Positions 1 to 64,000 of a stretch of DNA of 64,000 nucleotides are shown here, piece by piece. The translations under genes were made by a program, and so were the position numbers. The notes below the pieces were generated by a model. The model was not told the origin of the DNA. It saw nothing but the letters and a program-made list of their open reading frames with translations, and searched no databases. Source of the stretch: Pyrinomonadaceae bacterium (GTDB lineage Bacteria > Acidobacteriota > Blastocatellia > Pyrinomonadales > Pyrinomonadaceae); NCBI GenBank assembly GCA_041751035.1, contig JBGSYH010000005.1:4237-68236 (forward strand). Direction: 5' to 3'. Numbering within the stretch: the first letter of the stretch is position 1; each line of letters begins with the position of its first letter.

Positions 1-78
1 CTCGACCTTGAGGGAACCGAAGAATTCGACATTGATGAAGCTATGAAGATAGACATCGATAACGATGACGAACTCTAA
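1..78 (+). CDS. 3' end of an unidentified CDS (acidic C-terminus ...DIDNDDEL)
   Basis: Frame 1 is open from the window edge to TAA at 76-78. A strong intrinsic terminator follows. Confidence 0.4.
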   Translation, partial: LDLEGTEEFDIDEAMKIDIDNDDEL

Positions 79-104
79 TTCTCACAATTGCTAACACTGA
101 AATC

Positions 105-136
105 GGCCTCGTCGAGTTTTCGGCGAGGCCTTTTTT
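105..136 (+). terminator. Rho-independent terminator
   Basis: 10-bp GC-rich stem ggcctcgtcg/cggcgaggcc (one G-U pair), 6-nt loop, then TTTTTT at 131-136. Confidence 0.75.
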
Positions 137-228
137 CAGCCTTCTCGGACATCCGAGTAGAAGAATGCAAGATTCACTATCGGCCTCGTTCTAAATGTGT
201 TCCAGATCCAAATTCAGGAGAAACCTCT

Positions 229-960
229 ATGAACACTGATATCTTTAAGTGGATCGCGCTCGGAGTGGCGTTGATCCTGCTTGTTGCGGCGTTGTACGTT
301 TTTCGGCCAACGGAGAGTAGCTTAACGCGTGTCACCGTATCAGGTGATTCGCAAGCCAAATTGGCCCCGGACACCGCCGTGATTTCTTTCTCCGTTGTAA
401 CTGCCGGAAAACAGGCTATAGCTGTTCAAGATGAGAATGCCCGCAAGAGCGAAGCCGTTGCGAATGCGGTAAAGATCATCATGCCCACCGAAGGAAGCGA
501 GATAAAGACCAGCAACTATAGCCTGAATCCGCAGCAAGATTACTATTCAGGAAAGACCCCAAAGATCCTTGGATACGAGGTGCGAAACACTGTAACGGTC
601 TCCGTGAGTAAACTGGACATCGTTGGTTCGATCATTGATGCGGCAACAGCTGCCGGTGCGAACAGTGTAGAAGGCATTCAATACGTTGTCGGACAGGCGA
701 GCCCTGCACAGGGCGAAGCGTTGGCACTTGCGACAAAACAGGCAATGGCAAAGGCCGAGGCGATAGCTGCCTCACTAAACGGAAGGATCGTACGCGTGGT
801 GCAATCTACCGAAGGCGGTATCGATCCGCGGCATGTGCAGGCGAGCAATGCCTCGTCAGCTACGAATGCCGCTTCTGTATCCAGGCCGCTTACACCGATC
901 CAGAGTGGATCACTCGATGTAAGATCGAACGTTGTCCTCGTCGTGGATATTGCGAGATAA
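229..960 (+). CDS. SIMPL/DUF541-family periplasmic protein
   Basis: The ATG at 229 (MNTDIFKW...) is followed by a TM/signal segment. The sequence resembles the 26-kDa periplasmic immunogenic protein family. The ORF-track start at 88 lies inside the upstream terminator and is unlikely. Confidence 0.75.
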   Translation: MNTDIFKWIALGVALILLVAALYVFRPTESSLTRVTVSGDSQAKLAPDTAVISFSVVTAGKQAIAVQDENARKSEAVANAVKIIMPTEGSEIKTSNYSLNPQQDYYSGKTPKILGYEVRNTVTVSVSKLDIVGSIIDAATAAGANSVEGIQYVVGQASPAQGEALALATKQAMAKAEAIAASLNGRIVRVVQSTEGGIDPRHVQASNASSATNAASVSRPLTPIQSGSLDVRSNVVLVVDIAR

Positions 961-981
961 GAGCGAGGCAAAAGAAGCCCT

Positions 982-1728
982 TCAATTCATCGGTATGAAT
1001 GACCGCGAGACCCGATCGTGAAGTTTCGCGGCCAGCTTTTTTCGTTCGGGGTCAACGATCGGCTCGGCTCCAAAATTGACTACCGCTACAAAAGAAGGGA
1101 TCTGAAAATATCGAACAAGGTGCTTGAAGAAAGGTGTGTCGTCCCACCAGCATATCCAATCACTGGGACGGACACCTTCGACATCGCTTCGATAGGTGAT
1201 AGAACAATGGGAAACAGGTGTGTCGGTCTGGGCGGCAAATTCGAGGAACGATGAATTAAACGGCAGAACCTCTTCGCCTTTTGTGCTCGTGCCTTCGGGA
1301 AACACGATAACGCCCTCGCCGCCGCTCAGCCGCTCGATGACCTTTTCTCCCGCACGCGGAATGGTCCGCCGCCTACCGCGGTCGACATAGATAATTCCCA
1401 TATTAAGGATCATCCGGCCAAGGAGCGGCCAATCGCCAATGTCGTGTTTCGCGACAAAAACGCCCTTGGCCAACGAGCGGATCACGGGAATATCCATATA
1501 TCCGACGTGGTTGCTGACCAGGAAGAAAGGTGGTTGGGGCGGCTCGCCGATGACCTCGATCTTGATCGAGGCGATCCGAACAAATCCCTTTGCCCACAAT
1601 TCGAAGATCAGCTGGCGCCAGTAAACCTTATTAGGGATCAGAATTCTTCCGACCAGCCAAACACCGTAGATCCCAAACGTGAGGAAAAACAGAAGTACGA
1701 CGCGGAAAATTGATCTAATTGCCTTCAT
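982..1728 (-). CDS. Lysophospholipid (1-acyl-sn-glycerol-3-phosphate) acyltransferase, PlsC-like
   Basis: N-terminal TM helix, HX4D motif (NHVGYMD) and FPEGT motif typical of the LPLAT/PlsC family. Confidence 0.8.
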   Translation of the reverse strand: MKAIRSIFRVVLLFFLTFGIYGVWLVGRILIPNKVYWRQLIFELWAKGFVRIASIKIEVIGEPPQPPFFLVSNHVGYMDIPVIRSLAKGVFVAKHDIGDWPLLGRMILNMGIIYVDRGRRRTIPRAGEKVIERLSGGEGVIVFPEGTSTKGEEVLPFNSSFLEFAAQTDTPVSHCSITYRSDVEGVRPSDWICWWDDTPFFKHLVRYFQIPSFVAVVNFGAEPIVDPERKKLAAKLHDRVSRSFIPMN

Positions 1729-2608
1729 CCTTATCGATTTTGGTGAAATTGTATCGCAGCAAAACTCGCATCGGCAAAGCGTGTTTGCCGACTGTGGCAG
1801 GCCGCCAGTTCATTTTCCTGATCGTGTCGGCAACCGAGGCGTCCAGCCCAAAGCCGGCCCAGCGGCTTATCTCTATGTTTACGACGTTTCCGTTCTCATC
1901 GATATCGACCTCGGCTTCGACCGATGCACGGACGGAATAGAGGTTCGCGATCGTAGTGTATTCCGGCCTTATTCGGCGATACGGCATTGGCGGCCGCAGT
2001 TCTTCAAAGCCCGGTGTTCCTTCGTCCGGAACTGGCGGAAAAGGTTTGAACGGCTTTAGCGACCGGTGAGCAATAACGTTCTTTTCGACCGCCGCTATAA
2101 TTTGCCCGGAAATGTCTGATGTCCGGCTCTTGAATTCATTGGCCGCGATCTCAGGCGTACTTCCGGTGAACGAGAACATCTTCCAATCGATCAATTGCCC
2201 AGTCGATGAACTGACAACATATACGGCCGCAAAAACCTCGTAGTATTCTTCGATATCGCTCGACGTCCGCCGTGATCGTCCGGCATTCACGATCACAAAA
2301 AATGGAGTGCCGAGCAGCTCGCCGATCGCCTTTGCCTCAGACGTGTATAGATTGAAAGGATCGTCGGCATTGAACGACGATACCGACTGTTTGCTCAGAT
2401 CAAGATCATCGACACGATGCGTTTTCCTCAGCTCTTCGGCGATACCAGAACCGACAAATATCGAATATTCGTCTGCTTCCGGGACCAGGATCGCCAGTCG
2501 CTGAGCTGAAATGGAAGCTGCAAGGCCGCAGAACGCTGCAGCAAATAGAACGCACGCGAGAGCGGGCCGAAGGGCATCCTTAACGATGATAAAGCAACGC
2601 GATCTCAT
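1715..2608 (-). CDS. Secreted protein with TonB C-terminal-like domain
   Basis: Signal-like N-terminus. The C-terminal ~80 aa (VEAEVDIDENGNVVNIEI...MRVLLRYNF) resembles a TonB_C fold. The start overlaps the upstream HD gene by 29 nt, so the start is uncertain. Confidence 0.55.
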   Translation of the reverse strand: MRSRCFIIVKDALRPALACVLFAAAFCGLAASISAQRLAILVPEADEYSIFVGSGIAEELRKTHRVDDLDLSKQSVSSFNADDPFNLYTSEAKAIGELLGTPFFVIVNAGRSRRTSSDIEEYYEVFAAVYVVSSSTGQLIDWKMFSFTGSTPEIAANEFKSRTSDISGQIIAAVEKNVIAHRSLKPFKPFPPVPDEGTPGFEELRPPMPYRRIRPEYTTIANLYSVRASVEAEVDIDENGNVVNIEISRWAGFGLDASVADTIRKMNWRPATVGKHALPMRVLLRYNFTKIDKDEGN

Positions 2609-3866
2609 CTTTTAATTCAAGCGGAAAATAAACACGATGAATACGATAGCCTTCCTGCAGGCCGCGAACAGCGGAGCTGACCTCTGATATCTCCCGAATC
2701 TCCGGACGCGAAAATCCGGCTTCAACATAGATCAGATCCTTTGGCTTGGCCGAGTCCTTGATATAGAAATTGTGGGCCGCATCGCCGGCTTTGTCTTCGA
2801 TCAAATAGAATGCCGGATCAAAACCACCTTTTTCTGCTGTCTTTCGCGAGTTTTCAATAAACTTGCTTCGTTCGCTCTCGGGCATATCGAGGTCGAAACC
2901 CTTAAACAAGCGGCGGTTGATGAAGCGTGAAGAAAGGTCAGAAAGTATCGGGTCGTCGGACAGCTGCCACTGTTTGATGTGAAAAAGAAAATCACTATCG
3001 TCCAACGAAAGATGTTCCTCGAGCGTAAGTGCCTGACCTTTTAGCACTGATGCGAACGCCGTGCCCTCGGCAAACCATACATCTTTGCCACCGGCGAAAA
3101 GATCCAACGCACGCCGTATCAATGATCGCAGGATCGCTTCGGCAGAACGCAGCGTTCGATGGAAATATACCTGCCGAAACATATAATAACGCGCTTGAAG
3201 GTAATCTTCGACGGCTGAAATTCCCGGCGCCGAAACGTATAAATGATCACCGTCGCGGTTGATCTCAAGCGATTTTATAATCCATTCAATATCGTAAACG
3301 CCGTACTTGGCTCCGGTCATCAATGAATCGCGAAGCAGGTAATCCATCCGGTCAACATCAAGCTGAGACGAAACAAGCTGTGCAAGCGCCATCGGCCGAA
3401 ATGTGCCGTCAATGATCGCGGCAACACGCTGCGGCAGGGCCTGGTCGAATGACCTAAGCAACTGGCCGACCTCGGTCTCAGAGCTCAAGATCGCTTCGAT
3501 CGTGAATGCTTCGTGGTGGAAATCGAGTATCGGTTCGATCACATGCGAGAAAGCCCCATGGCCAATATCGTGAAGCAATGCGGCAACACGAACAGCAAGC
3601 GCGTCCTCCGGGTCGATCTGATGCGAAACGCCCAACTTAAAAAGTATTCGGGTCGCAAGATGAAACGCTCCTAGGCTGTGCGTAAAACGGCTGTGCTCCG
3701 CACCCTGGTACGCAAAATGAGCCAAGCCCAATTGCCGGATCCGCCGCAGCCGCTGAAACTCGCGCGAATCAATTAGATCCGCGAGCAATTGCCCTTCAGA
3801 CGTGTCCGTTTTAAGGCGGATAATGTTATGTACTGAATCGCGGTAGATCCGCTCTGGTGTAAGCAT
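2580..3866 (-). CDS. HD-domain metal-dependent phosphohydrolase (dNTP triphosphohydrolase-like)
   Basis: Contains RFTHSLG...LLHDIGHGAFSH motifs and a 428-aa architecture typical of HD/SAMHD1-like proteins. Confidence 0.85.
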   Translation of the reverse strand: MLTPERIYRDSVHNIIRLKTDTSEGQLLADLIDSREFQRLRRIRQLGLAHFAYQGAEHSRFTHSLGAFHLATRILFKLGVSHQIDPEDALAVRVAALLHDIGHGAFSHVIEPILDFHHEAFTIEAILSSETEVGQLLRSFDQALPQRVAAIIDGTFRPMALAQLVSSQLDVDRMDYLLRDSLMTGAKYGVYDIEWIIKSLEINRDGDHLYVSAPGISAVEDYLQARYYMFRQVYFHRTLRSAEAILRSLIRRALDLFAGGKDVWFAEGTAFASVLKGQALTLEEHLSLDDSDFLFHIKQWQLSDDPILSDLSSRFINRRLFKGFDLDMPESERSKFIENSRKTAEKGGFDPAFYLIEDKAGDAAHNFYIKDSAKPKDLIYVEAGFSRPEIREISEVSSAVRGLQEGYRIHRVYFPLELKDEIALLYHR

Positions 3867-3958
3867 TGTTTATCGTTGCCCTGAAGCCGACGGTAAGCGA
3901 GCAGGATATGCAGGTCCGAAGATGTTAATCGAATTTGTTAGTTGCTCGGTTACCAGAG

Positions 3959-3967
3959 TGCTATAAT
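3959..3967 (+). promoter_or_regulatory. Candidate extended -10 promoter element (TGcTATAAT)
   Basis: tgcTATAAT lies about 45 nt upstream of the ATG at 4013, and AGGAGG sits 7 nt before that start. No good -35 element was seen. Confidence 0.35.
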
Positions 3968-4012
3968 ACGTTTCTCTAAACAAGACAAGCAACTCTTCTC
4001 TAGGAGGTAGTA

Positions 4013-5050
4013 ATGAGATCAGGGAGCAATTATAGATTTCGGCAACTGGCATATGGGTTTGCCCTGGCGGTCGCGTTCTTTGGGGCTTCGGTACCGGTAA
4101 ATGCCGCACATACGATAGCCGGGATAGTTTTCGATGGAAATCGTAATGCTCTTCCGGATCTCGATGTTGAACTGTTGGACCAATTCTATCGAACGATCGC
4201 CCGGCAAAAGACCGGCGGCGGCGGTCGATTTGAATTTAATGTCGCAACGGCATCTCGATATACGGTCAAGGTCTATGCGTTTCGTTACGATTTTGAAGAC
4301 CAGTCTCAGGAGGTCGTGGTCTCGGCCGTTTCTGCGGTCGCTGGTGAGTCCGGCAGTTCGTATACAAATGTAGATTTTTATCTCCAGCCGCGAAGGGGAA
4401 GCCTGATGGAGGCGGAGTTAGGGGTTATTTTTGCTCAAGATATCCCAACAGAAGCAAAACGAGCTTATGAAGGAGCTATCAAGGATTTTTCCACAAAACG
4501 GAATGCTGAGGGATTTGAGGGTTTGAATCGAGCGATCGAATTAAAACCTGATTATTACCTGGCATTGAATAAAATGGGTCGCGAGCTATTTGTCCAAGCA
4601 AGATATGCGGAAGCCGTTCCATTTCTTCTGAAAGCTAGCGAACTGAATCAGAAAAGCCCAACAACGTTTTATTACTTAGGGGCTTCGCTTTTCTATCTTG
4701 GCAAGGACTTTCATAAGGCGGCGTTGGCTTCATTGGGTCGAGCGGCGTTTCTCGCGCCGTCGGCACCACAGATCCATTTTGTTCTCGGGCGGGTCCAACG
4801 CAGTGAAAAGAGATTTGCTGAGGCCGAAATTAGCCTGGTAAAGGCAAAGAAGCTTGCCTCGTCAAACATCCCGGATATCCACAAGGAATTGGCTCAGCTT
4901 TATAGCGACGACCTCAAGAAATATGCCGAGGCCGCAAACGAACTCGAAGCGTATATGAAGAGCAGCAATCAAAAAGGTGTCGACCAGGAAAAGACAAAAC
5001 AAGTGATCGCCAATCTTCGGGCGAAAGCTCGCTCGAATCCGAATGATTGA
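4013..5050 (+). CDS. Secreted carboxypeptidase-regulatory-like domain plus TPR repeat protein
   Basis: Signal peptide, then an N-terminal beta-sandwich-like segment (GIVFDGNRNALPDLDVELLD) and C-terminal TPR-like repeats. The SD is strong. Confidence 0.8.
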   Translation: MRSGSNYRFRQLAYGFALAVAFFGASVPVNAAHTIAGIVFDGNRNALPDLDVELLDQFYRTIARQKTGGGGRFEFNVATASRYTVKVYAFRYDFEDQSQEVVVSAVSAVAGESGSSYTNVDFYLQPRRGSLMEAELGVIFAQDIPTEAKRAYEGAIKDFSTKRNAEGFEGLNRAIELKPDYYLALNKMGRELFVQARYAEAVPFLLKASELNQKSPTTFYYLGASLFYLGKDFHKAALASLGRAAFLAPSAPQIHFVLGRVQRSEKRFAEAEISLVKAKKLASSNIPDIHKELAQLYSDDLKKYAEAANELEAYMKSSNQKGVDQEKTKQVIANLRAKARSNPND

Positions 5051-5077
5051 TCAATAGCCTATTCAATGAGTGTCATA

Positions 5078-5106
5078 AAGCCCCGCATTACCGGGGCTTT
5101 TATTTT
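5078..5106 (+). terminator. Rho-independent terminator
   Basis: Stem aaagccccg/cggggcttt followed by a T-run (tattttg), 28 nt after the stop at 5050. Confidence 0.75.
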
Positions 5107-5165
5107 GGGAAATGATCGGCCTAGTGTTCGATGTTGGTATTCAAACCGTCATTTTGAAGGCCGGA

Positions 5166-5197
5166 CAAGAAAAAGGCTCGCCCTTTCGAGCGAGCCT
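5166..5197 (-). terminator. Rho-independent terminator of the TonB-dependent receptor gene
   Basis: On the minus strand: aggctcgc-loop-gcgagcct followed by TTTTTCTTG, just downstream of the stop at 5219. Confidence 0.65.
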
Positions 5198-5218
5198 ATA
5201 GACTGATCAAAGATCAGA

Positions 5219-8200
5219 TTAGAAGAAGAACCGTGCGCCGAAGCGAACTGTTCTTGGGTTCTGGTAACCATTCGGCTCGCCATAGGTATTAACCTGTCCG
5301 GCAGCAGAGGTTCCCTGAGCAGCAAGGTGGTTAAGGACAAACTGACGGATACCGCTACCATTGAATATGGTATTGAATACCGCAGCTTCCTGCACACCGC
5401 CCGAATCAGTTGCCAAACCACAAGTGGTACATCCGTTTGCACGGAGGACTGACGCATTGTAGTTCGTACCGCTGATCGTCGTACTGACAGTCACAACATT
5501 TCTTTCATCGAAGATATTTCGAATATCGAGAAATGGTTCGAGGGTGAACCTGTTATCGCGACCGAATTTGTACCGATGGCTGATATTAAAGTCAGTTTCG
5601 GTAAACATTTCAGTCCGGCCCAAGTCGCCGCGGCCATTCAAGATCGTGGTTCCAAGGCTGTACAGGTTATAGATAGTGGTCAAAGGCGTACCTGATTGGA
5701 AAGTAGTAAAAGCAGAAATGGTTGTTCTGTTCGTATTATTTCCCATCCAGTTCCAGCTATAACCGCCGTATGCCTTGAAGACATGCGGTCGATCGGTAGC
5801 AAGGCGGCCATTGTCCGGTTCACCATCTGCCGTGTAGCCGAGGGGCGGAAGGTCAAAGAAGCGGTTTACGTTCGGGCTGTTTCGGCCGGCTTCATCAGAG
5901 CTCGCCAAACCTGAATAGTTACCGAAAAGGCGACTATAGGTATAGCTTGCATTGTAGAAGTAGTTGGTCGCCCGGCGATCAACTCGAACCTCAACAGCGT
6001 CATAATCACGCACGGCTTTGGTGCATGGCAGGTTCGCCGTCTGCGAGATCTCGCAGGTCAAGCCAATTCCCGGGTTTCCGATGATGTATGCTTCGGAGCC
6101 CTGCGAATTGACCACACCTACGTCTTCCACAGTTCGATCGATCTGCTTGTGCGTATAACGTGCACTGAGAACCATGTTGCGTGTCAATTCACGCTCGAAA
6201 CCGATCGTGTATTCGCTCTGGCGGGCTGCCTTCAGGTTCGGGTCAACTGCACCCGTTTCGAAGATATCCGCTCCCTGTGAATTGGTTGCGATACGGAAGT
6301 CGAACTGACAGATCGACCATCCACCCGGATGAACGGGTGCGTTCGGGCCTGGGCAAGTACCGCCGATCGGGTCGGAGAAATTGCCAAGGATGTTAGCGAA
6401 CGTGTAGTTGCTAAAGTTCGTGCCGCGGCTCGGCAGGATCTCGAAATAGTCGTTTCGGAAGAAGTCGCCGCCAAACGAACCGCGAGGCAGTTCATATTTG
6501 AAACGATCATAGAACCAGCCATAGCTACCAAAAAGCTTGGTCTTTCCGTCGCCGGTAAGATCGTATGCAACACCAAAACGCGGAGCGATCTTGTCACCCC
6601 AACCGAACCTTATCGAGGTTCCAGAACCAAAACTCGGAACTTCTTCGTTTTCGATACGAACACCGAAATTGAGTGTCAATCGGCGTGCGATCTGCCACGA
6701 ATCTTGGACAAAGAGTGCTTGGTTAACACTGCTTGCTTCACCCTGTGTACCGAAACGCTGGATCCAGCCCGCGCCCCAGTTGCATGGATCGCCAGGTGCG
6801 GCAGTGCCACAATATCCCGAAGGATTGGCTACTGTCGAACCAGTCGGGGTTTGACCTGTCAGCGACGAGATTGGAACACCGTAATCGAGAACAACAACAC
6901 CCAAGTTAACGTGGCCGCGGTCAACCGAGTTGAAAAGACGGTTCCACTGATAGCCGAACTTGATGTTGTGTCGTCCGCCGGCATTGATACCGACGAAAGC
7001 CGCATCTGCGTCAAATGTCGTACGGGTCGAAACGTCCCGGTCAATACCGTTATTGTTGGGAACGCTGTTGAAGCCGCCGACACAACCAGAACCGGGTACA
7101 CTTGCAGCTCCGGCATTTCGGCAGAAGAAGCGGGTAACCGCGGGTGTGAAGTAAGACGCCAGGCGCTCATTGAGGAACGTGCGGCCGAAACGGAAATTGA
7201 GCACCGTATTTCGGTTCGCGGTCCATGTTGCCTGGGTATTTACCGTGTTGCTGTTCTGGCGACCGCCCTGGCGGTCGAGAAGCTCTGCTCCGCGAAGTAC
7301 ACCAATGTTCCCGCCGAAATTCACCCGAGCCGGTGCTGAACTTAGGCCAGCGGTCCGACCGGTTAAAAGGCCGTTTTGAATGATCGGGTTCCAAAGGAAT
7401 GTTCCGAAGACACGAAGATTCTCAAATGGTTGAGCATCAATGCGTGCGAAAGCTTGTTCGGTCCGCTCATTTGTTCGATATTCGATCGTCTCACTGATAG
7501 AACGGATGTTCGGATTGGAACTCGGAGAGCCGGTAGCAGGATTGACATAATAATCAACCAAACGGGAAACTTCAGCGATCTGCGGAGCATATATCAAAGA
7601 CATCCAAAGACGATTCTTGACAATGGGTCCGCTTACGCTAGCAACCGGGAACCAGTTGGTTCCACCGTCTCTTTTCGACTGAAACTGTTCAAACTGTCCC
7701 GCTCCTGCTCCCCAACGATTGAGGAAAAGGTTAGGAGTGCCCTGGAACCGCGAAGGTTCGAAAGACGTTCCAAAGTTTCCGCGCCAACGGTTGTTTCCGC
7801 CCGATGTGACAACGTTAATAACACCACCAGTCGCTCCGCCGTATTCGGCATCGAAACCGGTCGATTTGATCTGTACTTCCTGAAGAAGTTCAAAAGGCAG
7901 ATTACTGTTGGGGGTCAAAACGCCTGAACGGAAGTTTGTGACTTCCTGTCCATCAACAACGAAAACGTTTTCGGAGCCTGAAGCACCGTCAACCTGAAAT
8001 CCGCCGCCGAGTGCTTCGGGTCGAACGTTCGGGGCAATTTTCAATAAGCTGTCGAATCGGGTTCCTTTCGGAAGCGATTCAATGATCTGCTTTGTAATAT
8101 TCGTATCGATCGTCGTATTGCCCGGATCGATCTGGACTGTATTATCAGCCGTAACATCTACGACCCCCGTCACTCCAGCAGCTGTAAGGCTGAAATTGAC

Positions 8201-8518
8201 TGCCGAGGTTCGGTCGATGACGACCGTAACATCGCTCGAGCGTTCAGCAAAATTCGTTGCTGAGGCAGTAACGGAATAAGTTCCTGCCGGTACGCTCCTG
8301 ATGGAATAAAAGCCGCTGCTATTAGCGGTGACGGTTCGACTAAATCCGCCAGTGGTGCCGGTGCTAACGATAACAACTGTCGCATTTGGAACGACAGCAC
8401 CGTTTGCATCAACCACTGTGCCTTCAATCGCACCGGTAGTTCCCTGCCCAAATGCAATAGCTGAAAAGCTAAACACAAAGGCAAGAACCGCGGATAGAAA
8501 CTTGAAGTTCTTGTTCAT
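5219..8518 (-). CDS. TonB-dependent outer-membrane receptor with N-terminal carboxypeptidase-regulatory-like domain
   Basis: 1099 aa with a signal peptide, a CarboxypepD_reg-like N-terminus (GTVVDANGAVVPNATV), plug/barrel-like sequence and a C-terminal ...FGARFFF. AGGAG SD present. Confidence 0.9.
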   Translation of the reverse strand: MNKNFKFLSAVLAFVFSFSAIAFGQGTTGAIEGTVVDANGAVVPNATVVIVSTGTTGGFSRTVTANSSGFYSIRSVPAGTYSVTASATNFAERSSDVTVVIDRTSAVNFSLTAAGVTGVVDVTADNTVQIDPGNTTIDTNITKQIIESLPKGTRFDSLLKIAPNVRPEALGGGFQVDGASGSENVFVVDGQEVTNFRSGVLTPNSNLPFELLQEVQIKSTGFDAEYGGATGGVINVVTSGGNNRWRGNFGTSFEPSRFQGTPNLFLNRWGAGAGQFEQFQSKRDGGTNWFPVASVSGPIVKNRLWMSLIYAPQIAEVSRLVDYYVNPATGSPSSNPNIRSISETIEYRTNERTEQAFARIDAQPFENLRVFGTFLWNPIIQNGLLTGRTAGLSSAPARVNFGGNIGVLRGAELLDRQGGRQNSNTVNTQATWTANRNTVLNFRFGRTFLNERLASYFTPAVTRFFCRNAGAASVPGSGCVGGFNSVPNNNGIDRDVSTRTTFDADAAFVGINAGGRHNIKFGYQWNRLFNSVDRGHVNLGVVVLDYGVPISSLTGQTPTGSTVANPSGYCGTAAPGDPCNWGAGWIQRFGTQGEASSVNQALFVQDSWQIARRLTLNFGVRIENEEVPSFGSGTSIRFGWGDKIAPRFGVAYDLTGDGKTKLFGSYGWFYDRFKYELPRGSFGGDFFRNDYFEILPSRGTNFSNYTFANILGNFSDPIGGTCPGPNAPVHPGGWSICQFDFRIATNSQGADIFETGAVDPNLKAARQSEYTIGFERELTRNMVLSARYTHKQIDRTVEDVGVVNSQGSEAYIIGNPGIGLTCEISQTANLPCTKAVRDYDAVEVRVDRRATNYFYNASYTYSRLFGNYSGLASSDEAGRNSPNVNRFFDLPPLGYTADGEPDNGRLATDRPHVFKAYGGYSWNWMGNNTNRTTISAFTTFQSGTPLTTIYNLYSLGTTILNGRGDLGRTEMFTETDFNISHRYKFGRDNRFTLEPFLDIRNIFDERNVVTVSTTISGTNYNASVLRANGCTTCGLATDSGGVQEAAVFNTIFNGSGIRQFVLNHLAAQGTSAAGQVNTYGEPNGYQNPRTVRFGARFFF

Positions 8519-8910
8519 TTTTTATCTCCTTTGAAAAGATCGTGTCCTTTAAGAGAGCCCGTAACATGAATGCCTTAAAATATTTGGATAGTGATCCAAG
8601 CATTCGCGTTGATTAATCGAATCGATGATCAGAAATTAAAAAGAACAGTCCGCCAAAATCACATAAGCTATGTCATTGGGGCATTCTGTTCGTCCAGGGG
8701 AGAAAAACTGAACCATCAATTCTTAAAGCAATCTTCTAAAACCAGAATAGAAGTTTTGCAAGACACGCTCGCACTTCTATATATTGCAACTATTGTGCCG
8801 ACCTATGGAATGCAAATAATCCCATTGTTATGCGGAAAGGAAGGATCGACGAAAGGTTTACGTCATCAAAAAATCCGAGAAAATGAATTTTTATCCATTT
8901 GCTGAATTAA

Positions 8911-9582
8911 TTAGAAATTCAGGATATGCCCAAGTTTTTCTTTCTTGGTTCGGAGGTAGTGGGCGGCGGGTTCGTCGCCAGTTATTTCGATGGGAATGCG
9001 TTCGACTATTGTAAGGCCGGCTTCTTCGAGGGCTTTTAGTTTGTCGGGGTTATTTGAGATGACCTTTACTTTGCAAAGGCCAAGATCGAAAAGTATCTCG
9101 GCGCACTGTTTATATTCACGTGCGTCGATGGCGAAGCCAAGTTTTTCGTTCGCTTCAACCGTATCGGCTCCTTCATCTTGAAGTGCATAGGCGCGTATCT
9201 TGTTCAAGATGCCGATACCGCGGCCTTCCTGCTGCTGATAGACGATCGCACCGCGGCCTTCCGTCTCGATCATCTCCATCGTTCGATGAAGTTGCGGCCC
9301 GCAGTCACACTTGACCGAGCCAAAGACATCGCCGGTCAGGCACTGTGAGTGTATTCGCACAAGAGTCGGAACTTCCGCCTCCATCTCGCCTTTGTACAGC
9401 ACTACGAACTCTTCATCGCTTCTTAGCGAACGATAGCCGACTATGCGGAAATCGCCGTATTTGGTCGGTAGTTTCGCCTCAGCCACACGTTCTACGGACA
9501 GGCCGCTCCGCCCCGCAGAACAGCTGTCGGAGCCGTTAACGGACTCTGTGGTCGTATGATCTAAAAGCGGTAGCACGTCCAT
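8911..9582 (-). CDS. ribA: GTP cyclohydrolase II
   Basis: Carries the [23 protein letters not shown] zinc motif and [10 protein letters not shown] motif characteristic of RibA. Confidence 0.9.
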
Positions 9583-9654
9583 AATTATAAACCTTACCGA
9601 AAGGAATTCCGAACCATTTTATTCGCGCGGGCGAGACGATCGGTTGCATCCCAA

Positions 9655-9701
9655 CCAAAACAATGCCGCCATCCGAAGCATTTCAGCAATTCGAATGGCG
9701 G
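9655..9701 (-). terminator. Candidate rho-independent terminator after the anti-sigma gene
   Basis: Minus-strand 12-bp stem ccgccattcgaa/ttcggatggcgg (one G-U pair) followed by cattgtttt. Confidence 0.45.
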
Positions 9702-9723
9702 ACAAACGCGGTTTCCTTAACGT

Positions 9724-10146
9724 TTATTGATCTTTTTCGTTTTCTGGCTCTTCTTTTTGTTCTTCTTCCTCTTCCTGATGGGCGAAAACTGCACCATCCG
9801 CGGTCCCGAAAATCTTTGAGAAAAGTCCACTCAATACTTCGGAGATCTTGGCCGTTCCGATGCCCGCAGGTGCTGCTTCGATCGGAGCGTCAGCAAATTC
9901 CAGATGGAGCTTGATCAACTCGGCCGAAATATGGCGGCAAAAGGAACACTTCACCAAATGGCCGACTATTTGATCGGTTTCGCGAGCGTTTATCGAGCCC
10001 TCAACGAAAGCCGAGAGCATATCGTGATCCAAATGGTTCGCAGACGCACGTTCGGTGTCGAATGCTTCGCGTCGATTGGCAAGATACTGTCCTATCAAGC
10101 CTTGGATCTTTAATTCTTGTTCTGTTAGTTCCACAGTATTTGCCAT
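9724..10146 (-). CDS. Putative zf-HC2 anti-sigma factor
   Basis: H-x3-C-x2-C motif (HLVKCSFCRH), sits downstream of a sigma-70 family gene and has an acidic tail. The ATG at 10146 is preceded by GGAGGA. Confidence 0.6.
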   Translation of the reverse strand: MANTVELTEQELKIQGLIGQYLANRREAFDTERASANHLDHDMLSAFVEGSINARETDQIVGHLVKCSFCRHISAELIKLHLEFADAPIEAAPAGIGTAKISEVLSGLFSKIFGTADGAVFAHQEEEEEQKEEPENEKDQ

Positions 10147-10221
10147 GGTTTCAGTCCTCCCAGAACTTAGACGTTCTCGGCCTGAAACATTTGCGTAACC
10201 CAAAGAATTTCCTTCGATGCA

Positions 10222-11223
10222 CTATCTTGGCATCAGGCTGCCAAAAATACTTCGTCCAGAAAGATCTTTCGTCGCAAGTTCCAAGCAGATCGCGACCTCC
10301 GATTCGCTCAAACGGTGATCTCTGGTAAGGTTCTCCTTAAATGCTGTCAAGACCCTGCCGTAACTCTTTTCCAGCCAACGCATTACGGTCGATTCATGGG
10401 TTCGCCCTCCGCCTTCTCTTGCGGCATTGCGGCGTTGAAACCATCCACGCAGCGGCGATGTATCATCTTCAACGAGGACGGCTATTTCGCGGAGTTTTAA
10501 GTTTTCGACGTGATAGTACAAAAGCAGAAGACGCTCATGGTCTTCGAGCGAGGCAAATGCGGATTCGAGCGAGGAAACAGTTGCGGCCCGAAATCGGGAC
10601 ATCTCGATACCATCCAACATATCGTCTTCGCCGCCGAGAGCCGGTTCGGCGAAATTTGCATGGGCCATGCCTTCGCCGACATTCTCGGTCATCTCGTCAA
10701 GCGATACGTCATCATGGCTGGCTCGGTGAAGATCGACGAGAGAATGCCAGATGACCGTTCGAAGCCATCCGCGAAGTGTTCCGCGTCCGCTGTAAGTGGC
10801 AAATTTCGAAACACGTTCGCCGTCAACTATCTTCTGTCCGTAAAGATCGACATACACTTGATCGACAACTTCCTGAGCATCGATCTCTGTTTTCGCCAAA
10901 TGGCGGGCGACACGTTCCAAATATGAACGATGGCTTTGGTCAAATTCCCACCATGCACGCTCGTTTCCGTTTGAGCAGGCAATGGCAAGAAAAAGTTCGT
11001 CGGCGTGTAGATTACCTATGAATTCCGTGATCTCCGCCTCCGAAATCGGTTCTGGACCGGAGCCTGAGAGAAACTTCTCGACCGTCTTAAGCACAGACCG
11101 GCCGAAACACTCTTGCTTGACGCCATAATTAGGTGAGTTCTCAACACAACGGTCGTAAATGCTCTCGATCAGGGCATTTGCTCCGTCTAAAAGGGCTTGG
11201 TCTAGCTTGGCCTCAGGCTGCAT
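10222..11223 (-). CDS. Sigma-70 family (ECF-like) RNA polymerase sigma factor with extensions
   Basis: Region-2-like segment (DAQEVVDQVYVDLY...GWLRTVIWHSLVDLHR) and region-4-like segment (LLLLYYHVENLKLREIA...ESTVMRWLEKS). The ATG at 11223 is preferred over the TTG at 11244. Confidence 0.7.
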   Translation of the reverse strand: MQPEAKLDQALLDGANALIESIYDRCVENSPNYGVKQECFGRSVLKTVEKFLSGSGPEPISEAEITEFIGNLHADELFLAIACSNGNERAWWEFDQSHRSYLERVARHLAKTEIDAQEVVDQVYVDLYGQKIVDGERVSKFATYSGRGTLRGWLRTVIWHSLVDLHRASHDDVSLDEMTENVGEGMAHANFAEPALGGEDDMLDGIEMSRFRAATVSSLESAFASLEDHERLLLLYYHVENLKLREIAVLVEDDTSPLRGWFQRRNAAREGGGRTHESTVMRWLEKSYGRVLTAFKENLTRDHRLSESEVAICLELATKDLSGRSIFGSLMPR

Positions 11224-11279
11224 AGTCGCCGTTATTATAAACAAACTTCTTCATATAGCCTAACATCAGCACAGCTCCG

Positions 11280-13121
11280 CTAGGCCGGGGTCTCTGAAAG
11301 TTCCGAGGGGCCTGAAACTTCGCCGCGGTCAGCATATTGAAGCTGGAACAGCCGCCAGTATAACCCTCGCATTCGCAAAAGTTCATTGTGTGTGCCTGTT
11401 TCTTTTAGCTCTCCGTGGTGCAGGACAATGATCCGATCGCATCGCTGAATCGTCGAAAGCCGATGAGCTACGACCATGGACGTGCGGCCAGCCATCACGC
11501 GATCTACTGCCTGCTGGATCAGCTGTTCGGTCTCCGTATCGATCGAACTTGTCGCTTCGTCCAAGATCAGGATCTTTGGATCGAACGCCAATGCCCGGGC
11601 AAACGAGATCAGCTGCTTCTGCCCGACGGAAAGCCCGGCACCGCGTTCGCGAACTATATGATCGAAACCGTCCTCTAAGGGTTCTATGAATCTATCAGCA
11701 TGAACTTCGCCGGCGGCCCACTCGACTCGGTCGCGGCCGATGCTGGCGTTGCCCAGACGTATGTTGCTCTCAAGCGAGCCGCTGAAAAGGAAGACGTCCT
11801 GCAGGACGACAGCGAAATTTGACCGCAGGTCGTGCAGGTTCCACTTCCTGATATCGACACCGTCGAGATAAATGGTGCCCTTTTGAATATCATAGAAACG
11901 CATCAACAGATTGGTTATCGTGGTCTTCCCGGAGCCTGTGTGTCCGACAAGAGCAACGCTCTCGCCCGGATCGACCTTGAACGAGACGTTCTTCAGCACC
12001 CATTCATTCTCTTTATAAGCGAACCAAACGTTACGAAATTCGATCTCGCCAATGGCTTTACCGGTCTTTTGGGGTTCCGGCGGCGATTTAATATCGATCT
12101 CCAGATCAAGCAACGCAAATATCCTGTGTGAGGCAACGATGGCCGCCTGCAGTACGTTGAATTTGTCCGAAAGGTCACGGATCGGTTGAAAAAGCTGTTG
12201 TGAATACTGGATAAACGCAGCCAGCACGCCGACAGTCAAGGCCGTATCGGCGGCGCTCAGGCCGCTCAGGTATTCAAAACCGAAAAAGAAGATCACAACG
12301 GCAATACCGACCGCGCCGATCAGATCAACGAGCGGATAAAAGATCGCATAGTAATAGATCGTCTCGATATTTGCCTGCCGATAGCTATCATTGATCTCAC
12401 GGAATTTGGCCTGCGCGCGTTCTTCTGCATTCATCGTTTGAACGGTTTGGGCGCCGGAGATAAATTCCTGCAAAAAGGCATTGAGGCGTGCGTTTCGGGT
12501 CCGCACCTTATCGAAACCGATGCGGGCATGCTTGCGAAACCAGTTCGTTGCAGCAAATAGAAGCGGTACCGTAACAAGCGAAACAATGGCAAGCTTCCAA
12601 TCCAGTGCGAACATCCACGCGATAATGGCGATGATGATAACCAGATCGCCCAGAACATCTATCACACCGGACGTGAACAATTCGTTCAATGCATCGACAT
12701 CGGAAGTTAATCGAGTGATGATACGTCCGACCGGATAACGGTCGTAATAGGCGAGTTCCTGCCGCTGTAGTTTTGCAAAGATCTGTGAGCGAATGTCGAG
12801 CATTACGCGTTGCCCGACCGTATTCAACAAAATTTCTTGAATATAAGAAAAGATGAACCGGAACAAAAATACCCCAAAGAACGCAAGGGCGAACAGCCAC
12901 ACACCATCCGTGCGGCCCGGCGTTATAAAATCATCGACAGCGACCTTGGTAAAAAATGGCTGGGTACTGATGAGAACATTTGTCAGTATCGTAAGCAGGA
13001 GAGCGATCGCGGCCAAATGCCAGTATGGGCGCAGATAGCCAAGTAGACGGCGGACGACCTTTAGATCGTAGGTCTTCCCGATCGCATCTTCCTCGTGATA
13101 TTTTCTAACTTCGTCTGACAC
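11280..13121 (-). CDS. ABC transporter, fused permease/ATP-binding (MsbA/multidrug exporter type)
   Basis: Six-TM N-terminal domain, Walker [10 protein letters not shown], signature LSVGQKQ and Walker [10 protein letters not shown]. Confidence 0.9.
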
Positions 13122-13195
13122 TCGTCTGAACGATTTTAGATTTTGGATTTTCGATTAGCAATTCGAACGGCGTCAAACTAAAATTCAGGGTTCAA

Positions 13196-14182
13196 ATGCT
13201 TTCATTTATCGACAGGAAAAAGGATGACTGGCAGCGGCTTGAGGACCTGCTTGGGTTGCTCGGCGGAAGCAGTCTGCGAAGCCTTTCGCGGATGGAGGTT
13301 CGCGAATTTGGCGAGCTGTACCGACGAGCTGCCGCCGACCTGGCAATTGCCCGTGCCGAAACGCGCGATCCAAAGGTTGTCAATTATCTGAACAGCCTTG
13401 TCATTCGAGCCCACGGAAAGATCTATCGTGCCGATGGGGAGGGCAAGAGCGTGATCGCACGATATTTTTCGCAAGATCTTCCGCGTGCTGTTCAAGATAA
13501 CTGGGTTCATATTTTCATCTCATTCCTGGCATTTTTTCTACCCGCTGTGGCGGCCTATGTTCTCGTTATGAATAGCAGCGAATTCATCAGCGTACTCGGG
13601 CTGGAAGGCATTCAAGCTTCGGTAGAAAGAGGCGACCGCTGGTGGCTTTCGCTAAATCAGGCAAATCAGATCGGTTCGAGCGCGATACTGACGAACAACA
13701 TCATGGTCTCATTCAATGCCTTTGCCTGGGGCGTGTTCTTTGGGATCGGTTCTCTATACATTCTTGTGTTCAATGGATTGTTCTTGGGCGGCGTTTTTGC
13801 GACAGCGTTCAAGTTTGACCCGGCGTTCGGTTCGGAGCTTACAGAATTCGTCGTCGCCCATGGCGTGATCGAACTTTCCTGCATATTTCTTGCCGGCGGA
13901 GCTGGGATGATGATCGGTTACGCTCTGATAAACCCGGGCGACCTGACACGAGGACAAGCACTGAAGAAGAAAGGCATTGAGGCCACGCGTATCATTGTCG
14001 GTTGTGCCCTCATTTTGATTTTGGCCGGTGTGATCGAAGGATTTATATCGCCGTCGTCGCTTCCGCCTGCCGTAAATTATTCGGTAGGTATTTCTACCGG
14101 TGCGATCATGTTCTTTTATCTTTTTTTCGTAGGAAGGCGATCGCCCGAGCCGGATCCGGACAGCGTCACTCCGGCAGCCTGA
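13196..14182 (+). CDS. SpoIIM-family (DUF95) integral membrane protein
   Basis: Multi-TM protein with the VAHGVIELSCIFLAGGAG motif typical of the stage II sporulation protein M family. Its 3' end overlaps the convergent murI by 17 nt. Confidence 0.7.
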   Translation: MLSFIDRKKDDWQRLEDLLGLLGGSSLRSLSRMEVREFGELYRRAAADLAIARAETRDPKVVNYLNSLVIRAHGKIYRADGEGKSVIARYFSQDLPRAVQDNWVHIFISFLAFFLPAVAAYVLVMNSSEFISVLGLEGIQASVERGDRWWLSLNQANQIGSSAILTNNIMVSFNAFAWGVFFGIGSLYILVFNGLFLGGVFATAFKFDPAFGSELTEFVVAHGVIELSCIFLAGGAGMMIGYALINPGDLTRGQALKKKGIEATRIIVGCALILILAGVIEGFISPSSLPPAVNYSVGISTGAIMFFYLFFVGRRSPEPDPDSVTPAA

Positions 14183-14912
14183 CCCTTTCCACTGCTCCAA
14201 TTCTTACCCCAAACGCATTGAGCGCTGCCGTTTTCATTGCTTTTTCACTTCCTGTCGTAAAAAAGCGATCGGTGCCTATCGCTTTGATCTTCGGTTTCGG
14301 AACGCCGGCGGCCATTTCCTTGGCGGGGTCGATGAACCTGGTCTGCGGGGAAACAAATTCGGTCAACATTTCTTCGATCGCCGGATAGTGTGTGCAGGCA
14401 AGCAGAATATGCGAACAATTTCGGAGCGGCATGAGTATTCGTTTTGCTTCGGTTCGGAGCAGGTCGGACGAAGTATCACCCTTTTCGATCAATGCCGAAA
14501 GCGGCTGAGCGATACGCTGTTTTATCACGAACCCGTGTTCCGCAAATCTCTTTCTGTAAACCCCGGACAAGACGGTTCGGCGGCCGCCGATAACACCAAG
14601 CCGAACCGGGTTTTGTTTCAATGCGGCAGTGACCGCTGATCGGATAATTCCCTCGACTCTAAGTCCGTGCTCGGCAAGATCAGGGATCGCCGTGCTGGCA
14701 GCGTTGCAGGCGATCATTATCTCGGCGGCGCCATTGCTTCTCAGGAATCCGACCACATTATCCAGCCGGGCCGCGAGATCGAACCGCTTCAGCTTTCCAT
14801 ACGGCGTCGCTCCCGTATCCGAAAAATAAAGTATTGGAAGTTTGGGCTGCAGCGCTTTGATCTCATGATAAACACCGATCCCGCCGATGCCCCAGTCAAT
14901 GATTCCAAGCAT
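14166..14912 (-). CDS. murI: Glutamate racemase-like (Asp/Glu racemase family)
   Basis: N-terminal IIDWGIGGIGV, with IACNAAST and LACTHYP motifs containing the two catalytic cysteines. Confidence 0.75.
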   Translation of the reverse strand: MLGIIDWGIGGIGVYHEIKALQPKLPILYFSDTGATPYGKLKRFDLAARLDNVVGFLRSNGAAEIMIACNAASTAIPDLAEHGLRVEGIIRSAVTAALKQNPVRLGVIGGRRTVLSGVYRKRFAEHGFVIKQRIAQPLSALIEKGDTSSDLLRTEAKRILMPLRNCSHILLACTHYPAIEEMLTEFVSPQTRFIDPAKEMAAGVPKPKIKAIGTDRFFTTGSEKAMKTAALNAFGVRIGAVERVRLPE

Positions 14913-14918
14913 AATTGC

Positions 14919-16232
14919 TCACGGATACGAAAGCTTTGCTTCTACTATCTTCTCGATCGGGCCGCTGTCGAATGCAACCATTCGCGAGTTCCAGGCGATG
15001 TTCAGCGTTTCCATTTTCTGTCCGGGAAACCGGCTTTCGAGATACCATTTCATTTCATGTTCGGATCGGATCGGGTTGTATTCGAGCATCTTTTTCCAAT
15101 CCTGGTGCGAGACCAGTTTCTGCAACGCCACGTTAAAGTCTGCATTTGTCTTTTGTTCTCTCATTGTTCGAAGTTTGTTCTGCAGGAGCCTCGGATATTC
15201 CGACACTTTAACAGGAACCGTTACCATATCGACAACCAAAAGCTTTCCGCCGCGCTTCGTGACCCGCTTTATTTCGGCAAGCAGCGGATCCCAATCCAGA
15301 TAGCGAAATGACATCAGCGAGATGACTACGTCGAACGAAGCATCATCGAACGGAAGCACCGGGCCGCTGATCTTTTCAAATCTCAAGTTTGTGTTAGCTG
15401 AGTTCCTAGCTCGTGCCTTTTCGAGAATTGCGGACGATTCGTCAACGCCAACGCCCTCAGCGATACGGCCTGATAAGGCATTCAGCAATGCTCCGTTACC
15501 GCAGCCGATATCCAATACACGAAGGTCACGGCCCTTTGGCAGATGTTCATTCAGCCAATTCCATTCATCACGTCGAACACGGATATCAGTGAAAACATTG
15601 TCGTAAAGTTCAGCAACGCGGTTATAGGTATCGGCACCGTTTACTTCGGACGGGCTGAAAGACTTCATCTTTTCAGCCGGCATAAATCCCGCAAGCTTTT
15701 TTGCAGAACCCAAAAGGCCGTGCGATTTTCGTCCGGGGCAGCCGATCGTATATAGCTTTCCATCCGTTCGGTCACCGGCGTAAACGTATCGATCCTTGTT
15801 TCGGGAAAATGTGGTGTACCAGAAAAAGCCGTGAGCCTTTACGCCGAAGGTGCGGGCAAAGAACGGTGCGAACCAACGAGCCGAACGGCAGCAGTGGAAA
15901 AATGCCGATGCGTTCTCGGCAAATGGGATGTCCATCGTTTCCCATTCATACGGTGAGAATTGCTCGGGAAACGCGACCGTTCCATACATCGGCCCGTACA
16001 TTCCCGAATGCCCGATGAAATGAAACTCCTTTATCTTCTTTCCGGCGGCACGTATCTCTTCGAAGATCTGCAGAATATCGCGTTTGCTTTCGACCGGCTT
16101 GGAGTTGATCTCAAGGTCACAGCCCTGATCGCTCATTTCTGCAGCGAGCGAGCGTGCGACCGCCGGAAACTGTTCACCGCCTTTTCGATATTTGGTTGTG
16201 TAAATAATTAGAGCGACTTCTTGGGCAGACAT
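14919..16232 (-). CDS. Class I SAM-dependent methyltransferase fused to an uncharacterised N-terminal domain
   Basis: Motif I VLDIGCGNGAL sits in the C-terminal half, and I do not recognise the ~200-aa N-terminal domain (FHFIGHSGMYGP). The start could be the ATG at 16232 or the TTG at 16259, which overlaps the upstream gene. Confidence 0.75.
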   Translation of the reverse strand: MSAQEVALIIYTTKYRKGGEQFPAVARSLAAEMSDQGCDLEINSKPVESKRDILQIFEEIRAAGKKIKEFHFIGHSGMYGPMYGTVAFPEQFSPYEWETMDIPFAENASAFFHCCRSARWFAPFFARTFGVKAHGFFWYTTFSRNKDRYVYAGDRTDGKLYTIGCPGRKSHGLLGSAKKLAGFMPAEKMKSFSPSEVNGADTYNRVAELYDNVFTDIRVRRDEWNWLNEHLPKGRDLRVLDIGCGNGALLNALSGRIAEGVGVDESSAILEKARARNSANTNLRFEKISGPVLPFDDASFDVVISLMSFRYLDWDPLLAEIKRVTKRGGKLLVVDMVTVPVKVSEYPRLLQNKLRTMREQKTNADFNVALQKLVSHQDWKKMLEYNPIRSEHEMKWYLESRFPGQKMETLNIAWNSRMVAFDSGPIEKIVEAKLSYP

Positions 16233-16248
16233 AACAGCAGGGGCGAAA

Positions 16249-18033
16249 CTAGGCAGCAAGCTCTCCTTTTGTGATCTTCTCGTTACGGTGAACTATGTCC
16301 AGGAACTTCTGCGCCGCGTCGGTTTGAAATAGCTCGCGCTCTTCTTCGTGGTCGGTGACCGGTTCAAGCGCGGTGTCCATATAGTCAAAACGAGCCGGGT
16401 CTTTTCGGACTCGTAGATAGATCAGGCGCATCCGCAAATAAAGAGATATCCATTTGAATTGTTTGGTTAGCGACTCTACAAAGTATTTGGGATAGAAAAT
16501 CAAAGGGCTTTCGATCGGCATTCCGTGGCGGCGATTCTTGCGGACCTTTCGACGAATGAATCCGCCTTCTAAAGGATGTATCTTTTCGATGCCAATGCAG
16601 CCCTTGAACCATACTATAAAGAACGTGGTCTTGCCCGGGCTTGTCCCCGTCGCTATGGCACGCCGGAGAACGGTTTCGACGTGTTCATCCGTGTAATAGG
16701 TTTTCCACGCCTCATGATAAACATCACGCCACGCTTCGCGCGACATTTGTGGGTGGCCGGTCACGTCGTGATTCAGGTCGTATTTGTTCAGATCTTCGTC
16801 CATCGCAACGCCCGAATTGTAAAGCGTTTTATGGTCTTCTGAGCCGGGCAACGGTGTCAGATAAAAGAACTCCAGCAGGTCGACCGGCAGTTCCTTTTTG
16901 ATCACTTCGATATCGTGGATTATCGAATCGCGTGTGTCGCCGGGAAAACCCAGAATATAGCCGCAATAGGTAACGATGCCGACACGCTTCCATTCGAGCA
17001 GCATTTGCCGGTAATCGGTGATCTTATTCTGCCGTTTCTTTGCCCCCAAAAGGCTGTCCGGATTGATGTTTTCGAGCCCGATAAAGACACGTTTCACACC
17101 AGCCCGTTTACTTTTTTCGATAAAATTTGGGAGCTTGTGGCAAAGAGTGTCCACCTGAATAATGAAGCTGATCTTTAATTTCTCTACTTCGCGGAGTTCG
17201 ATGAGCTTGTCGAGGATTATTTCCCAATCTTTGTTGCGTGCAAAATTGTCGTCCGTGATAAAGAACGAATGAAGGCCTTGTTCGACGTTTGCCCGGACTA
17301 TCCGCTCGATGTCTTCCGGCGAACGGCGACGCGACTTGCGGCCCTGAACATTGATTATCGTACAGAATGAACAACTGAACGGACAGCCGCGGCCGGCGTC
17401 GAAACTTGTAGTTGCACCGGCAGTTAAATGGACCCGTTCGGACGGCAAAAGAGGTGTGGCGACGCCTTCGATATTCGGAAGGTCGTGCATAAAGTTATAT
17501 ATCGGCTGAAGCTGGTCCATCGCCGCATCGAGCAAGACCTGTGAGAGCCTGCCCTCAGCCTCGCCGGCAAACAATGTCACGCCCATATCCAAAGCCTGCT
17601 GAACATACGGATCACGATGCTCAAGCATTGCCATCGTGCCCGACACATGAAAACCGCCGAGTGCGACCTTGATCCCGCGTTCACGCAGCGGCCGGGCGAT
17701 ATCGAGGGCGCGCGGAAATTGATTGGATTGGACCCCGACGAGCATTACTATTCCATCGTCGGCAGCTTCGATCATTCGGGCGGTTTTCGCCGGGTCTATT
17801 TTTGTGTTGGTCTCGTCCAGGGCGTGGATCTCGAATTTTGTATCAGGGCCGAGAACTTTCTCGGCCGCACACTCCAAAGCCAGCCCATAAAGACATGCGA
17901 GCGAGTTCGACGGTATCGCCGAACGATACCATTGGATGACATAGCCGTCGTCATCATAATGCGACGGCTTTATCAGTACCAGACAGAATCGCTTTTTGTT
18001 GGATTTTGCCATTCGGCTTAAGGATACACCCAT
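16249..18033 (-). CDS. B12-binding-domain radical SAM protein
   Basis: The N-terminal Rossmann-like B12-binding region is followed by a CPFSCSFC (CxxxCxxC) radical SAM cluster motif and a long C-terminal extension. An alternative ATG lies at 18012. Confidence 0.9.
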   Translation of the reverse strand: MGVSLSRMAKSNKKRFCLVLIKPSHYDDDGYVIQWYRSAIPSNSLACLYGLALECAAEKVLGPDTKFEIHALDETNTKIDPAKTARMIEAADDGIVMLVGVQSNQFPRALDIARPLRERGIKVALGGFHVSGTMAMLEHRDPYVQQALDMGVTLFAGEAEGRLSQVLLDAAMDQLQPIYNFMHDLPNIEGVATPLLPSERVHLTAGATTSFDAGRGCPFSCSFCTIINVQGRKSRRRSPEDIERIVRANVEQGLHSFFITDDNFARNKDWEIILDKLIELREVEKLKISFIIQVDTLCHKLPNFIEKSKRAGVKRVFIGLENINPDSLLGAKKRQNKITDYRQMLLEWKRVGIVTYCGYILGFPGDTRDSIIHDIEVIKKELPVDLLEFFYLTPLPGSEDHKTLYNSGVAMDEDLNKYDLNHDVTGHPQMSREAWRDVYHEAWKTYYTDEHVETVLRRAIATGTSPGKTTFFIVWFKGCIGIEKIHPLEGGFIRRKVRKNRRHGMPIESPLIFYPKYFVESLTKQFKWISLYLRMRLIYLRVRKDPARFDYMDTALEPVTDHEEERELFQTDAAQKFLDIVHRNEKITKGELAA

Positions 18034-18236
18034 TTACCACACGATACCTGAAAATGTTCGACATACCCTTCCTTCAAGAGTGTGGTGTGTGGCTATTCGC
18101 GGCTACCGCCGCCTTGGCCGGAATTGCTTTTGACCATTCTCGGAAATATTACTTCGAACTGACCTCGGTTTCAATTTCTGCCGCCGATTCCTTCATAGAC
18201 TCTAATTACCCAAGCTTCCTTGAAGTTTAACTTTGG

Positions 18237-18767
18237 TCATAAAGAAAACTTAATTCCGTTACCGGTCTGCCGGCATGCATCGATCAGCACTTCACATTCT
18301 TTTAGCGTGGCCATTAGATCGCCGTAAAGAAACGGATCACCGCTTAGAACTTGGACGAACCGCTGCTGGTCGTGGTATTGAAAATATTGTCGACCGGCGG
18401 CGATCTCAATTAGGCGCCCTACCTCCATCGCCCAACGTTGGACCTCGATAGAGGAGAGCTCAAGGACCTCGTCCTTATAACGGGAAAAGTCTGCTATCTT
18501 GCTGAATATTGGGAATTCTGGCTGGCCGTCCCTAAACGCCGCGGCCAAGGCATTGCCAATCCGAATAATGTCTCCCGGCCAGGTCTCATAATAAATTCCG
18601 GACCTGTGTCCGCATTCATAAAAATTTCTGATGTTGGCTTCCCAAAATTCAAACGACTTAGCTTTCGACCCAATATTTCTCCTATAACTTTCGTAATTAG
18701 GCCACCTGCCTTCCGGCACTGGGCGTCTATTGTCGCAGTTACAGTGAACCTCACACCATTTTCCCAT
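18237..18767 (-). CDS. Hypothetical Cys-rich protein
   Basis: 176-aa ORF with N-terminal CEVHCNC and no family recognised. It lies downstream of the 302-aa hypothetical on the same strand. Confidence 0.5.
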   Translation of the reverse strand: MGKWCEVHCNCDNRRPVPEGRWPNYESYRRNIGSKAKSFEFWEANIRNFYECGHRSGIYYETWPGDIIRIGNALAAAFRDGQPEFPIFSKIADFSRYKDEVLELSSIEVQRWAMEVGRLIEIAAGRQYFQYHDQQRFVQVLSGDPFLYGDLMATLKECEVLIDACRQTGNGIKFSL

Positions 18768-18866
18768 TTTGAAAACTACAAAGAGACGATGTTGCGGATC
18801 GAGTAATAGCTCATTCTCGATCCGGCTTGCTCGAACAGTCTGTCGATGTACGTCTCGACCGTCTCA

Positions 18867-19775
18867 TCAAAGCAGATCGAGAGCCGCGGATACATCTTTT
18901 AGCGGACGCTTGATGCCAAGACACGCTTCCGAGGTTTCTTTTACGATCAATTCGCCGATCTCTTGACCGACATAACTTACATACCCGTTCTTATTCAGGA
19001 TCTTCGTCACGTGATGGTGCGAAAGACCGTGAATCTGATCAGCCGAGAGTTTTTCCGGCCATTTTGCGGCAGAGTGGTCTGCTACCTTGATCAGGACCTC
19101 TTTGAACAATTCGTTTACCTGCTTTAGCCGAGTTTTCAGCTCATCTTCCCCGAATTTACCTATAAAAACACCGGCGATCTTTCCTGCGACCTTAGGTCCC
19201 GGAATGGCGTCCGCAAGTGCCGACTTGGCCTTTCCCGAAAGCGATTTCTCGAGCTGGCCGAGAAGCAGTTCGACCCACACTACGTTGTAAAGCGTCTTGC
19301 AGTTGTTCTTAACAAAATCACGGTTATAGAGAATGACTTCGACTGCACGCTTATATTTGTCCCAATCGCGTTTTACATTTCCGGCTGTTACCAATGCATT
19401 CATCCCGGCAATCGCAGCCGCGGTAGGTCCGCCGGCCACAGCGGCAACGCCCATAAAAAGGTCCAGCCATCCCTCTATGACCTTCTTGGTCGCGTTTAGT
19501 TTAAGTTCACCGTAGTGGCCGAACCGTCCAATGTCCTCTTCAAACCAGGTTTTGTTTTGCGTGAAGAACTTACCGTACATATGCTCAAAGCCTGCATTTG
19601 GCTTTAGCATGAAAAAGACGACATCTGTACCGTAGGTACCGTAAAACAACCGATGTCCCTCCGGCGAAGGATAAACCTTTCCGGCCTCAGCGATAACGCC
19701 CGGGCCACCTCTTGCCGTCCCGCTCATCTCACCCAACCATAGAAAATCATGCATCTCTACAGGTTTTACACTCAT
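18867..19775 (-). CDS. Hypothetical protein with a Gly/Ala-rich hydrophobic segment
   Basis: 302-aa ORF with GGAGG SD 7 nt upstream and a hydrophobic stretch LFMGVAAVAGGPTAAAIAGMNALV. No family recognised. Confidence 0.6.
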   Translation of the reverse strand: MSVKPVEMHDFLWLGEMSGTARGGPGVIAEAGKVYPSPEGHRLFYGTYGTDVVFFMLKPNAGFEHMYGKFFTQNKTWFEEDIGRFGHYGELKLNATKKVIEGWLDLFMGVAAVAGGPTAAAIAGMNALVTAGNVKRDWDKYKRAVEVILYNRDFVKNNCKTLYNVVWVELLLGQLEKSLSGKAKSALADAIPGPKVAGKIAGVFIGKFGEDELKTRLKQVNELFKEVLIKVADHSAAKWPEKLSADQIHGLSHHHVTKILNKNGYVSYVGQEIGELIVKETSEACLGIKRPLKDVSAALDLL

Positions 19776-19871
19776 TAGAATCCTCCGAAATTATATTGGG
19801 GGCGGTGTTTGTTCAACATTTAACTTGACGTCAAATGGAAGAATTTTTGCCGGATTTGATCATTAACTTCG

Positions 19872-21194
19872 TCAAAGAAGTCCGCGCTCTTTGACCCTGA
19901 GATAGCTTTCAAGCAATCGAGGGCCGAGAGTTTGAGTCGTTACGTCAAGAGCAAGACCACCAAGAGATTCAACAAGCCGAAGAGCAGATTCGCGTTGGTG
20001 AATGATCTCTTCTGCGGCAGATTGCCGAAAAACCTCGCGGATATCTTCGGGACCCACTGAAACCATCGCGTTCAAATCGCGATCGCCGATCGTCGCGACG
20101 AGCGGGAGATGCCGGGGCCGCAGGAGTTTCAATGAATTTATCAATTCCTTAGAACTGTGCCTATCGATCACGTCGGTCAGAATAACCACAAAAGCGCGCT
20201 TCTTCAGATTAGAGGAAATAAATTGAAACGCCCTTGCGTATGAAGGTTCAATCAATTCCGGTTCGAGGTCGTGCAAAGCTTCGAGTACGGCGTCCATGTG
20301 TCCAACCCCGCGCCTGGGGGGCAGAAATTTTCGAACGCGACGGCCAAAGACGACAATTCCGACATTGTCGCCGGCACGTGCACAAGCGGACATCAAGGCG
20401 AGCGTTGCGTGTATAGCCGTATCAAATTTCGTCTCGCCATCGATCCGGCCTGTCATCAGCCGACCGGCATCTATAGCAATAATAACCGTTTGATCGCGCT
20501 CTATCTGATACTGCCGCGTTGTTAGCTTTGAGCGGCGAGCGGTGGCCGTCCATGATATATGCCGTAATTCATCGCCGGGAACGTAATCGCGCATTGACTC
20601 GAACTCGCGACCCTCGCCGCGCCTTACAGCCTTTCGCTGTACGGCGATAAATGATTGGCTGCCGAGCGCTTTTAGTTCGATCTCGCGGGCACGCCGCATA
20701 TTCGGATAAACTTTTACCGATTCCGGCTCGCCGATATTAGTTTGGCACCAGACAAGGCCCAGCTTCGACAAATATCGGATAGCAGTTCGCCCAAATTCAT
20801 ATCTGCCGCGTTTCGGCGGCGTCACGCGATAAGAGAATTCAGCAGTTGAACGAGCACCGATATCAAGTTCCGTCTCTCGCGGATCGCCGAGCCGTAGTTC
20901 AGGTGGATACTCGTCTTTAACTTTTAGGTACAGGCCGCGCCGAGTGTTGTTCTCGATATGGAGCACTACGGTCGTCGGGTCGCCGATGGCAAAACGCTTG
21001 TCGAACTCACGCCTGATAGAAAAACCTTCGGGCAGCCGCCGGCTAACGAAATAATCGACGATGGCAGCAACGATCAACAAAATGTTGAACCCCAGAACTG
21101 CGTACCTGAGCCACGGCAGATTCCACGAGAGCGAAAGCGGGATCAGGCCCAAGGCGAGCAGAACATAGAACCGGGGTGAAAAGACAAATCGCAT
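19872..21194 (-). CDS. DUF58 domain-containing protein (vWA-like, MoxR-associated family)
   Basis: Two N-terminal TM helices and the REFESMRDYVPGDELRHISW motif characteristic of DUF58. Confidence 0.85.
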   Translation of the reverse strand: MRFVFSPRFYVLLALGLIPLSLSWNLPWLRYAVLGFNILLIVAAIVDYFVSRRLPEGFSIRREFDKRFAIGDPTTVVLHIENNTRRGLYLKVKDEYPPELRLGDPRETELDIGARSTAEFSYRVTPPKRGRYEFGRTAIRYLSKLGLVWCQTNIGEPESVKVYPNMRRAREIELKALGSQSFIAVQRKAVRRGEGREFESMRDYVPGDELRHISWTATARRSKLTTRQYQIERDQTVIIAIDAGRLMTGRIDGETKFDTAIHATLALMSACARAGDNVGIVVFGRRVRKFLPPRRGVGHMDAVLEALHDLEPELIEPSYARAFQFISSNLKKRAFVVILTDVIDRHSSKELINSLKLLRPRHLPLVATIGDRDLNAMVSVGPEDIREVFRQSAAEEIIHQRESALRLVESLGGLALDVTTQTLGPRLLESYLRVKERGLL

Positions 21195-21326
21195 TTTGCT
21201 TGGGGCAAATTATACAGGCGGCCAACCCCGTGGCAAAGCACTGCCTTAAATTCTCTCTCCGAAAAGCAACCTTATGCCGGGATCGGCGCTCTTAGGTATG
21301 TAAGAAACCACTGGAATAAACCGAAA

Positions 21327-21809
21327 ATGTTCAGAACTATTCTTTTTATCGCTGCGTTCGCAGCTCTTGCGGCGTGTGTCCTCGGTCAAGCTCCGGCCCA
21401 AGCCGATGCTTCGGTTGAGATCTATCTCGCGAAAGACGATGGGGAAGGTTTCGCCGGTGAAGCGGCAACCGAGTTCGCGCCCGGCGATATCCCGATCCAT
21501 TGCATCGTCAAGCTCGGTTCGCCTGAGCCGGCAACAGTAAAAATGACGTTGATTGCCGTAAAGGTTACCGGTGTTAAGGCCGGTATGCAGGTCGTTTCGG
21601 CAAGTTTCACGACAAGCGATGGCCAGAACGAGGTCTATTTTCAGGGCCGTCCGCATAAGCAATGGGTTCCGGGTATTTATCGAGCCGATATCATGATCAA
21701 TGAAGAAAAGGCTGGTTCGGTGGAGTTCACGGTCAAGGGAAACGCCCCGGCTGCGGGTGCTTCAAATTTCGTTCGTCCAAAGCCCAAACAGCCAACCCGA
21801 AAACCCTAA
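21327..21809 (+). CDS. Secreted hypothetical protein
   Basis: Clear signal peptide (MFRTILFIAAFAALAACVLGQA) and a beta-rich body. The antisense ORF 21246-21662 is rejected. Confidence 0.6.
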   Translation: MFRTILFIAAFAALAACVLGQAPAQADASVEIYLAKDDGEGFAGEAATEFAPGDIPIHCIVKLGSPEPATVKMTLIAVKVTGVKAGMQVVSASFTTSDGQNEVYFQGRPHKQWVPGIYRADIMINEEKAGSVEFTVKGNAPAAGASNFVRPKPKQPTRKP

Positions 21810-21863
21810 GCAAAAGAGCCGCGATCTAATGACCGCAGCTCCCTCTGTTCGCTTGAACAAAAA

Positions 21864-22202
21864 CTACCAACGATTGCGGCCACCGCCGTAACCGCCGCCA
21901 CCGCCGCCGCCTCCGCGGTTGCCGCGACCACCACCACCGCCTCCGCCAAATCCGCGGTCTTCGCGAGGTTTAGCTTCGTTCACCTTAAGGTTGCGGCCGT
22001 TGTGCTCTTTGCCATCGAGTTCGGCAATGGCCTTTTCGCCATCTTCTTTCGATGCCATTTCAACAAAACCAAAACCGCGCGAGCGGCCGGTTTCACGGTC
22101 TTCAACGACGTTAGCAGATTCGACAGTGCCGATCCCTGCAAAAAGTTCTTCAAGTTCAAAACTGGATGTCTGAAAAGACAGATTTCCAACGTAGAGTTTC
22201 AT
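21864..22202 (-). CDS. RRM-type RNA-binding protein with Gly/Arg-rich tail
   Basis: MKLYVGNL (RNP2) and RGFGFVEM (RNP1) motifs with a C-terminal GGGGGGRGNRGGGGGG tail. The true start is the ATG at 22202, not 22607. Confidence 0.9.
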   Translation of the reverse strand: MKLYVGNLSFQTSSFELEELFAGIGTVESANVVEDRETGRSRGFGFVEMASKEDGEKAIAELDGKEHNGRNLKVNEAKPREDRGFGGGGGGGRGNRGGGGGGGGYGGGRNRW

Positions 22203-22578
22203 TTTTAATTTTATGCGAATTTGTTGCCCGCAACTGGCAAGATCAAAAAGAAGCAACGAATTCGAATAGAATTTTGGGGGAAACGGTCTGCCCGCCAAGA
22301 CTCGGATTCGTAAAGCCCGAAAGCACTTCCAAACCAAATAACCAACCTGCCCTCGAACTTCCAAAACGCCGTCGAATCTAAAGCCTACCGTTCGTGGCGC
22401 ACCACCGTTGATGCACAAGAGAAGGACTAACATTGATACTGTCGCATTTAACCAAAGCCGAATGCAAGCCCTTTTTTCAAAATATTGCACTGCCCGCGAC
22501 CTATGTTTTACCTGTGCCGAATTCCCGTCAACATTCACGTTTGGATTTCGAAAGATCAGGTGTATCATTTCGACAACG

Positions 22579-23118
22579 ATGAACGAAGAATTTGTTACCC
22601 GGCTCAAGCGGGCATTTGACTACGCAACGATGGCGGAGATCGCACGGCGCCTTGATCTGCCGCACGCCACGATACGAAATTACTTCAACGGCCGGCTGCC
22701 GGCGCCCGAGGTTTTGATCAAGATAGCCGATGAAACTAATGTGTCGCTCAATTGGCTGCTCACGGGCCGCGGCGACATGTTCCTTTCCGGTGCCAAGATC
22801 GATATCGGGCGGCTGATCGATGAGCGGATCGAAGCCTTGATCGAACAAAAGATGTCGGGCCGTGTCGCCGAAGAGGTGCAAAACCTCGGGGCGATCGATG
22901 CACCGCCGCCTTTCGATGTCGAAGCCGCCGTCCGGCAGTTCGGTGATCCGGAACGCGTTATGAGCGAATGGTTCAAGTATGACGGCCGCGAATATCCGAC
23001 CGATTTTGGCATAGTTTTCTTCCAGGGCTGGGAAACATATACACATGCCGACCGCGTCGAGGCCGTCCGCGATGCGAAGAAAGTTCTCGACCGAACACTC
23101 CGCAATAAAACTAAGTAG
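22579..23118 (+). CDS. XRE/CI-like helix-turn-helix protein with unknown C-terminal domain
   Basis: HTH segment MAEIARRLDLPHATIRNYFNGRLPAPEVLIKIADETNVSLNWLLTG. ATG at 22579. Confidence 0.7.
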   Translation: MNEEFVTRLKRAFDYATMAEIARRLDLPHATIRNYFNGRLPAPEVLIKIADETNVSLNWLLTGRGDMFLSGAKIDIGRLIDERIEALIEQKMSGRVAEEVQNLGAIDAPPPFDVEAAVRQFGDPERVMSEWFKYDGREYPTDFGIVFFQGWETYTHADRVEAVRDAKKVLDRTLRNKTK

Positions 23119-23184
23119 TTCAAGGTTCAAGGTTCCAGGTTCAAAGTTCTCGTGTTTCGTTTCTCTGAGCAGGCTACGCGTTTC

Positions 23185-23256
23185 TGTGAAACACTTGAAA
23201 CAGCTGAAACACGTGAAACACCTGAAACACGTGAAACACCTGAAACAGCTGAAACG
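23185..23256. repeat. Tandem repeat, 8 x 9 nt (NNTGAAACA)
   Basis: Counted directly: tgtgaaaca cttgaaaca gctgaaaca cgtgaaaca cctgaaaca cgtgaaaca cctgaaaca gctgaaacg. Confidence 0.95.
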
Positions 23257-23262
23257 TGTTTT

Positions 23263-23409
23263 AGTCCCAAGTCCCAAGTCCCAAGTCCCAAGTCCAAAGT
23301 CCAAAGTCGAAAGTCGAAAGTTCAAAGTCCAAAGTCCAAAGTTCAAAGTCCAAAGTCCAAAGTCCAAAGTCCAAAGTCCAAAGTCCAAAGTCCAAAGTCC
23401 AAAGTCCCG
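23263..23409. repeat. Heptanucleotide microsatellite, 21 x 7 nt (AGTCCCA/AGTCCAA/AGTCGAA/AGTTCAA)
   Basis: Counted directly as 147 nt of uninterrupted 7-nt periodicity. It produces repetitive pseudo-ORFs (SPKSKVQ...) in several frames. Confidence 0.95.
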
Positions 23410-23482
23410 AGCCCAAAAACCACCTTCCGGTTTTATCGCATCTGTGATACACTCTTGCATCTGTTAAATCAACTCTCATGTT

Positions 23483-23932
23483 ATGCGTTTTTTCCTCGAA
23501 AAGATCGAAGCACTTAAATCGGGCTGGAACCGGCGGCCATTGGCCGAAACTGATTTTCATCGTCTCTGCCGGCGGCATAAGATCACGGTCCAGGAAATGC
23601 CGCTCAAGGTCAGCGGCTTTTATTATTCGATGATGGGCCGCCACTTTATCGCGATCGACAGCCGATTGCCGCCCGCGAAAAAGCTGTTTGTGATGTTTCA
23701 CGAATTCGCTCATTTCCTGCTGCATGCACCCGACCGCGGCGTTACCGCAAATTTCCACGGCATTGGCCGCAAGACCCGTAAGGAATGCGAAGCCGACCTT
23801 TTTGCCGCCGTCGCTTTGATCCCAAGAACGTGGCTCGAAACCCGCACGCCTCACGACATCACCACCGAAGAAGGCATCGACCCCGAAACCGTCGCCGAAC
23901 GCTTTCAAATTTTCAAAGACCGCGGGATCTAA
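23483..23932 (+). CDS. ImmA/IrrE-family (DUF955) zinc metallopeptidase
   Basis: HEXXH motif in MFHEFAHFLLH plus a downstream E(CEADLFA), at the size typical of ImmA/IrrE domains. Confidence 0.8.
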   Translation: MRFFLEKIEALKSGWNRRPLAETDFHRLCRRHKITVQEMPLKVSGFYYSMMGRHFIAIDSRLPPAKKLFVMFHEFAHFLLHAPDRGVTANFHGIGRKTRKECEADLFAAVALIPRTWLETRTPHDITTEEGIDPETVAERFQIFKDRGI

Positions 23933-23993
23933 GTTCAGAGTTCAAGCTTCAGCTTGCTTCTTCGTTCAGAGTCCAAGCTTTAGCTTGTTCTTT
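23933..23993 (+). repeat. Two direct REP-like units (GTTCAGAGTNCAAGCTTNAGCTTG)
   Basis: 23933-23962 and 23964-23993 each hold a 6-bp-stem hairpin caagct-NN-agcttg. They overlap the last codons of the RAYT ORF. Confidence 0.85.
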
Positions 23994-24674
23994 CGGAAAC
24001 ACATCCCATCCTTTCCCATAATCTAACACCGGAAATTCTTTCCAAATCCGAAGAACTTCGTCTCGGCCAAGTTCTTCAAGAAATTGGTGAGCACTCGAAT
24101 AAGGCCAATCCTGCCATTTTTCAACCAGACCATGATGAACTGCATTGTTGTGAATATAATTAACGCTCGCCCAATAGTGGCGGTTTGACTTCATGTCTCG
24201 GTCAAAGAAATTGAACCAAACCTTTCTGCCGGGTGTGTTGTCCTCAAGATTCCATAAGCGTGCGGTTCGACCATGCAGTATGCCGATCAGTTTTCGCAGC
24301 AGTGCCATTTCGGCAGTCGAGGCCAACAAGTGGTAATGATTCGGCAGGATAGTCCAAGAATGCAGCTTCGAATCAGCCTCCTGACAGGTTTTTAAAATTG
24401 CGACCTCAAACTCAGTTATTCGATCGATAGTTTTTCCGATTATCGAATGATGCAGATAACAGGCGGCTGTAATAATGAAGGTATTGGTGCCTTCAAAGTC
24501 GCGGTGCGGCGGGGAATGCCAAGGCATCCGCCGTATCTTTCGGCCCTCTAGAACTTGCTCCCGCTGTTTCTCGTTTAACTTTCGCCAAAGGTACATTGCG
24601 ATTTGAATTTTATGTTCTAAATTTGCCCGGTTGGCTCTAAATTCAATGTGCGAATTATTGGACATCAGAAACAT
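23949..24674 (-). CDS. REP-associated tyrosine transposase (IS200/Y1_Tnp-like, RAYT)
   Basis: HUH-type motif ILPNHYHLL and a C-terminal tyrosine motif VNYIHNNAVHHGLV, at ~240 aa as in RAYTs. Confidence 0.7.
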   Translation of the reverse strand: MFLMSNNSHIEFRANRANLEHKIQIAMYLWRKLNEKQREQVLEGRKIRRMPWHSPPHRDFEGTNTFIITAACYLHHSIIGKTIDRITEFEVAILKTCQEADSKLHSWTILPNHYHLLASTAEMALLRKLIGILHGRTARLWNLEDNTPGRKVWFNFFDRDMKSNRHYWASVNYIHNNAVHHGLVEKWQDWPYSSAHQFLEELGRDEVLRIWKEFPVLDYGKGWDVFPKEQAKAWTLNEEAS

Positions 24675-24696
24675 TTTTGCAATAAGTTAACAGTGA

Positions 24697-24780
24697 GTTC
24701 AGAGTACACGCTTCAGCGTGCGGTGCTGGCGAAAAGGCTTGATGGTCGGCGCCGGACAAGCTAAAGCTTGAACTCTGAAC
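24697..24780. repeat. Inverted pair of REP-like units (BIME-like)
   Basis: 24697-24721 gttcagagtacacgcttcagcgtgc is in plus orientation with a compensated stem cacgct/agcgtg. 24755-24780 gacaagctaaagcttgaactctgaac is the inverted copy. Confidence 0.85.
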
Positions 24781-24855
24781 TTTCGTAGTGACATCGCACG
24801 CGTTTTGGTCTATATTTCTTCCGTTCAACCCCAATAACTTTTTTCGGAGGCCGAA

Positions 24856-25569
24856 ATGGCAACCAACGATACTTTTGACCGTCGATCTTACGACCGCAGA
24901 TTGTTTCTGTGGGCGGCGATCGGTTTCGCCTTGCTCGCTTTTGCCGGTTTTGCCCAGACTTATTACCTCAAGCCCTTCATCCAGACGGTGCCGCTGCGGA
25001 CGATCACTCATTTTCACGGGCTGACGATGTCGGCATGGATCATACTTTTCGCCACGCAGGTCTTTTTGATCCGCTCGAAGAATGTCGCGCTTCACATGCG
25101 GCTCGGTTGGGCCGGTGTTGCTCTTGCGGTGGTGGTCATCGTCGTCGGGTTGGTCACCAGCATTGAGGCCGCGCGTAACGGAGTCGCACCCGGCGGGATC
25201 GATCCGCTTGCGTTCATGATCGTGCCGCTCGGTGACATGTTGGTCTTTGCGATCCTGTTCGGAGCGGCGATCTATTACAGAAAAGTTCCGGCCAACCATA
25301 AGCGGCTGCTGCTCGTAACGGCTTTCAACTTTCTGCCGCCGGCGGTCGGCCGCATTCCGTATGCACCGCTTGAGCTCGGGCCGCTGTGGTTCTACGGCTT
25401 TCCCGATCTGCTGATGCTTATCATTCTCGGCATTGATACGTGGAAGAACGGACGGTTGAACCGGGCTTTTGCTTTCGCGGCTGTATTTTTGATCGTCTCT
25501 CATGTCTTTCGAATTATGTTTATGTCGAGCGTCCCGTGGATGAACTTTGCGACGTGGCTTACAACCTGA
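24856..25569 (+). CDS. Integral membrane protein, unknown function
   Basis: 237 aa with about 6 predicted TM helices. The long antisense ORF 24655-25503 is rejected. Confidence 0.7.
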   Translation: MATNDTFDRRSYDRRLFLWAAIGFALLAFAGFAQTYYLKPFIQTVPLRTITHFHGLTMSAWIILFATQVFLIRSKNVALHMRLGWAGVALAVVVIVVGLVTSIEAARNGVAPGGIDPLAFMIVPLGDMLVFAILFGAAIYYRKVPANHKRLLLVTAFNFLPPAVGRIPYAPLELGPLWFYGFPDLLMLIILGIDTWKNGRLNRAFAFAAVFLIVSHVFRIMFMSSVPWMNFATWLTT

Positions 25570-25605
25570 TCCGAGTTTGATATCTTGCCACCGATCGCCT
25601 CGATC

Positions 25606-26955
25606 TTACTCAGAGAGCTTTCTCCTTAACAATTCAGTTTCGAGGCGTTCGCGTTCCGTGGTGCTTGACGGGTCTTCCCATTCGGTCTCAAGCTGAAGAT
25701 CGCCTAGGCCTTCGATCCGCAATGCGAACTGCATTATCTCAGCCCAGGTTTGACCGAAGGCGAACTGGCGGTCGCGCACCTTGGCGATAAAGCGGGATTC
25801 GGCTCGCAGGATCGCTTCGCCCGAAGGGAACCCACGCGTGTGCGGCAGCAGATAATACATCGGCGTACCGGTGACGGATGCCATGTCGATGCGAAAGCTG
25901 TCTTTTACTTTAAGGAACTGGTCGAGGTTCGCGGTGCCGAAATCGCCAAATTTCGCATCGGGATTTTGCGTTACCCAAAGATGATCGACGCCTGCCTTGA
26001 ACGGAGCGACGGCGTTACCATCATTGTCATATTCGATCTCTATGCCGGCGGCCCAACGTTGCCGATACGCCGAATATTCCATCGCGACCAGCATATCCAG
26101 AACAGATTTGTTCAGGCCATCTTGCACGGGTATCGCCGATTCCAGTTCCGAACGACCGAATGCACCGAGGTCTGCGTTGTTCGCGAAATGGAACACAGGA
26201 ACAGTGTTGTAGGGATTGGCGATGACGTGCATGTCCGGAATACCCTCGTGCTCCGCACTCGTGGGGACAGGAGTGTCCCCGCTCCCGTAGGGAATGAAGT
26301 CGCGGTGGTCGGGGAGCGTTGCTTCGCCGGGTTTGGCGGTGATGTACCGTTCGATGCGGTCGGCGTAAAAAAGATTGAGCCGCGTGTGCTTATCGGCGGT
26401 CCGCCAAAATTTAGCGGCGCGGATGATCCGGCCGGGATGGTCTTCATCATATGTCACCGAAACGTTCGCCGCACGGTTCGGATAGATCGCCGCCTTGCCT
26501 TCATCATCCGGCCAGACGATCGCATATGCATCGCCGCTAACGAGAGCTTCGCGATGGACCTCGCCAGAACGAAGCTGCATTCGGTTGCGATGCCAGATGT
26601 GTTCGAGAGGAGCGCGGACACTCTTGTCCGCATCGCCGGTTCCTCCGGCAAAATATTCGCGGCCCATCAAAGACTCCAACTCTTTCGCACTTGTTCGCGT
26701 CGAAGCGACGCTCATGGGGACATGAGTGTCCCCGCTCCTACGGAAGCCGGTGATGCGGAGTTTGTCGCGGACTGCGTCGCAGACCGCAGGGCAAAGGTTC
26801 ATCGCGAATTCGCGAAAGAGCGAGCCGAACGCGTTCTCAAATTTTTCGGTCGCGTAAGCCAGATCATGTTGGCCGCGATAGTAGCGTTCGGGCTTTGTGT
26901 ATCGCGCACCCGCGGTGCGGAAATTGTGAATTGCTTCTTCGATGTGTGTTTTCAT
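25606..26955 (-). CDS. Phage portal protein (SPP1 Gp6-like)
   Basis: About 450 aa. The C-terminal segment ...MYYLLPHTRGFPSGEAILRAESRFIAKVRDRQFAFGQTWAEIM resembles the conserved portal core. ATG at 26955 (MKTHIEEAI). Confidence 0.75.
   Translation of the reverse strand: MKTHIEEAIHNFRTAGARYTKPERYYRGQHDLAYATEKFENAFGSLFREFAMNLCPAVCDAVRDKLRITGFRRSGDTHVPMSVASTRTSAKELESLMGREYFAGGTGDADKSVRAPLEHIWHRNRMQLRSGEVHREALVSGDAYAIVWPDDEGKAAIYPNRAANVSVTYDEDHPGRIIRAAKFWRTADKHTRLNLFYADRIERYITAKPGEATLPDHRDFIPYGSGDTPVPTSAEHEGIPDMHVIANPYNTVPVFHFANNADLGAFGRSELESAIPVQDGLNKSVLDMLVAMEYSAYRQRWAAGIEIEYDNDGNAVAPFKAGVDHLWVTQNPDAKFGDFGTANLDQFLKVKDSFRIDMASVTGTPMYYLLPHTRGFPSGEAILRAESRFIAKVRDRQFAFGQTWAEIMQFALRIEGLGDLQLETEWEDPSSTTERERLETELLRRKLSE
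26263..26285. repeat. 23-nt palindromic repeat copy 1 inside portal CDS
   Basis: ggggacaggagtgtccccgctcc, with a 7-bp stem ggggaca/tgtcccc. Confidence 0.9.
26716..26738. repeat. 23-nt palindromic repeat copy 2 inside portal CDS
   Basis: ggggacatgagtgtccccgctcc matches copy 1 at 22/23 positions and lies 453 nt (151 codons) away. Confidence 0.9.
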
Positions 26956-26998
26956 AATGATGGTTGATCCGCCATGTGGCGGACGGTCTAAGCTTTGA

Positions 26999-27388
26999 TC
27001 AGCGAAGAATTGCGCCCAACGCAACACCCGCCGCAACGTCGCCGATCCGGCGCCAAACGGACGTTCGTTTTGTCTTTAGCCCGGCGATCAGCTTGTCCTG
27101 AGCGGTGATCACCGCGTCTTTGGCAGCGATCGTTTCGTTCTTTGCGGCGATGGCTTGTCTTAGCGCGTCGGTCTCGCTTTTACGTGTTTCGTTCAGTTCT
27201 TTGAGGACCGCGTTCGCCTGTTGTTCGGTATCGAGCCGCGTTTTTAATGCGGCGTTCTCGCGTTCGAGCGCTTCGATAAGGCGATCGGCGAGACGAAGTT
27301 CTTCGGTGCTATTTTGCCCGCTCACGGTGACGCTGAAGATCGCGGCGAGCAGCAGCGGAATCAGCAGAAAGTTTTTCAAGTTGTTCAT
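26999..27388 (-). CDS. Secreted/membrane coiled-coil protein (lysis-cassette position)
   Basis: The ATG at 27388 (MNNLKNFLLIPLLLAAIF...) gives a signal-like N-terminus, a coiled coil and a C-terminal hydrophobic segment. It overlaps the upstream gene by 80 nt in another frame. Confidence 0.5.
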   Translation of the reverse strand: MNNLKNFLLIPLLLAAIFSVTVSGQNSTEELRLADRLIEALERENAALKTRLDTEQQANAVLKELNETRKSETDALRQAIAAKNETIAAKDAVITAQDKLIAGLKTKRTSVWRRIGDVAAGVALGAILR

Positions 27389-27635
27389 CTTGATTGCGTG
27401 CGGCCGTCTCGATCTCTGTAAGCCTGGCTTCGAGATACGCGGCCTTTTCCTTGTAAATATTGGTCTGTTTTTCAAGCTCGTCGGAGCGTTGCTGTTGCTG
27501 GTCGGCGAGGTGTTTGGTCCTCTCAACGGCTTGTTCGAGCCTCGCGATTTGGATATACGAGCGGATCGAGTTTCCGATGATCAGGACCGCGATAAGCATC
27601 GCGGCGGCGAAGTAGAGTTTGTGTTTAAGGGTCAT
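27309..27635 (-). CDS. N-terminally anchored coiled-coil protein (i-spanin-like topology)
   Basis: 108 aa, with one N-terminal TM helix (LYFAAAMLIAVLIIG) followed by a charged coiled coil. Confidence 0.5.
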   Translation of the reverse strand: MTLKHKLYFAAAMLIAVLIIGNSIRSYIQIARLEQAVERTKHLADQQQQRSDELEKQTNIYKEKAAYLEARLTEIETAARNQDEQLEKLSADSAAARRDLQRHRERAK

Positions 27636-27650
27636 GGTTGTTCGTTAATT

Positions 27651-27686
27651 TGAAATTTCAGATCTGAGATCTGAGATTTCAGAATC
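27651..27686. repeat. Heptamer-periodic palindromic element
   Basis: In tgaaatttcagatctgagatctgagatttcagaatc, gatctga occurs twice in tandem and tcagatctga is a perfect palindrome. Confidence 0.7.
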
Positions 27687-27702
27687 GAAACGGGCACACT
27701 CC

Positions 27703-27906
27703 CTACCGGTCGTGTTTCTGCCGGTCCTGATGTTTTTTGTTCAGGTGAATTTGCAGCAGCACGTCGATCGTCTTTCCGATACTAAAAAATAGTATCGGTA
27801 GGACGATCGCCGAGATGATGGTGATGAGCGTTCGCGTTTCGATCGCCGCGAAGACGGAAGAAACGGTTGAGAAATATGCGAGTAAGAAGTTTTTAATGTC
27901 GTTCAT
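27703..27906 (-). CDS. Holin-like small membrane protein
   Basis: 67 aa with two TM helices and a highly charged C-terminus (KKHQDRQKHDR), adjacent to the endolysin-like gene. Confidence 0.5.
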   Translation of the reverse strand: MNDIKNFLLAYFSTVSSVFAAIETRTLITIISAIVLPILFFSIGKTIDVLLQIHLNKKHQDRQKHDR

Positions 27907-27935
27907 AGTAGTTTGTGTTTTCAGCTGTTTTTGAA

Positions 27936-28013
27936 CGCGGATCAGGCGGATTCTCGCGGATGCATTTATGGTTTTCGTATCCGCTGCGATCTGCGCTATC
28001 CGCTTTATCCGCG
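27936..28013. repeat. Word hairpin (GCGGAT words / ATCCGC words)
   Basis: The left arm cgcggatcaggcggattctcgcggatgc faces the right arm gtatccgctgcgatctgcgctatccgctttatccgcg. It spans the stop codon at 28005-28007. Confidence 0.75.
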
Positions 28014-29108
28014 TTCCATTGCTTCCCTTATTCGCCCGAGCGCGATCTGGCGGTAGAGGTACATCAGCGTAAGTGCTGCGGCGACTCCGGCCGCGAAGAA
28101 CCAGACCTCACGCGGAAGCCCGGCGAGAAAGCCGAACACCGCCCACGTGGTTTGAAATACTGTGCCGACGATCGCTGTCCAAAGAGATTTCGCACGGTCG
28201 CTCCGTGTGATGACTGTCGTTGCGATGCGCTCGATCTGGTCGTAGGTTTCGGCGGCTTGGTTCACGCTCGTTTCAACTCGGTCGAGCCCGGAGTTTTGAG
28301 TACAAGCTTCAGCTTGCTTCTTTTGCTGAACGGCCTGACGGTTATCTACAGACAAGCTAAAGCTTGAACTCTCAACCGGTGAACTCTGAACGCTTGGAGT
28401 CTGAATTCCGAGAAGCTCGTCGGTCAGCCGGACGCCGTGGACGACCGTCGGCAATTCGAGCTGCCATTTTCCGAGCATTATCTGGTTAAGAAAAAAGCGA
28501 GTTCGATAGCGCGTCGCGCGAAGCCGCAGGATCGAACCGAGCCATGCATCGCGGGTCCGGACATATTCGGCGACCCACCTTTTTTCAAATTCGATCGATG
28601 GCCCGTTGCCGCCTTTGATGCTTACGCGGTCGCGGATCCTTTCGTATGAGCCGTGCGTCAGCGAATCGTAAATGACCGCGAGCGAAAGCGGCAGCACAAA
28701 GCCTGAACCTTCGCAGGCGGCGATCGCCGGTGCGAGATAATTTGTGAATGCAATGCGGTCCTGTGCCTCGCGCATCTCGCGTGTCATCCCGGCGGCACGA
28801 AGTGCGTTGCGAAAGACCATGTCGCCGGAAAGTTCTTTGATCGCATCGGGCGAAGTATCCAGCAGTTTGCGATAGCGTTCGATCATCACCTTGCGGCCGA
28901 CAATTCCGCCAAGTCGAAGATATTCATCCACCACCGCACGCAGCGAACCCGAACGATGCGTGAACTGACTGGCTCCGTACGAAATGCCGGCTCCGTCGTT
29001 CAAAACAGCAACCGCCGAATAATTGCCGAGCGGCTTGCCGGTCTCAAATATCCGCACGATCGCCGAGGCCTTTCTCTTATCAATTGTTGTAAAGGTCATT
29101 TGTTTCAT
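28005..29108 (-). CDS. Endolysin-like glycoside hydrolase (GH46/lysozyme-like N-domain) with C-terminal TM segment
   Basis: The N-terminal ETG...NDGAGISYGASQF pattern resembles the Glu/Asp core of chitosanase-like lysozyme folds. The C-terminal ~60 aa are hydrophobic. The start is ATG at 29108 or 29099, and a REP pair is embedded at 28293-28406. Confidence 0.55.
   Translation of the reverse strand: MKQMTFTTIDKRKASAIVRIFETGKPLGNYSAVAVLNDGAGISYGASQFTHRSGSLRAVVDEYLRLGGIVGRKVMIERYRKLLDTSPDAIKELSGDMVFRNALRAAGMTREMREAQDRIAFTNYLAPAIAACEGSGFVLPLSLAVIYDSLTHGSYERIRDRVSIKGGNGPSIEFEKRWVAEYVRTRDAWLGSILRLRATRYRTRFFLNQIMLGKWQLELPTVVHGVRLTDELLGIQTPSVQSSPVESSSFSLSVDNRQAVQQKKQAEACTQNSGLDRVETSVNQAAETYDQIERIATTVITRSDRAKSLWTAIVGTVFQTTWAVFGFLAGLPREVWFFAAGVAAALTLMYLYRQIALGRIREAMERG
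28293..28406. repeat. Inverted pair of REP-like units embedded in frame in a CDS
   Basis: 28293-28320 gttttgagtacaagcttcagcttgcttc is in plus orientation and 28351-28376 gacaagctaaagcttgaactctcaac is inverted, with an extra half-unit to 28406. The architecture matches 24697-24780. Confidence 0.85.
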
Positions 29109-29250
29109 CCTTGAAAATGCTTCTTGCAAACGATATGTTTGTTTGATAAAATAGAATGGTCGGACGATAAAGGACGCCAAGGGTTTTATATTATCCCCGC
29201 CGCTTACATACCGCCCGGCCACTTGCAGAATAGGTGTTCCAGATGCAGAA

Positions 29251-29344
29251 GGAAATAGCAATTGTTAAGGATTATGGCAATTGTTGAAGATGGAATAAAT
29301 GGAATGATTGGAATGAAAGTGGGCACTTGGCGCACTTGGAAAGG
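29251..29344. repeat. Left mosaic inverted-repeat block
   Basis: Contains the words ggaaatagcaattgtt, gcaattgttgaag, ggaataaatggaa and gcacttggcgca, which recur reverse-complemented at 29679-29742. Confidence 0.8.
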
Positions 29345-29353
29345 AGCAAAGAA

Positions 29354-29584
29354 ATGAAACGTACATTCGATATTCAGGTTCGGCCGAAAATGAGGCTTAG
29401 TGAGATAGAACGCATTTTGAAAGACAACCGGGCGATCGTGCCCGTGCCCTCGCGGCAGACGCTGATCCGCATGTGCGAATCCGGTGTTCTTGAAACACCA
29501 ACGGGCAAACCGGGCCGGAGCGGGTGGTTGGTTTATGAAGATTCGTTTCTAAAGTGGCTCAAGTCGCTGGATGAAAACGGGTGA
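29354..29584 (+). CDS. Small excisionase-family (HTH_17-like) DNA-binding protein
   Basis: AAGGAG SD then ATG at 29354. The segment SRQTLIRMCESGVLET...GWLVYEDSFLKWLKSL fits the winged-helix excisionase-family pattern. Confidence 0.55.
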   Translation: MKRTFDIQVRPKMRLSEIERILKDNRAIVPVPSRQTLIRMCESGVLETPTGKPGRSGWLVYEDSFLKWLKSLDENG

Positions 29585-29599
29585 ATTGAATGCGGGTTT

Positions 29600-29644
29600 T
29601 AGCCACGAATGCACGAATTTTTCTTATTAGTGCATTCGTGGCTA
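29600..29644 (+). repeat. 15-bp perfect hairpin (GCCACGAATGCAC family)
   Basis: tagccacgaatgcac - 15-nt loop - gtgcattcgtggcta, directly after the stop at 29584. No U-tract follows. Confidence 0.85.
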
Positions 29645-29678
29645 TATCTGAGAAGTATGGCAAGCGACTTCCGGCGGA

Positions 29679-29742
29679 CCTTTCCATTTATTCCAATTGC
29701 GCCAAGTGCGGTCAACTTCAACAATTGCTATACCGCATTTCC
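29679..29742. repeat. Right mosaic inverted-repeat block
   Basis: Its reverse complement reads ggaaatgcggtatagcaattgttgaagttgaccgcacttggcgcaattggaataaatggaaagg, which shares exact 12-16-nt blocks with 29251-29344. Confidence 0.8.
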
Positions 29743-29769
29743 CCAAACCTCGTTTATTCTCGCCGCTGT

Positions 29770-30219
29770 ATGAACGAAGAAATACAAAAAATCGAGAGCG
29801 AAGATGCGGCGGCCATGCCGGATGCGTCGCTCGAAAGCAGTGCCGAAGTTGAACAGCTTCGGCGTGAGAATGAGGAACTGAAACAGGCCGCACGTATGAA
29901 GGCGGCTCACGATAATTTGACGCAAAAACTTGCTGATGCGGGCGCACGCTCGCCTGAGCTATTGTTCGACACCGTCCGCGGAAAAATTCAATTTGACGAA
30001 GGCGGCGAACCGCTGAACACGGCGGCGTTGGTCGCGGACCTAAGATCAAAATTTCCGGAACAGTTCGGCGCTACCCACGCGTCTGCATCGATCGATGCGG
30101 CCGCGGGAGCCGGGGCTCGTCCAAACTTTCTAACCGCGGAAGCACTCGCAAAGATGACCCCGCAAGAGATCGCACGGCTCGATTGGAACGAAGTGCGAAG
30201 CGTATTAACTAACAACTAA
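29770..30219 (+). CDS. Phage scaffolding protein (GP20-like)
   Basis: Coiled-coil N-terminus, with the DAGARSPELLFD...IQFDEGGEP...LVADLRSKFPEQFG pattern typical of GP20-type scaffold proteins. ATG at 29770. Confidence 0.65.
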   Translation: MNEEIQKIESEDAAAMPDASLESSAEVEQLRRENEELKQAARMKAAHDNLTQKLADAGARSPELLFDTVRGKIQFDEGGEPLNTAALVADLRSKFPEQFGATHASASIDAAAGAGARPNFLTAEALAKMTPQEIARLDWNEVRSVLTNN

Positions 30220-30222
30220 AAA

Positions 30223-30337
30223 CGAATAGTGAATAACGAATAGTGAATAACGAATAGCGAACAACGAATAGTGAATAGCGAATAATGAGCCATCTGTTAC
30301 TGATCACTTTTCACTTTTCACTGATCACTCTTCACTA
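30223..30337. repeat. Tandem 14-mer array plus partly complementary arm
   Basis: acgaatagtgaata occurs about 4.5 times (30223-30287), followed by ctgatcacttttcacttttcactgatcactcttcact. AGTGAA words on the left face TTCACT words on the right. Confidence 0.85.
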
Positions 30338-30344
30338 AAAGATT

Positions 30345-31196
30345 ATGGCATTGACATTTATACCTACGGTTTGGGCAGCGCGGCTGCTCACGGCATTGGA
30401 AAGATCGCTCGTTTACGGACAAGGCGATGTGGCAAATCGTGATTACGAGGGCGAGATACGCTCGGCGGGAAACACGGTAAAGATCGCGTCGGTCGGCGAT
30501 GTTACGATCGGCGATTACACACAGAACACGAACATCGACGATCCGGAGGAACTGACCGATGCGGCTCAGACACTTGAGATCGACCAACAGAAGTTCTTTC
30601 ATTTTTACGTGGACGGCATCGACCGTGCGCAGCAGAACGTGAACATCCTTGATGAAGCGATGCGGCGTTCGGCATGGAAGCTCCGCGACGAGGCGGACAA
30701 GTTCCTCGCCGGGCTGATGGCAGCGGCTGTGCCGGGCGGGAACACTTTGGGGTCGGACATCACGCCGATCATTCCGACAAAGGACGATGCTTACGAATAT
30801 CTCGTCGATCTGGGCGTAAAGCTGGACGAAGCGAACACACCGATCGAGGGGCGATTTGTAATCGTCCCGGCATGGTTCCACGGATTGCTGCTCAAGGATG
30901 AGCGGTTCATAAACGCGGGGACGGCGCGTTCGGATGCGGCTCTTCGCAATGGTGAGGTCGGCGAAGCGGCGGGTTTTTCGATCCTGAAATCGAACAATGT
31001 GCCAAACGAAGAAGGCGAGCAATACAAGATAATCGCCGGACATTCGATCGCGACGGCGTATGTTGAACAGGTCGTTGATGTACAGACCTACAAGCCCGAA
31101 AAGCGTTTTGGCGATGCGGTAAAAGGGCTGCACGTTTACGGGGCCAAAGTCGTGCGTGCGGCAAATCTGGCGATGATGATCGCCGACAAAGAGTAA
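30345..31196 (+). CDS. Phage major capsid protein (HK97-fold, P22-coat/SU10-like family)
   Basis: The N-terminus MALTFIPTVWAARLLTALERSLVYG...NRDYEGEIRSAGNTVKI matches the conserved start I recall for this capsid family. It lies directly after the scaffold gene. Confidence 0.75.
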   Translation: MALTFIPTVWAARLLTALERSLVYGQGDVANRDYEGEIRSAGNTVKIASVGDVTIGDYTQNTNIDDPEELTDAAQTLEIDQQKFFHFYVDGIDRAQQNVNILDEAMRRSAWKLRDEADKFLAGLMAAAVPGGNTLGSDITPIIPTKDDAYEYLVDLGVKLDEANTPIEGRFVIVPAWFHGLLLKDERFINAGTARSDAALRNGEVGEAAGFSILKSNNVPNEEGEQYKIIAGHSIATAYVEQVVDVQTYKPEKRFGDAVKGLHVYGAKVVRAANLAMMIADKE

Positions 31197-31202
31197 CTCT
31201 AA

Positions 31203-31268
31203 ACGGTGAACGGTGAGTGGTGAATAAAAATTCCTACACTCACCATTCACCGCTAAGCATTCACCATT
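31203..31268 (+). terminator. Strong hairpin after capsid gene (GGTGA words), possible attenuator/terminator
   Basis: 16-bp stem cggtgaacggtgagtg/cactcaccattcaccg with one mismatch and a 17-nt loop. An alternative pairing ggtgaat/attcacc is possible. No clear U-tract. Confidence 0.55.
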
Positions 31269-31274
31269 ACAAAT

Positions 31275-31595
31275 ATGACTCCACTAGACAAACTAAAAGC
31301 ACTCACCGCTTGGGAGACCGAGCCGGTATTGACCGAAACCGGGGTCGAAGACATTTTGGGAAACGCATCGGTCGCCGATGCGGAAGGAAATGCGCCATCG
31401 AACGACGATTGGACGCCGACCTACGACATTAACAAAGCCGCCGCCGAAGCCTGGCTGATAAAGGCCGCACGCGCGTCCGCACTGACCGAGATCGACCCGC
31501 CGGAAAGCGGCATCGTTACATCGCAGGTCTTTGAAAACTGCATGAACATGTCGCGGGAATTTAAGGCAAAGGCGACCTCCAGTGTCAAGACCTAG
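31275..31595 (+). CDS. Small phage head-associated protein (possible head-tail adaptor/decoration)
   Basis: 106-aa ORF immediately downstream of the capsid gene. The assignment is positional only. Confidence 0.45.
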   Translation: MTPLDKLKALTAWETEPVLTETGVEDILGNASVADAEGNAPSNDDWTPTYDINKAAAEAWLIKAARASALTEIDPPESGIVTSQVFENCMNMSREFKAKATSSVKT

Positions 31596-31643
31596 AAAAC
31601 AACCTACACCGACGACAAAGAGTATCGCTAACTTCGTGATCCT

Positions 31644-32234
31644 CTATTGCTCAATCGGCTCATTCGATTCTGATCTGAAAAGAAAAACTGGTCTGCGAGT
31701 TTCATCGGGCATTCGCTCGATCTCCAACTCTAAAACCACATACTCTGCTTTCTGTTTTTCACTCGGGGCCCATCCGATCGCGCGGGAACATTCCCTCAGC
31801 GCCTCTTTCTCATCACCCTGAAGATGATAGATTTTTGCAAGCCCTCCGTGAGCAATTGCTGAGGCATCGTCTTGCAACGTGCCTTCAAGTAGAGCGTTAC
31901 GATAATTTTCGTGAGCGGAACCAAGCACGTTCTTTGAGTGGTCAATTATCGCTTGAGTCAGATAAAAACAAGCTCGCTTTTTTGACGACTGTTTTTTGGG
32001 ATTCCGGATCGACTGGAGCATTCTCTCGGCAGCATCCAACTGACCGGCTTTTGCATAGCCAAAAGCCCTTAAAGACCTGCCGTAAATAAAGTAGCTGACG
32101 GTCAATGAGAATGCCGAGAAGTAAAACCACAATCCCAAAATGGTTGGAAATGTTCCACCTATCCCGAACAGACAGTAAGTTGCTACGATTAGGAACAACG
32201 TCGCGTACAAAAGTTGTTGATAACGAAAAATCAC
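31644..32234 (-). CDS. Membrane-anchored TPR-like protein
   Basis: Two N-terminal TM helices followed by TPR-like helical repeats. It is convergent with the capsid operon. Confidence 0.55.
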   Translation of the reverse strand: MIFRYQQLLYATLFLIVATYCLFGIGGTFPTILGLWFYFSAFSLTVSYFIYGRSLRAFGYAKAGQLDAAERMLQSIRNPKKQSSKKRACFYLTQAIIDHSKNVLGSAHENYRNALLEGTLQDDASAIAHGGLAKIYHLQGDEKEALRECSRAIGWAPSEKQKAEYVVLELEIERMPDETRRPVFLFRSESNEPIEQ

Positions 32235-32255
32235 GATCGCCAGACATTATATAGC

Positions 32256-32288
32256 AAACAAAAAGGCCGACCCATTGCAGATCGGCCG
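32256..32288 (-). terminator. Rho-independent terminator after DJ-1/PfpI gene
   Basis: Minus-strand ggccga-loop-tcggcc followed by tttttgtttg. Confidence 0.6.
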
Positions 32289-32307
32289 AGTTCGTTAATT
32301 GCATATA

Positions 32308-32883
32308 TTAATTCGCGGCGGCCTTTTGGCCTTCGTGTTTGCCTTCGGCGAATTCCTCGATCATCTTTTTGTTAAAAGCAGGAATGTCTTCGGGTTTACG
32401 GCTTGAGACCAGGCCTTGGTCGACCATCACCTCGGCATCGACCCATTCGGCCCCGGCGTTTATCAGGTCCTGTTTCACCGATGGCCAAGAGGTGATCTTG
32501 CGGCCTTTCACAACGCCTGCATCGATCAGCGGCCACGGCCCGTGGCAGATGACCGCGACCGGCTTACCTTCGTCGAAAAATCCTTTAATAAAGCTAACAG
32601 CCTTTTCGTCCATCCGAAGCTGGTCGGGATTCGCGACTCCGCCCGGAAGCAATAAAGCGTCGAAATCGGCCACGTTCGCTTCTTCCAGCGGAACATCAAC
32701 GGTAAATTTATCGCCCTTGTCAAAATGGTGCCAGCCTTCCACCTCGCCGGTCATCGGCGATACGATCTTGGTTTTCGCACCCGCTTCGTGCAGTGCCGTT
32801 TGCGGATCAGTCAGCTCTATCTGCTCAAAACCATCCGCGACCAATATCGCAACTCGTCTGTTTGTAAGATCTATTTTATTCAT
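32308..32883 (-). CDS. DJ-1/PfpI family protein (type 1 glutamine amidotransferase-like)
   Basis: VAILVADGFE start with a nucleophile elbow in AVICHGPW, at 191 aa. Confidence 0.9.
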   Translation of the reverse strand: MNKIDLTNRRVAILVADGFEQIELTDPQTALHEAGAKTKIVSPMTGEVEGWHHFDKGDKFTVDVPLEEANVADFDALLLPGGVANPDQLRMDEKAVSFIKGFFDEGKPVAVICHGPWPLIDAGVVKGRKITSWPSVKQDLINAGAEWVDAEVMVDQGLVSSRKPEDIPAFNKKMIEEFAEGKHEGQKAAAN

Positions 32884-33028
32884 AATTACTCCAAAAAATT
32901 CCCTTGTTCGTTCTGTATCGAATCATTGCATTGATTCGCTACTAACCTTGTAAGGCGCAAGAAACGTGCCGTGTTTAGTGGACTGGAACGAGCCTTGCCC
33001 TAAGAAACCGTAAGGCAATGGAGTTTTT

Positions 33029-33250
33029 ATGAAATACGAACAACAAAAAGATCCGCGCGAAAATGGCGGCCCGGACGTAAACGATCCGAATCCTGGGCCG
33101 AATCCTCAGCCGTATCCGGTCGAAGATCCGCCGCCCGTAGAACCGTTCCCGGAACCTGATCCTGACGAGCCGATGCCTGATCCGTTTCCGGGCCCGCCGG
33201 AGCCGATCCCGCAGTTTCCGCCGGATATAGAGGACAAGACGATCTACTAG
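33029..33250 (+). CDS. Small acidic proline-rich protein (hypothetical)
   Basis: 73-aa ORF, about 35% Pro, with GGAG 8 nt upstream. Coding status is uncertain. Confidence 0.35.
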   Translation: MKYEQQKDPRENGGPDVNDPNPGPNPQPYPVEDPPPVEPFPEPDPDEPMPDPFPGPPEPIPQFPPDIEDKTIY

Positions 33251-33272
33251 AGCATCTGTCGACGTATCGGAA

Positions 33273-35921
33273 TTATGAAGTAAGTTTCTTTGCGGCGGAG
33301 ATGTTGGTAAGATAATCGACCATTGCTTCTTTCGGCAGCGGCCGAGCGAAATGGAAGCCCTGACCCGCGCCGCACCCGAGACCTTTTAGTTCTGTGATCT
33401 GTTCAGGATGTTCTATTCCTTCGGCAATGGTCTTGAGTTTCAAGGATTCGCCCATCATGATGATCGCCTTCGCGACGGCGTTTCCTTCGCTCCCTTCGCC
33501 GAGCTTATCAATAAACGATTTATCGATCTTCAGAATATCAACCGGAAAACGCTGTAGATAGCTCAAGCTGGAATAGCCCGTTCCAAAATCGTCAATGGCA
33601 AGCCTTACGCCAAGGTCTTTCAACTTCTGGAGTTTCTTGATGGTCGTTTCGGCATCTTCCATCATAAAGCTCTCGGTAATTTCCAGGATCAGAGATGCAG
33701 GCGGCAGCCCGGATTCCTTCAATGCCCGGCTCACAACGTGGGCAAGGTCACGCTCATGGAATTGCCTAATGGATATGTTTACCGTAACCGACAGGTCGGT
33801 GGTTCCGCTGAAGGCGGTGCGCCATTCCTGCATTTGCTTGCATGCTTCTACGATGATCCATTCACCCAGCGGGACAATTAGACCCGTCTCTTCGGCGAGC
33901 GGAATAAATTTTAACGGCGCGATCAGGCCCAGTTTTGGGTGCGTCCACCGGACAAGAGCTTCCATACCGATAAGCTCACCGATGCTAAGGTCGAATATTG
34001 GCTGATAGTGAATGACGAATTCGCGTGCTTCTATGCCGCGGCGAAGGTCGGATTCGAGTTCGACACGCTCGACCAGAGCCTCGTGCATCTTTCGCTCGAA
34101 AACGACAAACTTTCCTTTGCCCTGGCTTTTGGCAAGATACATCGCGAGGTCGGCATTGCGGAGCAGCGTTTCGGAGCTGGATGCCTGATCCCAACTTAGT
34201 GCGATACCGATGCTGGTCCCGACATATACATTCTTGCCGCTCAGGTTGAAAGGCTGCCGGAATACATCCAGTATACGTTCGGCGATCATCACGGCCTCAC
34301 CGGTTGAAGCGACCGAATCGGCAAGAACGGCAAATTCGTCTCCGCCAAGCCGGGCCGCGGTGTCGGTAGTTCTAAGACAATCCTGAAGACGTTCGGCTAC
34401 GGAGATCAAAAGCTTATCGCCCGCCTCATGTCCCATCGAATCATTTATCGATTTGAAATTATCAATGTCCAAGAACAGCACGGCGATGGTCGAGCTATTT
34501 CGCTCAGCTCGGACGAGCGCATGCTCGACCCGGTCACGGAAAAGAGCGCGGTTCGCGATCCTTGTAAGCGGATCGTGAAGAGCTTGGTGGGTCAATTGCT
34601 CTTCTAAAGATTTCCGTTCCGAAACGTCCATCATTGATCCGAGCATCCTGATCGAACGGCCGTTCTCATCACGGACCAGATATCCGCGGTCGACCACAAA
34701 GGCATACGAACCGTCGCGGCGCCGAAAGCGATATTCGTCTGTCCAATTCGTAGCACCGCTTTCTATCGCCCGTTTAATATTTAGCGAAACGCGTTCGGCA
34801 TCTTCCGGATGCACGCGGGCGGTCCACTCTTTAGAAGTGCGGTTTGCTTCGTCTGCGGAATAGCCAAAGAGCTTCTGAAAGCCCTCGTTCCACCATAGTT
34901 GGTTCGTTTCAAGATTCCAGTCCCAGACGGCGTCGCTCGTTGCACGCGTTACAAGCTTAAACCTCTCGTTGCTGCGCCGCAGCTCTACTTCGTGTCGCTT
35001 ACGCTCGATCGCGATAGCGATCTGATCGGCGACGGATGTCAACAATCGGACATCGCGTTGGTCGTACGTATCGGAATTTTCGTAATCCTGGACAACTAAC
35101 ACACCGATCGAACCGGTCTTGGTCTTTAGCGGAACGCCGAGCCAGATCGGAGCGTCCGTTCCGACCGATTCGACCACTCCGGCCGCGATTAGGTGCTGAA
35201 CATCCGTATTGGTCAGCAGCATCGATTCGCCCTTACGGAATACGTATGCACTTAAACTCCGGCCGAGCTTTATCGGCGGCGGCATCGGATCGTGCCGATC
35301 GACCCAGAACTTCATAGTTAGCAATTCAGTTTCCGGTTCGAATAGAGCTACGAAAAAATTCTCGGCGTAAGTGATGCGCTTGACCTCGTTGTGAACAAGC
35401 GTAAGAAAACTGCCCAGATCTGAGGTGGCGGCAATGCCGTGGATGATGCGTGAGATGGCACGCGATTCAGCTTCGAGCCGCTTTCGGTCGGTTATGTCGC
35501 GGGCAACGCAAACTATCTTTCGTTCGCCCGTGGCGGGGTCGAGTATTTTGGCCGCTGAGATCGAGACGGAATATCGGCTGCCGTCTTTTCGAACACAATA
35601 TGTCTCCAGCTGCTTAGTAAGGACATCCCGGTCGAGTGCACGCCTGAAAACCTTTTCGAAATAAGAACTTTTACGCGTCAGGATGTTGATCGGCATTCCG
35701 ATCAATTCCGATTCGCTATATCCGGTCTGTTCGAGAGTTGCCGGGTTCACGCGCTCAATGAGCGCCTCGCTGTTAATAATAAGAATGGAGTCCCTGATCG
35801 AATTGAAAATGCTATCGCCAAGGGTCTCCGGACCATTGCCGACTGCCGATCCCTTCGGAAATAGGAGTTGGCCTTCGGGCATGGCTGGGCCGTTTGGCTG
35901 TATGATCGGCTGAGTCTGCAT
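33273..35921 (-). CDS. PAS-GAF-PAS-GGDEF-EAL signalling protein
   Basis: RLGGDEFAV (GGDEF) and EALVRW (EAL) motifs plus DDFGTGYSSLSYL. Upstream PAS-like and GAF-like segments are present. Confidence 0.9.
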   Translation of the reverse strand: MQTQPIIQPNGPAMPEGQLLFPKGSAVGNGPETLGDSIFNSIRDSILIINSEALIERVNPATLEQTGYSESELIGMPINILTRKSSYFEKVFRRALDRDVLTKQLETYCVRKDGSRYSVSISAAKILDPATGERKIVCVARDITDRKRLEAESRAISRIIHGIAATSDLGSFLTLVHNEVKRITYAENFFVALFEPETELLTMKFWVDRHDPMPPPIKLGRSLSAYVFRKGESMLLTNTDVQHLIAAGVVESVGTDAPIWLGVPLKTKTGSIGVLVVQDYENSDTYDQRDVRLLTSVADQIAIAIERKRHEVELRRSNERFKLVTRATSDAVWDWNLETNQLWWNEGFQKLFGYSADEANRTSKEWTARVHPEDAERVSLNIKRAIESGATNWTDEYRFRRRDGSYAFVVDRGYLVRDENGRSIRMLGSMMDVSERKSLEEQLTHQALHDPLTRIANRALFRDRVEHALVRAERNSSTIAVLFLDIDNFKSINDSMGHEAGDKLLISVAERLQDCLRTTDTAARLGGDEFAVLADSVASTGEAVMIAERILDVFRQPFNLSGKNVYVGTSIGIALSWDQASSSETLLRNADLAMYLAKSQGKGKFVVFERKMHEALVERVELESDLRRGIEAREFVIHYQPIFDLSIGELIGMEALVRWTHPKLGLIAPLKFIPLAEETGLIVPLGEWIIVEACKQMQEWRTAFSGTTDLSVTVNISIRQFHERDLAHVVSRALKESGLPPASLILEITESFMMEDAETTIKKLQKLKDLGVRLAIDDFGTGYSSLSYLQRFPVDILKIDKSFIDKLGEGSEGNAVAKAIIMMGESLKLKTIAEGIEHPEQITELKGLGCGAGQGFHFARPLPKEAMVDYLTNISAAKKLTS

Positions 35922-36207
35922 TGGATAGTTCTTTAAATTTGCGGAAAACGAACCGGGATGATGTGACCAGGAAAAGCGCGCAGTTATTGCATTACGGGGT
36001 AATTATTTAGCAGCGGAACTGATAGTGCGAACGCGCAAACCGCTAATAGAATAATGACTTACGGCGGTCGAATGTGTCAACAATTTTATTTTCCGACCTT
36101 TATTCGAAAATTGAAATGCCCCGCCGAAGAAGGCGAGGCGAATCAATTTTGGTGTCATCCGGCCGCGATCCGAACTGGTTGCTAGTGCCGTTCCAGATCT
36201 CATCGGA

Positions 36208-38499
36208 TCACCGGGCGGCATTACTCCAAACGGCTAGTATCAGCTGAAGTTCGACGTCCGCAGTATTCTCGATCCGCAGTTTCCAGATACCTTTGACAAC
36301 CGGCTTTTCGACAAATATTGACCTGAACCAGGCTCCGGCCTCAGGCGTAGCGGCGAGATTCTTTCCGGCGACGACACCAGTGTGATCAACCAATGTTGCC
36401 GACACCCGCGGATCTGCCATGAACGTAATGCCCAGATCAGGTGCCGCCTCAACCGGAATCTCTATTTCGACCGTGCTTTTTGGGGCGATCTTCGCGATCT
36501 TTGAGTGATCGAGAACACCCGTCGGGATCTCACGGCTGACGTCCGCAAACGAAGCTTTCAAGAATGAAACTTCACCGTTTCGCTGTGCAAGAGCCGCACC
36601 TGGAGCCCGAACCTCCGGGTTGTGATCTCCTTTTGGCCCGATCGCCAGACGCGGCTTAACAAAGTTCGTAAAATCTACGGTGCCGGTAAGTTTGTCGTGC
36701 ATGTTCTTCGAAGTTGCATTGTCAGCGATATTCCAAACGGCCGAAGGCACCGAAACAACGCCGTCATTCCACGTTAAGCTCTTGCACATTACAGGCAGCG
36801 GATCGCCGGCGAGTGCCGAAAATTTCACGCCTTTTCTGTTTGTTATCCGCCGATTGAAGTCTTCAACCACCGAAGGCTTTAGCTGGCGTATCGCTTCGGG
36901 AGTTGTGCCGGTCGCCGAATAAACAAGGTCCATTACATCTGCACACGGGCTTCCCTGATTCGGCGTACCCAGCATAAGCAGGTGCGAAACTTGCGGGCGT
37001 CCATCGGGCGAGTCGGTCGGCATGAATTGGTGAATGTATTGCCGGGCAATGAGTCCGCCCATCGAGTGTGCGACGATATCGACATGCCAGGCGTTTCGGT
37101 CTTCCTGTGCGAACTTAATATACCTGCCGAGTTGGTTGGCGTTCGCAAATATCGACTCTGTACGCAGATTCGACATAAAGTACTCACCGGTGTGCATTCG
37201 ACCGTGTTCGGGCTTTTCGCCCACGGCAAAAGCCTTCCAATCGTAACTATGCGACGTGGTAAGAATGTTCTGCCACGTCTCCCACGCCTGCTGCCAGTTG
37301 CTCCATAGGCCATGGACCAGCACCACGGGTTTCGGAGCGACTTTTAGATTCTTGGTCATTTCGTCAGTCTTTTTGCCGTTCTCCTCCAGTTCCGCCTTAA
37401 TTCGCTGCACAAGCCGTGGGCGGCCGTCGTCGAACCACGAATAACCTGATGAATCCCAGATCATCTCGACCTCGCGCTCTTCTCCGGCGTCAAGCCGAAC
37501 CGAGGCCACATTGTCGTTTAGCGGCGCGTCGGGACGTGCGCCGTCCCACTTGTCGCCTTTGTAGGTTTCCTTGAATCGAACGTCTGCAAATTTTGTCTCG
37601 CCCGAGGCGTTCAAGACGGTCGCCTTGATCTTCACAAGATTACCGTCGATGGTTCCGGTCTGCTCTATGATCGCCTGCCAATCATTAAAGTTAGGAAACT
37701 TCGGATGTTCGAACTTAAGATCGGTGATCCGTAACGGAGCACCGCATTTCTGCAGATCCCATGTGATCGTTTCTGTAATGCCCTGCCAGGTCCTGGAAAA
37801 CGAACCGCTCGCGCGATTCGGGTCCGATGGGTCGATACGGTGCGTTCCGTCGCTAGTCATTGAGTTGCCGTCGATCCTCGTTTCTGTGGCCGGCATAGTG
37901 AGGTTCTTGCCTTCTTTGGCGGTACACTGCCCGCTATATGACGATGATTGGCTTCCTGTTGCCGTGCCCGTGATCGGCGGGATGCCGACACTAACGGAAT
38001 AGGTTCCATCCGCATTTACGCCAATATTGAAGTTCGCGTCCAGGCCGCCGGCAGTGCCGCTCGTTTCGGTTTTGACCGTCGAGGTGCCCGTCATCTGCTT
38101 CCAGGTCTTGCCTCGATCGCAGGAATTGCTCTCGACCGCCAAGACCTTTTCGACAGAGGTCATTTTATGATCGACCCTTGCTTTGCCAATGCTGCCTCGG
38201 CTCCGATCGGGCGATTCGACGACCGCGATCTGGGCATTGTATTGGTATTTCATCTCCCAATCGCGTGTGTCTTCGCCGCGGCCTGATACCCGCTGGACCG
38301 TTTTGTTGTCGGAGGCGCTCTGGGTTCGCGTGTACTTGACCGATCCGGTCCAGGCGCCCGAACATGCGGCCGCGGCTTTCTTCGGAGTCGAACTAGCCGT
38401 TCGTTGGGCCGGGACTGCGATCGTGGAAACAGCGGTTATGATCAATAAAATAAGCGAAGACATTCTTCGCACGGATCCCTTAAAGAATTCGCTTCTCAT
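36208..38499 (-). CDS. Secreted alpha/beta-hydrolase (lipase/esterase-like) multidomain protein
   Basis: Signal peptide, VVLVHGLWSN and a nucleophile elbow AHSMGG in the central domain. An alternative ATG lies at 38463. Confidence 0.7.
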   Translation of the reverse strand: MRSEFFKGSVRRMSSLILLIITAVSTIAVPAQRTASSTPKKAAAACSGAWTGSVKYTRTQSASDNKTVQRVSGRGEDTRDWEMKYQYNAQIAVVESPDRSRGSIGKARVDHKMTSVEKVLAVESNSCDRGKTWKQMTGTSTVKTETSGTAGGLDANFNIGVNADGTYSVSVGIPPITGTATGSQSSSYSGQCTAKEGKNLTMPATETRIDGNSMTSDGTHRIDPSDPNRASGSFSRTWQGITETITWDLQKCGAPLRITDLKFEHPKFPNFNDWQAIIEQTGTIDGNLVKIKATVLNASGETKFADVRFKETYKGDKWDGARPDAPLNDNVASVRLDAGEEREVEMIWDSSGYSWFDDGRPRLVQRIKAELEENGKKTDEMTKNLKVAPKPVVLVHGLWSNWQQAWETWQNILTTSHSYDWKAFAVGEKPEHGRMHTGEYFMSNLRTESIFANANQLGRYIKFAQEDRNAWHVDIVAHSMGGLIARQYIHQFMPTDSPDGRPQVSHLLMLGTPNQGSPCADVMDLVYSATGTTPEAIRQLKPSVVEDFNRRITNRKGVKFSALAGDPLPVMCKSLTWNDGVVSVPSAVWNIADNATSKNMHDKLTGTVDFTNFVKPRLAIGPKGDHNPEVRAPGAALAQRNGEVSFLKASFADVSREIPTGVLDHSKIAKIAPKSTVEIEIPVEAAPDLGITFMADPRVSATLVDHTGVVAGKNLAATPEAGAWFRSIFVEKPVVKGIWKLRIENTADVELQLILAVWSNAAR

Positions 38500-38605
38500 A
38501 GTCGTATTGTGTGCGTGCGCAAAAATGCATGCACCGTAATTTTTATATTCTTAATGAACGGATCCGCCGTGCGGACAGCGGACCCGCGTGTGTTGGCCGA
38601 TGATT

Positions 38606-40033
38606 TTATCTGCCGATCGAATTCACGATCGCCTGAGCCGCTTGTTCTACGAGGGCCGAAATGATGTCTTCGCCCGCAGATCCAGCCTTCGCTTTGAACT
38701 GTCGTGCAAATTTGGATGTTCCTGAAAGGTTCACGTCGATCGTCAGTTCGTCCTTGGCCTTAAAGGCTCCGGCGACGTGCGCGGCATTTATCGCGGTGTT
38801 TCGGGTCGTGGCGACCGCAACGTTGCCGGCCGTGCTGCCGGTGCTTCCCAAGGGGGTTGCGGAGATCGCGGAACCAAGTGCCGAACCGAACATTTTTCCA
38901 AAGCCGCCGCCGCCTTTCTTGTGCGAAACGCTCGCGTTCACGACCATTTCACAATCTTTCTCTTTGGCCTCGGCGTCGATCGCGGAAGGGAGCTTGGAAT
39001 CGAGCATAATTACTTCGATCTTCGGCGAACGCAGATATTCGGAAAGGCTGTTTCTGACAGCCGACGCAAGATCGGCAGCATTAACGCCTTCACCGACAGA
39101 ACCGCTCTTCACCGCAGCAATTCCAATGCGAACAACTCCGGCCCTTTTTGGGCCGAGTTCGGTCTTTGGACCGTCGGCCGCATTCGGAATTGCCAAATTC
39201 GGGGAAACAGCGCCGGATGAACCCGAAAGCGTCGAATTTCCAGCTTCCGGCATATACGAATTGGCATTGGCCGCGTACATTTCGTTCACATCCTTGGCTT
39301 CACGATATCCGGCCGGGATCTCGAAGAGCGACGCATCGAGAGCGCCGCGGGAAAATTCCATGACCTCATTGATCGTCGAGAAAGTCTCCTTACCCTTCTG
39401 ATCGAACATCGTCATTTTTTCGTAAACCGGATAACCGCGCTTTCCGCTGCCGAGCTGCTTTGACACGACCCTGTCCTGACAGCCCGGTTTACCCGCCGAA
39501 TAGTTTCGCATCATTCCCGCACCTATATCGCAGTCAAGGGCGAACTCGGCGTCAATGTACCAGCCGTCGGTCTCCATCTTCATATTCACGGGGCTGCAGG
39601 CATCGGGTGACGACGCCATTTCGGTCGTGATGATCAAACGGCGTGCGGTGAAGCCAAACATCTCCTTGCGTTCGCCGGTGTCTTTAACGTTGACGGTCGT
39701 ATTGATCGTGCCGCCGCCCGCACGGATCACACCATCGCTCCGGCCGCTGGTGTTGGAAACCGCCGGATCATTGCCTTGATCGAAAAGGCTGATCAGATAG
39801 GTCTTCATCGCCGCATTTATCTGAACGCCGCGGCGCAGGTCGCATTGTGTAATGTTTATCGAAGTTCCGTTCATCGTTTCGACTCGCTGCCGCTTGCCTT
39901 TGATGTACGTTGTGCTCTCTATTGTCTGGCCGCCGGTCGTCATTTTTGAACGCACTTTTACGTCGGCGTAAGTACTCGCTGTCAAGACCGATATGGTCAG
40001 AATTATTGCCGCAGTTATACACGGGTATCTCAT
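38606..40033 (-). CDS. Secreted hypothetical protein
   Basis: 475 aa with a signal peptide. No family recognised. Confidence 0.65.
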   Translation of the reverse strand: MRYPCITAAIILTISVLTASTYADVKVRSKMTTGGQTIESTTYIKGKRQRVETMNGTSINITQCDLRRGVQINAAMKTYLISLFDQGNDPAVSNTSGRSDGVIRAGGGTINTTVNVKDTGERKEMFGFTARRLIITTEMASSPDACSPVNMKMETDGWYIDAEFALDCDIGAGMMRNYSAGKPGCQDRVVSKQLGSGKRGYPVYEKMTMFDQKGKETFSTINEVMEFSRGALDASLFEIPAGYREAKDVNEMYAANANSYMPEAGNSTLSGSSGAVSPNLAIPNAADGPKTELGPKRAGVVRIGIAAVKSGSVGEGVNAADLASAVRNSLSEYLRSPKIEVIMLDSKLPSAIDAEAKEKDCEMVVNASVSHKKGGGGFGKMFGSALGSAISATPLGSTGSTAGNVAVATTRNTAINAAHVAGAFKAKDELTIDVNLSGTSKFARQFKAKAGSAGEDIISALVEQAAQAIVNSIGR

Positions 40034-40164
40034 TATTCTCTCCGAAAATATAAAAAGTTATGAAAGCATTTGCCGAACGCGCGAACGTTCGACGAAGATT
40101 CAAAACGAACGCCCGCATAGAAAAGTTCCGCGAAGTTATTTATTTAGGTTTGGAGAAATGCTGA

Positions 40165-40764
40165 TCAATTGATCTGATCTATCTTTTCGATAGGAATAAT
40201 AATTCGGCCGGTGCCATTGACAACTGTAACTCGGCCGGTGAACTTCAAGGGTTTTTCGTTTTGAATCCAACCTCGTTCCGGTAAAACCCGACGATAACCG
40301 AGAAAGTCGATCATATTGCCATCGGAATCAACGGCACGTACGTCTTGGAACTCGAGCGGCTTCCCGTTCTTATCCGTACAGAGCAAACAGTCTCGAGTCC
40401 GCTCATCCGAGCACTTTGCAATGCGGACGAGTAAGCTCCCGCCTTCGGCCGTTGAGTAAACGCGAATCGTGCAGATAATTTTAAATTCCGGTTCAAAATT
40501 GCTACAAATACCTTTGCCGTCCAAAGAGGCTTCAAACGTAATTAGAGCATCATTTTCAGCTGTTGTGACGCGTTCAAACCCAGCTATCTCGGCAGTTTCG
40601 GGGTGCAATGCAAGCCGGTTCTTCTCAGCCAGATCATCTTGCATTTGTTGCAAGCGGATCAGGCGTGGGCTGCCCCCATTATAGATGATGAAACCGACCG
40701 TGCCGATCAGCATCGTCGCCGCAAACGTAGCGAATATCAACAATATGCGGGTCTCACTGGTCAT
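40165..40764 (-). CDS. Membrane-anchored hypothetical protein
   Basis: 199 aa with an N-terminal TM anchor. It is preceded by the iteron-like repeat region. Confidence 0.6.
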   Translation of the reverse strand: MTSETRILLIFATFAATMLIGTVGFIIYNGGSPRLIRLQQMQDDLAEKNRLALHPETAEIAGFERVTTAENDALITFEASLDGKGICSNFEPEFKIICTIRVYSTAEGGSLLVRIAKCSDERTRDCLLCTDKNGKPLEFQDVRAVDSDGNMIDFLGYRRVLPERGWIQNEKPLKFTGRVTVVNGTGRIIIPIEKIDQIN

Positions 40765-40820
40765 AAGCTACTTCGTTCGATGATAACCCCAAGACTCGAT
40801 CTATAACAAGAAAATTCGGG

Positions 40821-40902
40821 ATATGTCGATAAAAACGCAAAACGTCGACATATATTTGCGATATGTCGATAACGTGTACATATCTCGCGGAAATGTCGAT
40901 AA
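40821..40902. promoter_or_regulatory. Iteron-like direct repeats ATATGTCGATAA x3 plus one inverted copy
   Basis: Direct copies start at 40821, 40861 and 40891 (spacings 40 and 30 nt). The inverted copy gtcgacatatat is at 40844-40855. Confidence 0.5.
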
Positions 40903-40971
40903 AATGCAGATTCCACGACACATCGGTTGAAAGCAGAACGGTATTGAGCGATCTAATACGAAAATGCCTTT

Positions 40972-41706
40972 TTATCGGGAGTAGATCTTTATTCTTTTCT
41001 TCTTTGACCCTTGGCGAAAGGCTGAATAGATAGTGTTACGTTCTACTTCGATCTTTGAACGAGCAGGAACATTCCAACCATCGATTTGATCATCCTTTTT
41101 CATCAGCCAAAGTTTGTCATCTTCCCCGCGTGGACAAATGTCCCATTTTTCTGGTTCGTCATTGACACAAACTTGGTGTTTATCATCGTAGTTAGACATA
41201 TCGACCAGAACAAGATAAGAATCTTGAGAATATGGGACCAGTTGAGTATAAAATGCTCGACCGTTGGCAGAAACTTTCCAGTTTATTACCCCGTCTTTAG
41301 GATCCAACCCCACAAGGTTAAGGTCTCCGGCGATGACAACAAGGTCTTTACCGATCATCTGGGGTCTGTCAAAAAGCGGGGTATTGAGATATCGAACCCA
41401 AACTAAATTTTTGTCTTTATCACGGGCATAAAGAGTTCCGCAGATGGTGGTAAGAACCAATTTATTGGGCAAGGAAATGGGCCCATATCTCGGGTCCTCT
41501 TCGTTATCACCCCAACATCCCAGATTATCCACGTCATAGGCGCTCTCGAATGGCTCAACTATTTCCAGCGGAAGGGTTCGGGTGTCAGAGGAGACCTCAG
41601 GAATTACGGGAATGGCTTCAATGCTGAGAATGATCACTACCCCAGCGAAACCGAGGAAAAAGGTAACGATGCTTGCCGCGAGGCCAAAAAGAAAATGTCG
41701 ACGCAT
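40972..41706 (-). CDS. Membrane-anchored beta-propeller-like (PQQ/BamB-like repeat) protein
   Basis: ATG at 41706 (MRRHFLFGLAASIV...). Segments such as VIAGDLNLVGLDPKDGVINWKV resemble PQQ-like repeats. Confidence 0.55.
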   Translation of the reverse strand: MRRHFLFGLAASIVTFFLGFAGVVIILSIEAIPVIPEVSSDTRTLPLEIVEPFESAYDVDNLGCWGDNEEDPRYGPISLPNKLVLTTICGTLYARDKDKNLVWVRYLNTPLFDRPQMIGKDLVVIAGDLNLVGLDPKDGVINWKVSANGRAFYTQLVPYSQDSYLVLVDMSNYDDKHQVCVNDEPEKWDICPRGEDDKLWLMKKDDQIDGWNVPARSKIEVERNTIYSAFRQGSKKKRIKIYSR

Positions 41707-41834
41707 TACGATCACTGCCCATAATCTTAGATTAAGTCTGTGCGTCAAACAAGAAAAAGTTGAAGAACTATCAATCCAAAAAAAGAGTGCCGCGATAGGC
41801 ACTCCATTCTTGATTTGAAAAGCTAAGGACTTTA

Positions 41835-43481
41835 TCAATTCCCGTCGTTGCTGCGGACGGGCGATGATGATTGGATGGTTACGGTCGAGCCGGGGAGCAG
41901 GCGGATGTCGTCGCGGCCCGTGGCGATGACTGAGCCTGCGCCTGCGCCGCCGCCAATTATCGCACCGAGCACGGCACCTTTGCCGCCGCCCGCAATGGCT
42001 CCGATAATTGCTCCAAGACCCGCACCGATGCCGCCGCGTTTTGCTGTTTCGTTCGTCTGGCTGCCGCTTCGGGCTGTGCCTTCGTTGTCAACACGCACGT
42101 TCTTTCCCTGTGTGTCGGTTATGTTCTGGACATTGCCTGCGAAATCGTAGGCCTTGCCGTCGCGGAGCGTGATGCGTTCAAAATTGAATGTGATGTTTGC
42201 TCGGCCCGAGACCTGTCCGGAGCGACCGACGCCCGAAATATAGCCTTCGATGACCGCGCCGCGATATTCCATCGGCGATTCGACGGTCATCTTGAAGCGG
42301 TCATTGTCCTGCGAGACCTTGGTATTTATCTCGTTCTCAAGCCGGCCGGTGACGACCATTCCATTCGGAATTAAAAATTGCCCTATCCGCGGTTTGCTCA
42401 AGCTCGGGTTCGGGCTGTTCGCGCCGATGCGGTCATTCGGGTTAGTGCTGCTTGAACCGGGACGGTCGTTCGGATCGTTCGATGAATAGCCGTCGTTATC
42501 TGAAAACGTGCCGCCGTCATCAGGCAGGTCCATTGCTTCGATACCAAGCCGTGCGACCTGGTCGGTGCGTGTGTAAACGCTGTCGGCAAAAATGGTCTCG
42601 CTAAGGTATTGCGTCGTAATGCGGCGCGTTACTTTCAGCGAATTGCCGTCGGACGCAAACGTGACGTTATAATCCGTCTCGCCGCCGATGCTTGAAACAA
42701 CAAGCTCATCGCCGCGTAGCGTCGCGCGGACCGTTATCGTCCGGCCGTTGTCCTGCTCTGTGCGTTCGGTGCCGTCCGCGCGAAAGGTGATCGGTGAACC
42801 GTTTGTCGAAGCGAGCGTTACCTGATCGCCGCGAACGTCGATCGCGATCTGTTCCGGAGCGGTCAATTTCGATTCCAGGTCCTGTCTCTGCGAACCCGAA
42901 ACGCGAACGCTGCTGATAATGTCCGCAACGCGTTCGCTGCGGCCCGCATCAAGCGAAAATGTGCCGGTCAGCGTGCTGTAAATTGCCGGGCCGGGTTCGT
43001 CAATATCATCGTTGCGGGAATCGTTCGAAAAACCTCCGTTCCAGTCCGGGACTATGCCGTAATTCGAAGCCAGCCGGTTAACACCGTCGCGGACGCTGTT
43101 CCAAAGACTCTGAATTCGCGGTCCCTGCGGATTTGATGTCATAAATCCGTTCAGTTCATTTGCCGCGTCGATCACGGCCTGCATATCGTTGCGGTTGTCG
43201 CGACGCTGATCGACATTATCGGACAGCGTTTGCATCGCATCGCGCAATCCACCCAGCGAACTTTGTGCGTCCTGCTGTGCTGTGCGGCTGGCGGATGACG
43301 AACGAAGCTGCTGCCGCAGATTTACCGCCAGATCGTCGATCTGTGCGTTCAGGCTGCGGACGCCGTCGCGGACCGCGCGTTCGTTTCGCCGCTGTGCGTC
43401 AGCGGTCGAAACCAGCCCTGTGATCAAAAACGCCGAAATGATAAATGCCGAAAAATGGCGCGAAAAACGTCGCATATTCAT
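41835..43481 (-). CDS. Secreted protein with C-terminal glycine-zipper segment
   Basis: Signal peptide and a C-terminal [34 protein letters not shown] segment. Confidence 0.7.
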
Positions 43482-43636
43482 ATCTCCAGATTATAGTCGC
43501 CGACGGCACACTGCCGCACGTGCGCTTAGAAGCATTTCGCGTGCCCTGCGTTGTCGGCAGTGTTCGCGGGGCTGTTTGCACAGTGCCGTGTGGTAAGATT
43601 TTGATACATTTCAAACACGATTTCGGGGAGGATAAA

Positions 43637-44086
43637 ATGGCGGAAAACGATTACAAAGCAACGGTCAGGTTCGCGGGCGACGAACTTTTTATCGGCACAA
43701 CACCCAGCGGAAATTCCGTAGCTATTGACACAAAAGGAGATAGGAAATCGGCACCGTCGCCGCTTGAGATGCTGCTGGTCTCGGTCGCCGCATGCACGGC
43801 CGCTGACGTGATCTCAATAATGCAGAAAAAGCGGCAGGACGTCCGCGAATATCTGGTCGAGATCACCGGCACCCGCGTGGATGACTATCCCCGCAAATTC
43901 ACCGCCTTTCACATAAACCATATCGTGCGCGGACACGCGATTTCGGAAAAGGCCTTAGCCGACGCCATCCTGCTCTCCGACACTAAATACTGCTCCGTCG
44001 CCGCCACCGTCCGCCCAACCGCCACCATCACAACCAGCTACGAGATCATTGAATCAAACCTATCCAGGTCTGAAGCGGTTATATAG
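43637..44086 (+). CDS. OsmC-family peroxiredoxin-like protein
   Basis: PLEMLLVSVAACTAADV motif with GGAGG SD before the ATG at 43637. Confidence 0.85.
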   Translation: MAENDYKATVRFAGDELFIGTTPSGNSVAIDTKGDRKSAPSPLEMLLVSVAACTAADVISIMQKKRQDVREYLVEITGTRVDDYPRKFTAFHINHIVRGHAISEKALADAILLSDTKYCSVAATVRPTATITTSYEIIESNLSRSEAVI

Positions 44087-44131
44087 AAAAACCTCCACCC
44101 CTCTTTATGCAGAAGAGGTGGAGGTTTTTTC
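44087..44131. terminator. Bidirectional rho-independent terminator
   Basis: aaaaacctccacccctctt-loop-aagaggtggaggtttttt lies between convergent genes. Confidence 0.8.
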
Positions 44132-44152
44132 GTTCATGATCCTTGCGGTCCG

Positions 44153-45766
44153 TTATCTGACGAACGCGCTTGGAAGGGGAATGTCGCCGGCGGTGCCGAA
44201 TTGTTGTATCTGCGTGCCGGATGTCGAGCCCTGAATGAACCAGGTCGAGCTTGAAGGCCTGAATACCGCAGCATCGGTTCGGCCGTCGCCATCGTAATCT
44301 CCCGGTGACGGGATATCGTCGGCTGCGCCGAATGGAAATGCGAAGAAGCTGAGGTCTTCGCTGCGAAGTATGTACCATGTGCCTTCCGACGGCCGGAAGA
44401 TGGCGATATCGGCTTTGCCGTCGCCCGTATAGTCGCCTTGCACGGTCAGGTCGGTCGCCGCTCCAAAGACCAAAGCGATCAATCCATCAGTCGAGCGTTG
44501 GATCCACCATTCGCCGCCGTTCGCACCGCCGCGTCGGTAAATTCCGATGTCGTCCGTTCCATCGCCGTCATAATCTGCGGTCACCGGAACGTCACCCGCA
44601 ATGCCGAACGGCACGATCTGAACCTGGTTATCGCTCGAGCGCTGAATAAACCACTGTCCGGCCGTATCCCGGAAAACAGCCGGATCTGCTTTGCCGTCGC
44701 CATCGTAGTCACCGGTCGCGGGAATGTCGCCCGCGGAACCGAACGGGAACGAATAGAATGAAAGATCTTCCGATCTTAAGACAAACCATTCACCTGAAGA
44801 AGGCCGGAAAATAGCAATATCGGTCTTGCCGTCACCCGTAAAATCCGCAGGAACTATTTCGTCCGTACCTGCACCGAACTGGAAGGCACGATTTCCACCG
44901 TCGGACGATTGCAGATACCACCATTCGCCGGCAGACGGGCGGAAGATGGAGACATCGGTTTTGCTGTCGCCGTCAAAATCGAACGGTGCCGTTCCCTTCG
45001 GTTCGGTCGGCGTTTGCGTGACGCTTTCCCAGGATGTACCGACGCGTATGCCGTCAACGACAACGGTCGGTGATGTTGCGGCGGTTCCCTGGCGCAGAGC
45101 GAAAGTTCCCGGGTTAATGTCGGTCGCGGTCGTGTCGATCGCCGAAACGACAGGTGCTGGTTCGGTCGATGGCGTTGTCGTGCTGACAAAAAGATCGACC
45201 GTGTCATTGGTAGCGCCATCAACGATCGTATATTTCACGACCACCAGATAGGTCGTGGCCAAAGAAAAGGCAAACGGTGTAAATGCAACGGTTGCCTCAG
45301 AAGTTCCCGCTTTGGAAATGCCGAAAGCGATATTATTCTCGCCATCCTTTTTGATAAAAACTCTGCCCCTGAACGCCGTTCCGATCGGATCGGGCGAGAG
45401 ATGGAAAAAATAGCCGCCTACCGGATCGACTGCGGCTTCGCTGGCATTGACCATAAATGCCGCATATACCGAACCGCTCGTTTGCACCGGAAAAACACGA
45501 TGAGCATCTTCGCCCGATATTGTCAGGCCAGCGGCATTGCCGATTCCCGACGAAGGATAACTGGACACCGTTAATCCCGGTGACACCGCGACGATCGAGT
45601 TCGTCCCGCCCGCACTATGTGCCGCCCAGCCATTATCCGTTAACAATGAACCGGGCGCATATGGAAAATCTTCGACCACTAAGGGGGATTGGGCAAGACT
45701 TCCCGCATTCATCAAAGTTATCGTCAAAATTATCGCCAAGGCACTAAAAACAGATTTTTTCTTCAT
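44153..45766 (-). CDS. Secreted FG-GAP/VCBS repeat protein
   Basis: Signal peptide and about 7 repeats of the pattern DYDGDGKxDxAxFRPSxGxW. Confidence 0.85.
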   Translation of the reverse strand: MKKKSVFSALAIILTITLMNAGSLAQSPLVVEDFPYAPGSLLTDNGWAAHSAGGTNSIVAVSPGLTVSSYPSSGIGNAAGLTISGEDAHRVFPVQTSGSVYAAFMVNASEAAVDPVGGYFFHLSPDPIGTAFRGRVFIKKDGENNIAFGISKAGTSEATVAFTPFAFSLATTYLVVVKYTIVDGATNDTVDLFVSTTTPSTEPAPVVSAIDTTATDINPGTFALRQGTAATSPTVVVDGIRVGTSWESVTQTPTEPKGTAPFDFDGDSKTDVSIFRPSAGEWWYLQSSDGGNRAFQFGAGTDEIVPADFTGDGKTDIAIFRPSSGEWFVLRSEDLSFYSFPFGSAGDIPATGDYDGDGKADPAVFRDTAGQWFIQRSSDNQVQIVPFGIAGDVPVTADYDGDGTDDIGIYRRGGANGGEWWIQRSTDGLIALVFGAATDLTVQGDYTGDGKADIAIFRPSEGTWYILRSEDLSFFAFPFGAADDIPSPGDYDGDGRTDAAVFRPSSSTWFIQGSTSGTQIQQFGTAGDIPLPSAFVR

Positions 45767-46063
45767 ATTGTCCTCTTCTGATTCAATCTTCTTAATTTGT
45801 AGGGGAATCCTATTCTCTTAAAGAGTGAGATCACACGAATCTATGCTCTTTTCGGGATCTTCCCGTGAACTAAGTGGTGGTAAATTCAAGTTTCGAGAAG
45901 AGTATCATAAAAAAGCCGACAACTGACACAAAAAAATCATTAAGTTAACATAGATATTCCATTCAAGATGAAAGCCTGCCTTTTGTCGCTCGAAAAGACC
46001 GTTAGAGGGCGGTATTTGGAAGAAACCTTCGTAATGGAAGATTTGATACTATATGAGAACTTT

Positions 46064-48244
46064 ATGAATAACGTTCTAAAAATTGCTGCGGTCGGTTTAT
46101 TTCTTTTCGTCTTTCAGGTTTCGGCGCAGGTTCCGGTTGCGACGCAGGTTGCGATAATGAAGGCGGAAGACGCGCGGGATTATAACGGGCTGAAGCCGTT
46201 TCTGTCCAGCAAGAATATTGCGGTGCAACGGCGTGCATTGCTTGCGGCGGGGCGGATCGGTAATGCCGCGGCGGTTCCGGATCTTGTCGAGATTCTTGAG
46301 ACCAACTTAAAGGTGCCGAGCGTATTGCATTCGGTAGCGTTTGCGGTAGGCGAGATCGAATCGATAGCAGGTGCCGACGTCATAATGCTGATCCTGAAAT
46401 CAGAGTCCGGCTTTGGAAAGAGGGATAGGATCTTGCTTGCCCGGGCCGTGGAAGCCGCGGGGAAGATCGCCGCTGCAAATCCGACCGAAGCCGCTTCGAA
46501 AGAGCTTGGTCTCACTATCGTTAGGGTGATCAACGACGAACGCGAGGAACGAGCAGTTTCGCCCTCGCCCGAGGTTGTCCGTGCGGGCGCAACTGCGATT
46601 CTCCGAACGCGGCCCGAAGGCGGCGCTGAAGCGGTTGCTGCATTTCTGGATCATTCGGACAACGCGTTGGTTGCCGAGTCTCTGAACACGTTATCGCGGC
46701 TGCGTTTCAAGGGAGCGAACGAAAAAGCTCGCGAATTATTGACGAAATCGACTGATCCGATTATTCGTGCGAACGCGGCGAGATTGCTAGGAGCGGCGGA
46801 CGACAAGGATTCGGCAGAACTTTTGATCGACGCGGCGACGAAAGACAAAGACAGCCGCGTGCGTGTTTCGGCGATACGTTCGCTCGGAGCTTTGAAGATA
46901 GCCGCGACCGCTGAGCCGCTTATCAAATACGGCGGTACGCTGATGCTGATCTATTCAAAAGCGGCGAAGCCAAATTACATACCGCTCGAGCACAGCGAGT
47001 TCGTTGAGCTGGCTGTGGCGATCGGGCAGATAATTCCGGGCAGTTTTAACGAGGACGCGCTGAAGCTTTTCAAAGAATTTGCAAATCATGACAACGGCGT
47101 AACGCCAGAAGTTTACGTCGCACGCGTTCGCATCGCTCCAAGCAAAGGCGACGGGAGCGGACCGGAACTGACCAATTGGAAACAGCATCGCACGCTTGCA
47201 CAGATCGTCGGCGAGTTTGCCGTTATAGAACCCGCGACCGAAGAGGGCAAACAAATAAAAGCCAACGCTCCGACCGTTTTGGGCCCGCTTGCCAAAGCCT
47301 TTGCCGTAGCTGATCCGAAAGAAGAGGCCGCGACGATCTTGGCTGCGCCGGATGTGCTGCGGGCATACGCGCGGTTTAAGACCGAAGACCTCGCTGAATT
47401 GCTTCGCGTCGCCTTGCGGAACAAAGACGTTCAGATCCGTGCGGCCGCTGCATCGCTGATCGGAGATCTGCCGCCGACTAAGGAGAACTCAGATGCCGTA
47501 AAAGCAGCATTCGGCCGTTCGTTGATCGATGACAAAACTGAGAACGACGCAACGCTCTCGCTACTATCGGCGGCCGTGAAACTCGATAAACCGGGTTCGT
47601 TCGATGCGCTTCGGCTTGCTCTGAATTCGCCGGATCATCTTGTGAGAATACGAGCCCGCGATCTGATCCGCACGAACAAGCTACAGGATGAATTCGCGGA
47701 TGCGGAAGAACGTGTCGAACCTCTCAAACGGGTTGATCCGCGTTCGGGTTCGAAACTTGGCGTGATACTAAATACTGATACTGATTATCGCCGAGCGGCC
47801 TTGCGAAAGAACGGAACCGTCCGCGCCGTATTCACAACGCAGAAAGGAAACTTTACGATCGACCTGCTTCCCGAAGACGCGCCGCTTACGGTGGACAATT
47901 TTATAAAGCTCGCGAATGCGAAATACTTCGACGGGCTTGAGGTTCACCGCGTTGTGCCGAATTTCGTAATGCAGGACGGCGACCCACGCGGCGATGGCAC
48001 AGGCGGGCCGGGATGGAATATCCGCTGCGAGGTAAATATGGTGCCCTACGGACGCGGCTCGGTCGGAATGGCCTTGAGCGGCAAAGACACAGGCGGCTCG
48101 CAATGGTTCGTTACCCACGCCCCTCAGCCGCACCTCGACGGCGGCTACACCGTATTCGGCAAAGTGAACGAAACGGGCATGAAGGTCGTAGATAACATTG
48201 TCCGCGGGGACAAGATCCTGACCGTGCGGATAGTCGGGAGATGA
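46064..48244 (+). CDS. HEAT-repeat protein fused to cyclophilin-type peptidyl-prolyl isomerase
   Basis: The C-terminus has FHRVVPNFVMQDGDPRGDGTGGPG...GGSQWF (cyclophilin). Upstream are HEAT-like repeats (DSRVRVSAIRSLG). The start may be 46064 or 45968. Confidence 0.85.
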   Translation: MNNVLKIAAVGLFLFVFQVSAQVPVATQVAIMKAEDARDYNGLKPFLSSKNIAVQRRALLAAGRIGNAAAVPDLVEILETNLKVPSVLHSVAFAVGEIESIAGADVIMLILKSESGFGKRDRILLARAVEAAGKIAAANPTEAASKELGLTIVRVINDEREERAVSPSPEVVRAGATAILRTRPEGGAEAVAAFLDHSDNALVAESLNTLSRLRFKGANEKARELLTKSTDPIIRANAARLLGAADDKDSAELLIDAATKDKDSRVRVSAIRSLGALKIAATAEPLIKYGGTLMLIYSKAAKPNYIPLEHSEFVELAVAIGQIIPGSFNEDALKLFKEFANHDNGVTPEVYVARVRIAPSKGDGSGPELTNWKQHRTLAQIVGEFAVIEPATEEGKQIKANAPTVLGPLAKAFAVADPKEEAATILAAPDVLRAYARFKTEDLAELLRVALRNKDVQIRAAAASLIGDLPPTKENSDAVKAAFGRSLIDDKTENDATLSLLSAAVKLDKPGSFDALRLALNSPDHLVRIRARDLIRTNKLQDEFADAEERVEPLKRVDPRSGSKLGVILNTDTDYRRAALRKNGTVRAVFTTQKGNFTIDLLPEDAPLTVDNFIKLANAKYFDGLEVHRVVPNFVMQDGDPRGDGTGGPGWNIRCEVNMVPYGRGSVGMALSGKDTGGSQWFVTHAPQPHLDGGYTVFGKVNETGMKVVDNIVRGDKILTVRIVGR

Positions 48245-48254
48245 TCGGCATTAG

Positions 48255-48322
48255 TTCACCACAGAGAGCACAGAGTCCACGGAGGTTCTGAAGCTCTGTG
48301 CCCCCTGTGTTCTCTGTGGTAA
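48255..48322 (+). repeat. Word hairpin (CACAGAG family)
   Basis: Left arm accacagagagcacagag and right arm ctctgtgccccctgtgttctctgtggt, followed by aaaaattt. Confidence 0.8.
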
Positions 48323-48331
48323 AAATTTCTT

Positions 48332-48820
48332 ATGAACGATATAGAACGCCGACAAGTCCAGATCGAGGAAGGCCTTGATAATCTGTCGCATTATCTCGAC
48401 GGGTTGTTTCGCATTCCGGGCACGACGTGGCGGTTTGGTTTGGATTCGCTGATCGGGCTGGTGCCGAATGTCGGCGATACGCTGACCTCGTTCGCCTCGT
48501 TTTACATCCTGCTTGCGGGTGTGCGATACGGCGTGCCGAAGATAACGCTTCTGCGGATGGCGTTCAATATCGCGGTGGATTACATCGTTGGATCGGTACC
48601 GTTTGTCGGCGATGCGTTTGATTTCTTTTGGAAGTCGAACAAAAAGAACATGGACCTCATCCGCACGCGCGCGACCGGCAACGACGTCGGAACTACTTCA
48701 GACTATATTTTCGTATTCATCATCATCGGCGGGCTGATCCTGCTGCTGCTAAGCTCGATCTTCATTAGCTTTTACATCATCAGCGTGATCTTTTGGGAGA
48801 TCTTCACGGGGAATATCTAG
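48332..48820 (+). CDS. DUF4112 domain-containing membrane protein
   Basis: DSLIGLVPNVGD...VDYIVGSVPFVGDAFDFFWKSN pattern. Confidence 0.8.
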   Translation: MNDIERRQVQIEEGLDNLSHYLDGLFRIPGTTWRFGLDSLIGLVPNVGDTLTSFASFYILLAGVRYGVPKITLLRMAFNIAVDYIVGSVPFVGDAFDFFWKSNKKNMDLIRTRATGNDVGTTSDYIFVFIIIGGLILLLLSSIFISFYIISVIFWEIFTGNI

Positions 48821-48830
48821 GGAGATTTCG

Positions 48831-48895
48831 TCCACAGATGGACACGGATCAACACTGATATTCAAAATCTGTGTCTATCTGTGTTCATCTGTGGA
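48831..48895 (+). repeat. Word hairpin (CACAGAT/ATCTGTG words)
   Basis: tccacagatg...catctgtgga forms a perfect 10-bp outer stem, with inner gacac/gtgtc-type pairs. Confidence 0.8.
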
Positions 48896-49050
48896 TAAAG
48901 GTTCATGCTCCGGCCGCGTTGGCTTTTGGTGCGAACATTTTGTCGAGCGCTCCTTGCAGAACGCTTACACCGAATTGGCCAGCGATTTGACGAGCAATGA
49001 TATAGTAAATTCATTAATAAATTTAGCAACGCGAGTCATTTTCTTATCTT

Positions 49051-50046
49051 ATGTTTTGTCCCAAATGCGCTACAGAGAACCCGGACGACCGAAGCTATTG
49101 TAGGGGCTGCGGAGAGTATCTGATGATCGTGGCTCAGGTTTTAAAAAAGAACTCAGTTCTTACGCTAGTGGGCAAAATAGATGCTGTGATCGAAGTGGAC
49201 AACGAGCGTTTGCGGCGAGATGCTATTGCTCACAGCTTTTCTGCGGTCACACTTGCAGTTTTGGCCTTCAATCTAGCTAGTATAGGTGCACTTATAGTGT
49301 TAGGTTCCGGTGCTTTATTTGCGGTTCTTTTCGCGGTTCTCTATTTTCTTGCATATCGCCGAAGCATGGATCTCGAGATGCGGTATCGGAGGGAAGGCTC
49401 AAACCTAAATATTTTGGACAGGTCACCCACTAGTTTGACTGAAGCGACAACATCAACAACACGGGCCAATTTGCTATCGGAACCTATCTTTTGTCCTCTT
49501 TGCGGCTTTCAGAACACCCGCGATTCAAGATTCTGTAATTCCTGCGATACTGATCTCGCTTTTTGTCTTGAACCTATCGGATTGGAAAAGTATCTGCCAA
49601 TTCCTTTAGTGGATAAATTGGATGCGATAGTACTTAAGAACCGGAAGGACATCTTTTCATTCGGGTCAGGGATTGGCTTAATTGCACTCTCGTTAATCAT
49701 GATCTTGGCCTCTATCTTTGGGCTAATTCAAGACGGGCCAAGCGTTTGGACAGTGGTTATGGGGCTTCTTTTTCTAGGGATGTTTCCAATAGGAGTTTGG
49801 AATCTACTGGCCAAGAGAAGGGCCCTTTCAAAGCACGAAAAGAGCACTGAGACCCTATCATCGCAAGCAAATACCAATCCCCTTGAACTACCCGGCCAAA
49901 TGCCATCGCCGTCGAACGATACGATAACAAAACCCCTCAGCCCCGCCAAGGAAGCATTCTCATCGCAGCGGATCGTAGATGACTTTCACGAAGATTCAAC
50001 CCGACCGCTCGAAGTGAGTGACGTGAGGGAAAAAGAAATCGACTGA
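49051..50046 (+). CDS. Zinc-ribbon domain membrane protein
   Basis: Two CPxC...CxxC zinc-ribbon motifs (MFCPKCATEN...CRGCGE and CPLCGFQN...CNSCD), each followed by TM helices. Confidence 0.6.
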   Translation: MFCPKCATENPDDRSYCRGCGEYLMIVAQVLKKNSVLTLVGKIDAVIEVDNERLRRDAIAHSFSAVTLAVLAFNLASIGALIVLGSGALFAVLFAVLYFLAYRRSMDLEMRYRREGSNLNILDRSPTSLTEATTSTTRANLLSEPIFCPLCGFQNTRDSRFCNSCDTDLAFCLEPIGLEKYLPIPLVDKLDAIVLKNRKDIFSFGSGIGLIALSLIMILASIFGLIQDGPSVWTVVMGLLFLGMFPIGVWNLLAKRRALSKHEKSTETLSSQANTNPLELPGQMPSPSNDTITKPLSPAKEAFSSQRIVDDFHEDSTRPLEVSDVREKEID

Positions 50047-50219
50047 TTTTATGTTGAAATCGCTCCCTAAGCGGCAATCTGAAAGGGGCGACGAATCAAG
50101 GGAAAGGTACCGATTTTGTCGGAATCATATAGGTTGCTTTACCACTCATTCTCGAGCATAGATTAAGTATGTGAAAAAGTTCGATCTGCGTTGATCCGCG
50201 GCCACACTATCTCTTAATA

Positions 50220-50693
50220 CTAGGCTGCGACCGACTGTGCCATGAACATTTTGTCCAGTGCGGTTTGCAGAACGCTTACGCCGAATTCACCGGCGGCGCG
50301 TGTTTTAAGTTTTCCTTCTGCGTCGAAAAGATAATAGACCGGAACCCAGCCCTGTTCGTTTTTGAACGCATCTTTTAGTTTGTGAAGGCTATCGACCGCC
50401 GTCGGTTCGGTGATGTTGTTGTCCCGAATTGCCTGGTCCACCGTGTCGAGATCAGTGTCCGCTTCATAGCGCGGCATGTGTACCGCGATCGTTTGCAGGC
50501 CGACCTCGCCGTATTTCTTTTTGATCTCATTCAAATGAGGCATTTTGTCTTTACATATGCCGCACGAGACCGCCCAAAAATGAACAAGCACGGGCTTGCC
50601 TGTAATGTCTTTCGTCGCGTCTTCAAGCGAGCCGTTAAACCAGGTAGTCGCTCCATCGAGCGGAGGCATCGCGTCTCCAATTTTCATTGACAT
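50220..50693 (-). CDS. TlpA/redoxin-like thiol:disulfide oxidoreductase
   Basis: Thioredoxin-fold protein with FWAVSCGICK (CxxC). Confidence 0.8.
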   Translation of the reverse strand: MSMKIGDAMPPLDGATTWFNGSLEDATKDITGKPVLVHFWAVSCGICKDKMPHLNEIKKKYGEVGLQTIAVHMPRYEADTDLDTVDQAIRDNNITEPTAVDSLHKLKDAFKNEQGWVPVYYLFDAEGKLKTRAAGEFGVSVLQTALDKMFMAQSVAA

Positions 50694-50710
50694 AATGAAC
50701 TCCTATTTTC

Positions 50711-50786
50711 GAATTTCAATTTGCGATTTGCGATCGCTTGCCGCTGAGCAGACGATCGCAAATCGACATTCGCAAATCGCAAATTC
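50711..50786 (-). repeat. Word hairpin (TTTGCGA/TCGCAAA words)
   Basis: gaatttcaatttgcgatttgcgatcg ... cgatcgcaaatcgacattcgcaaatcgcaaattc fills the ahpC-like/tlpA-like gap. Confidence 0.8.
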
Positions 50787-50787
50787 C

Positions 50788-51375
50788 CTAAACCGACAGG
50801 TTCTCCTGTCCCGGCGTCCAGTTTGCTGCACACAAACCGCCGGTCTGAAGGCCTTGCAGAACGCGAAGCGTTTCATCGACCGAGCGTCCGATGTTCAGAT
50901 CGTGTACGACCGAGTATTGAAGCACGCCTTCCGGGTTGATGATGAACAGACCGCGCAAGGCGATGTTCGCTTCTTCGACCAGGATGTTGTACTTCGCCGC
51001 AAGCTTGCCGCCTACATCCGAAGCGAGCGGATACTTGACGCCTTCGATGCCGTTCTTGTCCTGCGGCGTTTTCAGCCATGCGCGGTGCGAGTGGACCGAA
51101 TCCGTCGAGATACCGATCACCTCGGCGCCGATGCCCTGTAGCTCTTCCAAGCGATCCGAAAAGCTGATCAGCTCGGTCGGGCAGACGAACGTAAAATCGA
51201 GCGGGTAGAATAAAAGTACGAGCCATTTGCCCTTGTAATCGGAAAGCTTGACGTTTTCGGCAAGCGTTTCCATGTTCTTGGTTGAAGGCAGGTTGAAATC
51301 CGGCGCCGGCTTTCCGACCTTTGCGAATTCGACCGCCGTTGCGGGTGAAAGTGCTGTTGCTGTAGCTGTTGACAT
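50788..51375 (-). CDS. Typical 2-Cys peroxiredoxin (AhpC/TSA family)
   Basis: FYPLDFTFVCPTE peroxidatic Cys motif and a C-terminal resolving Cys (GGLCAANW). Confidence 0.92.
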   Translation of the reverse strand: MSTATATALSPATAVEFAKVGKPAPDFNLPSTKNMETLAENVKLSDYKGKWLVLLFYPLDFTFVCPTELISFSDRLEELQGIGAEVIGISTDSVHSHRAWLKTPQDKNGIEGVKYPLASDVGGKLAAKYNILVEEANIALRGLFIINPEGVLQYSVVHDLNIGRSVDETLRVLQGLQTGGLCAANWTPGQENLSV

Positions 51376-51396
51376 ATAATTGCTATCTCCTAAGTA

Positions 51397-51480
51397 TTAA
51401 TTCGCACCACAGAGCACACGGAAATCGCAGAGATTATTAATATCTTCCTCTGTGTTCTCTGTGTTCTCCGTGGTTAATTC
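51397..51480 (-). repeat. Word hairpin (CACAGAG family)
   Basis: caccacagagcacacgg ... ctctgtgttctctgtgttctccgtggt shares tgtgttctctgtg with 48255-48322. It overlaps the Fur-family stop codon. Confidence 0.8.
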
Positions 51481-51878
51481 GTGTTTGCGCAGTCGGGACA
51501 CTTGCCCCGAAGCGTAAATTCCAGTGATTCGGGTTTGAATTTGGAACGACGAGCGGCCTGTCTTATTAGTTCGACCGGTTGTTCCATTTCGATATCGACG
51601 AGACATCCGCAATCCGTGCAGATCGCGTGGTCGTGTCGGTGTGTCTTGCGGTCAAAACGGCTTGCACCATTGCCGAAACTGATCTCGGCAATGTGCCCCG
51701 CATCTTTCAAAAAACGCAGGCTGTTATAAACGGTTGCAAAACTGATGGTCGGCAATTTTCCCTTTGCCGCCGTAAAGACTTCGTTTGCGGTCAGGTGTTC
51801 ATGTGCCTCGCGGATCACCCGCAAAACCACCTCACGCTGCCGCGTTAATCCCATTTCCTTGATCGTATCTGTTACCAC
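51474..51878 (-). CDS. Fur-family transcriptional regulator (PerR-like by context)
   Basis: Winged-helix N-terminus (TRQREVVLRVI), a HRHDHAICTDCG motif and a C-terminal CPDC. It sits upstream of peroxiredoxin. GTG start at 51878. Confidence 0.85.
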   Translation of the reverse strand: MVTDTIKEMGLTRQREVVLRVIREAHEHLTANEVFTAAKGKLPTISFATVYNSLRFLKDAGHIAEISFGNGASRFDRKTHRHDHAICTDCGCLVDIEMEQPVELIRQAARRSKFKPESLEFTLRGKCPDCANTN

Positions 51879-51934
51879 TTTATTACTCTTAATAACCCTT
51901 ATAAATTAAAAAACTGCCCTTGTTCGCCTTGATA

Positions 51935-51965
51935 TTAGAATAATTCTAAGTTTCATTAATGTCAA
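51935..51965 (-). promoter_or_regulatory. Candidate promoter (TTGACA-17-TATTCT) overlapped by a perfect 7-1-7 Fur/PerR-type box TTAGAATAATTCTAA
   Basis: The palindrome lies at 51935-51949. On the minus strand, TTGACA is at 51965-51960 and TATTCT at 51942-51937, a 17-nt spacer. Confidence 0.55.
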
Positions 51966-52060
51966 GAGGTGATTACGCACTTCGGTGTACGAGAAGCGGT
52001 ATGTCAGTAACCGGCTTCGCAAATCTAAAGTCTTAAAGATTAATCGCCACAATCTTGACA

Positions 52061-52702
52061 TTACGGTTCGGGGTTTAATGCCCCCGGCGGAACTCTATAA
52101 ATCTTTGTGAGACCTTCATCGTAAGTAGAGGAGACTAGCGTGAACGATGATTCACTAAGCCCGCCCCTTTTTACAAGGAATTCTCGCAACCGTTTGTGAC
52201 GTTCTCGAATATCGAACTCTGATGTACCACGAGGAAAATATTCAATTATATAAAGTTGATCGTAAGGATTATTCTTTTGTTCACCGGCCGCTATTAAAAA
52301 CTGCTCTTCTTGTATCTTATTCAAAACTGTAGGAAATTCATCGATCAAGATTGGGAAACCCGGGCCACAGATTATCATTGACTCAGACGCTCGAGACGGA
52401 CATTCATCCGGAAGCCCAAGAACCTCAAATGTAGCTACAATCGTCTCACCGGAATTCTTATCGTAGGTAATCCGAATCCTTATGCTATCGTGTCCGTCAA
52501 GGATTTCGCCGCCCGTGACGGTCCAACGATATTTGATGTTCTTTGGCAGATTTCCTGAAACATTCGCTACAAATAAGATCGGTTCGTCAGGGTTCGGAAT
52601 GCCGGCCGGGCCCGTGACAGAGATGCTCGGGCAAACATTCGATGGAATTTGCCCAAAAGACGGGATGGCTAGGAAGACAAATAGCAGCGCAAGACGAAGC
52701 AT
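52061..52702 (-). CDS. Secreted hypothetical protein
   Basis: 213 aa with a signal peptide. No family recognised. Confidence 0.6.
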   Translation of the reverse strand: MLRLALLFVFLAIPSFGQIPSNVCPSISVTGPAGIPNPDEPILFVANVSGNLPKNIKYRWTVTGGEILDGHDSIRIRITYDKNSGETIVATFEVLGLPDECPSRASESMIICGPGFPILIDEFPTVLNKIQEEQFLIAAGEQKNNPYDQLYIIEYFPRGTSEFDIRERHKRLREFLVKRGGLSESSFTLVSSTYDEGLTKIYRVPPGALNPEP

Positions 52703-52747
52703 GGCAACATAATAACCGATTTTCTTGCGGGGTTAGAACTTTTTTTA

Positions 52748-54025
52748 TCAGATCGAAAGGCGTTCGCGGGTGATGTTGATATCTGACAGGTCGCCGATCG
52801 CGGCGAAGGCGATCTTGTCCGATGTAAAGAACTCTTCCGCAAGGGTCTGGACCTCGTCGGCGTTGACGGCGTCAAGATTCGCAAGGCTTTCCTCAACCGA
52901 GATCTGGCGGCCGTGGAGCATTTCCGAATGAGCGAGCGAGGCGGCACGGCCCGCGGAATCTTCGAGCCCGAGCAGCACAGAAGCCCGGGTTTGATCTTTC
53001 ATCAACTGCAGCTCTTCGGCAGAGATACCGTTTCGGACGATCCAACGCATCTCATCCAAAACAATGTCCAAGACCTCTTCGACCTGTTCGGGCGAAGTTG
53101 CCGCGTGAACGGAGAAAAGCCCGCAATCATTGAACATCGCCGCACCGGCACCGACGCTATAGGCAAGCCCGCGCTCCTCGCGGACTTTTTGCCATAGCCG
53201 GCTTGAAGTACCGCCGCCGATGATATTCGCCAGCAGATCGGCGGCATATCTTCGCGGATCGCGGCCGCCGACGAAAGGCGTCGAAATTATCAAATGGGTT
53301 TGCTCAAGGTCCGCTTTATTTTCAAGCACGATCGGTGCCTGCGGGCTTGGCATCGGAACAATGGACGTGTCTGCAGTCCCGCGGGAACCGGAAAGAAACT
53401 CGTTTTTTTCGATCATCGCAAGAATTGCCTGATGATCCACGTTTCCGGCCGCAGCAACCACAAGGTTCGCTGGTTCGAACATCTTCGAGTGATACTTTGA
53501 CGTGATATCACGATCAAATATCCGTACAGTCTCCGGTGTGCCAGATATGGAAAGGCCGAGCGGATGCGAGGGGAAGAATTCGCGATAAAATAGTTCACCG
53601 AGAAGCTCTTCGGGCGAATCTTCGGTCATCTTTATCTCTTCGATTATGACACGCTGTTCGCTTTCCAGGTCCGCCGCATCAAAACGCGGAGCCGTCAGCA
53701 TATCGGCGATCAAGTCAAAGCCTGCGGGCAGTTGGTCATCGATCACCTTGATCGCAAAACCTGTTTCTTCGTGTGTGGTAAACGCGTCAAGATTGCCGCC
53801 CAAACGATCCTGCTCGCGTGCGATCTCAAGAGCCGTGCGTTTCTTCGTGCCCTTGAAAACAGCGTGTTCGATAAAGTGGGAAATGCCGTTTAGTTCGTCG
53901 GGTTCGTTGCGGGAGCCTTTGCGGCAAAAGAAACCGAGCGTTACGGAGCGAACGCCTTCCATCCGGTCGGTGAGGATCGTTAAACCGTTTGAAAGCCTTG
54001 TTTCAGATATCTCTTCCCTGATCAT
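52748..54025 (-). CDS. M16-family (pitrilysin/insulinase-like) zinc peptidase
   Basis: Inverted zinc motif HFIEH (HxxEH) near the N-terminus, with the typical ~425-aa two-domain length. Confidence 0.9.
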   Translation of the reverse strand: MIREEISETRLSNGLTILTDRMEGVRSVTLGFFCRKGSRNEPDELNGISHFIEHAVFKGTKKRTALEIAREQDRLGGNLDAFTTHEETGFAIKVIDDQLPAGFDLIADMLTAPRFDAADLESEQRVIIEEIKMTEDSPEELLGELFYREFFPSHPLGLSISGTPETVRIFDRDITSKYHSKMFEPANLVVAAAGNVDHQAILAMIEKNEFLSGSRGTADTSIVPMPSPQAPIVLENKADLEQTHLIISTPFVGGRDPRRYAADLLANIIGGGTSSRLWQKVREERGLAYSVGAGAAMFNDCGLFSVHAATSPEQVEEVLDIVLDEMRWIVRNGISAEELQLMKDQTRASVLLGLEDSAGRAASLAHSEMLHGRQISVEESLANLDAVNADEVQTLAEEFFTSDKIAFAAIGDLSDINITRERLSI

Positions 54026-54071
54026 TCGAAAGGAAAAAGACTAACACTTGGGCCGTGAAAAGAGAACCGCA

Positions 54072-55982
54072 TCACGGCTGTTTCGGCTGGGCAGGTGCAA
54101 TATTGAAATATGCGACCGCCACGTCGTGGTCCGAAAATCGCTCGGGAGTGTTGGGTACAGCTCGAAGTATCTGCGGGTAATCGGCATTGATCCGGAGAAA
54201 TCCAAAACCCTCCAGATGCCTCCGCGTCGGGACATTTATCAAGAAATGGTCCAGCGTCTGTGCGTTGCCGTCGAATGTATATGAATAACGTTCCGACGGA
54301 GTGATCAGCTCGACCAGATTGATAAGGTCAGTTTCGATCAGGTCCTCGGTCGGCAATAGCACGGAACCCGCCGGTGCAGGTTTGCCCTTGATCGTTCCCA
54401 CAACATCGATCAAGCCATCGTTAAACTGAAATCCATTCAGATCACCGACGATCATTAGGCGTTCGCTTGGGTCGGCTTTTTGGCGTGCGTCGATCCATCT
54501 GGCGAGAAACTCGGCCTGGAGTTTCTTTTTCATCCGAACATTTGGCCCATCGTCCGGATCGTCAACGCCTCGGAGCGATTTCAGATGATTGTTTACGATC
54601 ACAGCGCGAAACGGTTCGATTCCGGCCGGGCCCGCAACCGAGATCTCGATAACGATCGGAGTTCGATCATTCAAAATAACATCGTTCTTTGTGCCCGGAT
54701 GTTTGTATTTATCGTTCTTACCGATCTGCTTTGCTGAGCTGACGGTCACACGTGAACTTTTTACGAGAAAGCCGTTATCGATCCCGCGGCCATCGTTTCC
54801 TTCGAATAAGTACGCCTCATATTTGGGGTCGGGTTTGCCGGCGGCAACAGCGTCTTTATTGATACGTTCGGCCAGCCGTTTCAGGGCGTTAATGTTCTCT
54901 GCCTCGACCACTGCGAAAACGTCAGGGAACTGCAAAAGATCTCGGACGGCGATGGATATCTTGCCTAAACGCTTTTGAAAAGCTTCGGTCGTGACGACCT
55001 CTTCGCGAATTCCCGGATCGTCAACATCGTCAAAAAGCGATTCGATATTCGCGACGGCGACCGTGAACTGCGCGTCTGTCGCTGCGGGCAATGCAAGCCG
55101 CCTTACACGGCTCGTGACATCGATCTTTGCATCAGCATCGGTCAGGATCGTATATCGGCTCCAGCCGTAATGCATCACGCCGACAATATTTTTGAGCTCG
55201 GCCCTTGAAGTTACGTTCAGGATCGTCGAGCCTTCCTGTTCGCTTGTGTCTATTCGGAGAATTTCCGGATTCCCGTCAAACAGGGGAAGGTCAGGAACAT
55301 CTTTCTTCCATTGTTCACGATCGGGCGAAGTCAGGAACTTGATGATCTCCATTCCGGGCTCGCGAAACGGGCGACGCATACCTTTCAGAACCGCAAAGAA
55401 AACACCGTTTGAAACAACCGATTCGGTCTTGGGTTCGACACGTCCGCCGGTCGGGGCGACCACGGTCACCTCATCCACAACGACACGCATTCCCTCAAAG
55501 CGTTCGAGCTGATCGATCAGATTCGGCGCAAAATCGGCCAACGTAAGTTTTACCGGTTTTGGAAGCGGATTGCTTTTCGACACCACTCTAAAACTGTCAC
55601 GTCCGAGAAAATGCGAGACCTCGGTTATCGTCAGCGTAGCGATAACATTTCTCGGTTTATATTCCACTACCGTACCTGAAACCGCGACCTCGCTGCCTAT
55701 CGCCGCTTCCGCCATAGGCTTGTCTTTCGTAAAGATAAAAATGCCTTCGGAGGTTAGCGGGTCCTTATCGATCTTGTCGTCAGGTGTCTGAAGAAAAAAA
55801 CCAGTATTAGTTCGGGCAGTTACAATACCGGTCACACGAACCTGAGCCCCGACATGCGGCGAAAGGTTCTTTTGCCCTTGAACCTCGGCGATAGGCAGTT
55901 CGCGTTGAGCAAAAGTGCCGACCGACAGCGCAAGTACTATCGAGAGAAATACTGATGTGCGGTAAAAGGTGTTTCTTGTCAT
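54072..55982 (-). CDS. ExeM/NucH-type extracellular nuclease (OB-like N-domain plus endonuclease/exonuclease/phosphatase domain)
   Basis: Signal peptide, then IAEVQGQ...VRVTGIVTA...GFFLQ N-terminal module and a C-terminal EEP-like ...FSDHDVAVAYF. Confidence 0.75.
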   Translation of the reverse strand: MTRNTFYRTSVFLSIVLALSVGTFAQRELPIAEVQGQKNLSPHVGAQVRVTGIVTARTNTGFFLQTPDDKIDKDPLTSEGIFIFTKDKPMAEAAIGSEVAVSGTVVEYKPRNVIATLTITEVSHFLGRDSFRVVSKSNPLPKPVKLTLADFAPNLIDQLERFEGMRVVVDEVTVVAPTGGRVEPKTESVVSNGVFFAVLKGMRRPFREPGMEIIKFLTSPDREQWKKDVPDLPLFDGNPEILRIDTSEQEGSTILNVTSRAELKNIVGVMHYGWSRYTILTDADAKIDVTSRVRRLALPAATDAQFTVAVANIESLFDDVDDPGIREEVVTTEAFQKRLGKISIAVRDLLQFPDVFAVVEAENINALKRLAERINKDAVAAGKPDPKYEAYLFEGNDGRGIDNGFLVKSSRVTVSSAKQIGKNDKYKHPGTKNDVILNDRTPIVIEISVAGPAGIEPFRAVIVNNHLKSLRGVDDPDDGPNVRMKKKLQAEFLARWIDARQKADPSERLMIVGDLNGFQFNDGLIDVVGTIKGKPAPAGSVLLPTEDLIETDLINLVELITPSERYSYTFDGNAQTLDHFLINVPTRRHLEGFGFLRINADYPQILRAVPNTPERFSDHDVAVAYFNIAPAQPKQP

Positions 55983-57733
55983 TCTCTATCGCGTCGGCGT
56001 TCAATTATTTCCTGGGTGTTCTTTGGTATCGCCGAGAAAAAATCGTAACCGGTAAGATTTTCGACGGCGTTGACCGTAACACGGAAATTGCGCCACGGCG
56101 TATTTATATTCAACGGCGGCTGATTTGGAACAATTATCCCAAAAGCCCGGGTTCCTTTATTGACCCGCTGAAGGTCGTTCGTTCCGTTCGGCATTATCAG
56201 AACCACTTTCCAGGTTACTTGCGGGACGACGATCTGTCCTTGTGCGATGGTTCCGGCATTTCCGTGGCCGCCTGAAAATATATAGATCTCCTGGCCCTGG
56301 TTCGCCAGCGAGCGGAGATATTGCTCGAATTCTTCCCACGGCCCCTGATTGTTTGCCGAAAGCTGCGGCATAAAATTGGTCATCAAAAAGGTGGCCGAAT
56401 TATCAGGTATAGACCGAGTGCGGTCGCCCGATGGACACGTATGGCCGCGGTCATAGCCGGAACCAGAATAGTCGCTATCTTGAACACGATACCAACCATC
56501 AGGAAGAGCCGGGTCAGGCCGATAATCGTCCTGCCGAGGTGCACTTCCAATCCATGTGCTGTCCAGCCGCCACGCGACCCAGTTTGCCGTCGCTTTGCTC
56601 CGATTATAGGAAAGCGTGTATTGCGGCTTTGGCATCAGGTAATTGTTCTCATTCGCGATATCCGGCGTTGAGTTGCTTGGGTTGCCAAAGAGCAGCGGAT
56701 CGTCGTCCGGCAACGGCGCGTTGATCGTTAAATTGACGTTGACAACAGCAACCCGGCCCTGCAGATCTACAGCGGCGCCAACGATCGGCGCAAGTCCGCC
56801 CGGCGTTCCGGGAGCGACCGTTGCAAGATAACTGAAAATATTGTCGCCAGGTGTTACATCGCCATTCGTTCCGTTGTCGAAGAAAGGCTGGCTCGCCGCA
56901 CCGCCGATCGCTTCAAGATTTGCAGCGACCGTTATATTTGTGCTTGGCGGCGTCGTAGCAGGAATGACGCTTACCGTAAGCAAGGTGTTCCCGCCCGCTG
57001 CAACAATATTCGGGCTTGCCTGCATTCCGGCCTGCAGCGTGCCGCCGAGATTGCACGTATTTACCGTAGAGCTCGAATTGCGGGGAGCCGGAGCAGCAAG
57101 CGAAAAATCCGCCGAGTTACTATCCGTATCAGCGCAGCCGCCGTTCCCGCGAAAAATAGCCGTCGTTACGCTCATTGCAGGTGACGCGGCCGCACCTTCA
57201 AAACAATTTGCGGTCCCGTATCCGACGCGGTCCACAAGCGATGCATCGACAGGACAAGACTGTGCAGGCAACCGCGTCGAAATATTTACAAGCGAGAGTT
57301 TGCCGTTCGTTGCCGAAAGATTGGGAATAAAACCTTCGGGGTCGAGCACAGGTGCGATGAAATCAGGCGTCGGTAACGCTGCTCCGACCGCACCGTTAGA
57401 AGCGAACTGGACAAGAAAATATTGCCCCGGCTGCAGCATGAAATTCGGAAGCGGAAATGCAGGGAGCCAGTTCGATCCACTGGCCGAAGCGTACTGCACT
57501 GACCAGCCGTTTAGGTTCACGGCTTCAGTGCCGCGATTAAACAGCTCTACATAATCGTGCGTGAACGGAGCACCTGACGAACCGCCGCCGCCATAGGCTT
57601 GGCTGATAACGACATTTGGCGAGACGAATGAACCCTCATTTTCGGCCGAAACTGTATCCGGGCCGACTATGGCAGATAAGATGAATAAAACAACTAATAG
57701 CGCAGGGAACACCCGCTTGAGAATATTTGGCAT
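55979..57733 (-). CDS. Secreted lamin-tail-domain protein fused to DNA/RNA non-specific endonuclease
   Basis: LTD-like YVELFNRGTEAVNLNGWSVQY and a NUC-family GYDRGHTCPSGDR active-site motif. The stop overlaps the next start by 4 nt (ATGA). The start may be 57733 or 57769. Confidence 0.8.
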   Translation of the reverse strand: MPNILKRVFPALLVVLFILSAIVGPDTVSAENEGSFVSPNVVISQAYGGGGSSGAPFTHDYVELFNRGTEAVNLNGWSVQYASASGSNWLPAFPLPNFMLQPGQYFLVQFASNGAVGAALPTPDFIAPVLDPEGFIPNLSATNGKLSLVNISTRLPAQSCPVDASLVDRVGYGTANCFEGAAASPAMSVTTAIFRGNGGCADTDSNSADFSLAAPAPRNSSSTVNTCNLGGTLQAGMQASPNIVAAGGNTLLTVSVIPATTPPSTNITVAANLEAIGGAASQPFFDNGTNGDVTPGDNIFSYLATVAPGTPGGLAPIVGAAVDLQGRVAVVNVNLTINAPLPDDDPLLFGNPSNSTPDIANENNYLMPKPQYTLSYNRSKATANWVAWRLDSTWIGSAPRQDDYRPDPALPDGWYRVQDSDYSGSGYDRGHTCPSGDRTRSIPDNSATFLMTNFMPQLSANNQGPWEEFEQYLRSLANQGQEIYIFSGGHGNAGTIAQGQIVVPQVTWKVVLIMPNGTNDLQRVNKGTRAFGIIVPNQPPLNINTPWRNFRVTVNAVENLTGYDFFSAIPKNTQEIIERRRDRE

Positions 57734-57964
57734 AAGACCGCTCTGGCTTAGAACAATTGTAAGGGGCAATCTTTATTTTTAACACAATTTGTCCAAATCT
57801 TCGCATTTGGTACCGCAAGCTTTAACCTCGATCTCACATTGCAAAAAGCCCGGATTTCAGATCATGACGGCCGTGCGCACGTTCAGACAAAAGCGGAGCC
57901 TGCAACACCGACCCCGCTATCTAAACGAACGAGCAATTGAAAGACGAACAGATGCCAGGAAAAA

Positions 57965-59422
57965 TTACCGGATGCGGTTAATTTGATCCATCAGGGCCTG
58001 AGCGTTCGGCGAATTCAGCCGAACAAGTTCGCGATGTGCGCGCATAGCCGCTTCGCGATTTCGCTGCCCGGCATAGATCATTCCCAGATAATGATAGGAA
58101 ACTGCATCGTCCGCATTTAGCTGTATCGCACGATTCAGCGTCGTCATTGCTTCCGCGGTCCGGTTCAGCTGCCAATAGGAATAGCCTAGCTCACGGTGAT
58201 AATGCGCGGGTTTATCGTTTACAGAAAGGAGCCGCAACAGTACTGACACAGCCTCGTGATAGCGTTTCTGGTTGTTGTAGCACCAGCCGGCTCGATAGAG
58301 AGCGATCTGGTTGTTCGGAACTATTGTCAATACCTTTGAATAGTTCAATAGTGCCATTGGGTAGTCTTTCTTGGATTCGAAATAAACATCGCCCAAACCG
58401 AGATATGCCGAAGCATAGTCCGGCTTTGCGCGTATTGCGGTTAGGTAAGCGACTATCGCCACATCGTCCTTGCCGAGTTTGAAGTTGGCATAACCAACCT
58501 CTGCATGTGCCTGATAATAGTCGGGTTTGGTTCGTAACGTTTGATTTGCCCAGCGCAGTCCTTCGGTGTAATTACCGATGTCGTTATATGCCCACGCGAT
58601 GTTATACATCGCGATGTGATTACTTGGCGAGTATTTTAGACCTTCGAGATAAGCATTGATCGCCTCGCGATTCTGTTTTGTTCCGTAATAATAAGCATCG
58701 CCGAGCCCCATATGGGCACCCGAATTGGACGGGTCAAGCTGGATGGCCCGCCGGAACGAAAGGATCGCCTCGTTGTTCTGCCCGAGCTTTCGCTGTGCGA
58801 AACCAAGCTCTTCGTACGAATCGGAATAATCCGATTTGATCGCAATGGACGCGCTAAGGTACGGAATTGCTTCGCGATATTGAGCAAGGTCGTTGTAAAG
58901 CGCACCGAGTTCATAGTTTGCGATATATGATTTCGAGTTAAGCGTAAGAGCACGCTTTAGAGCCACTATCGCTTCGTTGTTCTGTTTCAGCCTTCGGTGG
59001 GCGTAGCCTTTCTCAACATATATGGGCGCCTCATTCGGGCCGATGGTCGCAGCGCGGTTCAATGCGACGAGTGCTTTTTGATATTCCTCAAATTCGTTGT
59101 AGATCCAACCTATCCGAAACAGAGATTTTAAAAGCGGCTTGATCTTGACGGCGGCTTCGTATGCGGCAAGTGCGCTGTCGTGGTCGCCGGCATCATAATA
59201 TTTATCGCCTTCAGTCTGGAAAGATTCGGCAGTGCGGGCCGCCGGTACCGCGCGTTTCGGCGCGGTTCGTTTAACTTTGGGTTTTGTTGTGCGCCGAACG
59301 CGCGTTTCCGTCCTGACAGGTTCGGAATCCGCACGGCCGCCGCCGGCCATCTGTGCTTCGGCAGAAAGCGTGAGAGGTGCAGCCAACAAGAAGATCGCAA
59401 ATACATAACTGGTCTTAAGCAT
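57965..59422 (-). CDS. Secreted TPR repeat protein
   Basis: Signal peptide followed by about 10 TPR units (A..Y...G.......A...A). Confidence 0.85.
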   Translation of the reverse strand: MLKTSYVFAIFLLAAPLTLSAEAQMAGGGRADSEPVRTETRVRRTTKPKVKRTAPKRAVPAARTAESFQTEGDKYYDAGDHDSALAAYEAAVKIKPLLKSLFRIGWIYNEFEEYQKALVALNRAATIGPNEAPIYVEKGYAHRRLKQNNEAIVALKRALTLNSKSYIANYELGALYNDLAQYREAIPYLSASIAIKSDYSDSYEELGFAQRKLGQNNEAILSFRRAIQLDPSNSGAHMGLGDAYYYGTKQNREAINAYLEGLKYSPSNHIAMYNIAWAYNDIGNYTEGLRWANQTLRTKPDYYQAHAEVGYANFKLGKDDVAIVAYLTAIRAKPDYASAYLGLGDVYFESKKDYPMALLNYSKVLTIVPNNQIALYRAGWCYNNQKRYHEAVSVLLRLLSVNDKPAHYHRELGYSYWQLNRTAEAMTTLNRAIQLNADDAVSYHYLGMIYAGQRNREAAMRAHRELVRLNSPNAQALMDQINRIR

Positions 59423-59479
59423 TTTCGTAACCTCGCTTTCGTAAAGAACGTACAGGTTCGAGATTCCTGCACATGAACA

Positions 59480-60832
59480 TTATCGGGTCGGCCGCGGATA
59501 AACGACCGGACTTTTATTCCCGTCCCTATCGACAGCCCGAACGCCAAAGAAAACGTTGTCCTTTGACATATTTTTCATCACATGGCTCGTCACTTTTCCG
59601 ACCGCGACCGAATTCGTCCAATGCGGTGCGGTCGTATCGCGCCATACGATCTCGTAACCGGCGATGTCGGCTTCGTCAGACGCGTCCCATTTTAGTTCCG
59701 TATCGTTTCCAAGCCTGCCCGTTACTATTCCGACATTCTTGGGTTTCGCCGGAGCGTTCGCCAGGCGGGCAAGGCTCGCGGCATTTATGCGGGTGACGTT
59801 CGCGACATAACCGAAATCGACATACTCGGAGGTGTCTCCATAAAACTTGCCGTCAACGGTGCGGACGTTCTGGTGCTGATGGTTGTAGTCCTCGTTCGGC
59901 TCGGTAAAACGGACAGCCGCATAGCCGTTCTCAAGGAACGGGATGTGGTCGCCGCCGCGGCCAAATCTATCGCGGCGATAGATCATCATCACGCCGAAAT
60001 TCGGCGAATAGATCTCTGCTGTTTCGTAAACATAACGCCCAAGCTGGCGTGCCGGCGAATCGTTCTCGCCGCCTACGCTTCGGCGCGTTGCCGCCTGTTG
60101 CGTGGTCTCGTCCGAAGGAACACCTTCGGCAAAAACGCGGACCTTGTTTATGTCGGGCGAATTCTTAAACGTTGTCACACCGCCGACGATGTCGTTGGTG
60201 AACATCGCCTCGATATTCATCGTTTTCGCGACCGCCTGTTCGGCAAAATAACGTGCACCGAGCAGGCCCTGTTCTTCGCCGGCAACTGCCATGAAGATGA
60301 TAGTCGCATCGAATTTCAGCTTGGACATCACGCGTGCCATCTCGATCACCGCAGCGGTTCCCGATGCGTCGTCGTTCGCGCCCGGAGCATCGCATTCGCC
60401 ATCGGTCGGCGACGTGCACATCGAATCGTAATGGCCTGAAACAACGTAAATGCGGTCCGGATCGGTGGTTCCCTTTAATGTTGCGAGAACATTTGTGATA
60501 ACGGTCGGCTGGGGAATCCGCGGTGCCACGGGCTGCGTGAACGCCTGCTTTTCGACGGTCAAACAGCCTTCGCATGCGGCACTGATCCGCTCAAATTCGG
60601 CAAATATCCAATCACGTGCAGCACCGATGCCGCGCTTCGGATCATCCTGTGCGGACAGCGTGTTCCGCGTCCCGAAGGATTCCAGCTTTTTGATATCCGC
60701 TTCGATCCGCGCCGCCGAAACATCCGATAACATTTTAACGATAGCTGGATCCGATTTCGGCGCCTGAGCGGTACCTGCTCCGGCAAAAAGGGCAATGAAT
60801 GGCAATACGAAAAGCAGTTTCCGATCAAGCAT
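59480..60832 (-). CDS. M28-family aminopeptidase with C-terminal FN3-like domain
   Basis: GHYDS, GANDDASG and MAVAGEEQGLLG motifs. The C-terminus has an AGYEIVWRDT FN3-like segment. Confidence 0.85.
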   Translation of the reverse strand: MLDRKLLFVLPFIALFAGAGTAQAPKSDPAIVKMLSDVSAARIEADIKKLESFGTRNTLSAQDDPKRGIGAARDWIFAEFERISAACEGCLTVEKQAFTQPVAPRIPQPTVITNVLATLKGTTDPDRIYVVSGHYDSMCTSPTDGECDAPGANDDASGTAAVIEMARVMSKLKFDATIIFMAVAGEEQGLLGARYFAEQAVAKTMNIEAMFTNDIVGGVTTFKNSPDINKVRVFAEGVPSDETTQQAATRRSVGGENDSPARQLGRYVYETAEIYSPNFGVMMIYRRDRFGRGGDHIPFLENGYAAVRFTEPNEDYNHQHQNVRTVDGKFYGDTSEYVDFGYVANVTRINAASLARLANAPAKPKNVGIVTGRLGNDTELKWDASDEADIAGYEIVWRDTTAPHWTNSVAVGKVTSHVMKNMSKDNVFFGVRAVDRDGNKSPVVYPRPTR

Positions 60833-60876
60833 ATTTAGTTTGTTTTCCTTGAAATGTGCCGATATCTTACCACAAC

Positions 60877-62883
60877 CTAGCGTGATAAAACATCGAACGC
60901 CCGTAAACGATTACCGTCCGCCGAGTAAAGCAGATTCACCGTTTCGTCCGTTGTAAATTGCGCGTCGGGATCGGAGGCTAAAATATATCTCGCGTCGCGG
61001 CCGGTGTGAACGTTCACGCCGACGAGGCCTTTGCGATCAAACGGTTTTGGCAGATCGGTATAAAAATACATATGGCTGCCGCGAAGTTCGGCGACACGTT
61101 TTCGGCGGAGCAGATAGTTCGAAAGCCTGTCGGCGTATCGTGCCGGATCAAGCCGATCAAGCACGCTTTCCTGCACATCGGCACTCGAAGGCGTTAAACG
61201 CGAAACTCCTCCACGCACTATCTGCGAACGAATGCTCGAAGGCGTAATAACCTGAAAACCGCTAAGCCGGCTGATCGCTCCCGGAGCTCGGGCAAACGAA
61301 CCGAATGAATAGATCCTTTGCGTCGCGTAATTGCGGGCAGCGTTGCTGGCAAGCGTCGTCAGATCGAACGAACCAAAGCGTGTCCGCATTCCGGACCAGC
61401 GGAAATTATTCACCGTGCTTGCAAAGTTCAGCCCGCCGCGTGCCAAGCCGATCGCCGATGTTGCCAATCCGCCGTAACGGAAATAAAGAGCGGTCGCACG
61501 CAAAGCAATTCCGGCAATGATGCGAAATGCTCCACGGCTTGGTGCCTCGTGCCGAACACGCCAGATTGGTTTGAAATTGCGAACGTCGGATTCGAGTACC
61601 GAACTCCTTTTTTCAGCAAAAGCTGCTGAACGCTCGAGCAAAGAGAAGTATTCCGCACCGTCCTGCTTGCTGGCACGATCACGCTTCCGTAATTCGCTCC
61701 AAGTAGACGGGGAAAAAGCCGCGATCTCATCCTTGCCACCAAGCACCGCTTCTCCGTTTTCATTTAGAATCAAAAACTGTGGCCTATCGATCTTGTGAGC
61801 GAAACTCTGTCGGCGTTGTCCGTCCGAAGTATAGATCGCGTAGAGGTCATCTTTGTCCGCGATCAGAATCGTATTTGCGTCGGCGAAAACAAAATTCGTC
61901 AAACCCTTGTCGGCGCCTTTATATCGCCATTTGGTTTTCCCGTTTGTCGTGTCTATCGCCGACACGCCGTACGGGCCCTTTGAAACTATCTCGCCGTCTT
62001 TGAGCCGAGTGAATTGGCCACCGGTTCTAACGAAAAGCGTTTGCCCGATGATCGCCATTTCGGCACAGATGCCAAGGTCGTCTGCTTTCCACGCGACATT
62101 TCCGGTTTTTCTATCTACGGCTCGAATACGGCCGCGGCCAGAGATGTAAACATACTTTTCGTCGAAGACCGGATCCGCTTCGGTTAGCGCCAGGCCGTCC
62201 TCATTGATCTTAAATTTTTCGCGTTCCTTTTCTTTACCGGTAAGTGCGTCGTAACTTGTCGAGCCATCGTAGAACAAAAACAATCGGCCATCGATCAGCA
62301 TCGGTGCGCGATAGTTGTCGAGTGTAAATGAGATCTCGCCAAGCCCTTCACCGAATCGCGAAGGCATCATTTCGATCGAGCCATCCAGCTCTTTCTTCCA
62401 AAGTTCGTCGCCGGTCGAAAGCTTCAGGACGTGAACGATCGGCTTCCGCTTGAATTCGCTCCCGGCATTCGCTTTCGGATCTTTGACCAAAACTACGGCG
62501 ATCAGATCGGCTTCCGGATCGACCGCAAGCTGCATCACGTCGCCTTTGATCTTGTCGCTTTGCCAGATAGACGCACCCGAAATAAGGTCAACGGCCTCAA
62601 GCCGCGACTTGCTGCCAAGATCGCGCGAAAAGAGAATTAGATCGGTATCGGGAATTGGCGTGACAGCCGTTTCCTCTATTTTCCCGGTCGAGCGCCGCCA
62701 AATGCGTTCTCCAGTTTGCCCGTCGATCGCATAAAGACTGCGCTCGGTTCCGGCGAGAACTATCCCAAAATCTGTCGTTTGATAAAAGCGAATTTTTGAA
62801 TCGAGACCGGCATCCCAAACCGTTTGAGACGGAACTGTGAGCGAGGCGACGAGAACGATAAATGTGCAAAACAACTGCCGCAT
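60877..62883 (-). CDS. PQQ-like beta-propeller repeat protein
   Basis: Signal peptide and repeated ...GxxxWxxx... blades (DGQTGERIWR, SGASIWQ, TGNVAWK, NGKTKWRY). Confidence 0.7.
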   Translation of the reverse strand: MRQLFCTFIVLVASLTVPSQTVWDAGLDSKIRFYQTTDFGIVLAGTERSLYAIDGQTGERIWRRSTGKIEETAVTPIPDTDLILFSRDLGSKSRLEAVDLISGASIWQSDKIKGDVMQLAVDPEADLIAVVLVKDPKANAGSEFKRKPIVHVLKLSTGDELWKKELDGSIEMMPSRFGEGLGEISFTLDNYRAPMLIDGRLFLFYDGSTSYDALTGKEKEREKFKINEDGLALTEADPVFDEKYVYISGRGRIRAVDRKTGNVAWKADDLGICAEMAIIGQTLFVRTGGQFTRLKDGEIVSKGPYGVSAIDTTNGKTKWRYKGADKGLTNFVFADANTILIADKDDLYAIYTSDGQRRQSFAHKIDRPQFLILNENGEAVLGGKDEIAAFSPSTWSELRKRDRASKQDGAEYFSLLERSAAFAEKRSSVLESDVRNFKPIWRVRHEAPSRGAFRIIAGIALRATALYFRYGGLATSAIGLARGGLNFASTVNNFRWSGMRTRFGSFDLTTLASNAARNYATQRIYSFGSFARAPGAISRLSGFQVITPSSIRSQIVRGGVSRLTPSSADVQESVLDRLDPARYADRLSNYLLRRKRVAELRGSHMYFYTDLPKPFDRKGLVGVNVHTGRDARYILASDPDAQFTTDETVNLLYSADGNRLRAFDVLSR

Positions 62884-62937
62884 ACCGTTTAGAATAACGT
62901 AATCCGACGACTGAACAAAGAAATTTCGAAAGAGGAT

Positions 62938-62991
62938 TTCATTCGTGCATTCGTGGCAGGATCTTTAGCCACTAATGCACGAATATGAATG
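62938..62991. repeat. 17-bp hairpin of the GCCACGAATGCAC family
   Basis: attcgtgcattcgtggc - 10-nt loop - gccactaatgcacgaat, with one mismatch. It shares a 13-nt core with 29600-29644. Confidence 0.85.
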
Positions 62992-62994
62992 GCC

Positions 62995-63378
62995 TTAAAA
63001 TCGTCTGCCAAGCCAAATGCCGCCAAGCAACCCGACAAATCCAACGGCAACGCTTAGGATCAGATAAGCGAAGGCTGTCAAAGTCTCGCCTTCTTTCATC
63101 AGGCCATAGATCTCCATCTCAAATGTCGAGAAAGTAGTGAACGCACCGAGAAACCCGACAATAATAGCCAATCGCAATGCTTCGGACGTTTCGAATCGGT
63201 CAGTCAAGACGATCAGGAAAAAACCGATCAAGAACGAACCGGCGATGTTGATCAGGAAAGTCGGGAATGGGAATTTTTCAAAAACGCTCGCAAGCGGAGA
63301 AATATTGATCAAATATCTGGCGACCGAGCCGAACGCCCCGCCTACGGCAACGGCAAAGATCTTTGACGCGGTTTCCAT
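62995..63378 (-). CDS. crcB: Fluoride ion channel CrcB/FluC
   Basis: 127 aa with 4 TM helices and GGAFGSVARY and FLGAFTTFSTF motifs. Confidence 0.85.
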   Translation of the reverse strand: METASKIFAVAVGGAFGSVARYLINISPLASVFEKFPFPTFLINIAGSFLIGFFLIVLTDRFETSEALRLAIIVGFLGAFTTFSTFEMEIYGLMKEGETLTAFAYLILSVAVGFVGLLGGIWLGRRF

Positions 63379-63437
63379 AGTTTTCGCACGCTTTGCACAG
63401 ATTGCGACTGCGATTCCAGAAAGATACTATCATTCCT

Positions 63438-63920
63438 ATGGCTGAAAGCATTGCGTTCTCAAAGACTCAGGACCGATCGATCATTTATGCCGAACTCGTG
63501 CCGCAGATCGAGGCATTGGTCGCCGGGGAAGATGATCTGGTCGCAAATCTCGCGAATATCGCCGCGGTCCTAAAAGAAGCTTTCGGTTTTTTCTGGGTCG
63601 GGTTCTACTTAGCGAAGGGCGATCAGCTTGTTCTCGGCCCGTTTCAGGGACCGCTCGCGTGCACGCGCATAAATTTTGGCGAAGGTGTCTGCGGCCACGC
63701 TTATTCGATCGGCGAAACTGTGATCGTGCCAAACGTCGACGAGTTTCCCGGCCATATCGCCTGCAGTTCTGCGTCAAAGTCAGAGATAGTCGTGCCGATC
63801 TTCGGTGCTGATAGCAGAGTTTTCGGCGTTCTGGATGTTGACAGCGACCGGCTCGACGATTTTGGAGAGGTGGATCGAATCGGGCTGGAGCGTGTTGTAA
63901 AACTCATCAGGCCGAGTTGA
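63438..63920 (+). CDS. GAF domain protein (free methionine-R-sulfoxide reductase-like)
   Basis: About 160 aa with FFWVGFYL...GPFQG..AC..I.FG.GVCG, the pattern of the YebR/fRMsr family. ATG at 63438. Confidence 0.75.
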   Translation: MAESIAFSKTQDRSIIYAELVPQIEALVAGEDDLVANLANIAAVLKEAFGFFWVGFYLAKGDQLVLGPFQGPLACTRINFGEGVCGHAYSIGETVIVPNVDEFPGHIACSSASKSEIVVPIFGADSRVFGVLDVDSDRLDDFGEVDRIGLERVVKLIRPS

Positions 63921-64000
63921 ATCTTCCCTCGATTCCCAACTCGTTAATACCTTCCTCAATGCCTGTTCTCGAATAGTTCATTCACTTTTTATTTTGTAAA

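Follow-up and report, generated by a model that had tools for sequence, protein, structure and literature searches.

The question raised by this locus is whether a Y1 HUH transposase gene bracketed by small hairpins in a Pyrinomonadaceae genome is a REP-associated tyrosine transposase (RAYT) accompanied by its own repetitive extragenic palindromes (REPs), or a more ordinary mobile element. REP/RAYT systems are well known in Proteobacteria, and to our knowledge their biology is based almost wholly on Gammaproteobacteria. The DNA analyzed, hereafter the window, is a stretch of 64,000 nt (G000:C5:4237-68236) from a genome of 3.84 Mb in 42 contigs with 51% G+C. Our best explanation, to which we assign a probability of about 0.88, is that the locus is a REPtron, i.e., a domesticated-type Y1 HUH RAYT gene flanked by cognate REPs which the RAYT recognizes and spreads. 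The parts of this reading that were observed directly are the protein family, the fold, the catalytic residues, the single gene copy, the REP flanks and their dispersal, the paired stem changes, a match between REP type and protein clade across about 90 genomes, and a gain of REP units at the locus after the split from the nearest relative. By homology only, we infer that the RAYT would bind and cleave these REPs and carry out strand transfer, and that it may be active at the present day.

The mechanically called open reading frame of 241 aa (23949-24674, minus strand) contains the HUH motif NHYHLL, as a first-pass annotation of this DNA had reported. Its true start is probably Met27 (window position 24596), which gives a protein of 200 aa, because homologues are about 200 aa long and begin at the residue aligned with Met27. 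From this probable start to the present TGA the gene occupies 23949..24596 on the minus strand, and its conserved 200-aa body lies at 23997-24596 on the same strand. A search of 5.8 billion proteins returned more than 1000 relatives, nearly all of exactly 200 aa, and the family start motif MYxWRK aligns with Met27. Additionally, a sigma-70-like -35/-10 site (TTGCAA-17-AATAAT; 24654..24682, minus strand), which is a consensus match only, is found between the upstream REPs and Met27 and falls within the supposed first 26 codons of the 241-aa frame. The names given to the relatives include one Pyrinomonadaceae transposase and one REP-associated tyrosine transposase (JGI).

Among the profile models, NCBIfam NF047646 (REP_Tyr_transpos) was by far the best match to the ORF, with 73.8 bits and an E value of 1e-20, a score below its curated cut-off of 80, and Pfam Y1_Tnp gave 25.5 bits. 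All of the aligned clade members (12/12) matched REP_Tyr_transpos, the best of them at E 1.2e-23. His113 and His115 of the NHYH motif (about 24338-24330) and Tyr173 (24158-24156) are invariant in clade alignments of 12 and of 49 sequences, and so are PWHxPPH, N112-H113-Y114-H115, N172-Y173, and N177. The Tyr motif here reads Y-I-H-N-N-A, where the Asn is invariant and is followed by Ala instead of Pro, as in most clade members; some members keep NP, and class 2 TnpA-Y1 proteins have the motif Y---NP (PMC6006769). When the clade profile was searched against the PDB, the sole sequence match was 4ER8, the E. coli TnpA-REP bound to a REP hairpin (E 6e-7), with LPNHYHLL set against LPEHMHCI and NYIHNNAVHHG against DYIYINPVKHG, i.e., with HUH, Tyr, and Asn aligned. 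The C-terminal catalytic Tyr of the first-pass annotation is thereby identified as Tyr173, which aligns with YIYIN of 4ER8. An AlphaFold model of the protein (pLDDT 85.7, pTM 0.83) likewise had 4ER8 as its best fold match (E 6e-9, TM 0.66), followed by the TnpA structures of IS608, ISDra2, and IS200 at about 1e-4.

A Y1_Tnp domain with hairpins on both sides is also what an ordinary IS200/IS605 insertion sequence would present, with the hairpins as its left and right ends. We give almost no weight to this explanation. The IS200/IS605 model NF033573 has a cut-off of 55 bits and gave 21, one copy of the gene is present in the genome (next matches at E > 1e-3), and the genomes of relatives mostly hold one copy as well, with two copies in two genomes. 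The same repeat stands inverted on the two sides rather than as distinct left and right ends, and about 100 of its copies stand apart from the gene. No tnpB was found beside the RAYT gene, whose neighbors encode an IrrE-like peptidase and a membrane protein. Moreover, the closest relative has the gene at a syntenic position, and orthologues are syntenic within two other genera. The separation from ordinary IS200/IS605 TnpA, on which the first-pass proposal depended, is therefore upheld by the profile scores (73.8 bits for NF047646 versus 21 for NF033573), the single copy, and the best structural match to 4ER8.

The hairpins themselves belong to one repeat family. The conserved REP block spans 26 nt, (A)GTTCAGAGTTCAAGCTTYAGCTTGCC, and conservation ends sharply on both sides. 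It is made up of a single-stranded 5' foot (GTTCAGAGT) plus 1 nt, a 6-bp stem, and a TY loop; in effect the stem has 5 bp and encloses a loop of 4 nt, and the foot core GAGT is invariant clade-wide. The window contains six REP units, of which four bracket the RAYT ORF with two on each side, while the pattern GTTCAGAGTNCANGCTTNAGCNTG had zero matches in 100 dinucleotide shuffles. The four bracketing units match this pattern with 0 mismatches. Two of them are direct units on the 3' side, just as first described: the distal unit, GTTCAGAGTTCAAGCTTCAGCTTG (23933..23956, plus strand), holds the stop codon now used and has a conserved counterpart in the closest relative, and the proximal unit, GTTCAGAGTCCAAGCTTTAGCTTG (23964..23987, plus strand), is missing in that relative and is translated within a 15-aa tail of the protein. 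On the 5' side, one plus-orientation and one inverted unit had been reported 33 nt apart; the orientations stand, but the spacing has to be corrected to 36 nt for 24-nt units. The inner arm of this convergent doublet is a unit with the compensated stem CACGCT/AGCGTG (24697..24720, plus strand), and the outer arm is a canonical unit (24757..24780, minus strand) with the same orientation as the gene, which is also the situation in 82 of 93 orthologous loci. The further pair noticed at some distance was also recovered, with units at 28293-28316 (plus strand, 2 mismatches) and 28353-28376 (minus strand, 1 mismatch). They form an 84-nt convergent doublet of the same family (28293..28376), which lies in frame inside a chitosanase-like ORF (28005-29261, minus strand). 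No Rfam family matched across 22000-30000 of the window.

Some properties of the repeat and the protein speak against a REPtron. The canonical 5' GTAG (GT[AG]G) was not found at the hairpin foot, with no GTAG on either strand, and a lone REP hairpin is weak as ssDNA (-3.3 kcal/mol, z -1.8). These values led us to reject the idea that one REP alone folds strongly, since strong folding is seen in doublets only; the upstream doublet (24690-24790) reaches -22.6 kcal/mol with z -3.9 as ssDNA. The HMM score just under the cut-off and the motif YIHNNA in place of Y---NP count against the REPtron in the same way.

The repeat is not confined to this locus, which was a central question for the first-pass proposal. 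A pattern scan allowing up to 3 mismatches found 108 copies (64 exact), and a structure-based scan found 102; the 102-108 copies are spread over 25 of the 42 contigs. As many REPs are located close to contig ends, no more than a few hundred bases away, the true copy number is probably higher. The 6-bp stem is perfect in 87 of 105 copies, and the stems are mostly CAAGCT/AGCTTG (68-71 copies), followed by CACGCT/AGCGTG (10-11), CAAACT/AGTTTG (3), and CAGGCT/AGCCTG (1), while each half-changed stem was seen just once or twice. The double compensatory change at 24697, which had been picked out at the start as a sign of selection on the hairpin, is thus one case of a paired change that recurs genome-wide, and such stems recur across the 93 orthologous loci as well.

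The placement of the copies is largely extragenic. Only 16% of REPs are found in stop-to-stop ORFs of at least 200 codons, versus 82% of random positions, and of the 78 REP clusters placed on a crude gene map, 58 are intergenic, 12 are genic, and 8 lie beside contig ends. The units are organized as 50 singles, 22 units in direct arrays with a period of either 29-31 nt or about 107 nt, and 15 doublets in inverted orientation, every one of them convergent (15/15) and none divergent. Sequence variants make up 26 of the 30 doublet units, and singles and arrays are mainly canonical. As to a possible replication-strand bias, no link was seen between the strand of singles and tandems and local GC skew (23/20 vs 18/11, p 0.63), a skew that is weak in this draft genome. 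In gaps between co-directional genes, 19 of 26 single-orientation clusters are oriented like the upstream gene, and a T-rich stretch is found 3' of the REP unit.

These last features resemble those of terminators, and they belong to an explanation in which the REP is spread or kept by another Y1 protein, by replication slippage, or by selection as a terminator or RNA element, and merely accumulates beside the gene. The genome does carry nine further Y1_Tnp-like genes (10 in total), and REPs are present in genomes without an orthologue. Even so, we consider this explanation distinctly improbable. No REP was found within 3 kb of the nine other Y1_Tnp-like genes, so that the RAYT alone is flanked, and a role as terminator would be compatible with RAYT-driven spread. 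Further evidence comes from the orthologous loci, where the flanks, their orientation, and the REP type can be compared between genomes.

A protein match was present in 15 of 80 same-family genomes and a full-length orthologue in 12, usually as one copy. Species-representative genomes held 380 related loci, and the best 80 of these 380 are nearly all labelled Pyrinomonadaceae, Blastocatellia, Chloracidobacterium or Acidobacteriota, with a few MAGs labelled otherwise. In a sample of 301 Acidobacteriota genomes, 10 had an orthologue (own genome included), of which 9 belong to the same class. Of 93 orthologous loci, almost all of which bear a Blastocatellia label, 86 have units of the form GAGT-N-6 bp-TY-6 bp in their flanks. 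These units stand on both sides in 79 of the 93 and in the arrangement upstream(+)/downstream(-) in 71, and the first downstream unit typically starts 0-56 nt from codon 200. Such a fixed orientation pattern is not what would be expected of repeats that merely accumulate beside the gene. The loci show 22 stem types; as the scan demanded perfect stems, perfect pairing is given by construction, and what is informative is the constant tag and loop, the recurrence of a stem within a locus, and the position.

The REP type tracks both the protein clade and the genome, which further argues against another spreader and for the REPtron. On the protein tree the stem class requires 7 changes, versus 28-37 with shuffled labels, and shared descent explains part of this match. 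A more direct test of cognate pairing than the tree is given by the counts of REPs with the ACG stem. Genomes with an ACG-clade RAYT contain 51 (G023), 44 (G002), and 86 (G030) such REPs, while our genome has 1 and G074, a congener without RAYT or REPs, has 0. Each REP stem type is dispersed in its own genome.

The pairing is not without gaps. G023, also a congener, carries 88 copies of the REP type of our genome, yet its only RAYT is of the ACG clade. REP-rich family genomes in which no cognate RAYT was detected include G018 (77 copies), G053 (113), G028 (42), G079 (58), and G058 (32). A search of these five genomes with NF047646 gave weak Y1 genes, none of which is bracketed by REPs, and 2 of 12 loci had one lone unit; the RAYT-like genes of these genomes are therefore not flanked on both sides. 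Either REPs thus remain in a genome after the gene is lost, or the gene is missing from these assemblies.

The locus itself has changed recently. The closest relative, on a metagenome contig from JGI, has 89% identity in the protein and a syntenic arrangement, in the order portal-gene fragment, REP, RAYT, REP, and finally an IrrE-like gene in convergent orientation. Each side there carries one REP, and the protein has a normal WDVY-TGA end, whereas our genome has two REPs per side. REP units have thus been gained at the locus since the split from this relative. Homologues end in WD[VI]Y followed by a stop, while the ORF here is 15 codons longer and runs through the proximal REP into the distal REP. 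The stop codon was lost because the extra 3' REP sits directly after the last conserved codons, and the resulting tail consists of 15 REP-encoded codons (PKEQAKAWTLNEEAS) ending at a TGA in the distal REP. Several orthologues likewise read through into their 3' REP. REPs overlapping the 3' ends of RAYT genes were already listed by Di Nocera 2013 (PMC3733652), and REP insertions in genes of subclass 2.8 were noted by Quentin 2018 (PMC6006769).

The lost stop codon is also a ground for reading the gene as a genuine RAYT relative that is now inactive or impaired by the REP insertion, with the REPs as a slowly decaying fossil. The 15-aa tail could impair the enzyme, and the REP-rich family genomes without a detectable cognate RAYT suggest that REPs outlive the gene. 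We nevertheless regard this as unlikely. The frame is open, and the clade-invariant residues are intact, including HUH, Tyr, and Asn. In the genome, 64 of 108 REP copies are exact and 68-71 have identical stems, which suggests recent copying or strong constraint, and the gain of REPs at the locus took place after the split from a relative of 89% identity. Additionally, the read-through in several orthologues makes the tail seem tolerated.

The neighborhood of the gene gave rise to another proposal, which was rejected. On one side lies a CI-like/IrrE-like gene pair (22408-23932), and on the other a membrane protein gene (24856-25569), an SPP1-type portal gene (25606-27036), and the chitosanase-like (GH46-like) ORF that contains the REP doublet. 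A capsid gene is found on the same side as the portal and chitosanase-like genes. These CI-like, IrrE-like, portal, GH46-like, and capsid genes first suggested a decaying prophage that carries the RAYT. The chitosanase-like protein occurs widely across the family, and we claim neither a prophage nor phage-borne transfer. The neighborhood has been rearranged, as a distance of 23 kb separates the CI/IrrE pair from the portal gene in the congener G074.

Given the homology with the E. coli TnpA-REP, the REPtron reading would imply a mechanism in which the RAYT binds the folded REP hairpin together with its 5' foot on single-stranded DNA. Tyr173 would then cut, with the metal held by His113 and His115, and the ends would be rejoined. 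In this way, single REPs, tandem arrays, and convergent doublets would be moved or copied into mostly intergenic sites.

In the literature searched, no report was found that links REPs with names of Blastocatellia, which agrees with the first-pass remark that no such system was known from this kind of genome, and no description of a GAGT-tag, short-stem REP/RAYT system in this lineage was found there. The 380 related loci in species-representative genomes make this a well-sampled RAYT clade in soil Acidobacteria. Due to the 22 stem variants, the non-canonical tag, and the clear cognate pairs, the clade offers natural material on how a Y1 enzyme reads a hairpin and its foot. The clade is likewise relevant to the question of how long a population of REPs survives its enzyme, as 30-110 REPs are retained in several genomes where no cognate gene was detected. 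On the practical side, REPs break MAG assemblies, with many copies a few hundred bases from contig ends, and since they extend or interrupt ORFs in frame, annotators should mask them.

A broader reading, which we hold tentatively and at somewhat less than even odds, is that the Blastocatellia RAYT clade, together with its short-stem REPs and their GAGT tag, adds a third class of REP tag to the GTAG and CGTC superfamilies (Di Nocera 2013; PMC3733652). Such a class would be characterized by its own WF/WY recognition residues, two-variant doublets, in-frame protein-linker units across species, and possibly a role of the REPs as terminators. If true, it would provide an independent, phylum-distant test of the long-term evolution of REP and RAYT as a pair.

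Compared with known systems, the locus has the defining features of RAYT/REP, except for the GTAG tag and the curated HMM cut-off, which is missed by 6 bits. The reference system is the E. coli REPtron, in which TnpA-REP (the RAYT, YafM) is reportedly coupled to REP/BIME elements. As in the E. coli system, one gene copy encodes a Y1 HUH protein that has a catalytic Tyr and, downstream of it, an Asn; the E. coli protein is its best match in both sequence and fold, and inverted REPs stand on either side of the gene. Extragenic copies of this REP are scattered as singles, tandem arrays, and inverted doublets, and the doublets combine two REP variants, as do the Y and Z REPs of E. coli BIMEs. The proteins differ in that identity to TnpA-REP is 18%, the length is 200 aa here and 165 in E. 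coli, and the protein here has a Pro-rich N-terminal extension (LPWHSPPH). E. coli TnpA-REP belongs to subclass 2.2, and the WQ motif, which has been linked to GTAG recognition (PMC6006769), is WF/WY here. Judged from these residues, WF (WY/WC in relatives) instead of WQ would fit a different REP tag. The tag here is GAGT, positioned 1 nt from the stem, whereas the E. coli-type tag is GTAG at the foot, and the 6-bp stem is shorter than those of the long canonical REPs of RAYT subclasses 2.2, 2.4, 2.7, and 2.8 (PMC6006769).

Compared by description only, the protein resembles subclass 2.8, which has NHYH, a length of about 199 aa (200 here), and a proline-rich N-terminus, and some of whose members have a REP inside the gene (PMC6006769), as is the case here. 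Quentin 2018 (PMC6006769) also reported close relatives of subclass 2.8 from other phyla in nr. However, subclass 2.8 was described from Cyanobacteria and has YIHYNP and long GT[AG]G REPs (PMC6006769), while the protein here has YIHNNA and short GAGT REPs.

For Acidobacteria, Di Nocera 2013 (PMC3733652) listed only TIR-flanked transposases, and Quentin 2018 (PMC6006769) only class 3 TnpA-Y1. The hosts of these TIRYT/class 3 genes are Terriglobus, Koribacter, Acidobacterium, and Granulicella (PMC3733652; PMC6006769). The locus is similar to the TIRYT/TIRtron and class 3 systems in that these are Y1 genes of the same phylum which lie within inverted repeats, some of them in small repeat families. 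They differ in having long TIRs or atypical structures, and Y----Q in class 3, as opposed to the class 2 Y---N and short REP hairpins found here. A TIRYT/TIRtron in the sense of Di Nocera 2013 was rejected for this locus, as the gene is flanked not by long TIRs but by hairpin units of 24-26 nt that belong to a 100-copy family.

The REPIN-RAYT system of Pseudomonas fluorescens SBW25 (Bertels and Rainey 2011; PMC3116915), whose RAYT group 3 corresponds to subclass 2.5, provides the last comparison. The phylum and the tag differ, and unlike SBW25 REPINs only 30 of the approximately 102 units here are in doublets, with singles (50) and direct arrays (22) being dominant. As in SBW25, there is one RAYT per REP family, convergent doublets form a long hairpin, and REP sequence and RAYT lineage diverge together.

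The single-copy RAYT transposase gene lies between a CI/IrrE pair and a portal gene (22408-27036), which are separated by 1.7 kb in the window and by approximately 23 kb on contig C7 of the congener G074. In a second congener, G023, the RAYT belongs to another clade and sits approximately 4 kb from an IrrE homologue (contig C4). The surroundings of the RAYT are thus a point of rearrangement. Within the pair, the gap between the CI-like and IrrE-like genes (23118-23407) is filled by three tandem arrays, GTTCAAG ×4.6, TGAAACACC ×7.7 and AGTCCAA ×20.7, and no long AGTCCAA array was found elsewhere in the source genome. The heptamers of these arrays resemble the GAGT(T/C)CAAG portion of the REP hairpin repeat.

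A convergent REP doublet of 84 nt (28293-28376) is found inside an ORF on the minus strand (28005-29261), where it is translated in frame within the linker between a GH46/chitosanase-like domain and C-terminal membrane helices. The REP-coded peptides VQSSSFSL and QAEACTLN are shared by homologues with 64-88% identity, two of which carry an extra REP unit, and are missing from remoter homologues. This distribution shows that the insertion is old and has been tolerated across species.

REPs also form part of a composite repeat of approximately 107 nt, found outside the window at no fewer than four sites of the source genome (C12:95933, C30:394126, C40:48941 and C5:328254). Here, two direct REP units enclose a conserved spacer (…CTTATCTGCTGGCTTTGCG…CACAGATG…), and the composite may represent a larger, REP-based mobile unit.

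Across the source genome, 26 single-orientation REP clusters lie between neighbouring genes that run in the same direction, and 19 of these clusters are oriented as the upstream gene. Together with a T-rich stretch after the REP unit, and terminator-like scores for the two units downstream of the IrrE-like gene, this bias hints weakly that the REPs act as terminators or at the RNA level.

Besides the RAYT, the source genome encodes nine Y1_Tnp-like genes that differ in sequence (among them C40:81570-81908, C30:38896-39234, C36:120753-121079 and C37:6031-6264), none of which is flanked by the RAYT-associated REP. Six sampled genomes of the same family (G018, G053, G028, G079, G058 and G023) hold 32-113 copies each of GTTNRGAGT-type REPs, and no cognate RAYT orthologue was found in these six; the sole RAYT of G023 belongs to the sister clade associated with ACG-stem REPs. 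The repeats in these genomes may be populations that have survived beyond the loss of their enzyme.

Follow-up and report, generated by a model that had tools for sequence, protein, structure and literature searches.

A phage-derived head and lysis module, very probably domesticated, in the chromosomes of Pyrinomonadaceae

What use could a bacterium have for the genes of a phage head and of cell lysis when most of the phage is missing? The question is raised by a locus in a 64-kb stretch of DNA (hereafter, the window) from a member of the Pyrinomonadaceae, the host being a soil acidobacterium. At 25.6–31.6 kb, the list of ORFs with their coordinates and strands holds nine intact ORFs, one fewer than the ten counted in a first-pass annotation of the same DNA, and these do form the two divergent operons that had been described. 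On the minus strand lie the genes of a GH46 endolysin and a holin-like protein, two overlapping genes for coiled-coil membrane proteins, and the portal gene; the plus-strand operon starts with a small HTH gene, which is followed by those of a scaffold, the major capsid protein (MCP) and a small head protein. The flanks also agree with the earlier description, with a membrane protein gene on the left (24856–25569, plus strand) and a TPR gene on the right (31644–32234, minus strand), and no terminase, tail, protease, integrase or replication gene was found across the 64 kb, as had been reported for the module and its flanks. The membrane protein is of unknown family, with no Pfam match, and its gene is convergent with that of the portal; its homologues adjoin the portal in nine loci as a recurrent left neighbour in loci of the inverted type, making it at most a candidate member of the module.

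That the module derives from a phage, as first proposed, is supported by family matches in Pfam and PHROGs for the portal, the MCP and the endolysin, and by PDB matches for the first two. The portal (25606–26955, minus strand; the longest ORF extends to 27036, with the ATG at 26955 as the likely start) matched PF05133 (7.6e-21) and phrog_104 (1.5e-78) in profile searches, and solved dodecameric portals in the PDB at about 1e-13. The 283-aa MCP (30345–31196, plus strand), of the P22-coat/HK97-fold type, matched phrog_267 (1e-66) and PF25209 (3e-11), as well as capsid gp6 of PDB entry 8e16 (1e-34). Directly upstream of the MCP gene, in all of the 80 loci compared below, lies a gene (29770–30219, plus strand; the longest ORF opens at 29590, and the products of relatives have ~150 aa) that may encode the scaffolding protein, as suggested by a below-cut-off match to PF06810 (1.2e-3) and by the similarity of its C-terminal 26 aa to the annotated scaffold of phage D6E (9e-4). 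The space between the scaffold and MCP genes contains a 14-nt tandem repeat (4.9 copies, 30221–30288). The absence of a prohead protease from the window, pointed out earlier, is real but is no sign of incompleteness, because this type of capsid depends on a scaffold and phage D6E does not have such a protease either. The small protein encoded last (31275–31595, plus strand), a putative four-helix head/neck protein with no family match, has 82 homologues, none of them named; its AF2 model (pLDDT 84.5) found no PDB match, and only weak matches to uncharacterised phage proteins in BFVD. It is 40–50% identical to the product of the third gene after the MCP gene in the tailed phage L087, among the head-completion genes, and could possibly be a portal adaptor or cap.

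The GH46/lysozyme-like endolysin (28005–29108, minus strand; longest ORF to 29261) scored over Pfam's cut-off for PF01374 (6.8e-11) and ends in a TM hairpin that is conserved among 54 homologues, all of which share an invariant motif in the catalytic region (FET...VLNDGAG..QFTHRSG). The 67-aa protein encoded at 27703–27906 (minus strand) would be a holin judging from its shape, namely a charged C-terminus after two TM helices; it matched no family in Pfam or PHROGs searches, and homologues were located by tblastn between the GH46 and spanin-like genes in nearly all loci. Of the two coiled-coil proteins, each conserved in 50 loci, one is an Rz-like i-spanin candidate (27309–27635, minus strand; N-terminal TM segment, coiled coil, phrog_739 at 1.9e-8). 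The other (26999–27388, minus strand; ORF to 27526) has an N-terminal signal/TM segment and a C-terminal TM segment, and weak Rz-like PHROG matches (0.03–0.05), and its gene overlaps the 3' end of the preceding one in a different frame, in the position of a second spanin component; it was rejected as a canonical o-spanin since it has no lipobox cysteine. The initial gene calls are borne out by profile matches for portal, MCP and endolysin, while those of the HTH protein, scaffold and holin draw on weak or positional evidence.

The module is not peculiar to this strain. The same gene set is carried by the best 80 of 397 genome matches, which are the loci retained here (species-representative genomes, mostly MAGs); all belong to the Pyrinomonadaceae/Blastocatellia (Acidobacteriota), with MCP identities of 71–90%. 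Every sufficiently long relative encodes an endolysin, a holin-like protein, two spanin-like proteins, portal, scaffold, MCP and one small head protein, and the genes run colinearly, as lysis-(TerL)-portal-scaffold-MCP-small, in 44 related loci. The housekeeping gene trmFO lies beside the module in 44 loci, and in locus L163 the window's own neighbours DUF58, RRM and GGDEF are present at 72–84% identity. The MCP clade includes 926 protein clusters; in NJ trees the cellular MCPs are monophyletic, and their nearest outgroups are the tailed phages L084–L087. Phage L087 has the same gene order plus the deleted genes, its neck and tail genes being contiguous with the head genes. Its gp7-like gene, two genes following the MCP gene, and its neck and tail genes occur in none of the loci, whereas the small gene occurs in 80, L163 being without it. 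The retained genes are a non-contiguous subset of phage genes, and the small gene is the only post-capsid gene kept from the phage ancestor. One inversion plus deletions, as suggested at the outset, does explain the layout of the window. The colinear lysis-portal-scaffold-MCP order that had been predicted is seen, but the HTH gene does not fall inside it, because the inverted block includes this gene; the ancestral order would then be an HTH gene diverging from lysis-TerL-portal-scaffold-MCP-small. Most likely, the cassette derives from a siphovirus-type phage, has been inherited vertically, and occupies a single fixed neighbourhood in the chromosomes of the Pyrinomonadaceae.

Such a history bears on the possibility that the element is a phage satellite of the capsid-forming PICI type, making its own heads and obtaining terminase, tails and mobilisation from a helper phage. 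It does have a capsid, a portal and a scaffold, as well as one connector-like protein, and no tail; the small HTH gene diverges from the structural operon, and related tailed phages exist as potential helpers. However, no integrase, replication/primase gene, TerS or att-like repeat was found in the window or the 80 loci, the cellular copies are monophyletic, and the position by housekeeping genes is fixed, with a divergence comparable to theirs (mean p-distance of 0.23 for MCP, and of 0.17, 0.20 and 0.26 for trmFO, xerC and TauE, respectively). Moreover, an element that kills its host through its own lysis cassette without excision or replication could not spread. We give this explanation very little credence, and in a membership test neither the satellite-like label of the first-pass annotation nor the GTA-like one was matched by the defining features of its class.

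The terminase has a history of its own. Among the 55 loci in which its presence could be determined, 21 have TerL, placed after the spanin-like genes and ahead of the portal gene, and its presence and absence imply at least seven state changes on the tree. The place from which the terminase had earlier been said to be missing is exactly the one that TerL takes in 22 loci, the window's two nearest relatives included. In the window the deletion is clean, the slot consisting of the stop codon of the 26999–27388 gene, 41 nt and the portal ATG. TerL has been lost repeatedly, and recently in the lineage of the window. Where retained, it is under purifying selection, with invariant ATPase and nuclease motifs; the best 120 TerL homologues listed include none from the 392-kb contig that contains the window or from the 4.5-Mb contig of a TerL-less carrier (CAVTYF010000001.1). 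Because capsid and portal have long stayed constrained after TerL loss, selection probably acts on a function that is independent of DNA packaging by the element itself.

Alternatively, TerL, neck and tail genes might reside elsewhere in the genome and be co-expressed with the module, yielding complete, DNA-carrying tailed particles, as in a split GTA or split prophage. Several loci are known to encode RcGTA (PMC5026251), and our search for tail and terminase genes covered the window and 10 kb around the 80 loci. The constraint on the retained TerL and the retention of the small protein, as a likely portal adaptor, are also in line with this scenario. Nevertheless, neck and tail genes were absent from the window and from within 10 kb of any of the 80 loci, and capsid and portal remain constrained in spite of at least seven clean deletions of TerL. 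In addition, since these genes were contiguous with the head genes in the phage ancestor, the wholesale relocation of all neck and tail genes is less parsimonious than their loss. We consider a split system unlikely, albeit not to a degree that would make it negligible.

Purifying selection acts on every module gene. Median dN/dS (NG86, with dS near saturation, at about 1–1.5, for most pairs) was 0.13 for MCP, 0.21 for portal, 0.28 for TerL, 0.29 for small, 0.30 for HTH, 0.35 for GH46, 0.39 for both scaffold and cc1, and 0.49 for cc2, compared to 0.09, 0.105 and 0.17 for the host genes trmFO, xerC and TauE. Between the window and its relatives L001 and L002, MCP values were 0.07–0.08 (portal, 0.15 against L002), and within three TerL-less clades 0.075–0.12 (portal, 0.14–0.21). 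Among 53 full loci, GH46 and small are intact in 53, scaffold and MCP in 52, and the portal in 45, plus six in which it runs off contig ends. Given this family-wide synteny, the intact ORFs and dN/dS of 0.07–0.5, well under 1, the domesticated capsid system that had been proposed gains support and the decaying prophage remnant offered beside it is contradicted. A functionless remnant in slow decay, whose open ORFs and low dN/dS date from its phage phase or reflect hitch-hiking, would fit the absence of TerL, spanin-like genes, GH46 or small from some lineages, the insertion of a REP pair and a RAYT gene into or beside the window's copy, and a somewhat relaxed constraint in the window lineage, where 15 nonsynonymous and 49 synonymous changes are specific to its MCP, the corresponding numbers being 3 and 55 for the two TerL-bearing sisters combined. 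The substitutions that were counted, however, lie between cellular copies of a single clade at a shared chromosomal site, and hence arose after immobilisation. With synonymous divergence close to 1, ORFs of 280–450 codons would not be expected to stay open in 45–53 of 53 species unless constrained, and the constraint on MCP equals that on trmFO and xerC. The genes were also preserved through every rearrangement (arrangements A, B, C and D), and conservation extends to a non-coding element specific to the module. This reading is, in our opinion, highly improbable. The colonisation of the module by REP repeats, claimed previously, comes down to a single inverted pair, in frame in the variable linker of GH46 (28293–28376), where the REP-encoded peptide is also found in L001 and L002. 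The other four copies (at 23933, 23964, 24697 and 24757) flank, two on each side, a RAYT gene to the left of the module (23949–24674, minus strand, within a region spanning 23933–24780; Y1_Tnp 1.5e-5).

The conserved non-coding element is the leader of the lysis operon (29114–29232, minus strand), detected by k-mer conservation. It forms a two-helix hairpin (core 29157–29221) followed by a conserved T-rich/TATCAAAC stretch, ~50 nt ahead of the GH46 start. In an alignment of 43 sequences, 97% of cells pair, with compensatory changes at four pairs and G-U/A-U alternation at two. Covariance model R1 gave a single match per cellular locus (59 loci), that in the window scoring 105.9 bits, and none in 39 IMG/VR loci, tailed relatives included; a comparison with Rfam returned no match. 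Across these loci, the hairpin leader is confined to the cellular module. Domestication is known for lysis cassettes of defective prophages, and with this leader at the head of an ancestral operon that begins with the lysis genes, one may ask if lysis is the selected part (for release of eDNA, vesicles or biofilm matrix), with the head genes as passengers. Yet constraint within the module is strongest on MCP and portal, exceeding that on the lysis genes, and scaffold and MCP were never lost, whereas the spanin-like genes were lost in ~5 lineages and GH46 in L031, L036 and L048; together with the loss of small in L163, this indicates that not every part is indispensable. A variant in which the heads serve as an encapsulin-like intracellular compartment is at odds with the portal and scaffold, which are not encapsulin features, and with the lysis cassette. 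With its variant, this explanation appears improbable.

The putative small HTH regulator (29354–29584, plus strand, in an ORF spanning 29327–29584) is co-oriented here with scaffold-MCP-small and matched HTH_17 below the cut-off (4.4e-4). It is conserved in 55 loci, in each of which it diverges from GH46, and imperfect inverted repeats flank its gene (29255–29341 and 29682–29732). The element probably extends leftward (22579–23932) to a cI-like HTH repressor (22579–23118, plus strand, ORF opening at 22408; PF07022 2e-10, HTH_3 2.9e-9) and its partner, an ImmA/IrrE-type M78 metallopeptidase (23483–23932, plus strand; PF06114 1e-16, PADLOC capP 1.7e-10, the sole PADLOC match among module proteins). 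A block of tandem repeats (23118–23407; GTTCAAG x4.6, a 9-mer x7.7, AGTCCAA x20.7) separates the two genes. Homologues of the cI-like gene adjoin the module in L002, L041, L071, L080, L026, L051 and L163, and phage L087 has one that is 37% identical; in this subset of relatives it accompanies the module, probably as a regulator. In L163 the peptidase is 85% identical and directly abuts the portal gene, and the RAYT unit, which L163 does not have there, was inserted later, separating the module from its regulator pair.

Taken alone, the proposition that the element is domesticated and selected is very probable. That it specifies, more precisely, a head-only particle with a lysis system is our best explanation, held with moderate confidence from comparative sequence data. 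The lethal operon would be held off by the small HTH protein together with the leader hairpin, joined in the window lineage by a damage-responsive switch of the cI/ImmA type. Upon induction, the scaffold would build MCP onto the portal dodecamer to give tailless capsids, the small protein would then dock onto the portal, and lysis of the cell by the holin, the spanin-like pair and the membrane-anchored GH46 enzyme would release the particles. As to purpose, we favour, tentatively, a device that combines suicide with interference and is aimed at the closely related tailed phages still in circulation: resident procapsids or coat protein might titrate or poison the assembly and packaging of the phage, whose infection would be aborted by lysis. 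In relatives that retain TerL the heads could be filled with DNA, while in the strain of the window they would be empty unless a terminase is supplied in trans.

The module consists of nine ORFs in two divergent operons (window 25.6-31.6 kb). On the minus strand, the gene at 28005-29261 encodes a GH46/lysozyme-like enzyme that carries a transmembrane hairpin at its C-terminus, whose GH46 domain scores above the Pfam cut-off (PF01374, 6.8e-11; 42.6 bits versus 27) and whose FET and VLNDGAG motifs are invariant across 54 sequences; from these features it is predicted to be a lysozyme-like muramidase serving as the endolysin. Next come a holin-like protein of 67 aa with two helices and no family match (27703-27906) and two overlapping genes for coiled-coil membrane proteins. 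The product of the first (cc2, 27309-27635) fits an Rz-like i-spanin (phrog_739, 1.9e-8), and that of the second (cc1, recognized from its sequence, listed at 26999-27526 and considered here as 26999-27388) has a signal-like N-terminus and a C-terminal transmembrane segment, but not the lipobox cysteine expected of the o-spanin of an Rz/Rz1 pair. The last gene of this strand encodes a portal (25606-27036; PF05133, 7.6e-21; phrog_104, 1.5e-78) that also matches solved dodecameric portals. On the plus strand, a small putative HTH protein (29327-29584; HTH_17, 4e-4, below cut-off) is followed by a scaffold (29590-30219; PF06810, 1.2e-3; its C-terminus matches the phage D6E scaffold at 9e-4), the major capsid protein (MCP, 30345-31196; phrog_267, 1e-66), which matches the solved phage capsid protein 8e16 at 1e-34, and a small protein of 106 aa without a family match (31275-31595). 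The structure model of this small protein is confident, its best PDB hit (E-value of 1.3) is not a match, and it has weak matches to unnamed phage proteins; judging by the position of its gene, it may act as an adaptor. No terminase, tail, protease or integrase gene was detected in the 64-kb window. NCBIfam and PADLOC searches of the module proteins returned nothing, save for an ImmA-like peptidase resembling capP.

The possibility that these genes are a remnant specific to this strain, which had been put forward as the finding that would speak against domestication, does not hold, as the same module is found in the best 80 of 397 confirmed MCP relatives retrieved from one-genome-per-species GTDB contigs. 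All these 80 are from Pyrinomonadaceae/Blastocatellia-type Acidobacteriota, with 71-90% identity, and the MCP clade comprises 926 clusters in a large protein collection (E<=1e-110). Searching with the window proteins and clustering all ORFs of the related loci recovered the same gene set in each locus long enough to contain the module, and no other phage-like cluster recurred among them. In the 53 loci that span the whole region, the GH46 and small genes are full-length in all 53, the scaffold and MCP genes in 52, and the portal gene in 45, with the portals of 6 further loci running off contig ends. The gene trmFO lies after the module in 44 loci, in most cases accompanied by genes for a TauE permease and a vWA protein and by xerC, which is a housekeeping neighborhood. 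A further relative, L163, has the window's own neighbors (DUF58, 79%; an RRM-type protein, 84%; cI, 78%; ImmA, 85%; GGDEF-EAL, 72%; then trmFO), and its module proteins are 55-80% identical to those of the window; in this locus the small head protein is missing, and the GGDEF-EAL gene starts 73 nt after the MCP gene (10852-10925). The GH46 gene is absent from L031, L036 and L048, and cc1/cc2 from L013, L023, L034, L059 and L078, although loci without endolysin or spanin-like genes still have the holin, portal, scaffold, MCP and upstream leader. These losses in some lineages indicate that the lysis part is less uniformly retained than the head part. Separately, a 2,516-bp stretch of the 'Leptolyngbya sp. 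7M' chromosome (CP070897.1; locus L164, 8865-11380), which we compared with L163, is 100% identical to an acidobacterial contig; it carries HTH-scaffold-MCP and a truncated EAL gene, sits amid cyanobacterial genes (PsaE, fibrillin) and adjoins an rve transposase. The stretch was either assembled as a chimera because the culture was non-axenic, or transferred very recently, and in both cases it points to a laboratory culture with a carrier of the module in it. A cultivable carrier is apparently present in the culture behind SRR24079484 / GCA_018128485.1. Among the carrier genomes that are finished or nearly so are CAVTYF010000001.1 (4.5 Mb), JASGKA010000001.1 and CAVXOI010000007.1.

Median dN/dS values (Nei-Gojobori, pairs with dS<1.5, to be read with the caveat that many pairs are near saturation and that the overlapping spanin-like genes constrain each other) were 0.13 for MCP, 0.21 for the portal, 0.28 for the large terminase (TerL) of the loci that encode it, 0.29 for the small gene, 0.30 for HTH, 0.35 for GH46, 0.39 for both the scaffold and cc1, and 0.49 for cc2; the host genes trmFO, xerC, TauE and vWA gave 0.09, 0.105, 0.17 and 0.20, respectively. 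Between the window and its closest relatives (dS 0.4-0.9), values were 0.07-0.08 for MCP, 0.15 for the portal, 0.26-0.29 for GH46 and 0.31-0.36 for the scaffold. Mean protein divergence of the MCP (0.23) is within the range of the adjacent host genes (0.17-0.26). Correlations of the MCP tree with host-gene trees are weak (0.19-0.69), in a comparison of little power given that host genes correlate among themselves at 0.23-0.31. With its orthologous position across species, intact genes and dN/dS well below 1, the module fits a domesticated defective prophage.

The origin of the module can be traced through IMG/VR, where six contigs encode an MCP with 67-74% identity to that of the window, followed by ordinary phages such as D6E at <=60%. 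Of the six, L083 is a piece of cellular DNA with trmFO directly after the small gene, and L084-L087 are genuine tailed-phage genomes. L087 encodes a cI-like protein, a GH46 endolysin (46%) of the same unusual type, both coiled-coil proteins, a possible TerS, TerL (60%), portal (50%), a gp7-like head-morphogenesis protein, scaffold, MCP (67%), two further proteins, a homolog of the small protein (40%), and then Neck1-type and minor-tail proteins; L084 has a tape-measure-sized ORF. When each L087 protein was searched against the cellular loci, homologs were found in 81 loci for MCP, 80 for the scaffold and the small protein alike, 61 for the portal, 60 for GH46, 46-50 for the coiled-coil genes and 22 for TerL, and in none for the gp7-like gene, the two post-MCP genes and all neck and tail genes. 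Of the integration, replication, packaging, head, tail and lysis genes of an intact inducible prophage, only those for head and lysis are present, and the complete relatives L084-L087 show which are missing. In the MCP tree the cellular copies form one clade, with L084-L087 immediately outside, and the simplest history is a single immobilization in the family ancestor, with the same internal deletions passed to all descendants. A kinship of the portal with that of phage D6E was considered and rejected, so that the head module is mosaic relative to D6E. Related phages still circulate, with MCPs up to 83% identical to the cellular ones.

Gene order is colinear in 44 loci, with a divergent HTH gene followed by GH46-holin-cc2-cc1-(TerL)-portal-scaffold-MCP-small, whereas in 24 loci, the window included, the portal-to-HTH block is inverted; in 3 loci a further rearrangement has moved the portal or TerL to after the small gene. 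The single inversion proposed in the first-pass annotation was therefore right, except that the HTH gene is itself part of the inverted block. The inversion brings HTH into the orientation of scaffold-MCP-small and leaves both halves facing one shared bidirectional control region. The slot between cc1 and the portal can be inspected in 55 loci, and in 21 of them it is occupied by TerL, a Terminase_6N+6C protein whose ATPase and nuclease motifs are invariant; these 21 include L163 and the two nearest relatives of the window, L001 and L002. In the 64-kb window no TerL was found by tblastn (E<=10), and its slot is traceless, with the cc1 stop codon and the portal ATG separated by 41 nt. To explain this pattern, the module tree requires no fewer than 7 changes, or 10 losses on the assumption that a lost TerL does not return. 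Three clades are uniformly without TerL, and in these the dN/dS of MCP (0.075-0.12) and portal (0.14-0.21) reflects a constraint equal to that in TerL-bearing lineages. The window lineage has accumulated 15 nonsynonymous and 49 synonymous MCP changes, and two TerL-bearing sisters together 3 and 55, which is a mild relaxation under a constraint that is still strong. A terminase sensor, Upx, from a Pyrinomonadaceae bacterium was tested in a recent paper (PMC13601566), and terminase-sensing immunity (Upx/Avs) could make a resident TerL costly and drive its repeated loss.

A search for common upstream motifs led to a strongly conserved non-coding element upstream of GH46 (window 29114-29232, minus strand), a two-helix hairpin with its core at 29157-29221. 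Standard pairs make up 97% of the pair cells in an alignment of 43 sequences, compensatory changes occur at four pairs, with modest covariation, and G-U/A-U alternation is seen at two pairs in about half of the sequences. Such alternation favors an RNA on the sense strand, and the variable loop length argues against a protein operator of fixed spacing. The covariance model of this leader (R1) finds exactly one copy in each of 59 cellular loci, always just upstream of GH46, or of the holin gene in loci that lost GH46; there is likewise one copy in the 64-kb window. None was found in 39 IMG/VR loci, tailed relatives included, and an Rfam search of 22000-32500 at E<=1 gave no family match for the leader, the sole match being unrelated and sub-threshold. 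We read the leader as a cis-regulatory element that was gained, or kept, to place a lethal operon under the control of the cell. In the late-operon control of phage lambda (pR'-tR' leader, Q antitermination), a structured leader likewise directly precedes the lysis-terminase-head genes and has a small regulator gene beside it, and by likeness to it the leader of the module might act as a terminator or attenuator; this is only an analogy of layout. The T-tract 3' of the module hairpin is weak in many loci, and the leader was found in none of the 39 IMG/VR loci. A scan for promoters and terminators gave counts no higher than in shuffled sequences.

The flanks of the module are cellular (DUF58/VWA, radical SAM, DJ-1 and PAS-GGDEF-EAL, among others), and att-type boundaries are ruled out by the absence from the window of tRNA genes and of direct repeats bracketing the module. 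Just to its left lie genes for a cI-like repressor (22579-23118) and an ImmA/IrrE peptidase (23483-23932; capP match, 1.7e-10), which are parted from the portal by a REP-associated tyrosine transposase (RAYT) gene with REP repeats and a membrane-protein gene. The cI-like gene adjoins one for an RRM-type RNA-binding protein with a Gly/Arg-rich tail (21864-22250, minus strand), a neighbor that recurs in L163 and has a homolog near the MCP of the IMG/VR contig L082. The RAYT gene (IS200-like Y1 transposase) has two REP copies on each side (23933-24780 in all). The module had earlier been described as colonized by REP repeats; they do occur in it, but only as one inverted pair, the fifth and sixth copies (28293-28376), set in frame within the variable GH46 linker. 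The peptide they encode (SSFSL...QAEACT) is common to the L001 and L002 orthologs, so this coding insertion is old and tolerated. Tandem arrays with 7-, 9- and 14-nt units also occupy intergenic spaces (23118-23407, 30221-30288 and 29284-29320), including AGTCCAA repeated 20.7 times between the cI-like and ImmA-like genes and AACGAATAGTGAAT repeated 4.9 times between the scaffold and MCP genes, and other loci have comparable heptamer runs on either side of their HTH gene. Around the HTH gene of the window are imperfect inverted repeats (29255-29341 versus 29682-29732; blocks in common GCAATTGTTGAAG, GCACTTGGCGCA and TGGAATAAATGGAA), partly made of heptamers that recur in the same intergenic regions of other loci, and a perfect 19-bp stem-loop 3' of the HTH stop codon (hairpin at 29600-29644); these may represent operators that were duplicated, a terminator, or debris left by repeats. 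The inverted repeats were rejected as inversion sites, as they are not at the inversion breakpoints.

How such a locus would work can be outlined as a proposal. The operon would be kept silent by the HTH protein and the leader region and, in the window's lineage, by a damage-responsive cI/ImmA (CapH/CapP-like) pair. Upon induction, the scaffold would drive MCP assembly on a portal dodecamer, the small protein, the sole post-capsid gene retained, would dock on the portal, and the holin, the GH46 enzyme and the spanin-like proteins would lyse the cell and free tailless particles. Heads might be filled where TerL is encoded; without it, as in the window, they would be expected to stay empty, barring a terminase provided in trans.

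Among known systems, the gene transfer agents (GTAs) of the RcGTA type, in Rhodobacterales and other Alphaproteobacteria, are similar in that a phage-derived structural cluster is fixed in the chromosome, inherited vertically across a family or order, kept by purifying selection and linked to a holin and an endolysin for its release (putatively so for the module), with no integrase or replication genes in either case. Vertical inheritance of the module is evident from trmFO synteny in 44 loci, a monophyletic cellular clade and dN/dS of 0.07-0.5. GTAs, however, encode complete tails and always keep TerL, whereas the module has no tail or neck genes in 80 loci and lacks TerL in about 60% of them, the window included. 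The phage ancestor is also unrelated, the module MCP being of the P22-coat type, assembled on a scaffold and without a prohead protease. Capsid and portal have outlived TerL by long evolutionary spans with no tail nearby, which argues that gene transfer is not the conserved function, and this is what we think. A split GTA, with tail and terminase genes at distant loci, we regard as unlikely: no homolog of the L087 neck and tail genes is present in the 80 loci or the window. TerL is, however, encoded in 21 of 55 determinable relatives. In a comparison that covered the best 120 of 3,908 TerL homologs, none of these lies on the window's 392-kb contig or on the 4.5-Mb carrier contig. Tail PHROG/Pfam matches in the 64-kb window amount to one weak match to 'central tail fiber J' (phrog_31, 2.6e-6), among 29 ORFs scanned outside 11-48 kb, the others being cellular; it is probably due to a repeat domain common to a large cellular protein.

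The capsid-forming PICIs (cf-PICIs) resemble the module as small elements with their own capsid, portal and connector-type proteins and no tail; they differ in being mobile, with integrase, AlpA, replication genes and TerS/TerL, and in taking helper tails, whereas the module has no mobility genes, a fixed site and its own lysis cassette. Neither an integrase with att sites nor replication or small terminase/pac genes were found in the window or the loci, and the xerC located 5-7 kb from the module in relatives is part of the conserved trmFO-TauE-vWA-xerC host block. An HK97-fold shell outside a complete virus, as in the module, is also found in encapsulins and in the 'twilight' HK97 entities that have neither portal nor tail (bioRxiv 10.1101/2025.06.18.659913), a preprint in which the procapsid was proposed as a bridge between viruses and cellular compartments. 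These systems are without portal, scaffold or link to lysis genes, whereas the module has a constrained portal and scaffold and an apparently complete lysis cassette, and no cargo-type gene is conserved beside the MCP in the loci. In tailocins (R- and F-type pyocins and relatives), too, one half of a virion has been domesticated; SOS-type regulators control it, and a lysis cassette kept from the phage releases it. They keep the tail and drop the head, and the module is their mirror image. A tail is able to kill on its own; we know of no autonomous activity of a tailless head. The role we favor, although tentatively, is interference with, or abortive infection against, closely related circulating phages.

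Known domestications of tailed-phage virions preserve the particle as a whole in GTAs, its tail in tailocins and contractile injection systems, and just the shell protein in encapsulins. Our literature searches found no earlier description of the module; in the two subdivision-4 isolates that they analyzed, Eichorst et al. (2018) detected neither capsid nor portal nor terminase, and the capsid domestications named in a 2022 review of recruited mobile elements are GTAs, satellites and encapsulins only. We conclude that this is a domesticated phage structural module, with a real chance that a new functional class is involved. Our broader proposal, as speculative as the favored role, is that it may belong to an undescribed class of domesticated phage machinery, a head-side counterpart of tailocins made of chromosomally fixed, family-wide, portal-bearing, tailless and often terminase-less capsids with programmed lysis, gated by its own leader RNA. 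Its role would not be gene transfer; instead, capsids would counter related phages by interference or abortive infection, or particles with another cargo would be released.

These results also carry a warning, in that capsid and portal matches in Acidobacteriota MAGs, and some 'viral' contigs of IMG/VR, are not prophages. Two contigs catalogued as viral there, L082 and L083, are fragments of the cellular module, hence capsid-based virus calls in Acidobacteriota metagenomes can be false positives. Unlike the known domestications, what is selected here across a widespread soil and wastewater family is a head with portal and scaffold, wired to a lysis cassette and with its own terminase dispensable, which poses the question of what use a tailless, possibly empty capsid is to a cell. 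The locus offers natural variants with and without TerL, inverted and colinear arrangements and a module-specific regulatory leader, along with circulating tailed relatives as possible challengers or helpers, and it has a bearing on possible routes from prophages to encapsulin-like compartments or capsid-based antiviral factors.

What the first reader, a model, noticed from the sequence alone, without database searches (positions are those of the whole stretch)
28293..28406. REP-like inverted pair embedded in frame inside the endolysin-like ORF
The composite element seen next to the RAYT (plus unit, about 30-nt spacer, inverted unit) recurs at 28293-28376, with an extra half-unit to 28406. It lies inside the continuous ORF 28005-29108. 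It is translated as a Ser/Gln-rich linker (...VQSSPVESSSFSLSVDNRQAVQQKKQAEACTQNSG...) between the hydrolase-like N-domain and the C-terminal two-helix hydrophobic segment. Either a REP doublet inserted without breaking the frame and now encodes a linker, or it fused two formerly separate genes (an endolysin and a small membrane protein). REP elements are normally extragenic, so a coding copy is unusual.
Basis: seen in the sequence. Interest (0 to 1): 0.6.

Follow-up and report, generated by a model that had tools for sequence, protein, structure and literature searches.

The report
Hairpin repeats translated inside lysis gene
Copies of this genome's commonest mobile hairpin repeat (REP) sit in frame in the floppy linker of a phage-type cell-wall hydrolase and are read as 33 extra-looking residues; this is real, but it is a kind of event already described in other bacteria, and it did not fuse two genes.

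Summary
Observation confirmed. Window 28293-28406 holds an inverted REP pair (28293-28316 and 28353-28376, 36-nt gap), a truncated third unit (28377-28391) and a 15-nt partial copy (28392-28406). All lie in frame in the gene 28005-29108 (-). The family has about 108 units in this 3.84-Mb genome and one RAYT gene, which the units flank.

The fusion idea fails. More than 700 homologues share the layout of GH46-like domain, linker and C-terminal two-helix membrane segment, including REP-free orthologues whose linkers are unrelated and P/Q-rich.

The insertion idea holds, but the event is old and complex. Orthologues of 64-88% identity carry the units at the same place. A second clade has a REP doublet elsewhere in the linker, and other palindrome families occupy the same linker in further lineages.

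AlphaFold gives pLDDT below 50 for exactly the REP-coded residues.

The same genome has in-frame REPs in tgt, rluD-like, pepN-like, an S58 peptidase and a terminase gene.

Only the rare GAGTAC arm variant is stop-free in reverse orientation, and every coding copy uses it.

Intragenic REPs are published (Di Nocera 2013; Rickettsia RPEs), and this scan has noted them on other DNA. This is a new member of a known kind.

The parts
28005..29108 (-). Endolysin-like gene, 367 aa. GH46-like (chitosanase/lysozyme-fold) domain at about aa 1-235, linker 236-274, amphipathic helix plus two hydrophobic helices 275-366.
   Evidence: Translation. Pfam PF01374, 43 bits against a cut-off of 27. PDB chitosanase 7c6c E=3e-12, with the IFE(T/N)G and (N/D)DG(A/R)G motifs aligned. 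761+ homologues of the same length. AlphaFold helices H274-328 and H333-366.
28293..28316 (+). REP unit (GTTTTGAGTACAAGCTTCAGCTTG on the + strand), antisense to the gene and read as QAEACTQN (aa 265-272). It is the rare GAGTAC variant.
28317..28352 (.). 36-nt spacer between the inverted arms, read as SVDNRQAVQQKK (aa 253-264).
   Evidence: It has the same length as the spacer of the RAYT-flanking pair and is 19/36 identical to it.
28353..28376 (-). REP unit in the sense orientation of the gene (reverse complement GTTGAGAGTTCAAGCTTTAGCTTG), read as VESSSFSL (aa 245-252). The hairpin stem CAAGC/GCTTG is intact.
28377..28391 (-). Truncated REP unit (reverse complement GTTCAGAGTTCACCG), read as VQSSP (aa 240-244). 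Orthologues have a full unit here; 15 nt were lost in frame.
   Evidence: DNA alignment with L001, L002 and L003.
28392..28406 (-). 15-nt partial copy of the unit's 5' half (reverse complement ATTCAGACTCCAAGC; compare GTTCAGAGTCCAAGC at 23964-23978), read as IQTPS (aa 235-239).
   Evidence: read directly from the sequence.
23949..24674 (-). RAYT-like Y1 (HUH) transposase, 241 aa, the only copy in the genome. Its 3' end reads into a REP unit (..QAKAWTLN..).
   Evidence: Pfam PF01797, E=1.5e-5, 25.5 bits against a cut-off of 23. tblastn of the genome finds one full copy. NHYHLL and NYIHNNAV motifs are seen in the sequence.
23933..23987 (+). Two direct REP units on the 3' side of the RAYT gene.
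24697..24780 (.). Inverted REP pair (gap 36 nt) on the 5' side of the RAYT gene. This is the composite element that recurs in the ORF.
27703..27906 (-). 67-aa two-helix membrane protein directly downstream (holin-like by position and size only).
   Evidence: Conserved as a 66-67-aa gene after the orthologues. No family hit.
27309..27635 (-). Rz-like spanin, 108 aa.
   Evidence: phrog_739, E=1.9e-8.

Best explanation
The stretch 28293-28406 is made of units of the genome's RAYT-associated REP family. They became part of the coding sequence of a phage-type GH46-like wall hydrolase, in the disordered linker between its catalytic domain and its C-terminal membrane hairpin. The linker and the two-domain architecture existed before the REPs arrived. 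REP units, presumably mobilised as single-stranded hairpins by the RAYT enzyme (inferred, not shown), landed in the linker DNA of an ancestor of this and related strains. They persisted because the linker tolerates almost any sequence, because all gains and losses since have been multiples of three, and because the arm that is antisense to the gene is the rare GAGTAC variant, the only one with a stop-free frame in that orientation. The units are now translated as VQSS(S)FSL and QAEACT(L/Q)N. Most likely this is neutral passenger sequence serving as linker. A side effect is that the mRNA can fold into a long hairpin at this point. The same process has put in-frame REPs into at least five other genes of this genome, and into the terminase and portal genes of sister elements.
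For: REP identity: 6 matches in the window against 0 expected; 108 units in the genome with compensatory stems; a single RAYT flanked by them. Pre-existing architecture: more than 761 full-length homologues. REP-free orthologues with P/Q-rich linkers sharing a PQA(Q/R)PP motif occur both in genomes with 0 REP copies (G024, G006, G016, G022, G017, G008) and in genomes with some (G002, G019, G005). Shared, old insertion: L001, L002, L003, L034, L026, L031 and L032 carry the units in the same frame and place. At least two acquisitions: REP-bearing rows are not one clade on a tree built without the linker (AU p=0.002; at least 4 changes forced by starred branches). Clade B has the doublet directly after PQAQPP, verified in DNA (L024). 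Tolerant site: pLDDT below 50 for residues 239-277, while the N-domain is mostly 80-95. The gene is under purifying selection outside the linker: codon-position identity to L003 is 0.83/0.89/0.53. Frame filter: reverse-orientation GAGTTC units (90 of 108) have stops in all three frames, GAGTAC units (8 of 108) are open in one frame, and every coding reverse arm is GAGTAC. Generality: the Pfam domains of Tgt, terminase, RluD-like, PepN-like and S58 peptidase span REP-coded inserts. The Tgt alignment to a solved Tgt splits exactly at the 25-aa REP-coded stretch. L003 terminase and portal, and L026 portal, carry in-frame doublets. Published precedent: PMC3733652.
Against: No transposition event is shown, and no target duplication or empty site at high identity was found. 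The linker cannot be aligned between REP-bearing and REP-free orthologues, so the exact insert boundaries and the multiple-of-3 net length cannot be measured for this gene. Neutrality is doubtful. Coding units remain at 0-1 differences from the 24-nt consensus in L001 and L003, although synonymous sites of those genes are only 58-77% identical to the window gene. Most stems stay fully paired, some through variant stems. This points to constraint, gene conversion or re-insertion rather than free drift.
Confidence: 0.8

Rival explanations
1. The coding REP units are kept for a function at the nucleic-acid level. For example, the mRNA hairpin between the catalytic-domain and membrane-anchor codons could pause ribosomes, protect the transcript or attenuate it. 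Alternatively, the DNA hairpins could remain substrates of the RAYT enzyme and be repeatedly renewed from the genomic REP pool.
For: Units are at or near consensus in orthologues with diverged synonymous sites. 5/5 stem pairing holds in most coding units, including the variant stems CAGGC/GCCTG, CAAAC/GTTTG and CGGGC/GCCTG. The RNA of 28270-28420 (-) folds into one long hairpin, -48 kcal/mol, z=-2.65. The same linker and the same portal loops hold palindromes of different families in different lineages.
Against: The window's own copy is decaying. One unit is truncated, another is reduced to 15 nt, and the reverse arm has CAAAAC for CTGAAC. Many orthologues, including those in REP-containing genomes, do without any REP. 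Variant stems also exist in the intergenic pool, so they can be explained by the source copy rather than by compensation in place. A z-score of -2.65 is what an inverted repeat gives by construction.
Confidence: 0.15
2. A REP doublet fused two formerly separate genes, a soluble endolysin and a small membrane protein, into one ORF.
Against: At least 761 homologues have both parts in one protein at 95-100% coverage. These include REP-free orthologues from genomes with no copy of the REP. No orthologous locus shows two genes. A separate 67-aa membrane protein follows anyway. The proposed internal GTG is not conserved.
Confidence: 0.02
3. The resemblance is chance or an assembly artefact. A Ser/Gln-rich low-complexity linker merely looks like a REP, or repeat-induced misassembly joined unrelated pieces.
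For: The linker is low in complexity, and the genome is a 42-contig draft.
Against: 0.00 matches are expected from shuffles, against 6 found. The match extends colinearly over about 84 nt including the arm tails. Independent assemblies from seven other samples have the same units in the same gene.
Confidence: 0.01

Closest known systems
Intragenic REPs (GTAG- and CGTC-tagged palindromes) described by Di Nocera, De Gregorio & Rocco 2013, BMC Genomics 14:522 (PMC3733652)
   Same: Short RAYT-linked palindromic repeats are mostly extragenic, with a minority lying wholly inside ORFs of known proteins. More than half of those inserts are dimers or groups encoding 20-30 aa. The authors argue that such inserts sit in flexible linkers or loops. 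They also note different REPs at about the same site of one gene in related species.
   Different: This family has no GTAG or CGTC tag; GAGT/AGAG precedes the stem, as read. The host is an acidobacterium, by the names of homologues. The target is a phage-type lysis gene, and several palindrome families recur in one linker. There is also a clear frame filter: only the GAGTAC arm is stop-free in reverse.
Rickettsia palindromic elements (RPE; Ogata et al. 2000, as summarised in PMC3733652 and PMC10969869)
   Same: These are palindromic repeats inserted in frame in many unrelated, functional genes and translated as extra surface segments. Inserts also occur in tRNA-modification genes: a pseudouridine synthase in R. 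conorii, and tgt and an rluD-like gene here.
   Different: RPE-1 elements are about 150 bp and have no known dedicated transposase. Here the units are 24 nt with an adjacent RAYT gene, and only about 8% of units are intragenic.
REPtron / REPIN-RAYT systems (E. coli TnpA-REP, Pseudomonas REPINs; own knowledge of Nunvar 2010, Bertels & Rainey 2011, Ton-Hoang 2012)
   Same: A single-copy Y1 HUH transposase gene is flanked by the repeats it is thought to move. Units occur as singles, direct pairs and convergent inverted pairs.
   Different: The inverted pairs have variable gaps (12-49 nt) rather than one stereotyped REPIN, and some units are coding.

Membership tests
REP / RAYT (REPtron) repeat family | Short imperfect palindrome present in many dispersed copies, with the hairpin kept through compensatory changes | tested here: met
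   108 units in 3.84 Mb. Stems are CAAGC/GCTTG, CACGC/GCGTG, CCAGC/GCTGG and CAAAC/GTTTG. The core is the most frequent 14-mer of the genome.
REP / RAYT (REPtron) repeat family | A Y1 HUH transposase (RAYT) gene flanked by units of the family | tested here: met
   ORF 23949-24674 matches PF01797 above its cut-off. Units lie on both sides. There is a single copy in the genome.
REP / RAYT (REPtron) repeat family | Conserved 5' GTAG (or CGTC) tetranucleotide tag next to the stem (Di Nocera 2013 classes) | tested here: not met
   The unit GTTCAGAGTTCAAGCTTNAGCTTG and its complement contain neither GTAG/CTAC nor CGTC/GACG. It is therefore a REP in the broad sense, not a member of those two tagged superfamilies.
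REP / RAYT (REPtron) repeat family | Cleavage and transposition of the units by the RAYT protein | not testable with these tools
   Needs biochemistry.
In-frame intragenic palindromic inserts (RPE-like / intragenic REP) | The same repeat occurs both between genes and inside intact ORFs without stops or frameshifts | tested here: met
   The endolysin ORF is continuous. Tgt, terminase, RluD-like, PepN-like and S58 peptidase have Pfam domains spanning the insert.
In-frame intragenic palindromic inserts (RPE-like / intragenic REP) | Orthologues or family members lack the insert | tested here: met
   REP-free linkers occur in genus representatives. The alignment to a solved Tgt splits at query 185-209.
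In-frame intragenic palindromic inserts (RPE-like / intragenic REP) | The insert lies in a loop or linker rather than in the fold core | tested here: met
   pLDDT is below 50 for residues 239-277, between two confident parts.
Phage endolysin (lysis cassette muralytic enzyme) | Wall-hydrolase catalytic domain with catalytic residues present | tested here: inconclusive
   GH46 Pfam hit and PDB chitosanase hit with the IFExG and DG motifs aligned. GH46 enzymes are chitosanases, and activity on peptidoglycan is not shown. No PHROG family was matched.
Phage endolysin (lysis cassette muralytic enzyme) | Location in a lysis cassette with holin and spanin genes | tested here: met
   A 67-aa membrane protein and an Rz-like spanin (phrog_739, E=1.9e-8) lie directly downstream. 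The same order is seen in L002, L003, L026 and L031.

The most novel reading that the evidence does not exclude
The disordered linker of this lysis protein, and specific loops of the neighbouring portal and terminase genes, may be recurrent landing pads. Successive palindromic repeat families would be inserted, renewed or exchanged there by the hairpin-specific transposase. The coding units would then evolve in concert with each genome's own REP pool rather than with the gene, and the resulting mRNA hairpin would be used to separate translation of the catalytic domain from that of the membrane anchor.
Probability: 0.12. Interest if true: 0.6.

Novelty: new member of a known kind. Interest (0 to 1): 0.33.

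Why it matters
The case is a clean, well-controlled example of mobile hairpin repeats becoming protein sequence. There are REP-free and REP-bearing orthologues, at least two independent acquisitions, and a simple sequence rule for which arm variant survives in a reading frame. It is useful for annotation, because REP-derived peptides such as VQSSSFSL, QAEACTLN and PAKAGTPN should not be read as domains or as evidence of fusion. It also marks insertion-tolerant sites in Tgt, RluD-like, PepN-like, portal, terminase and this lysis protein. It does not open a new category.

Tried and rejected
- PHROGs gave no family for the hydrolase or the 67-aa protein.
- The metagenome scan with the single protein returned only 4 loci, none from the REP-bearing clade, so it added nothing.
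- An internal start at the GTG of 'SVNQ' was considered and rejected. The codon is GTT in L003 and the residue varies (V/I/F) across orthologues.
- A stereotyped REPIN copied as a unit was considered and rejected. Convergent pairs have gaps of 12-49 nt with unrelated spacers. The 19/36 identity between the ORF spacer and the RAYT-side spacer is left unexplained.
- Candidates C5:99874, C22:50265 and C24:93868 (3 mismatches, no hairpin) were set aside as chance matches. The C4:9018 and C12:95407 ORFs look spurious and were not counted.
- The AU test group was defined after I had seen a first tree, so p=0.002 is indicative only.

Full report
**1. What is there**

The minus-strand ORF 28005-29108 encodes a 367-aa protein.
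- Residues 28-191 match Pfam GH46 (PF01374, 43 bits, cut-off 27).
- Residues 10-186 match solved chitosanases (7c6c, E=3e-12), with the IFE(T/N)G and DG motifs aligned.
- Directly downstream on the same strand lie a 67-aa two-helix membrane protein (27703-27906) and an Rz-like spanin (27309-27635; phrog_739, E=1.9e-8).
- Portal and capsid genes flank the cassette.

The gene is therefore the wall-hydrolase member of a phage-type lysis cassette. Its activity on peptidoglycan is inferred, not shown.

An AlphaFold model built on 24 homologues gives three regions.
- A confident helical N-domain.
- A segment with pLDDT below 50 at residues 239-277.
- Long helices at 274-328 and 333-366, the last two hydrophobic.

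**2. The repeat**

The core GAGTACAAGCTTCAGCTTG (up to 3 mismatches) occurs six times in the window, against 0.00 expected.
- Two direct units lie at 23938 and 23969, and an inverted pair at 24702/24757. Together they flank the ORF 23949-24674.
- That ORF matches the Y1 transposase family (PF01797, above cut-off) and is the only such copy in the genome.
- A further inverted pair lies at 28298/28353, inside the hydrolase ORF.

In the whole 3.84-Mb genome there are 108 units. Compensatory stem variants show a conserved hairpin, and the core is the genome's most frequent 14-mer.

Units occur as singles, as 14 direct pairs and as 10 convergent inverted pairs with gaps of 12-49 nt; there are no divergent pairs. 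The RAYT-side pair and the ORF pair both have a 36-nt gap and align colinearly.

Among 40 relatives the family is patchy: 8 of 24 genomes of the genus and several other families of the class have it.

This is a genuine REP/RAYT system. It lacks the GTAG or CGTC tag of the published superfamilies.

**3. Anatomy in the ORF**

Reading the gene's sense strand, the elements are:

| Window coordinates | Element | Peptide |
|---|---|---|
| 28392-28406 | 15-nt partial copy of the unit's 5' half | IQTPS |
| 28377-28391 | unit truncated by 15 nt | VQSSP |
| 28353-28376 | full unit | VESSSFSL |
| 28317-28352 | 36-nt spacer | SVDNRQAVQQKK |
| 28293-28316 | full unit in the opposite orientation | QAEACTQN |

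Alignment with three orthologous genes from other assemblies (L001, L002, L003) shows two intact direct units 30 nt apart plus the inverted unit. The window copy has lost exactly 15 nt from the first unit. The REP-coded residues 240-272 fall within the low-confidence segment 239-277 of the model.

**4. Not a fusion**

A search of the large protein collection returned at least 761 homologues. The best 120 are 322-477 aa long and nearly all cover 95-100% of the query. They are named chitosanase from Acidobacteria, Blastocatellia or Pyrinomonadaceae where a name exists.

The N-domain, the amphipathic helix and the two hydrophobic helices are conserved throughout.

Seventeen of 24 genus representatives have an orthologue at 45-59% identity.
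- Their linkers are unrelated P/Q/T-rich stretches that often contain PQA(Q/R)PP.
- None contains the REP, whether the genome has 0 REP copies or 10-28.

The architecture therefore predates the REPs.

The proposed internal GTG start is GTT in L003, and the residue is not conserved.

**5. History**

Close orthologues (64-88% identity; P0003-P0010, P0012, P0014, P0016, P0049) have VQS(S/T)xFSL and QA(E/K)ACTLN in the linker. This was verified in DNA for L001, L002, L003, L034, L026, L031 and L032.

In most of them the segment between the arms is homologous to the ancestral linker. For example..TMTNLK.. is shared by REP-free P0011 and REP-bearing P0012 and P0014. The two arms may therefore be separate old insertions bracketing the linker.

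A second clade (P0018, P0030, P0045, P0051, P0068, P0082, P0116) has a compact doublet at another place, right after PQAQPP. This is verified in L024, which has the stem variant CAAAC/GTTTG.

On a tree built with the linker removed, REP-bearing proteins are not one clade. At least 4 changes are forced by well-supported branches, and the AU test gives p=0.002, with the caveat that the group was named after a first tree had been seen.

Other palindrome-derived peptides occupy the same linker in other lineages.
- SSPTVREG..ALTYVQATD
- VLSPAFRRPLPPEGGAQ
- RNAGTLAR; its DNA in L003 is the hairpin GCGGGCA-CCCT-TGCCCGC.

All differences between copies are multiples of three.

**6. Why these copies survive**

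Translating the unit variants gives the following.
- In the sense orientation, two or three frames are open.
- In the reverse orientation, the common GAGTTC variant (90 of 108 units) has stops in all three frames.
- The rare GAGTAC variant (8 of 108) has one open frame, QA(E/K)ACTLN.

Every reverse arm found inside a gene is GAGTAC and is read in that frame. This holds for the window, all orthologues, the Tgt and terminase genes of this genome, the L003 terminase and the L026 portal.

Outside the linker the gene is under purifying selection. Codon-position identity to L003 is 0.83/0.89/0.53.

**7. A genome-wide habit**

Fourteen units lie in frames that stay open for at least 60 aa on both sides. 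After weak matches and doubtful ORFs are removed, in-frame units are verified by Pfam domains that span the insert in these genes:
- Tgt (C38),
- a terminase large subunit (C40),
- an RluD-like pseudouridine synthase (C30),
- a PepN-like M1 peptidase (C24),
- an S58 peptidase (C32).

The Tgt alignment to a solved Tgt breaks at query residues 185-209, which is exactly the REP-coded stretch.

Eight of about 105 units, roughly 8%, are intragenic. A compact bacterial genome is mostly coding, so this is what selection against disruptive insertions would leave.

**8. What remains open**

- Coding units in L001 and L003 are identical to the 24-nt consensus, although synonymous sites of those genes are only 58-77% identical to the window gene.
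- Most coding stems are fully paired, some through variant stems.
- The mRNA can form one long hairpin here (-48 kcal/mol, z=-2.65).

These points fit constraint on the hairpin, renewal from the REP pool or repeated insertion. They do not discriminate among the three. The window copy itself is decaying.

**9. Comparison with what is known**

Di Nocera et al. 2013 (PMC3733652) report the following.
- REPs lie wholly within ORFs of known proteins in several species.
- More than half of these inserts are dimers or groups encoding 20-30 aa, probably in linkers or loops.
- Different REPs can sit at about the same site of one gene in related species.

Rickettsia RPEs are the classic case. This scan has also flagged in-frame REPs in many other genomes.

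The finding is therefore a new member of a known kind. Its particular points are an untagged REP family in an acidobacterium, a lysis-protein linker hit repeatedly, and an explicit frame filter.

Noticed in passing
window 26263-26285, 26609-26631 (-), 26716-26738: A second palindrome family (GGGGACAnGAGTGTCCCCGCTCC; 18 copies in the genome, with the compensatory variant GCGGACA/TGTCCGC) sits three times in frame in the portal gene. Orthologous portals L003 and L026 carry family-A REP doublets (VQSSSFSL...HAEACTLN) at the same two loop sites.
   Followed up: partly
window 25606-31250; loci L003, L025, L026: A compact capsid-scaffold-lysis-(terminase)-portal module with a CI-like repressor and an M78 peptidase, but no tail genes, is conserved among housekeeping genes in related genomes. 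The window copy lacks the terminase gene that lies between spanin and portal in L003, L025 and L026. It might be a capsid-forming satellite or a GTA-like element.
   Followed up: no
genome contigs C38:44174-45392, C40:1594-3289, C30:10140-11157, C24 (- strand, around 188587), C32 (- strand, around 36542): In-frame REP units lie in tgt, a terminase large subunit, an rluD-like gene, a pepN-like gene and an S58 peptidase gene. The stem variant CCAGC/GCTGG is read as PAKAGTPN / GSSSFSW.
   Followed up: partly
window 23949-23990: The RAYT ORF's last residues (..KEQAKAWTLNEEAS) are themselves coded by a REP unit, and the stop lies beyond it.
   Followed up: no
window 28005-28190: The hydrolase has no N-terminal signal or SAR segment but has a conserved C-terminal two-helix membrane hairpin preceded by an amphipathic helix. 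This is an unusual topology for an endolysin, and how the catalytic domain reaches the wall is unclear.
   Followed up: no
window 23300-23410: A long tandem heptamer tract (AAGTCCA and variants) lies upstream of the M78 peptidase gene. The heptamer resembles the REP 5' half (AGAGTCCAAG).
   Followed up: no
L003 2079-2102 (linker of P0008); also P0005, P0007, P0010, P0014, P0016: A third palindrome, GCGGGCA-CCCT-TGCCCGC, is read as RNAGTLAR in the same linker. In P0005 and P0014 it also appears at the C-terminal tail of the protein.
   Followed up: no
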